Positions 1 to 34,950 of a stretch of DNA of 34,950 nucleotides are shown in pieces. Where the stretch lies: the NCBI GenBank assembly GCA_964528225.1, contig CAZGRT010000189.1:1-34950 (forward strand). Reading direction: 5' to 3'. The translations under genes and the position numbers were made by a program. Under the pieces are notes generated by a model. The model was not told the DNA's origin. It made no database searches and saw nothing but the letters and a program-made list of their open reading frames with translations. Source of the DNA: an uncultured Thermodesulfobacteriota bacterium (lineage in GTDB: Bacteria; Desulfobacterota; Deferrisomatia; Deferrisomatales; JACRMM01). Positions within the stretch are counted from its first letter, which is position 1; each line of letters starts with the position of its first letter.

Positions 1-317
1 CCGGCCACGGCCAGGCCCCCGGTGAACGTCATGCCCCCCACGGCCAGCCGGCGCGAGGCGCAGGACCGCTCCCGGAGAAACCTCCTCACCGCTGCCGCGG
101 CAAAGGCCGAGGCAAGGCCGTAGGAGTAGCCCATCCAGTACCCCCCTGCCTCCAGATATCGGGCCCCCCAGGACTCCTGGGAGGGCAGCAGGACCCAACG
201 GGTCTGCTCCGGGTCCGCGTCGGGAAACGCGCCGACCCAGGCGAAGTGGGCGGCAACCGCCGCGACGAAGACGGCCGTCGGAAGCCCGGCGCGCCGGGCG
301 GCGCGGAAGAGACTCAA
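1..317 (-). CDS. hypothetical membrane protein, partial (3' end lies beyond window start)
   Basis: Absent from the ORF track because it has no stop in the window. TTG at 317-315 overlaps the TGA of the upstream gene (TTGA). Reads MSLFRAARRAGLPTAVFVAAVAAHFAWVGAF...EAGGYWMGYSYGLASAFAAAAVRRF...GGMTFTGGLAVAG. Hydrophobic segments and G/C-rich third positions in this frame. Confidence 0.4.
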   Translation of the reverse strand, partial: MSLFRAARRAGLPTAVFVAAVAAHFAWVGAFPDADPEQTRWVLLPSQESWGARYLEAGGYWMGYSYGLASAFAAAAVRRFLRERSCASRRLAVGGMTFTGGLAVA

Positions 318-697
318 CGGGATTCGGGCGGCGGCGCCGTGACTTCGAGAGCCCGGGCCACGAACACCAGGCGCACCCCCTCTTGCCGCACCTCCCCATC
401 GACCCTCACGGTGCTCGCCAACTCGGGCACTGGCCCCTTCCAGCGAACGGGGAGCGTGAGGCTGGCGCAGGTGACCACCTTGCACTTCCGGAACTCCTCG
501 GCGTCGATCAGGCCCACCAGGTCGCGGTCCGGGAAGACCTGGCTGACCACCCCCTCCACGGTCGCCGGTCCCGCACGGCGCTCCGCCTCCCGCATCAGGG
601 TGTCGACGCCCACGACGTCTCCCGCGGCGGCAGTCGTCGCGACGAGGAGCGCCGAGAGCACAGCCGCAGCCCGCGATCGAAGCGCCTCGCTCTTCAT
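314..697 (-). CDS. small exported protein of unknown function (127 aa)
   Basis: ATG at 697 preceded by GGGAG. Signal-like N-terminus MKSEALRSRAAAVLSALLVATTAAAG. Contains a CKVVTC cysteine pair. It is the last part of track ORF 314..1267, whose upstream part is R/P-rich noise overlapping the permease gene. Its stop overlaps the next start. Confidence 0.6.
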   Translation of the reverse strand: MKSEALRSRAAAVLSALLVATTAAAGDVVGVDTLMREAERRAGPATVEGVVSQVFPDRDLVGLIDAEEFRKCKVVTCASLTLPVRWKGPVPELASTVRVDGEVRQEGVRLVFVARALEVTAPPPESR

Positions 698-759
698 CGT
701 CCGATCTCCCGTTTCCCCCGCCCTTCGCGCCCGCGGCTCACCTAGCCGCCCTTGGGGCT

Positions 760-1827
760 TCAGGTGGCCCCGGAGCACGCGTGGCCCGCTGCCCCCCGCA
801 CCGGAAGGTAGGGCCTCACCGCCAGCAGGACCAGCAACAAAGCCGACACGAGGCCAACGACCGGGGGGAACACCTCCGCGGCGGCCCCTGCCAGGGCCCG
901 TGCGGGCACGCCGAGGGCACCGTACGCCGCGTCGAGTGCGAGCCCCATGCCCACGGCGCCGATCGAGATGGAGAGAAGGTAGCGCGCGGTCGCGCCCACG
1001 CCCAGAGTTCCCGCCAGGACCGTGACCGAGGCGATGTTCGTAGCCGGACCCGCCAGCAGGAAGACCAGGGCTGCACCGGGGCTGAGTCCCTTGAGAATCA
1101 GCGCCGCCGCGATGGGCGTCGAGGCGGTCGCGCACAGGTACAGCGGAATGCCCACTACCAGCATGACCAGGAGGGGCAGGAACCCGCTGCCCAGGTTCTC
1201 CCGGACGAAGTCGGAGGGGACGAGGACCGTGATGAGCCCGGCGAGGACGAAGCCCACGGCGAGCCACGGGGCTAGGTCACCCAGAAGGTCGCCGAAAGCA
1301 TACCGGAGGCCGGCGCGGACGCGCTGCAGCGGCCTGGCTCCGGCGGGCACGGGCTCTTCGGGGCACCCGCAGGGACGGCGCGGCGGTTCCGGGAGAGGTT
1401 CCTCGCGGCCGAGGAGGTTCTCGGCCACGCCGGCGAGCACCGCGGTCGCGAAGGCAGCCAGCGGGCGCGCCACCGTCATCAACGGGTCCATGAGGGCGTA
1501 GGTCAGCGCGATGGAGTCCACCCCGGTCTCCGGCGTGGAGACGAGAAAGGAGACCGTAGCCCCCTTGCTCGCTCCCTTTCGACGAAGCCCGAGGGCGGCC
1601 GGGATCACGCCGCAGGAACAGAGGGGGAGCGGCACTCCCGCCAGGGCGGCCTTGAGGACCGAGCGCACCTTGCCCCGCCCCAGGTGCCGCCCGATCGCCT
1701 CGGCGGAGAGGAACCCGTGCAGGAGGCCTGCCGCCAGGAACCCGAAGATCAGGTACGGGGCGGAGTCGGTGAGGATGTGCCAACTCTCCCAGAGGACTGC
1801 GCCGGCGAACCCGGTCAGGTCACCCAT
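760..1827 (-). CDS. ArsP_1/DUF318-family permease (ArsP-like / SO_0444-like metal(loid) transporter)
   Basis: 355-aa polytopic membrane protein. GVPLPLCSCGVIPAALGL resembles the vicinal-Cys TPFCSCS motif of the organoarsenical permease ArsP. A second CxC lies in the central loop (RRPCGCPEE). GGAGGA precedes the ATG, and the start overlaps the arsR stop by 13 nt. Confidence 0.9.
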   Translation of the reverse strand: MGDLTGFAGAVLWESWHILTDSAPYLIFGFLAAGLLHGFLSAEAIGRHLGRGKVRSVLKAALAGVPLPLCSCGVIPAALGLRRKGASKGATVSFLVSTPETGVDSIALTYALMDPLMTVARPLAAFATAVLAGVAENLLGREEPLPEPPRRPCGCPEEPVPAGARPLQRVRAGLRYAFGDLLGDLAPWLAVGFVLAGLITVLVPSDFVRENLGSGFLPLLVMLVVGIPLYLCATASTPIAAALILKGLSPGAALVFLLAGPATNIASVTVLAGTLGVGATARYLLSISIGAVGMGLALDAAYGALGVPARALAGAAAEVFPPVVGLVSALLLVLLAVRPYLPVRGAAGHACSGAT

Positions 1828-2171
1828 CGGTCCTCCGCCACGTGCCGCAGGGCCTCGGCGAACAGCGACCTCACGTGGTCGTCGTCAAGGCTGTAGAAGG
1901 CGAGCTTGCCCTCCCGGCGACAACGCACGATCCGGTACGCCCGCAGGAGGCGCAACTGGTGGGAGACGGCGCTCGGGCTCACGTCGAAGATCTCCGCCAG
2001 GTCGCACACGCACAACTCCCGCTCCGACAGCGCCAGCAGGATCCCCACGCGCGTCGCGTCCCCCAGCACCTTGAACGTCTCCGCCACGGCACCCACCGGC
2101 GAACTGCGCACGGCGCGGCGCGCCTGTTCGACCGCTTCGGGGTGAACCAGCCTTTCCTCGCAGACCTCCAA
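1815..2171 (-). CDS. arsR: ArsR/SmtB-family metalloregulator
   Basis: 118 aa, with a TTG start 4 nt after GGAGGG. Winged-HTH signature LSERELCVCDLAEIFDVSPSAVSHQLRLLRAYRIV, including the CVC metal(loid) site. Confidence 0.9.
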   Translation of the reverse strand: MEVCEERLVHPEAVEQARRAVRSSPVGAVAETFKVLGDATRVGILLALSERELCVCDLAEIFDVSPSAVSHQLRLLRAYRIVRCRREGKLAFYSLDDDHVRSLFAEALRHVAEDRWVT

Positions 2172-2285
2172 GGCGCCCTCCTTCGAGTGAGAGTGTGCTC
2201 ATATGTTCGCAATTTCATGACCGGCCGTCAACGCCCTCGCTCTGTCTCCGCCGGAGAGGCGGTCGCGGGCGACACCGGGGGCCCG

Positions 2286-2302
2286 GACGTCGTATCCTGA
2301 GG
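2286..2302 (+). promoter_or_regulatory. 17-mer GACGTCGTATCCTGAGG containing a putative -10 (TATCCT, 2293-2298) upstream of the permease gene
   Basis: The identical 17-mer recurs at 12212-12228 upstream of the ABC importer. Both lie about 30 nt upstream of a GTG start. The -35 here is weak (cgacac). Confidence 0.4.
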
Positions 2303-2332
2303 GTCTAGCGGGACGCAACTCTGCAACCGGCG

Positions 2333-3403
2333 GTGGCTCGATCGGTATTGGCCCTTCCGCCGACCCCTCCCGGAGGGCCACGGGTCCGGGGCGATACGAA
2401 AGGCAAGGGCGTGGAATCGTTCATCGACGGTGCGTTGCGGCTGGGACGGGGAATCGGCGAGGAGTTTCTCTACATCCTCCCCTACCTCCTCTTCGGGGTC
2501 CTCCTCGAGGCCACCATCCGCACGCTGAAGTGGCACGTGAAGCTCCGCCACGTGCTCGGCCGCTTCGGCCCCTTCACCATCCCGGTGGCGGCGCTTCTCG
2601 GCGTGGCGAGCCCGCTGTGCGCCTGCGCCACCCTTCCGCTGGTGATCTCCCTCCTGGTAGCCGGCCTGCCCCTGGCGCCGGCCGTGACGCTGCTCGTGGC
2701 CTCGCCGCTCATGAGCCCGGCCGCCTACACGATGCTGTCCGGGATGCTCGGCCTGGGATGGGCCAACGTGGTGCTCGCCTGCGCGCTGCTCCTCTCGCTG
2801 TTCGCGGGGTACGTCACCCTGCTGCTGCGACCGTACGGGTTCCGGGAGGCGGAGATCTTCCGCAAGCAACTGCCCCAGGGGAACTTCCACGACCCGGACT
2901 ACCCGGTGGAGGAACTGCGGTGCGAGTGCGGCCGCCAGCTCTCCCATCGGGTGGACCGCTGCACCCACAACCCGGTCCTGACCTTCCTTGCGCGGGTGTG
3001 GGAGGGGAGCCTGAAGATCGGCCGCTTCACGCTCATCGGCCTGCTGATCGAGGTCGTGGCCACGACCTTCGTCCCCACCGACTGGATCATCCGACTCCTG
3101 GAGGGGGACGGCGCCTGGCCGATCTTCGCCATCACCTTCGCCACGATTCCCCTCCACCTACCCCAGGTGACCGCGGCGTCCATGGTCTTCGGCTTCTTCC
3201 TCCCCGACCCGGGCACGGCCATCCCCCTGGCCAAGGGCCCGGGCATCGCCATGCTGGTGGGCGGGCCGGTCACGGCGCTCCCGGTCATGGGCGTCTTCCT
3301 CTCCATGTTCCGGAAGCGGGTGTTCTTCCTCTACCTGGCCGTCTGCGTGGCGGGCACGCTGGCGCTGGCCCTGGGCTACCGCGCCCTCCCCTGGACCTTC
3401 TGA
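2333..3403 (+). CDS. ArsP_1/DUF318-family permease, second paralogue
   Basis: 356 aa from GTG 2333 (an alternative GTG is at 2411). GVASPLCACATLPLVISL is the family CxC position. A cytoplasmic-loop triad CECGRQLSHRVDRC is present. Divergent from arsR at 1815-2171. Confidence 0.85.
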   Translation: MARSVLALPPTPPGGPRVRGDTKGKGVESFIDGALRLGRGIGEEFLYILPYLLFGVLLEATIRTLKWHVKLRHVLGRFGPFTIPVAALLGVASPLCACATLPLVISLLVAGLPLAPAVTLLVASPLMSPAAYTMLSGMLGLGWANVVLACALLLSLFAGYVTLLLRPYGFREAEIFRKQLPQGNFHDPDYPVEELRCECGRQLSHRVDRCTHNPVLTFLARVWEGSLKIGRFTLIGLLIEVVATTFVPTDWIIRLLEGDGAWPIFAITFATIPLHLPQVTAASMVFGFFLPDPGTAIPLAKGPGIAMLVGGPVTALPVMGVFLSMFRKRVFFLYLAVCVAGTLALALGYRALPWTF

Positions 3404-3430
3404 ATTTCCCTAAGCGGGGAGAGGAATCTC

Positions 3431-3458
3431 TTGACCCCGGGGTACCGTTCCCTATCCT
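3431..3458 (+). promoter_or_regulatory. sigma70-like promoter TTGACC-16 nt-TATCCT for the octahaem cytochrome gene
   Basis: TTGACC at 3431-3436 and TATCCT at 3453-3458, in the 122-nt gap before the ATG at 3526. Confidence 0.5.
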
Positions 3459-3467
3459 GTGGGGGAC

Positions 3468-3483
3468 GCATCCCAGGGGATGC
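3468..3483. promoter_or_regulatory. 16-bp palindrome GCATCCC-AG-GGGATGC just downstream of the -10, candidate operator
   Basis: Perfect 7-bp arms read directly from the sequence. It sits around the predicted transcription start. Confidence 0.35.
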
Positions 3484-3525
3484 CCGCGCCGAGGCCCCAC
3501 CCCGTCCAAGCCCAGGAGGAATCCC

Positions 3526-5040
3526 ATGCGGCACGCACCCCGGCTCCTGCTCATCTTGACGGCCGCTACGGCCGCAACTCTGACGGGGTTCGTGAGCCCC
3601 TCGCCTGGCCGGGCGGCGGAGATCAGCGACGCGACGTCCGAGTGCATCGCCTGCCACGAGGAGGTCACCCCGGGCATCGTCGGCGACTGGAGGGCGAGTC
3701 GGCACTCCCGGATCACCCCGGCGGAGGCCCTGCAGAAGAAGCCCCTGGAGAAGCGCTTCTCGGCACCCGAGGCTCCGGCCGGTTCCGCCGACACGGTGGT
3801 GGGGTGCGCCGAGTGCCACACCCGAAACCCCGGCGCCCACGCGGACACCTTCGAGCACAACGGCTACCGGGTCCACATCGTGGTGACCCCGGAGGACTGC
3901 GCGGCCTGCCACCCCTCCGAGCGGGAGCAGTTCGCCCAGAATCTCATGGCCAACGCCCACGCCAACCTGGTGGACAACAGCGTCTACGGCATGCTCGTCG
4001 ACGCGGTGGCCGGCATGCACACCTTCGGCGGCGGGAAGGTCTCGACCGAGGCGCCCGATGACCTGACCAAGGCGGACGCGTGCCTGTCGTGCCACGGGAC
4101 CCGCGTCGAGGTGAAGGGCATCCGCCCCCGGGACACGGCCATGGGGGAGATGGAGTTCCCGGTGCTCGCGGGATGGCCCAACCAGGGGGTCGGCCGTGTG
4201 AACCCCGACGGCAGCAAGGGAGCCTGCACGGCCTGTCACACGCGCCACGAGTTCTCCATCGAGATGGCGCGCAAGCCCTACACCTGCGCCCAGTGCCACA
4301 AGGGACCGGATGTTCCGGCATACCCGGTGTACGCCGTGAGCAAGCACGGCAACATCTTCGATGCCATGAAGTCCCACTGGGACTTCGACGCCGTCCCATG
4401 GGTAGCCGGGAAGCACTTCACGGCGCCCACCTGCGCCACGTGCCACGTGAGCCTCGTGACCTCGACGACGGGAGAGGTCCTGGCCCAGCGATCCCACCGC
4501 ATGAACGACCGGAGCGCCTGGCGCATCTTCGGGCTCCCCTACGCCCACCCACACCCCGAGTCGGCCGACACCACCGCCATCCGGAACCGCGCGGGCCTGC
4601 CGCTCCCGACCGAGCTCACCGGAGAGCCCGTCGAGGGGTTCCTGATCGGGGCGGAGGAACAGGCCCGCCGGCGCGGGACCATGCAGAAGATCTGCCAGGG
4701 GTGCCACAGCGCCCAGTGGGTCCAGGGGCACTACGACAAGTTCGAGAACACGCTGCGAACCACCAACGCCCTGACGCTGGCCGCCACGAAGGTACTGCTC
4801 GAGGCGTGGGACCGGGGCGCTGCCCGGGGGCTCGCCGAGAACGACAGCATCTTCAACGAGACCATCGAGCAGAAGTGGGTCCAGCAGTGGCTCTTCTACG
4901 CGAACTCCACCCGGTACGCCTCCGCCATGGGAGGAGCGGACTACGGCGTGTTCGCCAACGGACGCTTCTTCCTCTCGTCGAATCTCACCGAGATGGCCGA
5001 CTGGCTGCGCCTGCTGGCCCCTCCGGCGCCGAAGCCGTGA
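3526..5040 (+). CDS. octahaem c-type cytochrome, hydroxylamine oxidoreductase (HAO) family
   Basis: ATG at 3526 follows AGGAGGA. Signal peptide [21 protein letters not shown]. Eight CxxCH motifs: CIACH, CAECH, CAACH, CLSCH, CTACH, CAQCH, CATCH, CQGCH. The block [27 protein letters not shown]...VSKHG resembles N. europaea HAO as I remember it. The upstream 332 codons of track ORF 2530..5040 overlap the permease and are rejected. Confidence 0.9.
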   Translation: [504 protein letters not shown]

Positions 5041-5071
5041 CCGGCACCGAAGACAGGGAGGAACCTCCGTC

Positions 5072-6127
5072 GTGTCGCCCAAGCGCTCCGCGAAGATCGG
5101 CCTCCCGCCCGGCACCCTCGTCCACGTGGGAGAGCCGAGCGAGGAACCGGTCGGCCTCTCGCTGATCGACTTCGGCCCCGAACACCTGGAGGAGAGGGAG
5201 CTCGGCGAACCGGACGACCTCATCCCCTACCTGCGCCCCGAGACGGTCACCTGGCTCAACGTCACCGGGGTCCACCGGGTCGAAGTGGTGGCCCGAATCG
5301 GCGAACTGCTCGGCATCCACCCCCTCGTCCAGGAGGACGTGGTCAACACCCACCAGCGGCCGAAGGCCGAGGCCTACGACGGCTATCTGTACCTCGTGGT
5401 CCGCATGATCCGCTACGACGCGGAGGCTGAGGACCTGGACACGGAGCAGGTGAGCCTGATCGTCCGCCCGGGGCTGCTCGTGACGTTCCAGGAGAAGGAA
5501 GGGGATGTCTTCGACGCCGTCCGGCAGCGCATCCGCGGGGCCAAGGGACGGCTGCGGACCTCGGGCGCCGACTACCTGGCGTACGCCCTGCTCGACAGCG
5601 TGGTCGACCACTACTTCCTGGCGCTGGAGGGGATCTGGGACACGGCGGAGGAGATCGAGGAGGAGGTGATCGACGAGCCCTCGCCCGAGACCCTGGAGAC
5701 GATCCACCGGCTCAAGAGAACGGCGGTGCAGCTGCGCCGCTCCATCTCGCCCGTGCGGGAGCTCGTCCTCGCCCTCGAGCGAGACGGCTCCGAGCTCGTG
5801 GCCTCCTCCACGCAACCGTTTCTGCGCGACCTCTACGACCACACCATCCAGGTGGTGGAGAGCCTGGAGTCGCTGCGAGACGTCATGGGCGGCTACGTGG
5901 ACCTCTACCTCTCGACCGTGAACAACCGGAAGAACCAGGTGATGAAGGTCCTCACGATCATCGCCACCGTGTTCATCCCTCTCACCTTCCTCGCCGGCAT
6001 CTACGGGATGAACTTCGAGCACATGCCCGAGCTTCGCTGGCCCTGGGCATACCCGGCCCTGCTCCTGCTCATGGGGGGGGTCGCCGGCGGCATGTTCCTG
6101 TTCTTCCGCCGGAAACGCTGGCTGTAG
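5072..6127 (+). CDS. corA: CorA-family Mg2+/Co2+ transporter
   Basis: 351 aa, with GTG at 5072 after GGGAGGA. C-terminal two TM helices carry the signature YGMNFEHMPEL (GMN motif). Confidence 0.92.
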   Translation: MSPKRSAKIGLPPGTLVHVGEPSEEPVGLSLIDFGPEHLEERELGEPDDLIPYLRPETVTWLNVTGVHRVEVVARIGELLGIHPLVQEDVVNTHQRPKAEAYDGYLYLVVRMIRYDAEAEDLDTEQVSLIVRPGLLVTFQEKEGDVFDAVRQRIRGAKGRLRTSGADYLAYALLDSVVDHYFLALEGIWDTAEEIEEEVIDEPSPETLETIHRLKRTAVQLRRSISPVRELVLALERDGSELVASSTQPFLRDLYDHTIQVVESLESLRDVMGGYVDLYLSTVNNRKNQVMKVLTIIATVFIPLTFLAGIYGMNFEHMPELRWPWAYPALLLLMGGVAGGMFLFFRRKRWL

Positions 6128-6139
6128 AACCGGCCCGCC

Positions 6140-6370
6140 TCACCGAAGCAACTTCGCGACCTCGCCGGATTTCAAGACCTTCCCAGCCGACTTGATCTGG
6201 CCATCCACCGCGAGGGCCGGGGTGACCAGGACGCCCCGCCTCATCAACTCGGCCAACTCGGTGACGTGGACGACCTCGGCTTCGACGCCCGCTTCTGCCA
6301 CCGCCTGCTTGGCAGCTTCGTAGAGCTTGTTGCACTTCGTGCAACCGGTCCCGAGCACTTCGATCTTCAT
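6140..6370 (-). CDS. small thioredoxin-family protein (redox-active disulfide protein 2 type)
   Basis: 76 aa, MKIEVLGTGCTKCNKLYEAAKQAV...LVTPALAVDGQIK. CxxC = CTKC. GGAGG RBS. Last gene of the minus-strand operon. Confidence 0.85.
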   Translation of the reverse strand: MKIEVLGTGCTKCNKLYEAAKQAVAEAGVEAEVVHVTELAELMRRGVLVTPALAVDGQIKSAGKVLKSGEVAKLLR

Positions 6371-6432
6371 GGGAAAACCTCCGCTGTCGGCGTCTGGCCG
6401 TTGGTTGCCGGGCCCGAAGGCGCGAGACCCGG

Positions 6433-6816
6433 TCAGGGGAGTCCCACCGCCCTGCGGGCGGCCTGCTGGATGAGCGCGGCGGGAATCACATCGTAGGTTC
6501 GTGGTCCGACCTCGACGGTGCGGCACGAGGCCTCCACTCCCAGCAGGGCGGTGCAGGAGCAGCAAGGGCTCTCGCCGGCACGGGCCCCCGGAATCAAGTC
6601 CTCCAGAGGTGTCCCGTTGAACCGGATCTGGTTCGACTCGGAGACGCGGTCCGCCCCGAGCACCGTCTCGGTGAACGAGACGGCCACCCCTTCGCGAGCG
6701 AGTTCCTCCTTGAGTTCGGCCACGACCTCCCGCACCGCCTGACCCGTGTCGGAGCAGCGGTCGCAGGTGCGGCCCCGGCTCTCCACGTGCCTCCACTCGA
6801 TGGCGAGCGTCTTCAT
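6433..6816 (-). CDS. DUF2703-like cysteine-rich protein
   Basis: 127 aa. N-terminal RTCDRC pair and a GESPCCSCTALLGVEASC cluster. GGGAGGAG RBS. No signal peptide. Confidence 0.8.
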   Translation of the reverse strand: MKTLAIEWRHVESRGRTCDRCSDTGQAVREVVAELKEELAREGVAVSFTETVLGADRVSESNQIRFNGTPLEDLIPGARAGESPCCSCTALLGVEASCRTVEVGPRTYDVIPAALIQQAARRAVGLP

Positions 6817-6849
6817 GGCTCCTCCCTCACGACGCCGTGGCGTCCCGGC

Positions 6850-7554
6850 TCATGCGCCGTTCCAGAGGATGAACACACCCACGAGCGCAATCAGTGCCCC
6901 GGCGGCCTTCTTGAAGACGAGGTTGGCCCTCCCGAGCTCCCGCGACTGGATCAGGTTCTTGGCAACCCCCATGCTGGTCCCGGCGACGACGATCAGGAGG
7001 CAGTGGCCCACCGCGTAGGTCCACAGGAGCGCGAGGCCGTAGGGGAGGTTCCCCTTGGAGGCGATGTAGGTGAGGACCACCACCAGGATCGGCGCGGCGC
7101 AGGGCGCCGAGACCACCCCGAAGAGGAGCCCCAGGGTGAAGGCGCCCAGCACCCCCGCGTGCCTGGGCCGGTAGCGGGCCAGCCCCTCGGGCACCGGGAA
7201 GGTCCAGAGATCCCACAGATGCGCGGCCATGGCGAAGCAGACGAGCGCGATGACCCAGGGCCAGAAGCCGCCCACGTCGCCGAAGAGCCGCCCCACCATC
7301 ACCGCGATCAGACCCATGGCCGTGAAGCTCGCGGCCAGGCCGAAGACGAAGACCAGCGAGAAGCCAAGGCTGCGCCGCCATCCGGAGATCCCCTCGTACC
7401 CGCCCACGAAGCCGATCACGAGCGGGATCATCGCGAGCACGCAGGGGTTCGAGGCGGTGAGGGCGCCGCCCACGAACACCCCGGCGAAGGCCAGCCACGG
7501 GTTGGTCTGGATGTAGCCCTGCACGTTGCCCAGGAACGCCTCGAGGCCGCCCAT
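6850..7554 (-). CDS. ccdA: cytochrome c biogenesis / thiol:disulfide electron-transfer membrane protein, CcdA/DsbD-TM family
   Basis: 234 aa, polytopic. Conserved Cys-in-TM motifs ASNPCVLAMIPLV and VVSAPCAAPILV. The start abuts the stop of the upstream permease. Confidence 0.9.
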   Translation of the reverse strand: MGGLEAFLGNVQGYIQTNPWLAFAGVFVGGALTASNPCVLAMIPLVIGFVGGYEGISGWRRSLGFSLVFVFGLAASFTAMGLIAVMVGRLFGDVGGFWPWVIALVCFAMAAHLWDLWTFPVPEGLARYRPRHAGVLGAFTLGLLFGVVSAPCAAPILVVVLTYIASKGNLPYGLALLWTYAVGHCLLIVVAGTSMGVAKNLIQSRELGRANLVFKKAAGALIALVGVFILWNGA

Positions 7555-7555
7555 G

Positions 7556-8746
7556 TCAACCTCCTGCCACGGTCAGGTGGGGGAAGAGGGCACCGAACAG
7601 CAGGCCCGCGGCCGTGGAGAGCAAGACGACGTAGAGCACGAACACCGCGGTCTTCTTCGTTCCCAGCACGCTGCGGATCACCAGCATGTTGGGCAGCGAG
7701 AGCGCCGGGCCGGCCAGCAGCAAGGCCAGAGCCGGGCCGCTGCCCATGCCGCTCCCCAGAAGCCCCTGGAGGATCGGCACCTCGGTCAGGGTGGCGAAGT
7801 ACATCAGCGCCCCGGCCACCGCGGCGAAGAGGTTGGCTCCCAGGGAGTTGCCGCCCACGAGGGTGGCCACCCAGGAGCTCGGGACGAGGCCGCGGTCGCC
7901 GCCGGGCATGCCCAGGAGGAACCCGGCGATCAGAACTCCGGCGAAGAGGAGCGGCAGGATCTGCTTGGCGAAGCCCCACGTGGACTCCACCCACTCCCGG
8001 CGCTCGTCCCGGGAGAACCAGGCCCAGACCATGGCGAGCGTCACCAGGAGGCCGGCACCCGAGAGGTGCCACTTGAGGTCGAACACGGCCATGGCCCAGC
8101 CCACGGGCTCCCTGGGCTTGCCCCAGGCCCCGAACACCAGAACCGCGACCATGGCGACCATGTACGCCGCGTTCTTCCACAAGGGCCGGGTCGGCTCCTC
8201 CACGGGAATCGCCGCGAAGCCGGCCTGCCGCTCGGCCTCCGACGCGCGGAAGGTGAAGGCCATGAGGAGCCCCACGGCGTAGGCGAAGACCACGGCGCCC
8301 AACGCCCGGGCGATGCCGAGCTCCGGGCCCAGGACCTTGGCGGTCAAGACGATGGCCAGCACGTTGATCGCGGGTCCCGAGTAGAGGAAGGCCGTGGCCG
8401 GGCCGATGCCCGCGCCCCGGCCGTAGATGCCGGCGAAGAGGGGGAGCACGGTGCACGAGCACACCGCGAGCACCGTGCCGGAGACGGAGGCCACGGTGTA
8501 GGCCACGAAGCGGTGGGCCTTCGCGCCCAGATACTGGAGCACGGCCCCCTGGCTCACGAACACGGCGATGGCCCCGGCGATGAAGAAGGCCGGCACCAGG
8601 CAGGTGAGCACGTGGGCCCGGGCGTAGTCCTGGAGCATGGCGAAGGACTCGAGGATCGCCGACTGCACCCGGGCGTGGTCCAAGGGGACGTAGTACGCGG
8701 CGAGGAAGACGCCGGCGATCAGGAAGAGCTTGTTGCGTTCGTTCAT
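7556..8746 (-). CDS. ArsP_1/DUF318-family permease, third paralogue
   Basis: 396 aa from the ATG at 8746 (MNERNKLFLIAGV...). VSGTVLAVCSCTVLPLFAGI carries the vicinal Cys motif. The upstream part of track ORF 7556..9040 is R/G-rich and overlaps the thioredoxin gene. Confidence 0.88.
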   Translation of the reverse strand: MNERNKLFLIAGVFLAAYYVPLDHARVQSAILESFAMLQDYARAHVLTCLVPAFFIAGAIAVFVSQGAVLQYLGAKAHRFVAYTVASVSGTVLAVCSCTVLPLFAGIYGRGAGIGPATAFLYSGPAINVLAIVLTAKVLGPELGIARALGAVVFAYAVGLLMAFTFRASEAERQAGFAAIPVEEPTRPLWKNAAYMVAMVAVLVFGAWGKPREPVGWAMAVFDLKWHLSGAGLLVTLAMVWAWFSRDERREWVESTWGFAKQILPLLFAGVLIAGFLLGMPGGDRGLVPSSWVATLVGGNSLGANLFAAVAGALMYFATLTEVPILQGLLGSGMGSGPALALLLAGPALSLPNMLVIRSVLGTKKTAVFVLYVVLLSTAAGLLFGALFPHLTVAGG

Positions 8747-8796
8747 GGATGGCTCCGGCCCGGAGGCTGGGAAGCGCGAAACCCGGAAACTCCGCG

Positions 8797-9174
8797 TCAC
8801 TCGATCAGGCCCAACTCCCGGGCCTTGGCCAGCATGGGGTCCTTCTTCATCTGGCCCACGTTGCGGAACACCTCCTTGCCCCGGGCGTCGAAGAAGACCA
8901 GGGTGGGAATCAGCAGGACCTTGTAGGCCTCGGCCAGGGCCTCCTCCTGGCCCACGTGCACGAACTTGAGGAGCACCCGGTCGCCGACGGCCGCCTCGAG
9001 CTCGTCCATGGTCTTCGCCTGCTCGATGCACTGCAGGCACCGGGTCATGCCGAAGTCCACGATCAGGGGCCTGCCGGCCGCCCGGGCCTCCTCGCCCCGG
9101 GGGTCGGAAGCCCGGGCGGCCGACGTCGAAAGACAGGTCGTGAGGACGAGCAGGCCGAGAATCAGTCCCTTCAT
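8797..9174 (-). CDS. exported thioredoxin-fold protein (CxxC = CLQC)
   Basis: 125 aa. Signal peptide MKGLILGLLVLTTCLSTSAARA (possible lipobox-like LTTC). PLIVDFGMTRCLQCIEQ is the active-site region. ATGA overlap with the upstream gene. Confidence 0.85.
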   Translation of the reverse strand: MKGLILGLLVLTTCLSTSAARASDPRGEEARAAGRPLIVDFGMTRCLQCIEQAKTMDELEAAVGDRVLLKFVHVGQEEALAEAYKVLLIPTLVFFDARGKEVFRNVGQMKKDPMLAKARELGLIE

Positions 9175-9605
9175 CGCAAGCCCATCCTCTCGAGGACCGC
9201 GACCACGTCGGTCTCGGGGAGGTATCCCTCGTGGCGAAAGAACTCGCTGCCGTCGGGCCGGAGGAATACCTGGGTCGGGATCAGCCGAACCCGGTACTCC
9301 CCGGCCTTCGCGGGGTCCCGGCGCACGTCGTGGAAGATCACCTCCACCCGGCCGGGGAAGCGCTCCCGGACCGCCTCCATCACCGGCACCATGGCCTCGC
9401 AGGGCTTGCAGCCCACGCTGCCGAGTTCGAGGAAGGTGACCTTCTCGCCGGCCGCGAGGGGCTGGGCTGCCGCGGTCGGCAGGGCCTCGCTGGAGGGCTC
9501 GGCCGCGAGGTCCAGTCCGTAGAGGGCGACGGCGGCGGTGAGCGCGGCGGCCCCGGCCAGGAAGAGGAAAGGGACGAGGAACCTGCGCCGTGACTTCTCG
9601 ATCAC
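9171..9605 (-). CDS. membrane-anchored thioredoxin-fold protein, TlpA/ResA-like (CxxC = CKPC)
   Basis: GTG at 9605 overlaps the upstream stop (GTGA) and follows GGAGGG. N-terminal anchor RRRFLVPFLFLAGAAALTAAVALYG, then VTFLELGSVGCKPCEAMVP. Confidence 0.8.
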   Translation of the reverse strand: MIEKSRRRFLVPFLFLAGAAALTAAVALYGLDLAAEPSSEALPTAAAQPLAAGEKVTFLELGSVGCKPCEAMVPVMEAVRERFPGRVEVIFHDVRRDPAKAGEYRVRLIPTQVFLRPDGSEFFRHEGYLPETDVVAVLERMGLR

Positions 9606-9997
9606 TTCGTCCCTCCGGCGAGGTGGGCCTCCCACGCCTGGTAGAAGTCCCGTTCGGCGAAGAACCCGTCGAAGCGGGCCACCCGGCGGCCCCGGCCGTC
9701 GAGCAGGAAGACCACCGGCACGGCCAGGATGCCCAGTTCCCTGGCCGCCTTGGGGGTCGCCTTGAGGTCGATGGTCTCGCGCCGGAACCCCCACGGGTTG
9801 CCGGCGAGGAAGTTCACAACCTCCTGCTCCCCGGCCACGCAGAGGCTCGCCTCGCAGTCGCACGCATCGCTCTTGGTGACGAAGACCAGGGTAGGGGAGG
9901 CCCCTTCGGGGAGCCCGGCCCGAGCCGAGGTCCCGAGGAAAAGGAAGAGGAGTAGGAGGGCGAGAACGCCTCCGCCCATGCTGTGACGATGGGGCAT
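9602..9997 (-). CDS. exported thioredoxin-fold-like protein with a CxCx4C triad instead of CxxC
   Basis: ATG at 9997 after GGAGGAGGAG. Signal-like GGGVLALLLLFLFLGTSARA. TLVFVTKSDACDCEASLCVAG occupies the position where a Trx CxxC would sit. A ...LAVPVVFLLDG... strand is typical of the fold. First gene of the operon. Confidence 0.7.
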   Translation of the reverse strand: MPHRHSMGGGVLALLLLFLFLGTSARAGLPEGASPTLVFVTKSDACDCEASLCVAGEQEVVNFLAGNPWGFRRETIDLKATPKAARELGILAVPVVFLLDGRGRRVARFDGFFAERDFYQAWEAHLAGGTK

Positions 9998-10112
9998 CCG
10001 GGCAACTCCTCCTCCGGCAGGACCCCGAGAACGAGCACTCCCCGGGATCATTTCCGCGCAGACCAGGAGCTTACGCCCACGCATTCCCCTATGGCAAGCG
10101 CATTAATCGTTT

Positions 10113-10130
10113 TTCGACGATGTTGTCGAA
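10113..10130. promoter_or_regulatory. perfect inverted repeat TTCGAC-N6-GTCGAA, candidate ArsR operator in the divergent promoter region
   Basis: Lies in the relatively AT-rich 176-nt gap between the Trx/permease operon (start 9997, minus) and arsR-arsC-acr3 (start 10174, plus). Overlaps a possible -35 (TTGTCG) for the TATTTT -10 at 10144-10149. Confidence 0.45.
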
Positions 10131-10173
10131 TTGCACATGTCCATATTTTCCTTTCTATTAGGAGTTGACCTAC

Positions 10174-10575
10174 ATGTCGGCTGCTGGCAAGATCGCTCTG
10201 TGTCGTTTTTCGATTCCGGAGGCCGCCGTGGAACTGCTGATCGCACTGAAAGCCTTGGCCGACGAGTCGCGCCTGCGGATCGTCTGGATGCTGGAGCAGC
10301 GGCCCCTGTGCGCCTGCGAGATCCAGGCAGTGCTCGGCCTGGCCCAGTCCACCGTGTCCCGACACCTGCAGATCCTGGAGGACGCCGGCTTCGTCGCCTC
10401 GGAGCGCGTCGGCCCGTGGAAGAACTACCGACTCCACCCGGTTCCGGCGCCCGCGGTCCAGGGACTGCTCGCCCAGGCGAGGCTGGCCGCTGCCGGGACC
10501 GGGGAAGCCAGCCAGGTCCGCGAGGCGGCCCGGCAGGCCTGCCGGGAAGACCTGTGCGGGAAGAGCGCGGCCTGA
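10174..10575 (+). CDS. arsR: ArsR-family arsenic-responsive repressor
   Basis: ATG at 10174 lies 9 nt after AGGAG (the track gives TTG 10165). LKALADESRLRIVWMLEQRPLCACEIQAVLGLAQSTVSRHLQIL includes a CAC site. Two more Cys lie near the C-terminus. Confidence 0.9.
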   Translation: MSAAGKIALCRFSIPEAAVELLIALKALADESRLRIVWMLEQRPLCACEIQAVLGLAQSTVSRHLQILEDAGFVASERVGPWKNYRLHPVPAPAVQGLLAQARLAAAGTGEASQVREAARQACREDLCGKSAA

Positions 10576-10582
10576 GGAGCCC

Positions 10583-11020
10583 GTGAAACGGCGCACTCTC
10601 TTCCTCTGCACCGGCAACTCGTGCCGAAGCCAGATGGCCGAGGGGTGGCTGCGCCATCTCGGGGGCGACCGGTACGAAGCGCTCTCCGCCGGGACCCGGC
10701 CCCACGGGGTCAACCCGCTGGCCTGCCGTTCCATGGCCGAGGTCGGGGTGGACCTCTCGGGACAACGCTCCAAGTCGGTGGACGAGTTCCTCGGCGAGAA
10801 TCTGGACCTGCTCGTCACGGTGTGCGGCGGGGCAGAGGAGTCGTGCCCGGTGTTCCGCGGCCGGGTGAAGGAGCGCCGGCACTGGCCCTTCGACGACCCG
10901 GCGGAGGCGGGGGGCACGGAGGACGAAAGGATGTCGGTGTTCCGCCGTGTGCGGGACGAGATCCGCGACGCCGTGGAGGGCCTGCTGCGCGAAGACGGCA
11001 CACCGCGGGGCGGCCTCTGA
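10583..11020 (+). CDS. arsC: arsenate reductase, LMW-PTP / thioredoxin-coupled type
   Basis: 145 aa. P-loop [16 protein letters not shown] (CX5R) plus the downstream Cys pair [10 protein letters not shown], typical of Trx-coupled ArsC. Confidence 0.92.
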
Positions 11021-11051
11021 GCCCCGTTCGCTGACGCACGAGGAGGTGGCC

Positions 11052-12122
11052 ATGTCCGGCGTCGCCCGAAGACTCTCGTTTCTCGACCGCTACCTGACGC
11101 TCTGGATCTTCCTGGCGATGGCGGCGGGGGTCCTGGGGGGCTGGGCCTTCCCCGACGTGAAGGACGTGATCAACGTCTTCCAGGTCGGCACGACGAACAT
11201 CCCCATCGCCGCCGGCCTGATCCTGATGATGTACCCGCCTCTGGCCAAGGTGAAGTACGAGGAACTGCCCCGGGTCTTCCGGAACCTGCGCGTCCTCGCC
11301 CTCTCCCTGGTGCAGAACTGGGTGGTGGGCCCGGTCCTCATGTTCCTCCTCGCGATCACGATGCTCGGCGGCTACCACGAGTACATGGTTGGGCTGATCC
11401 TGATCGGCCTGGCCCGTTGCATCGCCATGGTGATCGTGTGGAACGACCTCGCGAAGGGCGATACCGAGTACTGCGCGGGGCTGGTGGCGTTCAACTCGAT
11501 CTTTCAGGTGCTCTTCTTCTCCGTGTACGCGTGGTTCTTCATCACGTGGCTCCCCCCGAAGCTCGGCGTCGCCGGTGCCACGGTCGACATCACGATCGGC
11601 CAGATCGCGGAGAGCGTCTTCATCTATCTGGGAGTCCCCTTCCTCGGCGGCATGATCTCCCGGTTCGTGGGTCTCAAGACCAAGGGTCGCCAGTGGTACG
11701 AGACCAGGTTCATCCCCCGGGTGGGTCCGATCACACTGATCGCCCTCCTGTTCACGATCCTCGTGATGTTCAGCCTCAAGGGCGAGTACATCGTGCAGTT
11801 GCCGATGGACGTGGTCCGGATCGCGGTGCCCCTGACGATCTACTTCCTGGTCATGTTCTTCGTGTCCTTCTGGATGAGCCGCAAGGTGGGGGCGACCTAC
11901 GGCCAGACCGCCACGCTGTCCTTCACCGCGGCCTCGAACAACTTCGAGCTCGCCATCGCCGTCGCCGTCGCCGTGTTCGGGATCGACTCCGGTGAGGCCT
12001 TCGCCGCGGTCATCGGGCCGCTGGTCGAGGTGCCCGTGCTGATCGGCCTGGTCAACGTGGCGCTCCGGCTGCAGAGGAGGCACTTCTCCCCCGGCGTGGC
12101 CTCCGGGGCCGCCCGGGCCTGA
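11052..12122 (+). CDS. acr3: arsenite efflux transporter, ACR3 family
   Basis: ATG at 11052 after [33 protein letters not shown]...[22 protein letters not shown] is typical of ACR3. 356 aa, polytopic. Confidence 0.93.
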
Positions 12123-12138
12123 GACCGAGGCACCAACC

Positions 12139-12165
12139 CTCCGCGGGGCAACGCCCCTTGCGGAG
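12139..12165 (+). terminator. GC-rich stem-loop after acr3 (candidate terminator, no U-tract)
   Basis: CTCCGCGGGGC-aac-GCCCC(tt)GCGGAG begins 17 nt after the stop codon. One 2-nt bulge. The following sequence is not T-rich. Confidence 0.4.
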
Positions 12166-12195
12166 TCCTGACTCCGCCGGAGACAGATCCGCCGC

Positions 12196-12228
12196 TTGGT
12201 CCCGGACGCCCGACGTCGTATCCTGAGG
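12196..12228 (+). promoter_or_regulatory. putative promoter TTGGTC-17 nt-TATCCT carrying the second copy of the 17-mer GACGTCGTATCCTGAGG
   Basis: -35 at 12196-12201, -10 at 12219-12224, 17-mer at 12212-12228. This argues against the track start (TTG 12196) for the binding-protein gene. Confidence 0.45.
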
Positions 12229-12258
12229 CGTCGTGCCCCCTGCAGACCGGAGCCTCCG

Positions 12259-13107
12259 GTGGCCGCACCCCGATGGTTGGCCCGCATCCTGGCCCTCACG
12301 GCCGCCCTCGTCGTGCAGCCGGCCGCCGCACGGGCGGCTCCGCGCTCCCTCGAGGTGTTCGCGGGTTCGGCCTCGAAACCCGCCGTCCAGGAGCTCGCCG
12401 CAGCCTTCGAGCAGCGCGCCGGCATCCGGGTGCACGTCCACTTCGGCGGGTCCGGCGCCGTGCTCTCCCAGATGCAGCTCGCCCGGAGGGGCGACGTCTA
12501 CCTCCCCGGCTCCTCCGACTTCATGGAGCTCGCCAAGCGCCGCGCGCTGGTGGATCCCCTGACGGAGGTGCGGTTGTTCTACCTGGTGCCCGCCATCGCC
12601 GTGGCCCGCGGGAACCCCGAGGGGATCCGGTCCCTCGAAGACCTGGCGCGGCCGGGGCTTCGGGTCGGGATCGCCCGCCCCGAGACGGTGTGCGTCGGCC
12701 TCTACGGAGTCGAGGCCCTGGAGCGCAGCGGGCTGGCGGAGCGCGTGCGGCCCAACATCGTCAACTGGGCGGAGTCCTGCGAGAAGACCGCGCAGATGCT
12801 CGCTCTGGGCCTGGTAGACGCCGTACTGGGCTGGGACGTGTTCGACGACTGGGACCCGGCCCGCATCGAGACCGTGCCGTACCCGCCGGAGAGGGTGCCC
12901 CGGATCGGATACGCGCCGGCCGCGGTCTCGGTCTTCGCGCGGGAGCCGGACCTCTCCCGGCAGTTCCTCGCCTTCCTCTCCGGGCCGGAAGGCCGGGAGG
13001 CGTTTCGCCGCCACGGCTACCTGGCGGTCCTCGAGGATGCCAGGGCTCTCGCGCGCCCGGACACGCCGGTGGGCGGGGAGTTCCCGCTTCCCGGGGGATG
13101 GAGATGA
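12259..13107 (+). CDS. periplasmic substrate-binding protein of a molybdate/tungstate-type (ModA/WtpA-like) oxyanion ABC transporter
   Basis: GTG at 12259 lies 6 nt after GGAG. Signal peptide AAPRWLARILALTAALVVQPAAARA. LEVFAGSASKPAVQELAAAFEQRAGIRVHVHFGGSGAVLSQM...GDVYLPGSSDFM matches the PBP2 ModA-like pattern. The track ORF begins at 12196. Confidence 0.8.
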   Translation: MAAPRWLARILALTAALVVQPAAARAAPRSLEVFAGSASKPAVQELAAAFEQRAGIRVHVHFGGSGAVLSQMQLARRGDVYLPGSSDFMELAKRRALVDPLTEVRLFYLVPAIAVARGNPEGIRSLEDLARPGLRVGIARPETVCVGLYGVEALERSGLAERVRPNIVNWAESCEKTAQMLALGLVDAVLGWDVFDDWDPARIETVPYPPERVPRIGYAPAAVSVFAREPDLSRQFLAFLSGPEGREAFRRHGYLAVLEDARALARPDTPVGGEFPLPGGWR

Positions 13108-13886
13108 GCCTGCGCCGGGGCGCGTTCTCGGCCGTTCTCGGGGCCGCCGTGCTCGCTGCCCTGGCCGTGGTGGGCACGATCCTCTTCTCCCAGTTGGGCC
13201 AGACCGGCCTCCAGGGGCCCTTCGGGGCGCTCGCCCAGCCGCAGATCCGGCGGGCGGTCCTGCTGAGCCTCGGCACGTCGACGTTCGCCTCCGTGCTGGC
13301 CCTGCTCCTGGCCGTGCCGGCCGCCTACGGCCTGGCGAGGTCCCGTTTCCCCGGGTCCGCCGCCCTCGACGTGGTCCTGGACCTCCCCATCGTCCTTTCC
13401 CCGGTGGCCCTGGGCGTCTCCTGGCTGCTGTTCTTCGGCACCCCCTCCGGGCGGTGGATCGAGACGCACCTCCTGCGCTTCGTCTTCGAGGTGCCGGGCA
13501 TCGTACTTGCCCAGTTCACCGTGGCCCTGGCCCTCTCCATCCGGGTGCTCAAGGCCTCCTTCCAGGCCGTGGACGTGCGCTACGAACAGGTGGCCCGCTT
13601 CCTCGGATGCACCCCTGCCGGGGCTTTTCGCCGCGTGACCCTCCCGATGGCGCGCCGAGGGCTCCTCGCCGCGTTCATCCTGGGCTGGGCGCGGTCGGTG
13701 GGGGAGTTCGGGGCCACGGTGACCCTGGCCGGAGCGGTTCCGGGCAAGACCGAGACCATCCCCGTGGCCATCTACCTGCGGCTCGCGTCGGCGGACATCC
13801 CGGGGGCGGTGGCCTTGATCCTGCTGCTCTCGGGCACCGGCCTGCTCGCCCTGGCGGCGGTGCGACTCCTCGGGGAGGCGCGGTGA
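13098..13886 (+). CDS. ABC transporter permease, ModB/CysTW-like
   Basis: ATG at 13098, or ATG at 13104 which makes an ATGA overlap with the upstream stop. The WARSVGEFGATVTLAGAVPGKTETIPVAIY loop is typical of ModB-type permeases. Confidence 0.88.
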   Translation: MEMSLRRGAFSAVLGAAVLAALAVVGTILFSQLGQTGLQGPFGALAQPQIRRAVLLSLGTSTFASVLALLLAVPAAYGLARSRFPGSAALDVVLDLPIVLSPVALGVSWLLFFGTPSGRWIETHLLRFVFEVPGIVLAQFTVALALSIRVLKASFQAVDVRYEQVARFLGCTPAGAFRRVTLPMARRGLLAAFILGWARSVGEFGATVTLAGAVPGKTETIPVAIYLRLASADIPGAVALILLLSGTGLLALAAVRLLGEAR

Positions 13887-14974
13887 TCCGCTGCGAAGGA
13901 CTCTGCGTCCGCTTCGGCTCCTTCCGGCTGGAAGAAGTCGACCTCGCGGTGGAGGCGGGGGAGAGCTTCTTCGTCCTCGGGCCGTCCGGTGCCGGCAAGA
14001 CCCTGCTTCTCGAATCGCTGCTGGGCGTGCGGCCCCTGGAGAGCGGCCGCGTGCTCCTGGACGGCCGGGACGCGACCCGCCTGCCGCCGGAGGCCCGCAA
14101 CGTGGCGTACGTGCCGCAGGACCTGGCCCTCTTCCCCCACCTCTCGGTGCGCGAGAACGTACTCTTCGGGCTCCGGGCCCGGGGACTGAGCCCGCCGGAC
14201 CTCTCCGAGCGCCTCTCCCGTTGGGTGGAGCTGCTCAACCTCTCCCCGGTGATCGACCGACGAGACACCGCCACCCTGTCGGGGGGGGAGCGCCAGCGGG
14301 TGGCTCTCGCCCGGGCCCTGGTGACCGAGCCCCGGGTGCTCTTCATGGACGAGCCCTTCTCGGCCCTGGACGCATCGCTGCGCCGGCGCCTCCAGCTCGA
14401 ATTCCGGGAGCTTCAGCGCCGCCTGGGCCTGACCCTGGTCCAGGTGACCCACGACCCGGAGGAGGCCTTCCTCATGGCCGACCGCATGGCGATCCTCATG
14501 GGGGGGCGGATCGAGCAGACGGGGCGGCCGGCCGCCTTGTACAACCGCCCCGCCACCCTCCGGGTCGCGCGGTTCCTGATGCTGCAGAACCTCTACCCCG
14601 CCCGGGTGGGCTCGAGGACGGAGGAAGGCCGGCGCCGCCTCGAGGTCGAGGGCGGAGGAGTCTCGTTCGAGGCCGTGGCGTCGGAGGAATTCCCGCAGGG
14701 CAGCCGCGTCACGGTCGGCATCCGGCCCGAGGAGGTGATCCTCGTCCGGCCGGACCGGGAGCCGGACGACCCTCGGCGCCCGAACCTGCACCGGGGGACC
14801 GTGGAAAGCTGGGTGGACCTCGGGCATTACCGCCTGGTGCGACTTAGCCTCGGCGACCTGGCCCTGGACGCCTGGCTCAACATCCGGGCGGCCCGGGAGT
14901 ATCCGATGGAGGCGGGGGCACAGGTCTGGTTCCACGTGCGGCCCGGGAGCCTGTGCCTCCTGCCGCCGGAGTGA
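13883..14974 (+). CDS. ABC transporter ATP-binding protein with C-terminal TOBE-like domain (ModC/WtpC-like)
   Basis: GTG at 13883 overlaps the upstream stop (GTGA) after GGGGAGG. Walker A GPSGAGKT, signature LSGGERQRVALARAL, Walker B VLFMDEP, H-loop VTHD. About 120-aa C-terminal beta-rich domain. Confidence 0.9.
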   Translation: MIRCEGLCVRFGSFRLEEVDLAVEAGESFFVLGPSGAGKTLLLESLLGVRPLESGRVLLDGRDATRLPPEARNVAYVPQDLALFPHLSVRENVLFGLRARGLSPPDLSERLSRWVELLNLSPVIDRRDTATLSGGERQRVALARALVTEPRVLFMDEPFSALDASLRRRLQLEFRELQRRLGLTLVQVTHDPEEAFLMADRMAILMGGRIEQTGRPAALYNRPATLRVARFLMLQNLYPARVGSRTEEGRRRLEVEGGGVSFEAVASEEFPQGSRVTVGIRPEEVILVRPDREPDDPRRPNLHRGTVESWVDLGHYRLVRLSLGDLALDAWLNIRAAREYPMEAGAQVWFHVRPGSLCLLPPE

Positions 14975-14992
14975 ACCGGAGTCCGATCGCCT

Positions 14993-15454
14993 TCAGTCGT
15001 CGTCCCCGTCGTCGTCCCCGTCGTCCTCCTCGTGGTCGTCCCGATGGCGCTCGCGCTCCCGCTCGGAACGGTGCCGCCGTCCCTCCCCGTCGTCGTCGCC
15101 TCCCCCGTGACAATCGTGGCAGCGCCCGGGCCCCCCACCCCACCCGCGTTCGAGCTCGTGGCACCGCCGGCAGACGGCTCCGAACCGCCGCAAGTGCTCG
15201 TGTCCCCGTGCCCCGTGCCGCCACCGGGAGCCCTGGGGCTCGCGAGCCCCCTCGGGGCCGAAATGACACAGCAGGCAGTCCGAGGCCTCGTCGTGGCAAT
15301 CGGCGCAGGAGATGGGACTGCGCCCGTGAAACTTCGCGCTCGCAGGGTCGAGCCAAGCCCTGCCGGTCGGGTGCGGCGTCACGCCGGAAGCACCCGCTGA
15401 ACCGGCGGCGAGCAAGACGAACGCCACTCCGAAAGCTACGGCGGCCTGGATCAT
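14993..15454 (-). CDS. small exported tetrahaem c-type cytochrome with acidic/His-rich C-terminal tail
   Basis: ATG at 15454 after AAGGAGGTGAGG. Signal peptide MIQAAVAFGVAFVLLAAGSAGASG. Four CxxCH motifs (CADCH, CLLCH, CRRCH, CHDCH) within about 85 aa. Tail GGGDDDGEGRRHRSERERERHRDDHEEDDGDDDGDDD. Confidence 0.8.
   Translation of the reverse strand: MIQAAVAFGVAFVLLAAGSAGASGVTPHPTGRAWLDPASAKFHGRSPISCADCHDEASDCLLCHFGPEGAREPQGSRWRHGARGHEHLRRFGAVCRRCHELERGWGGGPGRCHDCHGGGDDDGEGRRHRSERERERHRDDHEEDDGDDDGDDD
14996..15043. repeat. tandem 12-nt repeat (GTCGTCGTCCCC x2 perfect plus 2 degenerate units) encoding the poly-Asp tail
   Basis: Read directly: gtcgtcgtcccc gtcgtcgtcccc gtcgtcctcctc gtggtcgtcccg. 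In-frame unit length, so slippage would change tail length without a frameshift. Confidence 0.7.
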
Positions 15455-15491
15455 GGTCCTCACCTCCTTCACGGCCCACCCCACCCCTTCG

Positions 15492-16442
15492 TCATCGACG
15501 CCGACGCTCCACGCCGAAGGCCGCCGGGAGGCTCGGCCCGAAAGCGGCCCGCGCCGCCGCCAGGAAGTCCTCGGGGAGTGGGGCCTCGACACGTACCTCC
15601 ACCCCGGATGCGGGGTCTCGAAAGGACAGGCTGCGGGCGTGGAGCATCTGTCGCGGGACCGGGCGCCCCCCGACTTCGGCACACCCCCCGTAGCGGGCGT
15701 CGCCGACGATCGGGCACCCCTCCCCGGCGAGGTGGACCCGGATCTGGTGGGTACGCCCCGTGCGCGGCCGGGCCTCGACCAATGCGTACCCCTTCGAGCG
15801 AGCCAGAACCCGGAAGGCCGTCTCGGCCCGCATGCCCCCGCTGCGCACGGTGAGGATGCGGTCCCCCGCGGCCTCCTTCAGGTGGGAGACCACTTCGAAA
15901 CGCTCGCGGGGGGTGCCTTGCACCAGGGCGAAATAGACCTTCTCGACCCGGCGGTGGCGGAAGTCATCCAGGAGCGCCCGGCTGAACTCGCGGTTCCGGC
16001 CGAGGAGCAGGACGCCGGAGGTGTCCTTGTCGAGACGGTGCAGCAGGGTCAGGGGAGCGCCCAGCGCCCGCTCCGCCAGCAGGGCGGCGTGGACGCGGCC
16101 CGGGTCCCGGGTGGGTCCCGAGGGGATGCCGGCGGGTTTGTCCACGGCGAGGCAGTGCTCGTCGCGGAACAAGACCCCGAGGGCGGAGGCGGGAGCCTCC
16201 GGCACCGCAGGGGGCCGCAGGACCCGCACGTGCTCCCCGGCGCGGAGCAGGCGGGACGCCATGGGTTCCAGCCTTCCGTCCACCGAGACCCGCCGCGAGT
16301 CCACGAGTCGCTTGGCCTGCTTCCGGCTCACGCCCTCGAGGGCGCCCACGAGGAAGAGGTCCAGGCGCAGCCCCGCTTCCCGCCGGCCCACGACCAGCGC
16401 CTCGACCCTCCCTCCGGTGTCCGGCTTCCCCGTCCTTGCCAA
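15492..16442 (-). CDS. RluA-family 23S rRNA/tRNA pseudouridine synthase (RluD/RluC-like)
   Basis: S4-like GLRLDLFLVGALEGVSRKQAKRLV. Catalytic LHRLDKDTSGVLLL and RTGRTHQIRVHL motifs. I prefer the TTG at 16442, which has GGGGAG 5 nt upstream. The alternative ATG at 16490 has no RBS and leaves only 22 nt to rlmI. Confidence 0.85.
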   Translation of the reverse strand: MARTGKPDTGGRVEALVVGRREAGLRLDLFLVGALEGVSRKQAKRLVDSRRVSVDGRLEPMASRLLRAGEHVRVLRPPAVPEAPASALGVLFRDEHCLAVDKPAGIPSGPTRDPGRVHAALLAERALGAPLTLLHRLDKDTSGVLLLGRNREFSRALLDDFRHRRVEKVYFALVQGTPRERFEVVSHLKEAAGDRILTVRSGGMRAETAFRVLARSKGYALVEARPRTGRTHQIRVHLAGEGCPIVGDARYGGCAEVGGRPVPRQMLHARSLSFRDPASGVEVRVEAPLPEDFLAAARAAFGPSLPAAFGVERRRR

Positions 16443-16512
16443 GCGGTCTCCCCGCGATTGGACCCTGCCTCCCGAGCCGAACCGTAGCATAATCGCGCCG
16501 AAGGAGAGTGTC

Positions 16513-17688
16513 ATGAGAACGATCCGCCTGCACAAGGGAGCGCAGGGGCGCCTGGCCCTGGGCCACCGCTGGGTCTTCTCCAACGAGATCCAGGACTTCG
16601 ACCGTTCCATCCCCCCGGGGGACGACGTGCGGGTGGAGGACGCATCGGGCCGACTCCTGGGCAGCGGGACCTTCAGCCCGTCGAGTCTCATCTCGGTGCG
16701 CCTCCACTCCCTGCGGAGAGAGGAGCCCCTGGGGCCGGAGACGATCGCCGGGAGGATCCGCGACGCCTGGGAGAAGCGGTGCGAGTGGCTCGGCCGGGAG
16801 GGTGCGGAGTCGTGCCGCGTGGTCTTCGGGGAGGCCGACGACCTGCCGGGGTTCGTGGCGGACCGGTACGGGGACGTCTGCGTCGTGCAGGTTCTGACAG
16901 CCGGCATGGAGCGCCGGACCGACTGGGCCCTGGACGCCCTGGAGGCGACGCTCGAAACCCGGGGGATCGTGCTGCGTAACGACGCGACGGCCCGGGAACT
17001 GGAGGGCCTGCCCCTCGGCGTCACCCTGGGGCGCGGAGAGGTTCCGGAGCGGGTGGTGTTCACCCTCCACGGCCTGCGGTTGCTGGCGGACCCCTGGGGC
17101 GGGCAGAAGACGGGCTTCTTCCTCGACCAGCGGGAGAACTACCGGCTCCTCGAGCGCGTGGCGGGCGGAGGGAGGGTTCTGGACGCCTTCTGCTACTCCG
17201 GGGCGTGGGGGCTCCACGCGGCGCGTTGGGGGGCCCGGCAGGTCGTCTTCCTCGACGGTTCCGAATCCGCGCTCGGCCTCGCCCGGAAAAACGCCGAGGC
17301 CAACGCCGTCGAGGGAGCGGCCTTCGTGCGCGCGGACGCCCTCGAGTACCTCAAGGCACAGAGCGAGGGGGAGGGCTTCGACGTCGTGGTGCTCGACCCT
17401 CCGGCCTTCGTGAAGTCCCGGCGCCGGGTCCCGGAGGCCCTGAAGGGCTACCTCAACCTGAACAAGTGGGGGCTTCGGTGCGTGCGGCCGGGCGGCTACC
17501 TCGTCACCTGCAGCTGCAGCCACCACGTGCGCCCCGAGGTCTTCGTGGAGACGGTGGCGCGGGCGGCCCGGGAGGCGGGCCGGGAGGTCCGCGCCATCGG
17601 TTCCGGCCGCCAGGCCCCGGACCACCCGTGGATCCCGGCCATGCCCGAGACCGCCTATCTCAAGGCGCTGCTCCTACGGGTGGAGTAG
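16513..17688 (+). CDS. rlmI: class I SAM-dependent 23S rRNA (cytosine-C5) methyltransferase, RlmI family
   Basis: ATG at 16513 after AAGGAGAG. N-terminal PUA-like LHKGAQGRLALGHRWVFSNEI. GGQKTGFFLDQRENY, VLDAFCYSGAWG and VVLDPPAF are SAM-MTase motifs. Confidence 0.9.
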   Translation: MRTIRLHKGAQGRLALGHRWVFSNEIQDFDRSIPPGDDVRVEDASGRLLGSGTFSPSSLISVRLHSLRREEPLGPETIAGRIRDAWEKRCEWLGREGAESCRVVFGEADDLPGFVADRYGDVCVVQVLTAGMERRTDWALDALEATLETRGIVLRNDATARELEGLPLGVTLGRGEVPERVVFTLHGLRLLADPWGGQKTGFFLDQRENYRLLERVAGGGRVLDAFCYSGAWGLHAARWGARQVVFLDGSESALGLARKNAEANAVEGAAFVRADALEYLKAQSEGEGFDVVVLDPPAFVKSRRRVPEALKGYLNLNKWGLRCVRPGGYLVTCSCSHHVRPEVFVETVARAAREAGREVRAIGSGRQAPDHPWIPAMPETAYLKALLLRVE

Positions 17689-17704
17689 GGGTTCGACCGG
17701 AAGG

Positions 17705-17896
17705 CTACCCGGAACGCCCTCGGTCCCGCGCGGACGGCCGCCGAGCGGACACGGTCCCTCCCCGCCTCGTCCGATCGTGGCTTTCCTCGGCGGACAAACG
17801 CCCCTCGAGCACGCACCCCTGCGCCCCCGGCTCGCAGGGTTCCTCCCGCAGGGCGCACCGTCCCCCGTCGTCGTGGGGGCAACCCCAACCGCTCAC
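17705..17896 (-). CDS. candidate small Cys-rich protein (63 aa), unknown function
   Basis: GTG at 17896 overlaps the TGA of the upstream cyclodeaminase-family gene (GTGA). Reads MSGWGCPHDDGGRCALREEPCEPGAQGCVLEGRL.... Third positions are mostly G/C. No family recognised. Confidence 0.3.
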   Translation of the reverse strand: MSGWGCPHDDGGRCALREEPCEPGAQGCVLEGRLSAEESHDRTRRGGTVSARRPSARDRGRSG

Positions 17897-18387
17897 GCCG
17901 CCTCCAGCTCCCCGCGGAGCCGGCGCACGCTCTCGGCCACACCGTCCAGGCCGTCGACCCGGCCGCACCAACGCCCGAGGTTGACGGCGAGGTTGGCCAG
18001 CAGCGTCCGGCACGCGGCCCGGGACAGCCGCTCTCCGGCCGCCACGTCGGCTGCCAGGGCTTCCGGGAGCCCGGCAAACACCTCTCCGAGAGCCCCCAGG
18101 AACTCCACCCCCCGCTCCAGGTGCGCCGCCTCCGCCTCCAGGGCTGCCCGCACCTCGTCGGGGCCGGCATCGGCCCGGGGATACAGGGCGGCGTCCAGCC
18201 GGGCTGCCTCCAGGAAGTCCGCGGCCAGCCTCTCGAATCCGCCCGACGGGCGCCCGCCGATGGCCGAGACCTTGGCGACGAGAGCCGCCGCGCCCGACAG
18301 GGTCACCAACGCGAGGGCCCCCCCGGCCGGCGTCGGCCGCCGCCGGGCGAGGGCTTCGATCCAGGGTCCGAGATCCCAAGGTTCCAC
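17893..18387 (-). CDS. cyclodeaminase/cyclohydrolase (FTCD C-terminal-like) family protein
   Basis: WIEALARRRPTPAGGALALVTLSGAAALVAKV matches the family N-terminal PGGG-type motif, followed by all-helical Ala/Leu-rich sequence. GTG at 18387 after AAGGGGGA is preferred. The track start (ATG 18480) adds an R-rich extension. Confidence 0.72.
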   Translation of the reverse strand: MEPWDLGPWIEALARRRPTPAGGALALVTLSGAAALVAKVSAIGGRPSGGFERLAADFLEAARLDAALYPRADAGPDEVRAALEAEAAHLERGVEFLGALGEVFAGLPEALAADVAAGERLSRAACRTLLANLAVNLGRWCGRVDGLDGVAESVRRLRGELEAA

Positions 18388-18491
18388 GTCGTCCCCCTTC
18401 GCCTGTGCGTTTCGGCGCCGCGAAGGCCGCCTCAAGGAAGGGCGGCGCCAGGCCGATCCGTTGTCCGGAACCCGCTCCAAGGAGGTGTGCG

Positions 18492-18707
18492 GTGCCGGTC
18501 AAGGAGGCCACGGTCAGTTTCGCCCCCGACGGGGGGCGATGTCACGCGTGCGGACATCCCCATCTCGCGAACAGCGCCCGAAACCGGGGCGCCGACTGCC
18601 TGTGGTACGCCTACTGCCCGTCCTGCGGGACGGTCGAGGAACTGGCGGCCATCCCGGCGTGGTTCGGAGGGGACCTCCCCCCCCCGCCGGACATCGACCT
18701 GCACTGA
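18492..18707 (+). CDS. small zinc-ribbon-like protein (71 aa)
   Basis: GTG at 18492 lies 6 nt after AAGGAGG. Two Cys pairs, CHAC ... CPSC. Strongly G/C-biased third positions. Lies 49 nt upstream of pilT. Confidence 0.5.
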   Translation: MPVKEATVSFAPDGGRCHACGHPHLANSARNRGADCLWYAYCPSCGTVEELAAIPAWFGGDLPPPPDIDLH

Positions 18708-18756
18708 GCGCTGCGCAGGACTCGTCCACCCCACAACCCTCTCGCTCGGAGCCACG

Positions 18757-19857
18757 ATGGACAAGGACACATTCCACAAGATCCTCGCCGCGGCGATGCG
18801 GACCGACGCCAGCGACATACACCTCAAGGTCAGCACGCCCATCCTGCTCCGGGTGAACGGGGTCCTGCAGGAGGTGAAGAGTCCTCCCCTGTCCGCCGAG
18901 GACACACGCAAGGTGGCCGAAACCATCCTCGAGGGAGCCAATCCCCCGGTCACCCTGGACCGCCTCCAGGAGTGGGACGGGTCCTACTCCCTGTCGGGGG
19001 TCGGGAGATTCCGGGTCAACATCTTCCGACAGCGCAACAGCTACGCCACCGTGCTGCGGGTGATCCCCTTCGACGTCCCCACCTTCGAGAAACTGGGCCT
19101 CCCTCCCGTGCTCCGGGACATCGCCATGGAGGAGCGCGGCCTCGTGCTCATCACCGGGGTGACGGGCAGCGGCAAGTCCTCAACCCTCGCCGCCATGATC
19201 GACCACATCAACGAGAGCGCCCGCTACCACATCATCACGATCGAGGACCCCATCGAGTTCATGCACCGCAACAAGAAGAGCTCCATCAGCCAGAGGGAGA
19301 TCGGCATGGACACGCCCGGCTTCAACGTCGCGCTGCGGGCCGCGCTTCGCCAGGACCCCGACATCATCCTGGTGGGCGAGATGCGCGACACCGAGACCAT
19401 CGACATCGCGCTCAAGGCGGCCGAGACGGGCCACCTCGTGTTCAGCACGGTGCACACCACCGATGCGGCCAAGACCATCAACCGCCTCATCAGCGTGTTC
19501 CCGTCCGACGAGCAGAACATGGTGCGGATCCGGCTAGCGGAAAACCTGAAGGCGACGGTGAGCCAGCGCCTCATGAGCCGGAAGGGCGGCAGGGGAAGGG
19601 TCGCGGCCCTGGAGATCCTCCGGATGACGAAGCACCTGGAGGAGTGCATCAAGGACCCCCACAAGACCCACGAGGTGAAGGACGTGATCGAGGCGGGGCG
19701 CGACAACTACGGCACCCAGTCCTTCGACCAGCACCTCATGCAGTTGTTCAACGAGGGGATCATCGACTTCGACGTGGCGCGCTCGGGAGCCACGAACCCG
19801 TCCGACTTCGAGCGCGCCGTGCTGCTGAACTCGGGAGGGGCGATCCCGGCGCACTGA
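18757..19857 (+). CDS. pilT: type IV pilus retraction ATPase, PilT family
   Basis: 366 aa. ASDIHLKV..PILLRVNG, Walker A GVTGSGKSST, Asp box IITIEDPIEF, Walker B DPDIILVGEMRD, His box GHLVFSTVHT. Confidence 0.93.
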   Translation: MDKDTFHKILAAAMRTDASDIHLKVSTPILLRVNGVLQEVKSPPLSAEDTRKVAETILEGANPPVTLDRLQEWDGSYSLSGVGRFRVNIFRQRNSYATVLRVIPFDVPTFEKLGLPPVLRDIAMEERGLVLITGVTGSGKSSTLAAMIDHINESARYHIITIEDPIEFMHRNKKSSISQREIGMDTPGFNVALRAALRQDPDIILVGEMRDTETIDIALKAAETGHLVFSTVHTTDAAKTINRLISVFPSDEQNMVRIRLAENLKATVSQRLMSRKGGRGRVAALEILRMTKHLEECIKDPHKTHEVKDVIEAGRDNYGTQSFDQHLMQLFNEGIIDFDVARSGATNPSDFERAVLLNSGGAIPAH

Positions 19858-19867
19858 CGCCGGGCGT

Positions 19868-21004
<1,137 letters not shown>

Positions 21005-21036
21005 GGGTCTCCTCCAAGCGGGAACCGAGGGCGCCC

Positions 21037-21065
21037 TTCATAAAGATCCGGGGCGGGGGTGTCAA
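21037..21065 (-). promoter_or_regulatory. sigma70-like promoter TTGACA-17 nt-TATGAA upstream of dnaJ
   Basis: On the minus strand: TTGACA at 21065-21060 and TATGAA at 21042-21037, about 30 nt upstream of the ATG at 21004. Confidence 0.5.
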
Positions 21066-21134
21066 GATGCGAGACCCGGGTGGCGACATCCGGGCCTTTC
21101 CGCAGCGGCGAGGGTGGAGCGGCAGGGGCGAGGG

Positions 21135-21902
21135 CTACGCCGAGTCGAGGACCTCCAGGCGGCGCCGCGAGCGCAGGTTGCGCTCCTCTTCCCGGTCGAT
21201 GTCCCGGAGGGTCCGGTCCACGAAGGCCAGGTGCTCGTGGGCCGCGCCACGGGCCCTCTCCTCGTCTCGCGCCAGGATGGCGTCGAACAACTCGCCGTGC
21301 TGGCGCAGCAGCACCTCCCGCACCCCCTCCCGGGTGTAGAGGCGGTCCCGGGAGGAGACGATGCCCCGACGGAGCAGGTCGAACAGGCCGCGCATGATGT
21401 GCAGGAGGACCGCGTTGTGGGCCGCCTCCGCGATGGAGAGGTGCAGATCGGCATCCGCCTCCGCCTCGGCTACGGGATCCTCCCGGCGGTGCGCCTGCTC
21501 CATGGCCTCGAACCGCCGCTGCAGGATCTCCCGGTCGGCGTCCGTTGCCCGGCGCGCGGCGAAGTAGGACGAGATCCCCTCGAGGGCGAGGCGGAACTCC
21601 AGCAGGTCGTACACCGTCTCGGGGTGGCGCTGGAACACCTGGAGCAGCGGATCGGTGAACACCGGAGCCACGATGGCCGCCACATAGGTGCCCCCGCCCT
21701 GCCGCGTCTCCACCAGCCCCATGGTCTCGAGCTTCTGCAACGCCTCCCGCAGGGAGGGCCGCGAAACCTCGAGCCGCTGGGCGAGCTCCCGTTCCGGGGG
21801 CAGCCTCTCCCCCGGCTTGAGGGTGCCCTCCAGGATGCGCGCCTCCAACTGCTCCACGATGGCGTCGGAGATCTTGGGCGACTTCACTCGGTCGAAGGCC
21901 AT
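21135..21902 (-). CDS. GntR-family transcriptional regulator, FadR subfamily (LldR/PdhR-like, FCD domain)
   Basis: 255 aa. wHTH KPGERLPPERELAQRLEVSRPSLREALQKLETMGLVETRQGGGTYV followed by a helical FCD-type domain. Divergent from the TRAP/lactate-type operon. Confidence 0.9.
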   Translation of the reverse strand: MAFDRVKSPKISDAIVEQLEARILEGTLKPGERLPPERELAQRLEVSRPSLREALQKLETMGLVETRQGGGTYVAAIVAPVFTDPLLQVFQRHPETVYDLLEFRLALEGISSYFAARRATDADREILQRRFEAMEQAHRREDPVAEAEADADLHLSIAEAAHNAVLLHIMRGLFDLLRRGIVSSRDRLYTREGVREVLLRQHGELFDAILARDEERARGAAHEHLAFVDRTLRDIDREEERNLRSRRRLEVLDSA

Positions 21903-21918
21903 GGCGACTCCTCAGTTT

Positions 21919-21928
21919 TGGTCATACC
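21919..21928. promoter_or_regulatory. TGGTCATACC, FadR/GntR-type half-palindromic box near the regulator's own start
   Basis: Fits the general t.GT-N3-AC.a pattern of FadR-subfamily operators. Lies 17 nt upstream of the regulator ATG on the opposite strand. Confidence 0.3.
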
Positions 21929-22018
21929 GTTTTTGTTTCATAGCACGCACGGGCGCTGCTGTCGAGAGAGGCGCGCTGCCCGTACCAACATATTCCTCGA
22001 GAAACCAAACAAAGTCCC

Positions 22019-22046
22019 TTGACATCGTCTCAAACCCTGGTTTAAG
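22019..22046 (+). promoter_or_regulatory. putative promoter TTGACA-16 nt-TTTAAG for the TRAP operon
   Basis: TTGACA at 22019-22024 and TTTAAG at 22041-22046, in the AT-richer 263-nt divergent intergenic region. Confidence 0.45.
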
Positions 22047-22051
22047 AGACC

Positions 22052-22070
22052 TGGTCAGATCAATTGACCA
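22052..22070. promoter_or_regulatory. perfect inverted repeat TGGTCA-N7-TGACCA, candidate operator of the GntR/FadR regulator
   Basis: Lies immediately downstream of the putative -10. The TGGT...ACCA arms match the FadR-subfamily operator style. Confidence 0.5.
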
Positions 22071-22165
22071 CACGTCGTCTTGCCTCCCCGACACGCGGCT
22101 GTACACTCGTCGGAAACGTCCCGGCGGGTCCCGCACCCAACCCAATCCGAGGAAGTGGAGGAGCC

Positions 22166-23329
22166 ATGCGAAGAGGAAGAATCCTGACCGGTCTCGCCGT
22201 CCTGGCCACGCTCTGCCTCGCCGCCGCGCCAGCGGTGGCGCAGGAGAAGAAGCAGCGGGAGAAGTTCGGTGCCGACAAGCGACACGAGCAGGTGGAGAAG
22301 CTCAAGGTCAAGACCAGCGACGAGAAGATCCGGTGGAAGATGGTCATGCCCTGGTCCAAGGGCCTCCTCTTCTACGACATGTGCCAGCACTTCGCCGACA
22401 CGGTGCGCCTCGCCTCGGGCGGGCGGCTCGAGATCAAGCTGTTCAGCGCCGGCGAACTCGTGGGGGCGATGGAGAGCTTCGACGCGGTGAGCAAGGGTTC
22501 CGCCGACGTCCTCCACGACTGGCCGGGGTACTGGAAGGGCAAGGACGAGGCCTTCGTGGCCTTCGCCTCCGTGCCCTTCGGGCTCGACGCCGAGGGCTAC
22601 AACATCTGGCTCTACGAGCGCGGCGGGCTCGAGATGATGCAGGAGCTCTACGGCAAGTTCAACATGCACGCCCTGCCCGGCGGCAACGGCGGCCAGGAGA
22701 TGGGGCTCTTCTCCAACAAGCGTGCGACCAAGATGGCCGACTTCAAGGGCATGCGGGTGCGCACCCCGGGCTGGTACATGGACATCCTCACGCGCCTGGG
22801 CGCCAGCGTCACCCCGCTGCCGGGCGGCGAGATCTACCTGGCCCTGGAGCGCGGCGTGATCGACGCGGCCGAGTTCAGCTCTCCGGCGATGAACTACCCC
22901 ATGGGTTTCGACGAGATCACCAAGTACGTGATCCAGCCCGGCGTCCACCAGCCCTCGGTGCAGTGTGCCCTGGCCTTCAACATGGACGCGTGGAACAAGC
23001 TTCCCGAGGACCTGAAGTGGATCGTGGACACGGCCGCCAAGGAGACCCAGCTCTGGTCCAACGCGTGGCAGGAGAACCTGAACATCGAGGCGGTGAAGCT
23101 CTTCAAGCAGCGGGTTGAGTTCGTGAAGATGGACCCGGAGACCATCAACGAGTTCGCCAAGGTGACCCACGACTACATGGAGGAGCTCAAGGCCAAGTTC
23201 CCGTCCGTCAAGAAGGTGATGGACTCCCAGGAGCTCTTCAAGAAGGACTTCGCCGAGTGGCGCGAGGAGCGCAGCGGCGTGACCCCGTGGCCGTACGAGA
23301 CGTTCGTGAAGGGCAAGCACCTGCAATAG
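22166..23329 (+). CDS. TRAP transporter substrate-binding protein (DctP family)
   Basis: ATG at 22166 after GGAGGAG. Signal peptide MRRGRILTGLAVLATLCLAAAPAVA. 387 aa, followed by DctQ and DctM genes. Confidence 0.9.
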   Translation: MRRGRILTGLAVLATLCLAAAPAVAQEKKQREKFGADKRHEQVEKLKVKTSDEKIRWKMVMPWSKGLLFYDMCQHFADTVRLASGGRLEIKLFSAGELVGAMESFDAVSKGSADVLHDWPGYWKGKDEAFVAFASVPFGLDAEGYNIWLYERGGLEMMQELYGKFNMHALPGGNGGQEMGLFSNKRATKMADFKGMRVRTPGWYMDILTRLGASVTPLPGGEIYLALERGVIDAAEFSSPAMNYPMGFDEITKYVIQPGVHQPSVQCALAFNMDAWNKLPEDLKWIVDTAAKETQLWSNAWQENLNIEAVKLFKQRVEFVKMDPETINEFAKVTHDYMEELKAKFPSVKKVMDSQELFKKDFAEWREERSGVTPWPYETFVKGKHLQ

Positions 23330-23411
23330 GAGCTTTGACCCCAGCCACTAGATGACTCCGTCTGCCCCGGGGCTCCCGGCCCCGGGGCGGCACCCGACCG
23401 GGAGGAGCCGC

Positions 23412-23912
23412 ATGCAGGCCATCAGCCGAGCCGTCGACACCCTCAACGAGAAGGTGGGCTTCCTCACGGCCCTCCTCATCCTCCCGATGGTGGGGGTCGT
23501 GGCGTACGAAGTATTCATGCGCTACTTCTTCAACGCCCCGACGATCTGGGGCTTCGAGGCCACGACCTTCATCTACGGGGCCCACTTCATCCTGGGGTTC
23601 GGGTACACGCACAAGCTGAACGGCCACGTGTCGGTCGACATCGTCGAGGGCCGCCTGCCCGAGGCCGCGCGGACCCGGCTGCGGATCTTCGCCAACATCG
23701 CGATCTTCCTTCCCACCATCGGGTTGGTCACCGTCTGGTCGATTCTCTACGCGCTCACTTCCTGGCAGCAGTGGGAACTCGCCTCCACCTCCTGGGCACC
23801 CAGGATCTACCCCCACAAGACCCTGATGGCCCTCGGCTTCGTGCTCCTGTGGCTGCAGGGTCTGGCCAAGCTCCTCCAGGACATCCGCTCCCTCAAGGGC
23901 CCCGCGGCCTGA
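23412..23912 (+). CDS. TRAP transporter small permease (DctQ family)
   Basis: ATG at 23412 after GGAGGAG. 166 aa with four hydrophobic helices, beginning MQAISRAVDTLNEKVGFLTALLILPMVGVVAYEVFMRYFF. Confidence 0.88.
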   Translation: MQAISRAVDTLNEKVGFLTALLILPMVGVVAYEVFMRYFFNAPTIWGFEATTFIYGAHFILGFGYTHKLNGHVSVDIVEGRLPEAARTRLRIFANIAIFLPTIGLVTVWSILYALTSWQQWELASTSWAPRIYPHKTLMALGFVLLWLQGLAKLLQDIRSLKGPAA

Positions 23913-23934
23913 CCGCACACAGGAGACGCCTGCC

Positions 23935-25278
23935 ATGAGTGTGGAGATCCTCACCCTCCTGATGTTCGGGACGCTGGTGCTGGCCATCTGCCTGGGGCAC
24001 CCGCTTGCCGTCACCCTGATGACCGTGGCCGTGCTCTTCGGCTTGATCGACAACGGCTGGAACGTGCCGGCGCTGCTAGACCTGCTGGCGAACAACAACT
24101 GGGGCGTGATGCAGAATTACGTCCTGGTGGCAGTGCCCCTGTTCGTGTTCATGGCCCAGGTCCTGGACCGGTCCAAGGTCTCGGAGGGGCTTTTCGACGC
24201 CCTTTACGTGGTGCTTGGCCGACTGCGCGGCGGCCTTGGCCTCGCAGCCATCCTCGTGAGCACGATCTTCGCCGCGACGACGGGCATCATCGGCGCCTCC
24301 GTGGTGGCCATGGGGCTGATGGCGGGGTCCGCGTTGATCCGCAAGGGCTACGACAAGGGACTGGTATCCGGCATCATCTGCGCCTCCGGGACCCTGGGCA
24401 TCCTGATTCCGCCGAGCATCATGATCGTGGTCTACGCCGGCCTCACCGGCCTCAAGGAGACGACGGTCGGAAACATGTTCGCCGGCGCGATCTTCCCGGG
24501 GCTGCTGCTCTCCGCCCTGTTCATGGTCTACACCTGGCTCATGTGCACCGTGAAGCCGGAGATGGGGCCGCCGATCGCCGAGGAGGAAGTCGGTCGCTAC
24601 ACGACGGCCCAGAAGTGGGGCATGACCCTCAAGAGCTTCGTTCCGCCCTTCGCCCTGATCCTCCTCGTGATGGGGACGATCCTCGCGGGCGTCGCCACGG
24701 CGACCGAAGCGGCCGGCATGGGGTGCGTGGGCGCGCTGGTCCTGGCCGCCTTCAGCCGCAAGTTCACCTGGCCGGTGATCCGGGACGCGAGCCTCGCCAC
24801 GCTGCGCACCACCTGCATGGTCATGCTCCTCTTCCTCGGGGGGAAGGCCTTCAGCGTGGTGTTCCTGAGCATGGGCGGTGGCGACGTGGTGTCGGACCTG
24901 CTCCTCGGGCTCGGCAACCGGTGGGTGGCCCTCGGCATCATGATGTTCATCGTCTTCATCCTGGGGATGTTCATCGACTGGGCCGCGATCCTGCTGGTCA
25001 CCGTACCCGTGTTCACACCCATCGCGATGGATCTGGACTTCAATCCCCTCTGGTTCTCTCTGCTCATGTGCGTCAACCTCCAGGCCTCGTTCCTCACACC
25101 GCCCTTCGGGTACGCGCTCTTCTATTTCAAGGGTGTCGCACCAGCCGAAGTGAGCATGCTCGACATCTACAGAGGCATCATTCCCTTCGTCGTGCTCCAG
25201 GGCATCGGGCTCCTGCTGTGCGCCCTCTTTCCCGACATCGTCCTGTGGCTGCCTGCCAAGATCTTCGGGGCCGGCTGA
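23935..25278 (+). CDS. TRAP transporter large permease (DctM family)
   Basis: 447 aa, polytopic. AGGAGA RBS. Typical DctM N-terminus MSVEILTLLMFGTLVLAICLGHPLAV. Confidence 0.93.
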   Translation: MSVEILTLLMFGTLVLAICLGHPLAVTLMTVAVLFGLIDNGWNVPALLDLLANNNWGVMQNYVLVAVPLFVFMAQVLDRSKVSEGLFDALYVVLGRLRGGLGLAAILVSTIFAATTGIIGASVVAMGLMAGSALIRKGYDKGLVSGIICASGTLGILIPPSIMIVVYAGLTGLKETTVGNMFAGAIFPGLLLSALFMVYTWLMCTVKPEMGPPIAEEEVGRYTTAQKWGMTLKSFVPPFALILLVMGTILAGVATATEAAGMGCVGALVLAAFSRKFTWPVIRDASLATLRTTCMVMLLFLGGKAFSVVFLSMGGGDVVSDLLLGLGNRWVALGIMMFIVFILGMFIDWAAILLVTVPVFTPIAMDLDFNPLWFSLLMCVNLQASFLTPPFGYALFYFKGVAPAEVSMLDIYRGIIPFVVLQGIGLLLCALFPDIVLWLPAKIFGAG

Positions 25279-25297
25279 CCGCTCTGCGAGGTGAACC

Positions 25298-26686
25298 ATG
25301 AAATATCCCCGCGTCTCCCCCGACGACATCGCCCGGCTGAAGGAAGTCATCGGCGAGTCCCACGTGTCCACCGGCGAATCCAACCTGGACCTCCACTCCC
25401 GGGACGAGAGCTACCACGAGCCCCACCGCCCCGACGTGGTGGTCTGGCCGCAGACGACCGAGCACGTCGTCGCGGCCGTGAAGCTCGCGGCCGAGAAAGG
25501 CTACGCCGTCACCCCCTGGTGCGCGGGCACGAGCCTGGAGGGGAATCCCATCCCGGTGAAGGGGGGCATCGTGCTCGACTTCACCGAGATGAACCACGTG
25601 CTGGAGATCCGGGAGAAGGACCTCCAGGTGGACGTGGAGGTGGGCATCCAGTACCGGGAACTGAACAACCAACTTCGCCACCACGGGCTGTTCTTCCCCC
25701 CGGACCCCGGGGCGTGGGCGGCCATCGGCGGCATGATCGGGAACAACGCCTCCGGCGTACGCACCGTGGCCTACGGCGCGACCCGGGACAGCGTCCTCGG
25801 GATGGAGGTGGTGATGGCGGACGGCGAGGTCCTCAAGCTCGGGAGCCACGCCATCAAGAGTTCGTCGGGCTACGACCTCCTGCGCCTCATGGTCGGCAGC
25901 GAGGGGACCCTCGGCATCGTCACCAGGGCCACGCTGCGCCTCAAGGGCCTGCCCCCCGAGTACCTCACGGTGGTGGCGACATTCCCCACCATCCACGACG
26001 CCTGCGAGGCGGTGAGCGACACGATCCGCTATGGCCTCAACCCGGCCGCCCTGGAGCTCATGGACGAGGCGGTGGTGGCGGAGATCAACAAGGACCAGCA
26101 GATGGACCTCGAGGAGAAGGCGATGCTCTTCCTCGAGTTCCACAACGTCAACGAGTCCGCCCTGGCCAGCCAGTACGAGATGGTGGAGGCCGTGCTCCAG
26201 GAGCACGGCGCCGCGAAGGTGGAGCGGGGGATCGGGGCCGACGAGCGGGCGAGGCTGTGGGAGGTGCGCCACGGGGCGCTGGAGTCCATCAAGCGCAACC
26301 ACCCCGGCCAGATGGTGCTGCTCGTGGACACCTGCGTTCCCATCAGCCGCTACGCGGAAATGGTGGACAAGGCCAAGGAGGCCGTGGCGCGAGAGGGGAT
26401 CAACGGCTTCTTCTGGGGGCACGCCGGGGACGGGAACCTTCACCTGGGCCTCATGTACCACCCCGCCGACGACCAGGCCAAGGCCGCGGTGCAGCGCGTG
26501 AACCACGCCGTGGTGGAGCACAGCATCGCCATCGGGGGCACCTGCACGGGCGAGCACGGCATCGGGGTCGGGAAGCTGCCCTTCGTCGCGGCGGAGCACG
26601 GGAAGGCCCTGGAGTACATGCGCCGGATCAAACAGGCCCTGGACCCCCGAGGGATCCTCAATCCGGGTAAGATGCTGCCCGAGTGA
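25298..26686 (+). CDS. FAD-linked oxidase, GlcD / D-lactate (D-2-hydroxyacid) dehydrogenase-like
   Basis: 462 aa. FAD_binding_4-type N-domain (VVWPQTTEHVVAAVKLAAEKGYAVTPWCAGTSLEG), GYDLLRLMVGSEGTLGIVT, and the C-terminal GGTCTGEHGIGVGK...LDPRGILNPGK. Confidence 0.92.
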   Translation: MKYPRVSPDDIARLKEVIGESHVSTGESNLDLHSRDESYHEPHRPDVVVWPQTTEHVVAAVKLAAEKGYAVTPWCAGTSLEGNPIPVKGGIVLDFTEMNHVLEIREKDLQVDVEVGIQYRELNNQLRHHGLFFPPDPGAWAAIGGMIGNNASGVRTVAYGATRDSVLGMEVVMADGEVLKLGSHAIKSSSGYDLLRLMVGSEGTLGIVTRATLRLKGLPPEYLTVVATFPTIHDACEAVSDTIRYGLNPAALELMDEAVVAEINKDQQMDLEEKAMLFLEFHNVNESALASQYEMVEAVLQEHGAAKVERGIGADERARLWEVRHGALESIKRNHPGQMVLLVDTCVPISRYAEMVDKAKEAVAREGINGFFWGHAGDGNLHLGLMYHPADDQAKAAVQRVNHAVVEHSIAIGGTCTGEHGIGVGKLPFVAAEHGKALEYMRRIKQALDPRGILNPGKMLPE

Positions 26687-26751
26687 ACGGCTCCTCGGCG
26701 CCGTCACCGAGCGTGGAAGCCGGCGGGAGTCCCGTCGGGAGGAGGAAGGAA

Positions 26752-27513
26752 ATGGAACTGGACGGGAAGGTGGCCCTGGTCACCGGGGCGGGCAGCGGCA
26801 TCGGCAAGGCCATCGCGGAGCGTTTCGCCCGCGAGGGGGCGACGGTGATCGTCAACGACTTCGCCGAGGCGGGCCGGGAGGTCGCGAAGGACATCGGGGG
26901 GGTCTTCCTCCAGGCCGACCTCTCGGACCGGAATTCCGTGCGGGACCTGGCCCGCGAGGCGGAGAGCGTCCGCGGGAGGGTGGACGTGCTCGTCAACAAC
27001 GCGGGGTTCCAACACGTCTCTCCGGTGGAGGACTTCCCGGAGGACGTCTGGGTCAAGATGATCCAGGTGATGCTCGTGGCGCCCTTCCAACTCACGAAGT
27101 ACCTCGTGCCCGGCATGAAGAAGCGCGGATGGGGCCGAATCGTGAACATCTCCTCGCTGCACGGCGTGGTGGCGAGCCCGTTCAAGAGCGCCTACATCTC
27201 TGCCAAGCACGGCCTGCTGGGGCTGACCAAGACCGTGGCCCTGGAGGTGGCGGCCCAGGGCATCACCGTGAACGCCATCTGCCCGGCGTACGTGCGCACC
27301 CCCCTGGTGGAGAAGCAGATCGAGGCCCAGGCGAAGACCCACGGCATCGGGCCCGACGAGGTGGTCCAGAGGATCATGCTCGAGCCCGCGGCCATCAAGC
27401 GACTCATCGAGCCCGAGGAGGTGGCGGATTTCGCCCTGTTCCTCGCCTCGGACCGGGCCGGCTCCATGACCGGTGCGGCTCACCTGATGGACCTGGGCTG
27501 GACGGCTCGCTAG
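26752..27513 (+). CDS. short-chain dehydrogenase/reductase, 3-hydroxybutyrate dehydrogenase-like
   Basis: ATG at 26752 after GGAGGAAGGA. TGAGSGIGKAIA, NNAGFQHV, the catalytic SAYISAKHG, and C-terminal NAICPAYVRTPLVEKQI...DLGWTAR typical of BdhA-type SDRs. Confidence 0.92.
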   Translation: MELDGKVALVTGAGSGIGKAIAERFAREGATVIVNDFAEAGREVAKDIGGVFLQADLSDRNSVRDLAREAESVRGRVDVLVNNAGFQHVSPVEDFPEDVWVKMIQVMLVAPFQLTKYLVPGMKKRGWGRIVNISSLHGVVASPFKSAYISAKHGLLGLTKTVALEVAAQGITVNAICPAYVRTPLVEKQIEAQAKTHGIGPDEVVQRIMLEPAAIKRLIEPEEVADFALFLASDRAGSMTGAAHLMDLGWTAR

Positions 27514-27526
27514 GAGGCACACGGTC

Positions 27527-28810
27527 ATGCGAGCGCTCCTGAAATACGGGACCGAGGGCCTCGCCCTGGACTTTCCCGAGACGCCGGGCTTCCAGGGGGT
27601 GATCGCCCCCTCGGAGGCCGTGCCCCTGGAGGACCCGGCCGCAGAAGTGGCGCGAAGCCTCCAGCGGCCCCGCGGGTGCGAAGCCCTGGCGCGGATCGCC
27701 GCCGGCCGCCAGAGCGCCTGCGTGGTGGTCAGCGACGTCACCCGGCCGGTCCCCAACCCGCTGCTGCTCGGCCCGATCCTGCAAACCCTGGAGGCGGCCG
27801 GCGTCCCCCCGGAGAGGACGCTGATCCTGGTGGCCACCGGCATGCACCGCCCCTCCACACCCGAGGAGCACGAGCGGCTCGTCGGGCCGGACATCGCGGG
27901 ACGATACCGGGTGGTGGACCATCTCTCCCGGGCCCGGGACGACATGGCGGAGGTCGGCCGGATCGGGGGGAAGGTCCCCGCCCTGGTCAACCGCCTCTAC
28001 CTGGAGGCCGAGCTCAAGATCCTCACCGGCTTCATCGAGCCCCACATGTGGGCCGGCTACTCCGGGGGGCGCAAGTCGATCCTGCCGGGGATCTCGTCCC
28101 TGGAGACGCTCCAGTACATGCACGGCCCGGAGATGGTGGCGCACCCCGGATGCGAGTACGGGCAACTCGAGGGCAACCCCTTCCACGAGGCCGGCCTCGA
28201 GGTGATGAGGATGGCGGGGGCGGACTTCGTGGTCAACGTCACCCTGGACACGGCCAAGCGGGTCACGGGGGTGTTTTCCGGCGACCCGGTGGAGGCCCAC
28301 CTCGAGGGGTGCCGGTTCCTCTCGCGCCACTGCGTCCGGGAACTCGACGCACCCCTGGACTTCATCGTCACCACCAACGCGGGCGCGCCGCTGGACTGCA
28401 ACCTCTACCAGACGGTCAAGGGAATCACCGGCGCGGCCACGGCGGTGAAACTCGGCGGCGACATCCTCGTCGCGAGCCGTTGCCTCGAGGGGGCGGGGAG
28501 CCCGGAGTACAGGGAGATCCTCGAGCGCGTGGACTCGCCGCGCGCGTTCCTGAACCGGATCATGCAGAAGGAGTTCTTCATCCCGGACCAGTGGTGTGCC
28601 CAGGAGACCTACCAGGTGATCGTGGACCGCAACGTCTGGATCTACACCGAGGGTTTCACCCCCGAGGAACTGCGCCGCTTCCACTTCCGGCCCGTGGCCG
28701 ACGTGGGAGAGGGCGTCCGGGCCCTCCTTGAGCGGCACGGCCCCGGAGCCCGCTGGGCGGTGGTGCCGGACGGACCCATGGTGATCCTGAGCGTGCGCGG
28801 GGACGCCTGA
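27527..28810 (+). CDS. larA: LarA-family nickel-pincer-dependent 2-hydroxyacid racemase/epimerase (lactate racemase-like)
   Basis: 427 aa. VSDVTRP, VATGMHRP, FIEPHMWAGYSGGRKSILPG (the NPN-tethering Lys region) and EGNPFHE match the catalytic His/Lys motifs of L. plantarum LarA as I remember them. Confidence 0.88.
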   Translation: MRALLKYGTEGLALDFPETPGFQGVIAPSEAVPLEDPAAEVARSLQRPRGCEALARIAAGRQSACVVVSDVTRPVPNPLLLGPILQTLEAAGVPPERTLILVATGMHRPSTPEEHERLVGPDIAGRYRVVDHLSRARDDMAEVGRIGGKVPALVNRLYLEAELKILTGFIEPHMWAGYSGGRKSILPGISSLETLQYMHGPEMVAHPGCEYGQLEGNPFHEAGLEVMRMAGADFVVNVTLDTAKRVTGVFSGDPVEAHLEGCRFLSRHCVRELDAPLDFIVTTNAGAPLDCNLYQTVKGITGAATAVKLGGDILVASRCLEGAGSPEYREILERVDSPRAFLNRIMQKEFFIPDQWCAQETYQVIVDRNVWIYTEGFTPEELRRFHFRPVADVGEGVRALLERHGPGARWAVVPDGPMVILSVRGDA

Positions 28811-28833
28811 GCCCCGCCCAGGAGGAGAAGCAG

Positions 28834-29325
28834 ATGCTGCCCCAGATCCGAACCATCCTTTGCGCCACCGATCTCTCGCCCCGCGCACCGGAGATCTTCC
28901 GGTACGCGATGGGCCTGGCCCAGAGCTGCGGGGCGAAGATCGTCCTCGTGCACGCCGTGGAGCCCCTGAGCCCCTTCGCGAAGAGCATGGTGGACCTCTA
29001 CGTCACCAAGGAGCAGAACGAGCAGCTCCACCGACAGGCTTACGACCGCCTGTTGGAGGCGCTGGGCGAGAAGCTCGAACTCTTCTGCCGCGACGAGCTG
29101 TGCACCGACCCGCAGGGCCGGGACCGGGTGACCGACATCCGGATCGTGGAGGGACGCCCGTCGGAGGTGGTCGTGGCGGAGGCGGCGAAGGCGAAGGCGG
29201 ACCTGATCGTGATGGGATCCCACGGGCACTCCGCCGTGGGGGAGATCCTGCTCGGGTCCACGGCGCACCAGGTGACCCTGCACGCGCCGGTTCCCGTGCT
29301 GCTGGTGCGTCTCCCGAAGTCCTGA
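28834..29325 (+). CDS. universal stress protein (UspA family)
   Basis: 163 aa. ILCATDLSP...KIVLVHAVEP...DLIVMGSHGHSAVGEILLGSTAHQVTLHAPVPVLLV. Confidence 0.9.
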   Translation: MLPQIRTILCATDLSPRAPEIFRYAMGLAQSCGAKIVLVHAVEPLSPFAKSMVDLYVTKEQNEQLHRQAYDRLLEALGEKLELFCRDELCTDPQGRDRVTDIRIVEGRPSEVVVAEAAKAKADLIVMGSHGHSAVGEILLGSTAHQVTLHAPVPVLLVRLPKS

Positions 29326-29337
29326 TCGCGCGCCGGT

Positions 29338-30036
29338 TCAGGTCCGGCGCGGCCGGCCCTTGGGGCGGGAGGCACCCGCGGTCGCCACGTACACCACGTG
29401 GCGCAATCCTCCGCGTCCGGGGCGCTCGCACGTCACCGTGAAGCCGGCCGCGCGGAGCCTCTTCTCGAACCCCGGGTCGTGGTTCTCCCCCCACACCGCG
29501 AATCTTCCCCCCGGCACCAGCGCCGACCGCGTCCTCTCGATGGCGCGGGCCCCGTACACGGGATCTTCCGCCCGGCGGGAACCGCCGTGGGGCCCCTCGT
29601 AGAGGTCGAGGATCACCGCGTCGAGGCCGCCGGGGGGGGCCCCCCGGATGACGTCGGCCACGTCGGCCGCCGCCACCGTCACCCGCGGGTCGTCCACCGC
29701 GCCGCCGGTCAGCGGGGCAAGGGGGCCGCGGCACCACGCCGTCACCTGGGGGTTGAGTTCGGCCACGAGCACGGCGCCCGACGAGGGAAGCGCGGCGAGC
29801 ACCGCGCGCAGCGTGAACCCCATCCCGAGCCCCCCCACGAGCACCCTGGGGCGCATCCTGCGCGCGAGGCCGCGGCAGGCGAGATCTCCCAGGGCCGTCT
29901 CCGAGCGGTGGGCCGAGCTGGTCATGAGGACCCGCCCGTCCACGGTGATCAGGAAGTCCCGTTCGCCGCGTCGCCGAAGCTCCAGGACGCCCCCGTCGCC
30001 GGACACCCGGTCCACGACCTGCCAGGGCTGAGCCAA
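29338..30036 (-). CDS. class I SAM-dependent methyltransferase, spermidine-synthase-like
   Basis: TTG at 30036 lies 6 nt after AGGGGA and just below the helicase stop (30071). VLVGGLGMGFTLRAVL (GxGxG), VAELNPQV, VILDLYEGP. The upstream part of the track ORF overlaps the helicase and is R/P-rich. Confidence 0.72.
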   Translation of the reverse strand: MAQPWQVVDRVSGDGGVLELRRRGERDFLITVDGRVLMTSSAHRSETALGDLACRGLARRMRPRVLVGGLGMGFTLRAVLAALPSSGAVLVAELNPQVTAWCRGPLAPLTGGAVDDPRVTVAAADVADVIRGAPPGGLDAVILDLYEGPHGGSRRAEDPVYGARAIERTRSALVPGGRFAVWGENHDPGFEKRLRAAGFTVTCERPGRGGLRHVVYVATAGASRPKGRPRRT

Positions 30037-30070
30037 GAGACGTCCCCTCGCCCGGAGCCGCGGGCCCGCC

Positions 30071-31399
30071 TCAGCGCGCCCGACGCGGGCGGAAGCGGCG
30101 GACCTGGGCAGGAGCCTTCGACGCGTCGCCCGCAGCCTGCCCCAGAGCGGCGGCCGCCGTGGGGGAACGGGAGGCATCCCTGGGCTTGCGGGGGGATGCG
30201 GCCTTGGAGCCGCCCCGACCCGGTCCCCGCGGCGGGCGGGGAGGGCGGGCGAACTCCACGTCGCGCCGCGGCGGGGGCACCGCGTAGTCGAACCCCTCGA
30301 CGGTACGGCGGTCGATCTTCGCACCCAGGGCCCGCTCGATGTCGCGCACCAGCGCCTCGTCCTCCCGCGTCACCAGCGTGAAGGCGTCCCCGGTGCGGGC
30401 GGCGCGGCCCGTGCGCCCGATCCGGTGGGTGTAGGCGTCCACGGTGTCGGGGATGTCGTAGTTCACCACGTGGGAGATCGTCGACACGTCGATGCCCCGG
30501 GCCGCGATGTCGGTGGCCACCAGGATCTGGAACTCCCCGGCCCGGAAGCCGTCCAGCGCGGCCTGTCGCCGGTTCTGGGAGAGGTTGCCCTGGAGCGAGG
30601 TCGCCCGGTACCCGGCCTTCGCCAGCTGCTCCCCGACCCGCTTGGCCCGGTGCTTGGTCCGCGTGAACACGAGCACCGACTCGGCATCGGTGTGCCGCAG
30701 CAGTTCCAGCAGCAGCGCGGTCTTCAGGTGCTGCCCCACCGGGTAGAGCGCGTGGGACACCGTGGTGGCCGGCGCCGCGCGGTCCACCTGCACGGTCACC
30801 GGCTCCCGGAGGATGTCGTGGGCGAGGCGCCGGACGTCGGCGGGCATGGTGGCGGAGAAGAGCAGGGTCTGGCGGTTGGCCGGAAGGCGCTTGAGGATCC
30901 GCCGGACGTCGGGCAGGAACCCCATGTCGAACATCCGGTCGGCCTCGTCGAGGACGACCACCTCCACCTGGCTCAGGTCTATGGTGCCGCGTTCCAGGTG
31001 GTCGAGCAGCCTGCCGGGGCAGGCCACCACCACCTCCACGCCGGCCCGGATCCGAGCGATCTGGGGGTTCATGCCCACCCCCCCGTACACCGTCGCGCTC
31101 CGCAGGCCGGTGCGGCGGCCCAACGCCTGGAACGCCTCGTGGATCTGCTCGGCGAGCTCCCGGGTGGGAGCGACGATGAGGGCCCGCACCCGACCCCGGC
31201 GGCCGTTGATCAGGCGCTGGAGGATCGGGAGCGCGAAGGCCGCGGTCTTGCCCGTACCGGTCTGGGCCAGGCCGAGCACGTCGCGACCCTGGAGCACGGT
31301 GGGGATGGAGCGGGCCTGGATGGGAGTGGGCGATGTGTAACCGAGGGACTGCACTCCAGCCGCGATGTGCGGATGGAGGTCGAACGCTTCGAAACTCAA
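30071..31399 (-). CDS. rhlE: DEAD-box ATP-dependent RNA helicase, RhlE-like
   Basis: TTG at 31399 after AGAAGGA gives (M)SFEAFDLHPHIAAGVQSLGYTSPTPIQ (Q motif). AQTGTGKT, PTRELA, DEAD, SAT and HRIGRTGRAA are present. R/G/P-rich C-terminal tail. Confidence 0.9.
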   Translation of the reverse strand: MSFEAFDLHPHIAAGVQSLGYTSPTPIQARSIPTVLQGRDVLGLAQTGTGKTAAFALPILQRLINGRRGRVRALIVAPTRELAEQIHEAFQALGRRTGLRSATVYGGVGMNPQIARIRAGVEVVVACPGRLLDHLERGTIDLSQVEVVVLDEADRMFDMGFLPDVRRILKRLPANRQTLLFSATMPADVRRLAHDILREPVTVQVDRAAPATTVSHALYPVGQHLKTALLLELLRHTDAESVLVFTRTKHRAKRVGEQLAKAGYRATSLQGNLSQNRRQAALDGFRAGEFQILVATDIAARGIDVSTISHVVNYDIPDTVDAYTHRIGRTGRAARTGDAFTLVTREDEALVRDIERALGAKIDRRTVEGFDYAVPPPRRDVEFARPPRPPRGPGRGGSKAASPRKPRDASRSPTAAAALGQAAGDASKAPAQVRRFRPRRAR

Positions 31400-31473
31400 T
31401 GGTGGTCCTTCTACACGCTTGGTGTGGCTGAAGATGGAGAGCACTTCGGAGGGCTCTGAGGATGGGATTGCGG

Positions 31474-31502
31474 ACTCTACGCGTACCGCCGCAGAACTAC
31501 AA
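31474..31502 (-). promoter_or_regulatory. putative promoter TTGTAG-17 nt-TAGAGT for the helicase gene
   Basis: On the minus strand: TTGTAG at 31502-31497 and TAGAGT at 31479-31474. Predicts a leader of roughly 70 nt. Confidence 0.4.
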
Positions 31503-31608
31503 GGAATTCTTTTCGGCATGAGATTCCTCGCCGGGGAATCGGGCCGGAGACCGGAGCCCCCCGGACGCGGGCCAACGCGCACCATGCCCCGCGCCGCCCG
31601 CGCTCGGC

Positions 31609-31637
31609 TTGTCCGGCCGGCGGTCCCGGTCTATCCT
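31609..31637 (+). promoter_or_regulatory. putative promoter TTGTCC-17 nt-TATCCT for the GNAT-nitrilase gene
   Basis: TTGTCC at 31609-31614 and TATCCT at 31632-31637. This is the fourth intergenic TATCCT -10 in the window. Confidence 0.45.
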
Positions 31638-31702
31638 CCCGACCCCACGCCGCCGGGAAGAGCGGCGGGCAGAACCGCTCCTCGAGCCGGAGGAAGACCG
31701 CC

Positions 31703-33232
31703 GTGGACGACCACAAGCTCGAACTGCGCCAGCTGCGCCTCTCCGACTACCCGGACGTGCGCGAGATCATGGACCGGGTGTACCCGATCATCGGCGGCGC
31801 GTGGACGCGGGAACAGTTCGCCTCCCAACTCGCCCGGTTCGGGCAGGGGCAGATCTGCATCGAGGACAACGGCAAGGTGGTGGCCGCGGCGATCAGCCTC
31901 GTGATCGACTCCGGCAAGGTGGGCGAAACCCACACCTACGCCGACATCATCGGCGACGGTCACCTGAAGAACCACGACCCGTCCGGGGACTACCTGTACG
32001 GCATCGACGTGTTCGTGCATCCCGACCACCGGGGGCTGCGGCTGGGGCGGCGCCTCTACGACGCCCGCAAAGAGTTGTGCGAGAAGCTCAACCTGAAGGG
32101 CATCCTCCTGGGCGGGCGCATCCCCGGCTACGGGGACCACGCCGACACCATGTCGCCGCGCGAGTACATCGAGATGGTGCGGCGCAAGGAACTCGTCGAC
32201 CCGGTGCTCACGTTCCAGATCGCCAACGACTTCCACGTCCGCCGCCTCATCAAGGGCTATCTGCCCGAAGACGAACGCTCCCGGGGATGGGCCGTCCTGC
32301 TGGAGTGGAACAACATCTACTACGAGGCCAAGGCGAAACTCTTCGGGGCCAAGAAGACCGTGGTGAGGCTCGGCGTGGTGCAGTGGCAGATGCGGCTGTT
32401 CTCCTCCCTGGAGGACTTCCTGCGCCAGGTCGAGTTCTTCGTCGACACCGTCTCCGGCTACAACTCCGACCTCGTGCTCTTCCCCGAGTTCTTCAACGCG
32501 CCCCTCATGGCGCCCTTCGGGCAGGAGGATCCGGCGGAGGCCATGCGCTCGCTCGCGGACCACACAGAGCCGATTCGCGAGGAACTGGTGCGCATGGCGC
32601 TGGCCTACAACATCAACATCGTGGCAGGCAGCCTTCCCGAGTACCGGGACCAGAAGCTCTACAACGTGTCCTTCCTGTGCCGCCGCGACGGAACCTGGGA
32701 CTCCCAGTACAAGCTCCACATCACTCCGGACGAGTCCCATTACTGGGGCCTCCAGGGCGGGGACGCCCTCCGGATCTTCGACACCGACATCGGGAAGGTC
32801 GGCATCCTGATCTGCTTCGACGTGGAGTTCCCGGAACTCTCGCGCTACCTCGCCGACCAGGGGATGAACGTGCTGCTCGTCCCCTACTGGACCGACACGA
32901 AGAACAGCTACCTGCGGGTGCGGCGGTGCGCCCAGGCCCGGGCCATCGAGAACGAGTGCTACGTAGCCATCTCCGGGAGCGTGGGGAACATCCCCCGGAT
33001 CGAGAACATGGACATCCAGTACTCCCAGTCCGCCGTGTTCACCCCCTCGGATTTCGCGTTCCCCCACGACGCGACGGCCGCCGAGGCCACCCCCAACACC
33101 GAGATGACCCTGATGGTGGACCTCGACCTCGAACTCCTCAAGGAGCTGCGCCAGCAGGGCAGCGTGCGCAACCTCAAGACCCGGCGGCTCGACCTCTACA
33201 ACCTGGTGTGGCTCCGGGACGGGGGGCGGTAG
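31703..33232 (+). CDS. bifunctional GNAT N-acetyltransferase / carbon-nitrogen hydrolase (nitrilase superfamily) fusion protein
   Basis: GTG at 31703 after GGAGGAAG. The N-terminal ~190 aa are GNAT-like (YGIDVFVHPDHRGLRLGRRLY). The C-terminal ~290 aa are CN-hydrolase with a candidate E-K-C triad (LVLFPEFF, YKLHITP, GILICFDVEFPE). Confidence 0.9.
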   Translation: MDDHKLELRQLRLSDYPDVREIMDRVYPIIGGAWTREQFASQLARFGQGQICIEDNGKVVAAAISLVIDSGKVGETHTYADIIGDGHLKNHDPSGDYLYGIDVFVHPDHRGLRLGRRLYDARKELCEKLNLKGILLGGRIPGYGDHADTMSPREYIEMVRRKELVDPVLTFQIANDFHVRRLIKGYLPEDERSRGWAVLLEWNNIYYEAKAKLFGAKKTVVRLGVVQWQMRLFSSLEDFLRQVEFFVDTVSGYNSDLVLFPEFFNAPLMAPFGQEDPAEAMRSLADHTEPIREELVRMALAYNINIVAGSLPEYRDQKLYNVSFLCRRDGTWDSQYKLHITPDESHYWGLQGGDALRIFDTDIGKVGILICFDVEFPELSRYLADQGMNVLLVPYWTDTKNSYLRVRRCAQARAIENECYVAISGSVGNIPRIENMDIQYSQSAVFTPSDFAFPHDATAAEATPNTEMTLMVDLDLELLKELRQQGSVRNLKTRRLDLYNLVWLRDGGR

Positions 33233-33237
33233 GGCCC

Positions 33238-34950
33238 TCAGGCCCCCTGCGTCGCCTCCGGAAGGAGGCATGCCGCCGCCTCGTCCTCGCCGGCCCACTC
33301 CCCCACCAGCCTCTCCTCGTAGATGTACTCGGTGAGGCGCCGGCCTACCTCCTCGGGGTTGACCTTCAGACGCGCCACGCCCGACGCCAGCGCCGCCCGG
33401 GCCACGGCCTCGGCCACCGTGGGAGGCACGGTGAAGTCCATGGCGTCGGGAATGATGCGGTCGGGGCTGAGGCGGTCGGGGGCCACGGCCTCGGCGATGG
33501 CCCGGGCGGCGGCCACCTTCATCCCCTCGTCGATCCGGGTGGCCCTCACGTCCAGGGCACCGCGGAAGATGCCGGGGAAGGCGAGGCAGTTGTTCACCTG
33601 ATTCGGAAAGTCGCTGCGGCCCGTGGCCACGATCCAGGCGCCCGACTCCTTCGCTTCACGGGGCAGGATCTCCGGCACGGGGTTGGCGAGTGCGAAGACC
33701 ACGGATCGCTCCGCCATGGTCGCCACCATGCCGGGCGTCAGCGCCCCGGCCACCGAGAGCCCGATGAAGACGTCGGCCCCCTGGACGACCGAGGCCAGGT
33801 CTCCCTTCCGGCCGTCCGGGTTGGAGCGCTCGGCCACCTCCGCCTTGTACGGATTCATGCCCTTCTTGCGGCCCCGGTAGAGGGCTCCGGCACGGTCGCA
33901 CACCACGACGTCCCGGGCGCCGGCGTCGAGGAGCAGCTTGGTGACCGCGAGGGAGGCGGCCCCGGCTCCGTTCACCACGATGCGCACGCCGGCAAGCGGC
34001 GTCCCGCGGAGCTTCAGGGCGTTGAGCATGCCGGCCACCGTGACCACCGCGGTGCCGTGCTGATCGTCGTGGAAGACCGGGATGTCCAGGACCTCCTGCA
34101 GGCGAGCCTCCACCTCGAAGCAGCGCGGCGCCGCGATGTCCTCCAGGTTGATGCCGCCGAAAGCCGGGGAAAGGTGCTGAACCGCCCGGACCAGCTCGTC
34201 CACCTCCTGGGTGGCGAGGCAGAGCGGGTAGGCCTCCACCCCCCCGAAGGTCTTGAAGAGGATGGCCTTGCCCTCCATGACGGGCACCGCCGCCCACGGG
34301 CCGATGTTGCCGAACCCCAGCACCGCGGAGCCGTCGGAGACCACGGCCACGAGGTTGCGCTTGGCCGTGTAGTCGTACACGGCCGCCGGGTCTCGCATGA
34401 TCTCCCGGGCAGGCTCCACCGCGGCCTTGGGGGAGTACAGATCTACGAAGATGTGCTCATCGCGCAGAGGGATCTTGACCGCCATCTCCACGCACCCGTG
34501 GTACTTGCGGTGCAGGTCGAGGGACTCGGCGTCCACCCCGGTGCCCCGCCGCACCCGGCCCCGGGGGGACGACTCGTACCACGCTCCCTCCCCCTCGTAG
34601 AGGAAGCGTCGCAGGCGTTCCGCGATCTCCCCCTGCGGGGGCCGCTCGCCGGCCAACCCGGTCTGCACCGCTGCCTGGGCCACGGCCTCGGCGATCGCGG
34701 GGCCCACGGACAGGTCCAGGGGATCGGGCAGGATGCGGGCGGCTGAGAGCTTTCGCCGGGGCACCATGTCGGCGATGGCACGCACGGCGGCGTTGAACAT
34801 GGCGTTGTTGATGTCTCGCACCCGGGCGTCGAGACAGCCGCGCATGAAGCCCGGGCTCACCGTGGAGGAGCGGATCTGGACGGGAAAGACGCTCGTGCCC
34901 GAGGCGTACACGGCGGCTCCGGCCGCCTCCGCCTCCTCCGGGCCGATCTC
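33238..34950 (-). CDS. NAD(P)-dependent malic enzyme, in an ORF that stays open to the window edge through a second upstream malic-enzyme-like C-terminal segment (partial)
   Basis: Canonical motifs: VVSDGSAVLGFGNIG, PVMEGKAILFKTFGGV, GGINLEDIAAPRCF, IPVFHDDQHGTAVV, VVNGAGAAS, ALANPVPEI, ATGRSDFPNQVNNCLAFPGIFRGALDV. A possible internal start is GTG 34536 (VDAESLDLHRKYHG). There is no stop in this frame between 34536 and 34950. Confidence 0.85.
   Translation of the reverse strand, partial: EIGPEEAEAAGAAVYASGTSVFPVQIRSSTVSPGFMRGCLDARVRDINNAMFNAAVRAIADMVPRRKLSAARILPDPLDLSVGPAIAEAVAQAAVQTGLAGERPPQGEIAERLRRFLYEGEGAWYESSPRGRVRRGTGVDAESLDLHRKYHGCVEMAVKIPLRDEHIFVDLYSPKAAVEPAREIMRDPAAVYDYTAKRNLVAVVSDGSAVLGFGNIGPWAAVPVMEGKAILFKTFGGVEAYPLCLATQEVDELVRAVQHLSPAFGGINLEDIAAPRCFEVEARLQEVLDIPVFHDDQHGTAVVTVAGMLNALKLRGTPLAGVRIVVNGAGAASLAVTKLLLDAGARDVVVCDRAGALYRGRKKGMNPYKAEVAERSNPDGRKGDLASVVQGADVFIGLSVAGALTPGMVATMAERSVVFALANPVPEILPREAKESGAWIVATGRSDFPNQVNNCLAFPGIFRGALDVRATRIDEGMKVAAARAIAEAVAPDRLSPDRIIPDAMDFTVPPTVAEAVARAALASGVARLKVNPEEVGRRLTEYIYEERLVGEWAGEDEAAACLLPEATQGA

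What the first reader, a model, noticed from the sequence alone, without database searches (positions are those of the whole stretch)
3404..5040. Orphan HAO-family octahaem cytochrome c with its own promoter and operator-like palindrome, embedded in a metalloid island
Seen:
- A 504-aa exported protein with eight CxxCH motifs.
- Blocks [62 protein letters not shown] and CQGCHS parallel N. europaea HAO as I remember it ([68 protein letters not shown]).
- A TTGACC-16-TATCCT promoter is followed by the palindrome GCATCCC-AG-GGGATGC.
- No haoB, c554/cM552, NrfH-like quinol dehydrogenase or other N-cycle gene is in the window. The neighbours are an ArsR-divergent CxC permease and corA.
- The C-terminal [10 protein letters not shown] might align with HAO's NPGGWTYTEGW, which holds the haem-P460 cross-linking Tyr.

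Established: HAO-family members with the Tyr cross-link are oxidative (hydroxylamine or hydrazine). Those lacking it (epsilon-Hao type) reduce nitrite or hydroxylamine.

Inference: either outcome is interesting. One is an oxidative-type HAO outside nitrifiers and anammox bacteria. The other is a reductive detoxifying enzyme co-located with oxyanion and metalloid genes, possibly with a non-nitrogen substrate. Its electron partner is unknown.
Basis: partly seen in the sequence, partly recalled or inferred. Interest (0 to 1): 0.66.

Follow-up and report, generated by a model that had tools for sequence, protein, structure and literature searches.

The report
Cross-link-free IhOCC-type octahaem cytochrome c
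The gene encodes an exported eight-haem cytochrome of the hydroxylamine-oxidoreductase superfamily, but it belongs to the common reductive IhOCC branch, with phenylalanine where nitrifier enzymes carry the cross-linking tyrosine, so it is an ordinary member of a large, poorly studied family whose relatives usually sit in oxygen-stress operons.

Summary
The gene is real: window 3526-5040 (+), 504 aa, signal-peptide-like N-terminus, eight CxxCH. Its closest solved relative is IhOCC of Ignicoccus hospitalis (4QO5, E 3.5e-120; profile E 6e-156). Nitrosomonas HAO is far more distant (E ~1e-17 to 1e-24).

The Tyr in GGADY (Y473) does not take the HAO cross-link position in any alignment I made. The anchors A-[H/M]...G have the same spacing in NeHAO, KsHOX, IhOCC and this protein. 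That register puts HAO Tyr467 on invariant F476, matching the published epsilon-Hao rule (Met, then Trp eight residues later). HAO's distal Asp-His and Tyr334 read Asp-Val and Phe here. This is a cross-link-free, reductive-type enzyme, not an oxidative HAO.

The family is large: at least 578 species genomes and 1470 clusters at 50% identity, mostly Thermodesulfobacteriota.

The metalloid context is lineage-specific and recurs only in one 95%-identical relative. In 49 of 80 other loci the gene lies within 3 kb of, and on the same strand as, oxygen-stress genes (Fur/PerR-like, rubrerythrin, AhpC, desulfoferrodoxin, ferritin, rubredoxin, flavodiiron protein, cytochrome bd).

The promoter-like site is plausible. 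The palindrome is within chance and is not conserved.

Verdict: new member of a known kind. The stress-operon link is the interesting lead.

The parts
3526..5040 (+). Gene for a 504-aa IhOCC-type octahaem cytochrome c (the end coordinate includes the stop codon)
   Evidence: Translation. phmmer against PDB: 4qo5_A E 3.5e-120; profile E 6.3e-156. Pfam PF13447, E 1.8e-20. GC3 0.93, like the neighbouring genes.
3526..3618 (+). Signal-peptide-like N-terminus (aa 1-31, [31 protein letters not shown])
   Evidence: Read from the sequence. AF2 puts a helix at aa 4-22. Covalent c-type haem attachment requires export (established knowledge). The cleavage site is inferred, not predicted by a tool.
3431..3458 (+). 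Sigma-70-like promoter candidate, TTGACC-16-TATCCT
   Evidence: Only match in 2000-6300, with 0.1 expected. Both hexamers are identical in L011. Function is untested.
3468..3483 (+). 7+7 palindrome GCATCCC-AG-GGGATGC, judged not to be a conserved operator
   Evidence: Present. Expected by chance in 15% of shuffles. It is unique in the window as an exact match; the looser matches are no more than chance. It is disrupted in the 95% relative L011.
3514..3520 (+). Shine-Dalgarno-like AGGAGGA, 5 nt before the ATG
   Evidence: Sequence.
3643..3657 (+). Haem motif 1, CIACH (aa 40-44)
   Evidence: Aligned to NeHAO CVECH.
3805..3819 (+). Haem motif 2, CAECH (aa 94-98)
3898..3912 (+). Haem motif 3, CAACH (aa 125-129)
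4081..4095 (+). Haem motif 4, CLSCH (aa 186-190). It aligns with NeHAO CTMCH, the catalytic (P460) haem motif of HAO.
   Evidence: The identity of haem 4 as the catalytic haem is established knowledge of HAO and IhOCC.
4225..4239 (+). Haem motif 5, CTACH (aa 234-238)
4285..4299 (+). Haem motif 6, CAQCH (aa 254-258)
4309..4314 (+). Asp262-Val263, aligned to the distal Asp267-His268 of NeHAO. The His is lost. The PDVPA motif is shared with IhOCC.
   Evidence: hhalign. D262, V263 and P264 are invariant in A1. D291 and H292 are invariant in A2. IhOCC reads PDVPA.
4432..4446 (+). Haem motif 7, CATCH (aa 303-307)
4693..4707 (+). Haem motif 8, CQGCH (aa 390-394)
4927..4929 (+). Met468, the invariant anchor eight residues before position 476. 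It is equivalent to His459 of NeHAO and to the conserved Met of epsilon-Hao.
   Evidence: PMC8940962, citing Haase 2017.
4942..4944 (+). Tyr473 (GADY), a conserved aromatic three residues before the cross-link-equivalent position. It is not the cross-link Tyr.
   Evidence: Tyr in 119/121 close homologues. Trp in IhOCC. The column reads Y38/W13/F7 across divergent representatives, including the Met-8-Trp type.
4951..4953 (+). Phe476, the residue at the position equivalent to HAO cross-linking Tyr467
   Evidence: Invariant in A1. Phe in IhOCC. Gapless register between the anchors A-[H/M] and G, which are 11 residues apart in NeHAO, KsHOX, IhOCC and the query. Trp sits in this column in 37 divergent representatives.
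5072..6127 (+). corA, 31 nt downstream on the same strand, probably co-transcribed
   Evidence: Pfam CorA, E 3e-72. No terminator-like site lies between the two genes. The adjacency recurs only in L011.

Best explanation
The gene encodes an exported octahaem cytochrome c of the IhOCC branch of the HAO superfamily.

Structure (inferred by homology): seven bis-His haems pass electrons to one five-coordinate catalytic haem (motif 4). That haem is not cross-linked to a tyrosine, because the equivalent residue is Phe476. Like every characterised cross-link-free member (IhOCC, epsilon-Hao, Kustc0458/HAOr), it should therefore work as a reductase, not as a hydroxylamine or hydrazine oxidase.

Most likely role (inferred): a non-respiratory, protective one. 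The enzyme would reduce small toxic N-O species (nitrite, hydroxylamine, NO) and possibly O-O species (H2O2, O2) outside the cytoplasm. Electrons would come from the general periplasmic cytochrome pool, since no dedicated quinol dehydrogenase is encoded nearby.

Expression (inferred): probably from its own sigma-70-like promoter at 3431-3458, together with corA.

Shown here: family placement, haem count, Phe at the cross-link position by alignment, loss of the HAO distal His and Tyr, and genomic context in relatives. Inferred: trimeric state, substrates, electron donor and regulation.
For: Family placement:
- 4QO5 (IhOCC) is by far the best PDB match: E 3.5e-120 with the single sequence and 6.3e-156 with the profile. 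NeHAO scores ~1e-17 to 1e-24.
- Foldseek gives the same ranking.
- PMC9250108 lists 4QO5 as IhOCC, an octahaem nitrite reductase without P460.

Cross-link position:
- Met468 and Phe476 are invariant.
- NeHAO has His459 +8 = Tyr467, and KsHOX has His +8 = Tyr.
- IhOCC has Met +8 = Phe.
- Divergent representatives carry GAxM-MxPDYxxWHG, that is Met +8 = Trp. This is the rule quoted for epsilon-Hao in PMC8940962.

Active site: the HAO distal residues D291/H292/Y358 align to D262/V263/F335.

Biochemistry of relatives: cross-link-free HAOs are reductases (PMC8042395).

Context:
- The window holds no N-cycle or NrfH-type gene.
- In 80 relatives' loci, 50 carry oxygen-stress genes and 49 have one within 3 kb.
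- 188 of 192 such genes are on the same strand as the cytochrome gene.
- Their density falls from 4.7 per 10 kb within 1 kb to 0.76 per 10 kb at 7-10 kb.
Against: - No biochemical or expression data exist for this protein or for any bacterial member of its subfamily.
- The C-terminal region cannot be aligned to HAO with statistical support. hhalign stops at residue 440 and the forced alignment has probability 0.1. The Phe476 assignment therefore rests on anchor spacing, a bridging alignment and a published rule, not on a structure.
- The AF2 model is too poor to help (pLDDT 66, TM 0.37 to 4QO5).
- This particular gene, its 95% relative and the Deferrisomatales loci L001 and L013 are not in a stress operon. 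The family-level context may not transfer to it.
- Y473 is strongly conserved and lies on the same loop, so some role at the neighbouring subunit's active site cannot be excluded.
Confidence: 0.6

Rival explanations
1. It is an oxidative, P460-type HAO or HDH-like enzyme. Tyr473 cross-links to the catalytic haem of the neighbouring subunit, giving hydroxylamine or hydrazine oxidation outside nitrifiers and anammox bacteria.
For: - Tyr473 is conserved in 119/121 close homologues.
- It lies on the loop that holds the cross-link Tyr in HAO.
- GG-x-x-Y superficially resembles GGWTY.
- The profile alignment of this segment is statistically uninformative, so sequence alone cannot exclude it completely.
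Against: - No alignment places Y473 on Tyr467. It is 3 residues upstream in the gapless register and 2 in the MAFFT alignment.
- The same D-[Y/W/F] aromatic is present in Met-8-Trp (epsilon-Hao-type) sequences. Those are reported as cross-link-free reductases.
- IhOCC has Trp at this position and no cross-link.
- The distal His268 and Tyr334 of HAO are lost.
- There is no haoB, c554, cM552 or amo context.
- The hosts are anaerobic Thermodesulfobacteriota.
Confidence: 0.04
2. It is a respiratory, energy-conserving nitrite or hydroxylamine reductase. It would be the terminal enzyme of nitrite ammonification or of a reverse-HURM-type pathway, as proposed for epsilon-Hao in Nautilia and raised as a possibility for IhOCC.
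For: - IhOCC, epsilon-Hao and HAOr reduce nitrite and hydroxylamine in vitro.
- Genome papers routinely assign such genes to N metabolism.
Against: - No nap, nar, hcp or quinol-dehydrogenase gene lies in the window.
- My marker set did not probe for N-cycle genes in relatives. The few annotated loci show none next to the gene.
- Relatives' context is dominated by ROS-defence genes, not N-oxide respiration.
Confidence: 0.15
3. It is a metalloid or oxyanion reductase (selenite, tellurite, arsenate, sulfite) that works with the neighbouring ArsR-regulated permeases and the ars genes.
For: - Local context: ArsR and ArsP_1 permeases flank the gene.
- ArsR-ArsC-ACR3 lie at 10165-12122.
- A thioredoxin/CcdA cluster lies at 6140-10084.
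- A few relatives (L057, L059, L071, L077, L081) have an ArsP_1, ArsC or ACR3 homologue within 10 kb.
Against: - The window's neighbours recur only in the 95%-identical L011. 0-3 of the other 79 loci share any one of them.
- Those few loci also carry the stress genes.
- No family member is known to reduce metalloids.
- The gene has its own promoter-like site and is not inside the ars operon.
Confidence: 0.06
4. It is mainly an electron-storage or electron-transfer cytochrome, a periplasmic 'capacitor' or relay with no specific substrate. This was once considered for the abundant Ignicoccus cytochromes.
For: Igni_0955 is highly abundant, and reduction by the native hydrogenase was measured (PMC4429474).
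Against: - The catalytic-haem architecture and the pocket-lining residues (PDVP, the M468...F476 loop) are invariant across the family. That argues for a conserved active site.
- IhOCC has measurable nitrite and hydroxylamine reductase activity.
Confidence: 0.1

Closest known systems
IhOCC (Igni_0955) of Ignicoccus hospitalis, PDB 4QO5
   Same: - Homology over most of the length (query aa 29-348 and 373-497): E 3.5e-120, and 6e-156 with the profile. Identity is about 41% in the Foldseek alignment.
- Eight CxxCH motifs in the same order.
- The PDVPA motif replaces the distal Asp-His of HAO.
- Met, then Phe eight residues later, at the cross-link-equivalent position.
- IhOCC is reported as a trimeric, cross-link-free nitrite and hydroxylamine reductase.
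   Different: - Bacterial (Thermodesulfobacteriota) rather than crenarchaeal.
- Tyr473 stands where IhOCC has Trp.
- Different and variable genomic context.
- No biochemical data.
Epsilon-Hao of Campylobacterota (Haase et al. 2017) and the Met-8-Trp group of HAO-like proteins
   Same: - Octahaem and cross-link-free.
- A conserved Met eight residues before the cross-link-equivalent position.
- A conserved D-Y three to four residues before that position.
- Reductive activity on nitrite and hydroxylamine is reported.
   Different: - Phe instead of Trp at the equivalent position.
- The WHHEGRRxR helix motif of that group is replaced by WLFYANSTR.
- Much lower overall similarity.
- I could not obtain named epsilon-Hao sequences. 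The link rests on the motif rule quoted in PMC8940962.
Kustc0458/HAOr of Kuenenia stuttgartiensis, PDB 6H5L
   Same: - HAO-fold octahaem without the Tyr cross-link.
- Reduces nitrite (to NO), NO and hydroxylamine.
- Second-best PDB match (E 6.5e-24).
   Different: - HAOr keeps the distal Asp-His (GPDHP).
- HAOr has a dihaem partner (Kustc0457). No such partner is encoded here.
Hydroxylamine oxidoreductase of Nitrosomonas europaea (1FGJ, 4FAS) and the anammox HOX and HDH enzymes
   Same: Same superfamily and haem-motif order. The blocks around haems 1, 5, 6, 7 and 8 align (Prob 99.9).
   Different: - No Tyr at the cross-link position (Phe476).
- Distal His268 is Val, and Tyr334 is Phe.
- No C-terminal membrane anchor.
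- No haoB, c554 or cM552.
- Only ~27% identity over 306 aligned columns.
Cytochrome c nitrite reductase NrfA as a stress-defence enzyme
   Same: An analogy of role only. It is a periplasmic multihaem reductase. From my own knowledge (Kern, Volz and Simon 2011, not checked here), it protects Wolinella succinogenes against nitrite, NO, hydroxylamine and H2O2.
   Different: - Pentahaem.
- Lys-ligated CxxCK catalytic haem.
- Dedicated NrfH or NrfBCD electron input.
- Only marginal sequence and fold matches here.

Membership tests
HAO superfamily (PF13447-type octahaem cytochromes c) | Eight c-type haem motifs in the HAO order, with significant sequence or profile homology | tested here: met
   Eight CxxCH. 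PF13447 scores 73.8 bits against a cut-off of 21.9. hhalign against the AOB HAO profile gives Prob 99.9, E 3.7e-31.
Oxidative HAO/HOX/HDH (P460-type) | Tyr at the position that cross-links to the catalytic haem of the adjacent subunit (NeHAO Tyr467) | tested here: not met
   The anchored gapless register and the bridging alignment put invariant Phe476 at this position. Y473 is 2-3 residues upstream in every alignment. The profile alignment of this segment has no statistical support of its own, so structural confirmation is still needed.
Oxidative HAO/HOX/HDH (P460-type) | Distal pocket Asp267-His268 and Tyr334 (NeHAO mature numbering; the residue roles come from my own knowledge of the HAO literature) | tested here: not met
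   D291, H292 and Y358 are invariant in 32 AOB-type HAOs. They align to D262, V263 and F335. D262, V263 and P264 are invariant in the query family.
Oxidative HAO/HOX/HDH (P460-type) | Gene context with haoB, cytochrome c554/cM552 and amo (nitrifiers), or with anammox genes | tested here: not met
   None of these lies in the 35-kb window or in the annotated relatives' loci.
Oxidative HAO/HOX/HDH (P460-type) | 460-475 nm absorption of the reduced enzyme, and SDS-stable covalent trimers | not testable with these tools
   Requires purified protein.
IhOCC family | Homology to 4QO5 over most of the chain that is stronger than to any other octahaem family | tested here: met
   E 3.5e-120 and 6.3e-156, covering aa 20-345 and 369-497. 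The next hit is 6h5l at 1e-24 to 1e-26. Foldseek gives the same order.
IhOCC family | No Tyr at the cross-link position, and an IhOCC-type active-site sequence environment (PDVPA; Met...Phe loop) | tested here: met
   Query KGPDVPAY aligns with IhOCC LDPDVPAF. Query [15 protein letters not shown] aligns with IhOCC TAMNGQDWTTFKRGW.
IhOCC family | Trimeric, membrane-associated enzyme that reduces nitrite and hydroxylamine | not testable with these tools
   Known for IhOCC from the Parey 2016 abstract (from memory) and from PMC9250108. No data exist for this protein.
Epsilon-Hao | Trp at the Tyr-equivalent position, with a conserved Met eight residues before it (Haase 2017, as quoted in PMC8940962) | tested here: not met
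   Met468 is present, but position +8 is Phe, not Trp.
ONR / NrfA / TaNiR-type ammonifying nitrite reductases | CxxCK catalytic haem motif with Lys ligation | tested here: not met
   No CxxCK motif. There are no significant NrfA or ONR hits.
Otr / MccA | Catalytic haem in the N-terminal module, with homology to 1SP3 or 4RKM | tested here: not met
   Neither appears among the PDB sequence hits or the fold hits.

The most novel reading that the evidence does not exclude
IhOCC-type octahaem cytochromes of Thermodesulfobacteriota and neighbouring anaerobic phyla may be periplasmic members of the PerR-type oxygen and ROS defence system. In that role they would act as an extracytoplasmic H2O2 or O2 reductase (or a combined ROS/RNS reductase). 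They would work alongside the rubrerythrin, AhpC, superoxide reductase, flavodiiron protein and cytochrome bd that are co-encoded on the same strand in about 60% of surveyed loci. If so, the thousands of 'hao' genes counted in anoxic metagenomes as nitrogen-cycle markers would be mis-assigned. The window's copy would be a relocated member of that system.
Probability: 0.3. Interest if true: 0.6.

Novelty: new member of a known kind. Interest (0 to 1): 0.33.

Why it matters
For this gene alone, little changes. It is one more member of a large family that has a solved archaeal representative.

Two points go beyond the gene:
- The check shows how to read the diagnostic residue in this branch: count eight residues from the conserved Met or His. 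The nearby conserved Tyr is a decoy that could lead annotators to call these proteins oxidative HAOs.
- 'hao' genes of this type are widely scored as hydroxylamine-oxidation or N-cycle markers in anoxic metagenomes (PMC10116758, PMC8940962). The survey here shows that they are mostly embedded in oxygen-stress operons. That gives a testable alternative physiological role and a caution for metagenomic N-cycle budgets.

Tried and rejected
1. HMMER and hhalign alignment of the C-terminal loop to HAO. The local alignment ends at residue ~440, and forced or global alignment of the C-terminal segments has probability 0.1. It is uninformative.

2. AlphaFold2 with a 37-sequence alignment. pLDDT was 66, and the haem-binding core (aa 221-370) fell below 50. 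TM to 4QO5 was 0.37 with rmsd 19 A. It is unusable for residue-level equivalence. Only the ranking of hits agrees with the sequence searches.

3. A homologue search with an 82-aa NeHAO fragment returned only three fragments and wasted one of three searches. The full-length query worked.

4. The Parey 2016 IhOCC paper is not held. I could not read which IhOCC residue faces haem 4 of the neighbouring subunit.

5. The exact window protein is not on record in the contig index. Source identification rests on the 95% relative L011, an uncultured Thermodesulfobacteriota MAG.

6. Literature searches for a described link between octahaem or HAO-like genes and rubrerythrin, desulfoferrodoxin or PerR operons found nothing relevant. 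The absence applies only to the searchable open-access library.

7. The palindrome was considered as an ArsR, PerR or other operator. It was rejected on chance expectation and lack of conservation.

8. A Desulfurivibrio-type ammonifying octahaem nitrite reductase (TaNiR) was considered. It was rejected because that enzyme has a CxxCK haem.
Full report
**1. What is in the sequence**

The ORF 3526-5040 (+) encodes 504 aa. It has eight CxxCH motifs, at residues 40, 94, 125, 186, 234, 254, 303 and 390, and no CxxCK. The N-terminus (MRHAPR, a hydrophobic stretch, then PGRAA|E) has the form of a Sec signal peptide. This is read from the sequence; no predictor was available. GC3 is 0.93, the same as the neighbouring genes, so nothing points to recent foreign origin.

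An AGGAGGA lies 5 nt before the ATG. The promoter-like TTGACC-16-TATCCT at 3431-3458 is the only such match in 2000-6300, against 0.1 expected. The 7+7 palindrome at 3468-3483 exists.

My own recalled NeHAO precursor matched PDB 6m0p_A at 570 of 570 residues.

**2. Which family**

- Pfam gives PF13447. NCBIfam gives only a far sub-threshold hit to hydrazine dehydrogenase, 64 bits against a cut-off of 900.
- Against PDB sequences, the best match by a wide margin is 4qo5_A: E 3.5e-120 with the single sequence and 6.3e-156 with a 37-sequence family profile. It covers residues 20-345 and 369-497.
- The next matches are Kustc0458 (6h5l, ~1e-24 to 1e-26), NeHAO (~1e-17 to 1e-24), KsHOX and HDH.
- 4QO5 is IhOCC of Ignicoccus hospitalis. 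Soares et al. treat it as an octahaem nitrite reductase that groups with HAO/HDH but has no P460 haem (PMC9250108).
- Foldseek with an AF2 model gives the same ranking, but the model itself is poor.

The family is large and not exotic:
- 3869 hits at E <= 1e-5 among the 8000 candidates scored, with the top 120 all at least 59% identical.
- At least 578 species genomes carry a relative.
- There are 1470 clusters at 50% identity with E <= 1e-3.

The hosts are mostly Thermodesulfobacteriota, including Deferrisomatales, Desulfobacterales, Syntrophobacterales and Desulfatiglandales. Bins assigned to Zixibacteria, Ignavibacteria, Aquificota and others also appear. A 95%-identical orthologue with identical synteny comes from an uncultured Thermodesulfobacteriota MAG (L011).

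**3. The tyrosine question**

Profile methods cannot settle it directly. The hhalign alignment to an AOB HAO profile, in which the cross-link Tyr (Y491 of the precursor) is invariant, is highly significant but ends at residue 440. Forced alignment of the C-terminal pieces is meaningless.

Three other lines agree with each other.

(a) Anchor spacing. From the PDB alignments, the four loops read as follows:

| Protein | Loop sequence |
|---|---|
| NeHAO | LAH-VNPGGWT-Y-TEGW |
| KsHOX | YAH-MSMYNQT-Y-GNGS |
| IhOCC | TAM-NGQDWTT-F-KRGW |
| Query | [15 protein letters not shown] |

In all four, the conserved Ala-[His/Met] and the conserved Gly are 11 residues apart. The gapless register therefore puts Tyr467 on Phe476, which is invariant in the family.

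(b) A published rule. [quoted passage not shown] Here Met468 + 8 = Phe476.

(c) A bridging alignment. I aligned the C-terminal segments of 50%-identity representatives. A large group carries GAxM-MxPDYxxWHG, that is Met, then D-Y, then Trp at +8. The query's D472-Y473 falls in the D-[Y/W/F] column (Y38, W13, F7). F476 falls in the Trp column (W37, F10).

So Y473 is a family-wide aromatic. It also occurs in enzymes that have Trp at the cross-link position. It is Trp in IhOCC, whose structure has no cross-link. MAFFT itself places the HAO Tyr one column before F476 by opening two compensating gaps. No alignment places it on Y473.

In addition, the HAO distal residues Asp267, His268 and Tyr334 (precursor D291, H292, Y358; invariant in A2) align to Asp262, Val263 and Phe335. 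PDVP is invariant here and shared with IhOCC.

The protein therefore fails the defining tests of an oxidative HAO and passes those of the IhOCC type. Cross-link-free members are reductases in every case tested: Kustc0458/HAOr, four epsilon-Haos and IhOCC (PMC8042395; PMC9250108).

**4. Context**

In the window, the gene sits between an ArsR-divergent ArsP_1-family permease and corA. Further on the layout is:
- 6140-10084 (-): a thioredoxin / DUF2703 / CcdA / permease cluster.
- 10165-12122: ArsR-ArsC-ACR3.
- Beyond 12 kb: ordinary housekeeping and transport genes.

No N-cycle gene and no NrfH/NapC-type quinol dehydrogenase is present.

These neighbours are not a family trait. tblastn of the window's neighbours against 80 relatives' loci finds them together only in L011.

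Instead, annotated loci of unrelated relatives show a repeated arrangement:
- Dissulfurirhabdus thermomarina: Fur - rubrerythrin - AhpC - (pentahaem cytochrome) - OCC - desulfoferrodoxin - ferritin - rubredoxin - flavodiiron protein - ... - cytochrome bd.
- A near-identical layout occurs in a JGI metagenome contig.
- L008: Dfx/Rbr/encapsulin/AhpC - OCC - ferritin/Rbr.
- A Desulfobacterales chromosome: Dfx - OCC - x - x - AhpC.

Quantified over the 80 genome loci:
- 50 carry at least one such gene, and 49 have one within 3 kb.
- Among the 44 loci with at least 3 kb on both sides, 32 do.
- 188 of 192 stress genes are on the same strand as the cytochrome gene.
- Their density falls from 4.7 per 10 kb within 1 kb to 0.76 per 10 kb at 7-10 kb.

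I found no paper describing this association in the searchable library. Genome papers simply call these genes hao and assign them to hydroxylamine metabolism.

The window's copy, L011 and the two Deferrisomatales loci (L001, L013) lack this context.

**5. Regulation**

Both promoter hexamers are conserved in L011. The spacer is 95% identical overall, so this is weak support.

The palindrome is not conserved: GCATCCCAG-GGGATGC in the window against GCACCCTTGCGGTACGC in L011. It is the most diverged stretch of the spacer.

A perfect 7+7 inverted repeat with spacer <=6 arises in 15% of shuffles of the spacer, and 51 occur in the window. I therefore do not regard it as an operator.

corA starts 31 nt after the stop codon with no terminator-like site between them. 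Co-transcription is likely, but it recurs only in L011.

**6. Mechanism proposed**

Shown:
- Family placement and haem count.
- Phe at the cross-link position, by alignment.
- An altered distal pocket.
- Lack of a dedicated partner gene.
- The stress-operon context in relatives.

Inferred:
- The protein is exported, matured with eight haems, and probably trimeric like IhOCC.
- It takes electrons from soluble periplasmic cytochromes.
- It reduces small toxic oxides at haem 4.

I favour a protective role acting on nitrite, hydroxylamine and NO, and possibly on H2O2 or O2, over respiration. No respiratory module accompanies the gene anywhere I looked. The family's usual company is ROS defence.

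**7. Verdict**

The oxidative-HAO reading and the operator reading are not supported. The metalloid link is local and probably incidental.

The gene is a new member of a known kind (the IhOCC branch). The family-level stress-operon association and the 'decoy tyrosine' are the useful by-products.

Noticed in passing
L003-L090 (relatives' loci), e.g. L003:4811-15766, L006:4266-14562, L008:2128-9860: In about 60% of 80 loci from different species, the IhOCC-type cytochrome gene lies on the same strand as, and often within 200 bp of, oxygen-stress genes. These are Fur/PerR-like, rubrerythrin, AhpC, desulfoferrodoxin, ferritin, rubredoxin, flavodiiron protein, cytochrome bd and encapsulin. I found no description of this association in the searchable literature.
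   Followed up: partly
window 14993-15454 (-): An ORF encodes a 153-aa protein with a signal-peptide-like N-terminus, four CxxCH motifs (aa 50, 60, 95, 112), a strongly acidic Asp/Glu-rich C-terminal tail and a strong Shine-Dalgarno sequence. It has only a sub-threshold cytochrome c7 Pfam hit and no significant PDB match. It could be a small periplasmic tetrahaem electron carrier, but nothing links it to the octahaem gene 10 kb away.
   Followed up: partly
L003:6598-7971 and L006:5546-6892 (also L019, L026, L028, L045): In some relatives, a 448-457-aa exported cytochrome with five CxxCH motifs is encoded immediately upstream of the octahaem gene. It is a possible dedicated redox partner in those lineages. 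It is absent from the window.
   Followed up: no
window 6140-10084 (-): A same-strand cluster holds a Thioredoxin_3 protein, DUF2703, CcdA/DsbD_TM, an ArsP_1-family permease and two or three exported thioredoxin-like proteins. It is divergent from a second ArsR (10165-10575). It looks like an extracytoplasmic thiol-reduction module. CcdA plus a periplasmic thioredoxin is also the apocytochrome-reducing arm of cytochrome c maturation, so a functional link to the octahaem gene is conceivable but untested.
   Followed up: no
window 760-1827 (-), 2333-3403 (+), 7556-8755 (-): Three paralogous PF03773 (ArsP_1, 'predicted permease') genes lie within 8 kb, two of them flanking an ArsR. The family name suggests organoarsenical efflux, but most members are uncharacterised.
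   Followed up: no
L014 (= L008) title; also L055, L069, L023: Several MAG records that carry close homologues are labelled Verrucomicrobiota, Planctomycetota, Alphaproteobacteria or Limnocylindria. Their loci look like typical Thermodesulfobacteriota stress operons. This may reflect binning or labelling errors, or horizontal transfer.
   Followed up: no
window 12196-14974 (+): A ModA/TupA-like solute-binding protein (SBP_bac_11) and an ABC ATPase with a TOBE domain lie directly after ACR3. They suggest a molybdate- or tungstate-type oxyanion uptake system next to the ars genes.
   Followed up: no

Follow-up and report, generated by a model that had tools for sequence, protein, structure and literature searches.

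The seven-gene cluster described here is one lineage's enlarged form of a module that is widespread and has been on record since 2010; what is new is this enlarged form together with its first gene, g1. Our analysis of the window, the whole 34,950-nt stretch of DNA under study, apparently from a Deferrisomatales bacterium, establishes the gene content of the cluster, the domain identities and predicted topology of its products, its operon-like packing, its conservation as a module and its linkage to ars genes. As for function, we infer with moderate confidence that the cluster is an ArsR-controlled, probably arsenite-induced module combining efflux of thiol-reactive trivalent (organo)arsenicals with its own supply of reducing power for the periplasm. 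Counted in favor of this model were the domain identities, topology and packing just named, the thioredoxin fold and CxCx4C site of g1, the divergent ars operon, the co-occurrence of module members in our locus survey and a conserved repeat beside arsR, as well as a g1-related lipoprotein in other loci and published results on a DUF2703 gene and on ArsP, all taken up below.

The genes form an operon-like block on the minus strand, from 9997 to 6140: g1 (9997-9602, 131 aa), g2 (9605-9171, 144 aa), g3 (9174-8797, 125 aa), g4 (8746-7556, 396 aa), g5 (7554-6850, 234 aa), g6 (6816-6433, 127 aa) and g7 (6370-6140, 76 aa). When recomputed, the junctions came in order to -4 (GTGA), -4 (ATGA), 50, 1, 33 and 62 nt, confirming the close packing of seven minus-strand genes, with GTGA/ATGA overlaps and gaps of at most 62 nt, that the initial annotation had described. 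A GGAG-type Shine-Dalgarno sequence precedes all seven starts, and a scan of the coding strand of g1-g7 found no terminator-like sites. Kyte-Doolittle hydropathy predicts that g1, g2 and g3, each with a single N-terminal hydrophobic segment, are exported, that g4 and g5 reside in the membrane and that g6 and g7 are cytoplasmic, in agreement with the earlier division into three, two and two. The gene inventory proposed at that stage also holds, with Pfam or NCBIfam matches for g2-g7 and a thioredoxin fold for g1 from AlphaFold2 and Foldseek, and the listed cysteine motifs (CDCEASLC, CKPC, CLQC, VCSC, CCSC and CTKC) are all present.

The suggested link to arsenic resistance is borne out by position: here, and likewise in the majority of close relatives, the cluster is divergent from an arsR-arsC-acr3 operon, which in the window lies on the plus strand. 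The product of arsR (10165-10575) is an ArsR/SmtB metalloregulator (NCBIfam NF033788, 84.8 bits, cut-off 55) in which the pair C49-A-C51 takes the place of the CVC motif that senses As(III). That of arsC (10583-11020) matches Pfam LMWPc and TIGR02691 (158.6 bits, slightly below the cut-off of 174.3), contains Cys9, Cys81 and Cys88, and is predicted to be an arsenate reductase of the thioredoxin-coupled, low-molecular-weight phosphatase type; acr3 (11049-12122) encodes an arsenite efflux transporter (TIGR00832, 451 bits, cut-off 282.8). Read from the sequence, the control region common to the two operons spans 9998-10164. The length of 176 nt first assigned to it is correct as the distance to the next ATG, but the TTG start of arsR gives 167 nt. 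The perfect palindrome ascribed to this region could not be recovered as an uninterrupted one: TTCGAC-N6-GTCGAA at 10113-10130 has 6-nt arms and is, alone, at chance level. Overlapping it is the inverted repeat ATCG-N8-CGAT (10106-10121), which has this single match across the window and stands beside arsR in 14 related loci; in L001-L007 and L010-L015 it is found where arsR of the 136-aa type has its 5' end, with just 34 matches in total in 1.34 Mb. Judged by sequence, this repeat is probably the ArsR operator. A scan of the control region called no sigma-70-type promoter, a result that was counted against an arsenical module.

Searches of g1 against Pfam and NCBIfam gave zero matches. Its AlphaFold2 model (pLDDT 84) nevertheless points to a thioredoxin fold, the top Foldseek matches all being thioredoxins (E about 1e-5). 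The protein has a predicted signal peptide ending in TSARA, followed by G, and carries CxCx4C (C46, C48 and C53) at the position of the thioredoxin active site, together with the cis-proline P94; the three cysteines and P94 are invariant in the family alignment (A1). This family is small, has no Pfam model and is among the new elements of the locus. The second protein, g2, matches Pfam Thioredoxin (28.6 bits) with the active site CKPC and is a predicted membrane-anchored or exported thioredoxin; KSRRR precedes its hydrophobic segment, which covers residues 10-28. Its paralogue g3 (30% identity to g2) matches Thioredoxin_2 (37.1 bits), with the active site CLQC and a signal-like N-terminus that ends in SAARA, followed by S. 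Thioredoxins of the g2 type adjoin this CcdA clade across phyla, in many cases as CIPC-type orthologues directly upstream of CcdA, and loci that lack them often have, directly after CcdA, a CxC lipoprotein that is a distant relative of g1.

The permease g4 belongs to the Pfam family ArsP_1 (253 bits), has at least eight hydrophobic membrane segments (Kyte-Doolittle) and contains a membrane-embedded C96-S-C98 motif (LAVCSCTVLPLF); the pattern CxC-x3-P is kept in 75 of 77 surveyed ArsP_1 ORFs. Three ArsP_1 paralogues are present in the window. ArsP_1 also includes Cu/Zn efflux (SO_0444) and SaoE transporters, so the family match does not fix the substrate of g4. This kinship was counted against an arsenical module, and it bears on an alternative that we consider unlikely, in which the cluster serves another thiophilic stress, such as Sb(III), Cu(I), Cd, Hg, tellurite/selenite or reactive sulfur, and sits next to ars genes through an ArsR/SmtB-type regulator and common thiol chemistry. 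Scored with the models for Cu/Zn efflux (SO_0444) and SaoE, g4 reaches about 103 bits, which lends something to this reading but is far under their cut-offs of 300 and 325. Both ArsR types, moreover, have the kind of Cys-x-Cys pair that typifies sensors of As(III)/Sb(III).

The neighboring membrane protein g5 matches Pfam DsbD_TM (72.8 bits), has six transmembrane segments (Kyte-Doolittle) and bears Pro-Cys motifs at C38 and C152, the cysteines of which are invariant in alignment A2. These features identify it as a putative CcdA-type membrane thiol-disulfide electron conduit. Its probable electron donor, we infer, is g7, a Thioredoxin_3 protein (90.1 bits) with the active site CTKC and zero hydrophobic segments. 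NCBIfam already ties two families to arsenical resistance, Thioredoxin_3 as "MTH895/ArsE" and the DsbD-like permease ArsG, and both were pertinent here: g7 passes the "MTH895/ArsE family" model TIGR00412 (94.1 bits, cut-off 62) and g5 has a weak but full-length match to ArsG (29.7 bits, E 3.9e-7). ArsEFG of Shewanella putrefaciens 200, described in 2019 by Chen, Zhang and Rosen, reportedly confers resistance to roxarsone and nitarsone, and is said to do so by reducing nitro groups and exporting aromatic arsenicals. An ArsEFG-like system, in which the small thioredoxins chemically alter a trivalent arsenical, either aromatic or methylated, and the CcdA homologue is an ArsG-like efflux permease and not a conduit, nonetheless seems to us improbable. 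The ArsG score of g5 is far under the cut-off of 200 and its DsbD score is higher (67 bits), a pattern that the CcdAs of other phyla share; g5 retains both CcdA/DsbD Pro-Cys motifs, is flanked by exported thioredoxins, the natural clients of CcdA, and is encoded in a cluster that already has a separate ArsP_1 permease.

To place the cluster among its relatives, we examined 80 genomic loci, spread over several phyla and all carrying this CcdA clade; neighbors within 8 kb were counted in the 47 full-context loci, those with 4 kb or more of flanking sequence on each side. Thioredoxin_3 was found in 46 of these, ArsR in 41, ArsP_1 in 38, an exported thioredoxin in 26 and Acr3 or ArsC in 24. ResB/CcsA were found in 0 of the 47, and ordinary cytochrome c maturation, named at the outset as the case that would undo the assignment, is therefore not supported. 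That reading would have CcdA and ResA-like thioredoxins reduce apocytochrome CxxCH in a multihaem-rich host, with the ars adjacency a coincidence; the source annotation of g5 as a "cytochrome c biogenesis CcdA family protein" favors it, as do the eight-haem cytochrome gene 1.1 kb from the cluster end and the occurrence of ResB and CcsA directly after the variant cluster of locus L004. L004 is, however, the sole case with ResB/CcsA nearby, ArsR, ArsP_1 and Thioredoxin_3 are nearly always present, and the ars context of the clade is kept across several phyla. We regard this explanation as very improbable.

The survey also sets the limits of the module. At least 14 Deferrisomatales-type loci contain the cluster and all 80 loci its core (ArsR, ArsP_1, Thioredoxin_3, an exported thioredoxin and CcdA, not every member in each), a recurrence beyond chance; the cluster is neither unique nor previously unrecognized. 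Comparison of genome neighborhoods placed this core beside ars genes as anticipated, but the seven-gene order is confined to one lineage. Save for L008 and L016, every Deferrisomatales-type locus with enough sequence has arsR-arsC-acr3 as its divergent neighbor, and cultured Deferrisoma camini has the longer arsR-arsC-acr3-arsD-arsA in this position; both observations argue against another thiophilic stress. Speaking for such a stress, and counted against an arsenical module, are the presence of Acr3 or ArsC in just those 24 of 47 loci, the TauE-family proteins that replace or join ArsP_1 in some relatives, and added genes for a cysteine desulfurase, a PF04060 Fe-S protein, a CDF transporter or a rhodanese, which hint at sulfur or other-metal chemistry; a Redoxin is also found in related loci. 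Both g3 and DUF2703 are dispensable among relatives. The DUF2703 protein g6 (115 bits, zero hydrophobic segments), found in just four of the 80 loci, is an accessory member that many related clusters lack. Its conserved cysteines (alignment A3) are C18-x2-C21, C85-x2-C88 and C98; the CCSC motif first noted is present, but its second cysteine, C86, is not conserved. An AlphaFold2 model of g6 (pLDDT 95.9) found no significant match in the PDB. In the ars cluster of Rhodococcus aetherivorans BCP1, a DUF2703 gene is induced by As(V) (PMC6514093).

We envision the favored arsenical module as follows. Binding of As(III) to the Cys-x-Cys site of ArsR would take the repressor off ATCG-N8-CGAT and turn both divergent operons on. 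Arsenate would be reduced by ArsC and the arsenite exported by Acr3, while the ArsP_1 permease, going by its family, would export trivalent arsenical via its Cys-Ser-Cys pair. Electrons would pass from g7 to CcdA, across the membrane and on to g2 and g3, the direction being that known for these families, and g2 and g3 may then hold envelope thiols reduced, those of g1 included, as arsenite is dumped into the periplasm. The three-cysteine site of g1 would probably bind As(III), as a periplasmic sink or chaperone, making g1 a possible As(III)-binding client, and DUF2703 would be an optional Cys-rich cytoplasmic accessory. Of the roles floated initially, periplasmic As(V) reduction finds no supporting component in the cluster; a hand-off of thiol-bound metalloid gains some support from the CxCx4C of g1 but is still speculation.

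Several known systems share parts with this module. The ArsD metallochaperone, a cytoplasmic partner of ArsA, has a thioredoxin fold and a Cys12-Cys13-x4-Cys18 As(III) site; the As(III) site of the R773 ArsR is Cys32-x-Cys34-x2-Cys37. By analogy, g1 resembles ArsD in combining a thioredoxin fold with three cysteines, and its C-x-C-x4-C arrangement would suit three-sulfur As(III) coordination. Unlike ArsD, however, g1 is predicted to be exported; its sequence gave no hit to Pfam ArsD even at E values as high as 10, a point counted against an arsenical module, and ArsD is absent from its top 50 Foldseek matches. The Bacillus subtilis CcdA-ResA/StoA relay and the Escherichia coli DsbD pathway are known thiol-disulfide systems that our module parallels in its six-transmembrane CcdA with two Pro-Cys motifs, the neighboring anchored or exported CxxC thioredoxins and the presumed cytoplasmic thioredoxin donor. 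In contrast to both, it has no ResB/CcsA or Ccm partner and adds a dedicated mini-thioredoxin, an ArsR regulator, a permease and a putative CxCx4C client. ArsEFG (TIGR00412, NF040495 ArsG) likewise joins a Thioredoxin_3-family and a DsbD_TM-family protein in one arsenic island, although g5, by its score, is not an ArsG equivalog.

Campylobacter jejuni ArsP, according to the summary of Chen et al. 2015 in PMC6205960, extrudes MAs(III) and trivalent roxarsone. It is like g4 in its ArsP_1 domain, membrane Cys-x-Cys and ars-operon context, but it functions without a thioredoxin and CcdA set, whereas g4 is encoded beside one. The module noted in 2010 comprises the same families, namely ArsP_1, Thioredoxin_3/TIGR00412, DsbD_TM/CcdA and an exported thioredoxin, in clusters that begin with ArsR and also hold arsC and acr3. 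The 2010 paper drew on eight SEED instances and guessed that the module helps cytoplasmic ArsC; it describes no CxCx4C protein, DUF2703, duplicated exported thioredoxins or divergent seven-gene architecture, all of which are present in the locus described here.

On balance we lean towards the general view that the seven minus-strand genes divergent from arsR-arsC-acr3 combine arsenical-responsive efflux with reduction of periplasmic thiols. The ORF list and a reading of the strand from 10250 to 6050 place them on the minus strand at 9997–9602 (g1, an exported thioredoxin-fold protein), 9605–9171 and 9174–8797 (g2 and g3, thioredoxins), 8746–7556 (g4, an ArsP_1 permease), 7554–6850 (g5, CcdA), 6816–6433 (g6, DUF2703) and 6370–6140 (g7, a Thioredoxin_3 protein). 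Successive junctions measure -4 (GTGA), -4 (ATGA), 50, 1, 33 and 62 nt, a GGAG-type Shine-Dalgarno sequence lies 5' of all seven start codons, and no terminator-like site was found on their coding strand; an Rfam scan of the window returned no RNA families. Domains were assigned with Pfam and NCBIfam scans and topology by hydropathy analysis. Pfam identifies g2 as Thioredoxin and g3 as Thioredoxin_2. The products of g1, g2 and g3 each have a single N-terminal hydrophobic segment, and in g1 and g3 an Ala-x-Ala-type cleavage site comes after it. Membrane segments number at least eight in g4 and six in g5; g6 and g7 lack them. By these scans and the hydropathy analysis, the gene inventory, cysteine motifs and predicted locations of the initial annotation are all correct. 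Its reading of the operon as an envelope thiol relay holds for gene content, topology, packing and ars linkage; the mechanism is what we infer from them. The idea that g2, with the N-terminus SRRRFLV, is a Tat substrate was dropped, the twin arginine being missing from orthologues in other phyla; this stretch may be merely the positively charged flank of an anchor.

CcdA carries reducing equivalents from cytoplasmic thioredoxin to exported thioredoxin-like proteins. The g5 product scores 72.8 bits against DsbD_TM, its C38 and C152, both in Pro-Cys motifs, are invariant in alignment A2, and putative exported acceptors, g2 and g3, are encoded in the same operon. Relatives of g5 are very many, up to about 86% identical in Deferrisoma and about 50–59% in other phyla, and database names assign them to cytochrome c biogenesis. 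We scanned a 16-sequence alignment of the g5 type against a species-representative genome collection, obtaining 80 loci that belong to Thermodesulfobacteriota, Gemmatimonadota, WOR-3, Aminicenantes, Myxococcota, Rokubacteria and other phyla, and annotated all their ORFs by phmmer with the window's proteins as queries. Partners within 8 kb of CcdA were counted in the 47 loci where it has 4 kb or more of flanking sequence on each side. Thioredoxin_3 was present in 46 of the 47, ArsR in 41, the ArsP_1 permease in 38, an exported CxxC thioredoxin in 26 and Acr3 or ArsC in 24, whereas neither ResB nor CcsA occurred in any, nor did any show an association with Ccm genes. The sole case known to us with ResB and CcsA adjoining is L004 (loci of relatives of g1 or of the g5 clade are numbered with L), which retains only g1, TauE, CcdA and Thioredoxin_3 and continues into these two genes. 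That locus and the names of g5 might suggest that the operon serves ordinary cytochrome c maturation (system II), but the 47-locus survey contradicts this and we regard it as very improbable. The CcdA clade of g5 is thus dedicated to ArsR/ArsP_1 contexts, not to cytochrome maturation, and its genomic context corrects an annotation habit.

Two gene orders are usual across the survey: ArsR, ArsP_1, Thioredoxin_3, Trx, CcdA, Acr3 and, mostly in Myxococcota, ArsR, ArsP_1, Thioredoxin_3, CcdA. A g2-type thioredoxin stands immediately upstream of CcdA in many phyla. Loci of the second order often have a lipoprotein gene after CcdA with the motif F[VI]xKxxAC[DE]CT[RK]; its product is a distant g1 relative with a thioredoxin-like domain that keeps the CxC and has lost the third cysteine, and it matches nothing in Pfam. 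The AC[DE]CT[RK] lipoprotein follows CcdA directly in L040, L045, L051, L056, L060, L061, L065, L073, L080, L083, L086 and L088. Closer to the window, the full set of seven genes recurs in L001, again divergent from arsR-arsC-acr3, and L006 matches it except that a toxin-antitoxin pair (PhdYeFM antitoxin, PIN toxin) takes the place of DUF2703 (8430–9073, between CcdA and Thioredoxin_3). L007 has an extra, second small ArsR ahead of g1; L008 has its own ArsR, additional thioredoxins and a Redoxin, and neither DUF2703 nor arsC-acr3. In Deferrisoma camini S3R1 (JAFN01000001.1, about 2.63 Mb) the order is g1-like (ACPCQLSLC), Trx, TauE, CcdA, Thioredoxin_3, FmdE, ArsP_1, divergent from arsR-arsC-acr3-arsD-arsA, and in D. 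palaeochoriense it is g1-like, Trx, TauE, Trx, ArsP_1, CcdA, Thioredoxin_3. Gene orders in relatives vary, and the seven-gene order is therefore one variant. Relatives can do without DUF2703 and g3; what stays constant in loci of g1 relatives is a g1-type protein, a g2-type thioredoxin, a permease, CcdA and Thioredoxin_3. ArsP_1 lies in several ORF pieces in L001/L010 (about 11190–12495 in L001, a 284-kb MAG contig), and the acr3 of this contig is likewise split; these could be assembly frameshifts or true pseudogenes.

The divergent genes support a link to arsenic. ArsR scores 84.8 bits against NF033788 (HTH_5; cut-off 55), and its C49-A-C51, in PLCACEI, lies at what we take to be the position of the CVC pair of As(III)-sensing ArsRs; from family match and Cys-x-Cys pair it is a putative As(III) sensor of the ArsR/SmtB type. 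ArsC is of the low-molecular-weight-phosphatase type, with Cys9, Cys81 and Cys88 present, and it matches best the thioredoxin-coupled model TIGR02691 (pI258 type), with 158.6 bits, just below the cut-off of 174.3 and ahead of the glutaredoxin-type model at 91 bits. Acr3 scores 451 bits against TIGR00832. The initial annotation described a 176-nt control region with a perfect palindrome. The interval between g1 and arsR is indeed 176 nt to the next ATG of arsR, or 167 nt to its TTG start, but the palindrome is interrupted: TTCGAC-N6-GTCGAA at 10113–10130 has 6-nt arms, about what chance would give in such a region. The palindrome claim has been downgraded because a custom repeat scan of the control region found arms of 5–6 nt only; an inverted-repeat tool (seed 6, length 10) found no repeat there.

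Overlapping this site, ATCG-N8-CGAT at 10106–10121 is the sole match to that pattern in the entire window. The same element stands at the 5' end of the 136-aa-type arsR in L001–L007 and L010–L015, and matches number just 34 across 1.34 Mb of locus sequence. Because its position is conserved while the surrounding intergenic sequence has diverged, ATCG-N8-CGAT is the best candidate for the ArsR operator. A sigma-70 promoter scan of the control region called none; a hand-read TCGACA-N16-ATTAAT, with the predicted operator in its spacer, is offered only as a suggestion of a promoter. In L008, L012, L013, L015 and L002 a second ArsR of 103–104 aa (motif ECVCRI) lies directly upstream of g1, and between the two genes is a different short repeat, ATAAC-N6/7-GTTAT, which suggests a putative second type of operator.

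Apart from the ars region, the window (G+C about 70%) carries ordinary chromosomal genes, for dnaJ, a TRAP transporter, lactate utilisation, a DEAD-box helicase and malic enzyme. A second ArsR-type regulator (1815–2198, minus strand) is flanked by two ArsP_1 paralogues (760–1827, minus strand, and 2333–3403, plus strand), an arrangement also seen in L001 and L009; this brings the window's count within 10 kb to three ArsP_1 permeases and two ArsRs. The two ArsR units are separated by genes for an exported multihaem cytochrome (eight CxxCH motifs; 3526–5040) and a CorA-family transporter (5072–6127), whose end is 12 nt from that of the convergent g7; the cytochrome-CorA arrangement is kept in L001. 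Directly after acr3, again as in L001, an ABC transporter is encoded on the same, plus strand (12196–14974), with a ModA-like SBP_bac_11 binding protein, a permease and an ATPase with a TOBE domain; its putative substrate is molybdate, tungstate or another oxyanion.

The permease g4 matches ArsP_1 (PF03773) with 253 bits (cut-off 32.3) over profile positions 3–293 of 294. Its membrane-embedded CxC followed by proline (C96-S-C98 in LAVCSCTVLPLF) is a family hallmark, this CSC-type CxC-Pro motif being kept in 75 of the 77 ArsP_1 ORFs of the surveyed loci; an exact-sequence look-up of g4 gave no match. In C. jejuni, ArsP pumps out MAs(III) and trivalent roxarsone (PMC6205960). The criterion for the ArsP family is efflux of MAs(III) and Rox(III), not of inorganic As(III), and efflux of an arsenical by g4 is predicted by family. 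Against the NCBIfam models for SO_0444 Cu/Zn efflux and SaoE, g4 has matches below the cut-offs only. These sub-threshold matches, the substitution of TauE for the permease, the sulfur and Fe-S genes in the neighbourhood, and the fact that about half of the loci have no Acr3 or ArsC nearby would fit a module that serves some other thiophilic stress; we nevertheless consider this unlikely, since ars partners are consistent in the Deferrisomatales clade and the ArsR sensors carry CxC. In many relatives a 47-aa ORF, a cysteine desulfurase (Aminotran_5) and a PF04060 'FeS' protein come after Thioredoxin_3 (L007, 10892–12814; L008, 8487–10412; L090, 10213–12353; also L011 and L013), and PF04060 genes lie within the module in the Aminicenantes-type loci L047 and L050; these genes are missing from the window. 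After arsA in L089 (D. camini), two CMAS/SAM-methyltransferase genes (1642–2883) could encode predicted arsenite methyltransferase-like enzymes, which would tie the ArsP_1 module of this species to methylated arsenicals.

The least familiar member is g1. Its motif C46-D-C48-x4-C53 contains no canonical CxxC active site, and C46, C48, C53 and P94 are invariant in a 17-sequence alignment of the family. Searches of Pfam and NCBIfam with g1 gave no family matches. The AlphaFold2 model (pLDDT 84) has a thioredoxin fold, beta-alpha-beta-alpha-beta-beta-alpha with a cis-Pro; nearly all of the top 50 Foldseek matches are thioredoxins or Trx-fold domains (E about 1e-5; target-normalised TM-score up to 0.88), and a search of the PDB with the family profile finds thioredoxins with E of 8e-4. 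A collection of 5.8 billion proteins holds just 45 g1 relatives, all at least 50% identical and several labelled Deferrisomatales. The family profile recovers 131 clusters at E <=1e-3 from 1.84 billion representative proteins, and CxC occupies the active-site position in 68 of 129 inspected sequences, mostly as CxCx4C. The g1 family is therefore a small, uncatalogued family of exported Trx-fold proteins with no Pfam model. Kinship of g1 or g6 with ArsD was rejected at the level of sequence: neither matches PF06953 at E up to 10, and the fold search gave no support either.

The g7 product (about 76 aa) has its CxxC near the N-terminus (C10-T-K-C13) and matches both Pfam Thioredoxin_3 and TIGR00412, 'MTH895/ArsE family' (94.1 bits, cut-off 62). 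Naming is the support for a chemistry like that of ArsEFG, with CcdA as the permease. The score of g5 against ArsG (NF040495), 29.7 bits, falls far below the cut-off of 200 and below its DsbD match, so that g5 is not an equivalog and this alternative is distinctly improbable. Members of this CcdA clade in other phyla reach 35.7–37.7 bits against ArsG, and a CcdA search of plasmids for annotated ArsG neighbours found only distant CcdAs (<36% identity). DUF2703 (PF10865) is matched by g6 over its full length (115 bits, cut-off 23.6), with the conserved cysteines C18-x2-C21, C85-x2-C88 and C98. The 'CCSC' initially reported for g6 is present, but its second cysteine occurs only in this sequence and its closest relatives. 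The g6 model (pLDDT 95.9) has no significant neighbour among PDB structures, and DUF2703 has no solved relative; in Rhodococcus, As(V) induced a DUF2703 gene belonging to an ars cluster (PMC6514093).

Returning to efflux combined with thiol reduction, we picture the following sequence of events. As(III) would free ArsR from an operator common to both divergent operons, and g4 would export a trivalent arsenical via its CSC pair. Electrons would flow from the Thioredoxin_3 protein g7 through the CcdA g5 to g2 and g3, which would keep envelope thiols, those of g1 included, reduced while arsenite builds up outside the inner membrane. We hold the specific hand-off and sink model only tentatively and think it rather unlikely in this form. 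If true, arsenic would leave the cell by thiol hand-off between products of the operon, which would also shield apocytochrome and other envelope thiols. Since the module occurs in many uncultured phyla and in the cultured D. camini, the idea is testable.

Castillo and Saier (2010) already noted the module, and many ArsP homologues in ars operons as well, with a function merely guessed, and our literature search for experimental or expression work on the module found this study and nothing later. The operon is a real, coherent system, a lineage-specific enlarged variant of a known, uncharacterised ars-associated module; what is new is the CxCx4C family of exported Trx-fold proteins, the dedication of the CcdA clade to ArsR/ArsP_1 contexts and the candidate operator. 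Arsenic resistance is usually described as reduction in the cytoplasm and then efflux, and how the periplasm is protected once arsenite has been exported has been little studied. The question is most pressing for anaerobes, in which numerous CxxCH apocytochrome thiols have to stay reduced. Conservation of an ArsR-linked module would suggest that arsenic defence has an envelope branch, made up of a cysteine-bearing permease and a private CcdA relay with, in some lineages, a three-cysteine exported protein. The three invariant cysteines of g1 recall the As(III) sites of ArsR and ArsD, in which three sulfurs take part, so that the protein may, by analogy, be an As(III)-binding periplasmic sink or chaperone. 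A bolder proposal, which we put forward as doubtful, would make g1 and its relatives a novel class of exported Trx-fold proteins that bind arsenic, a periplasmic counterpart of ArsD. They would take over trivalent arsenicals by thiol exchange from the ArsP_1 Cys-x-Cys and would be kept reduced by a dedicated arsenite-inducible relay from Thioredoxin_3 through CcdA to exported thioredoxin.
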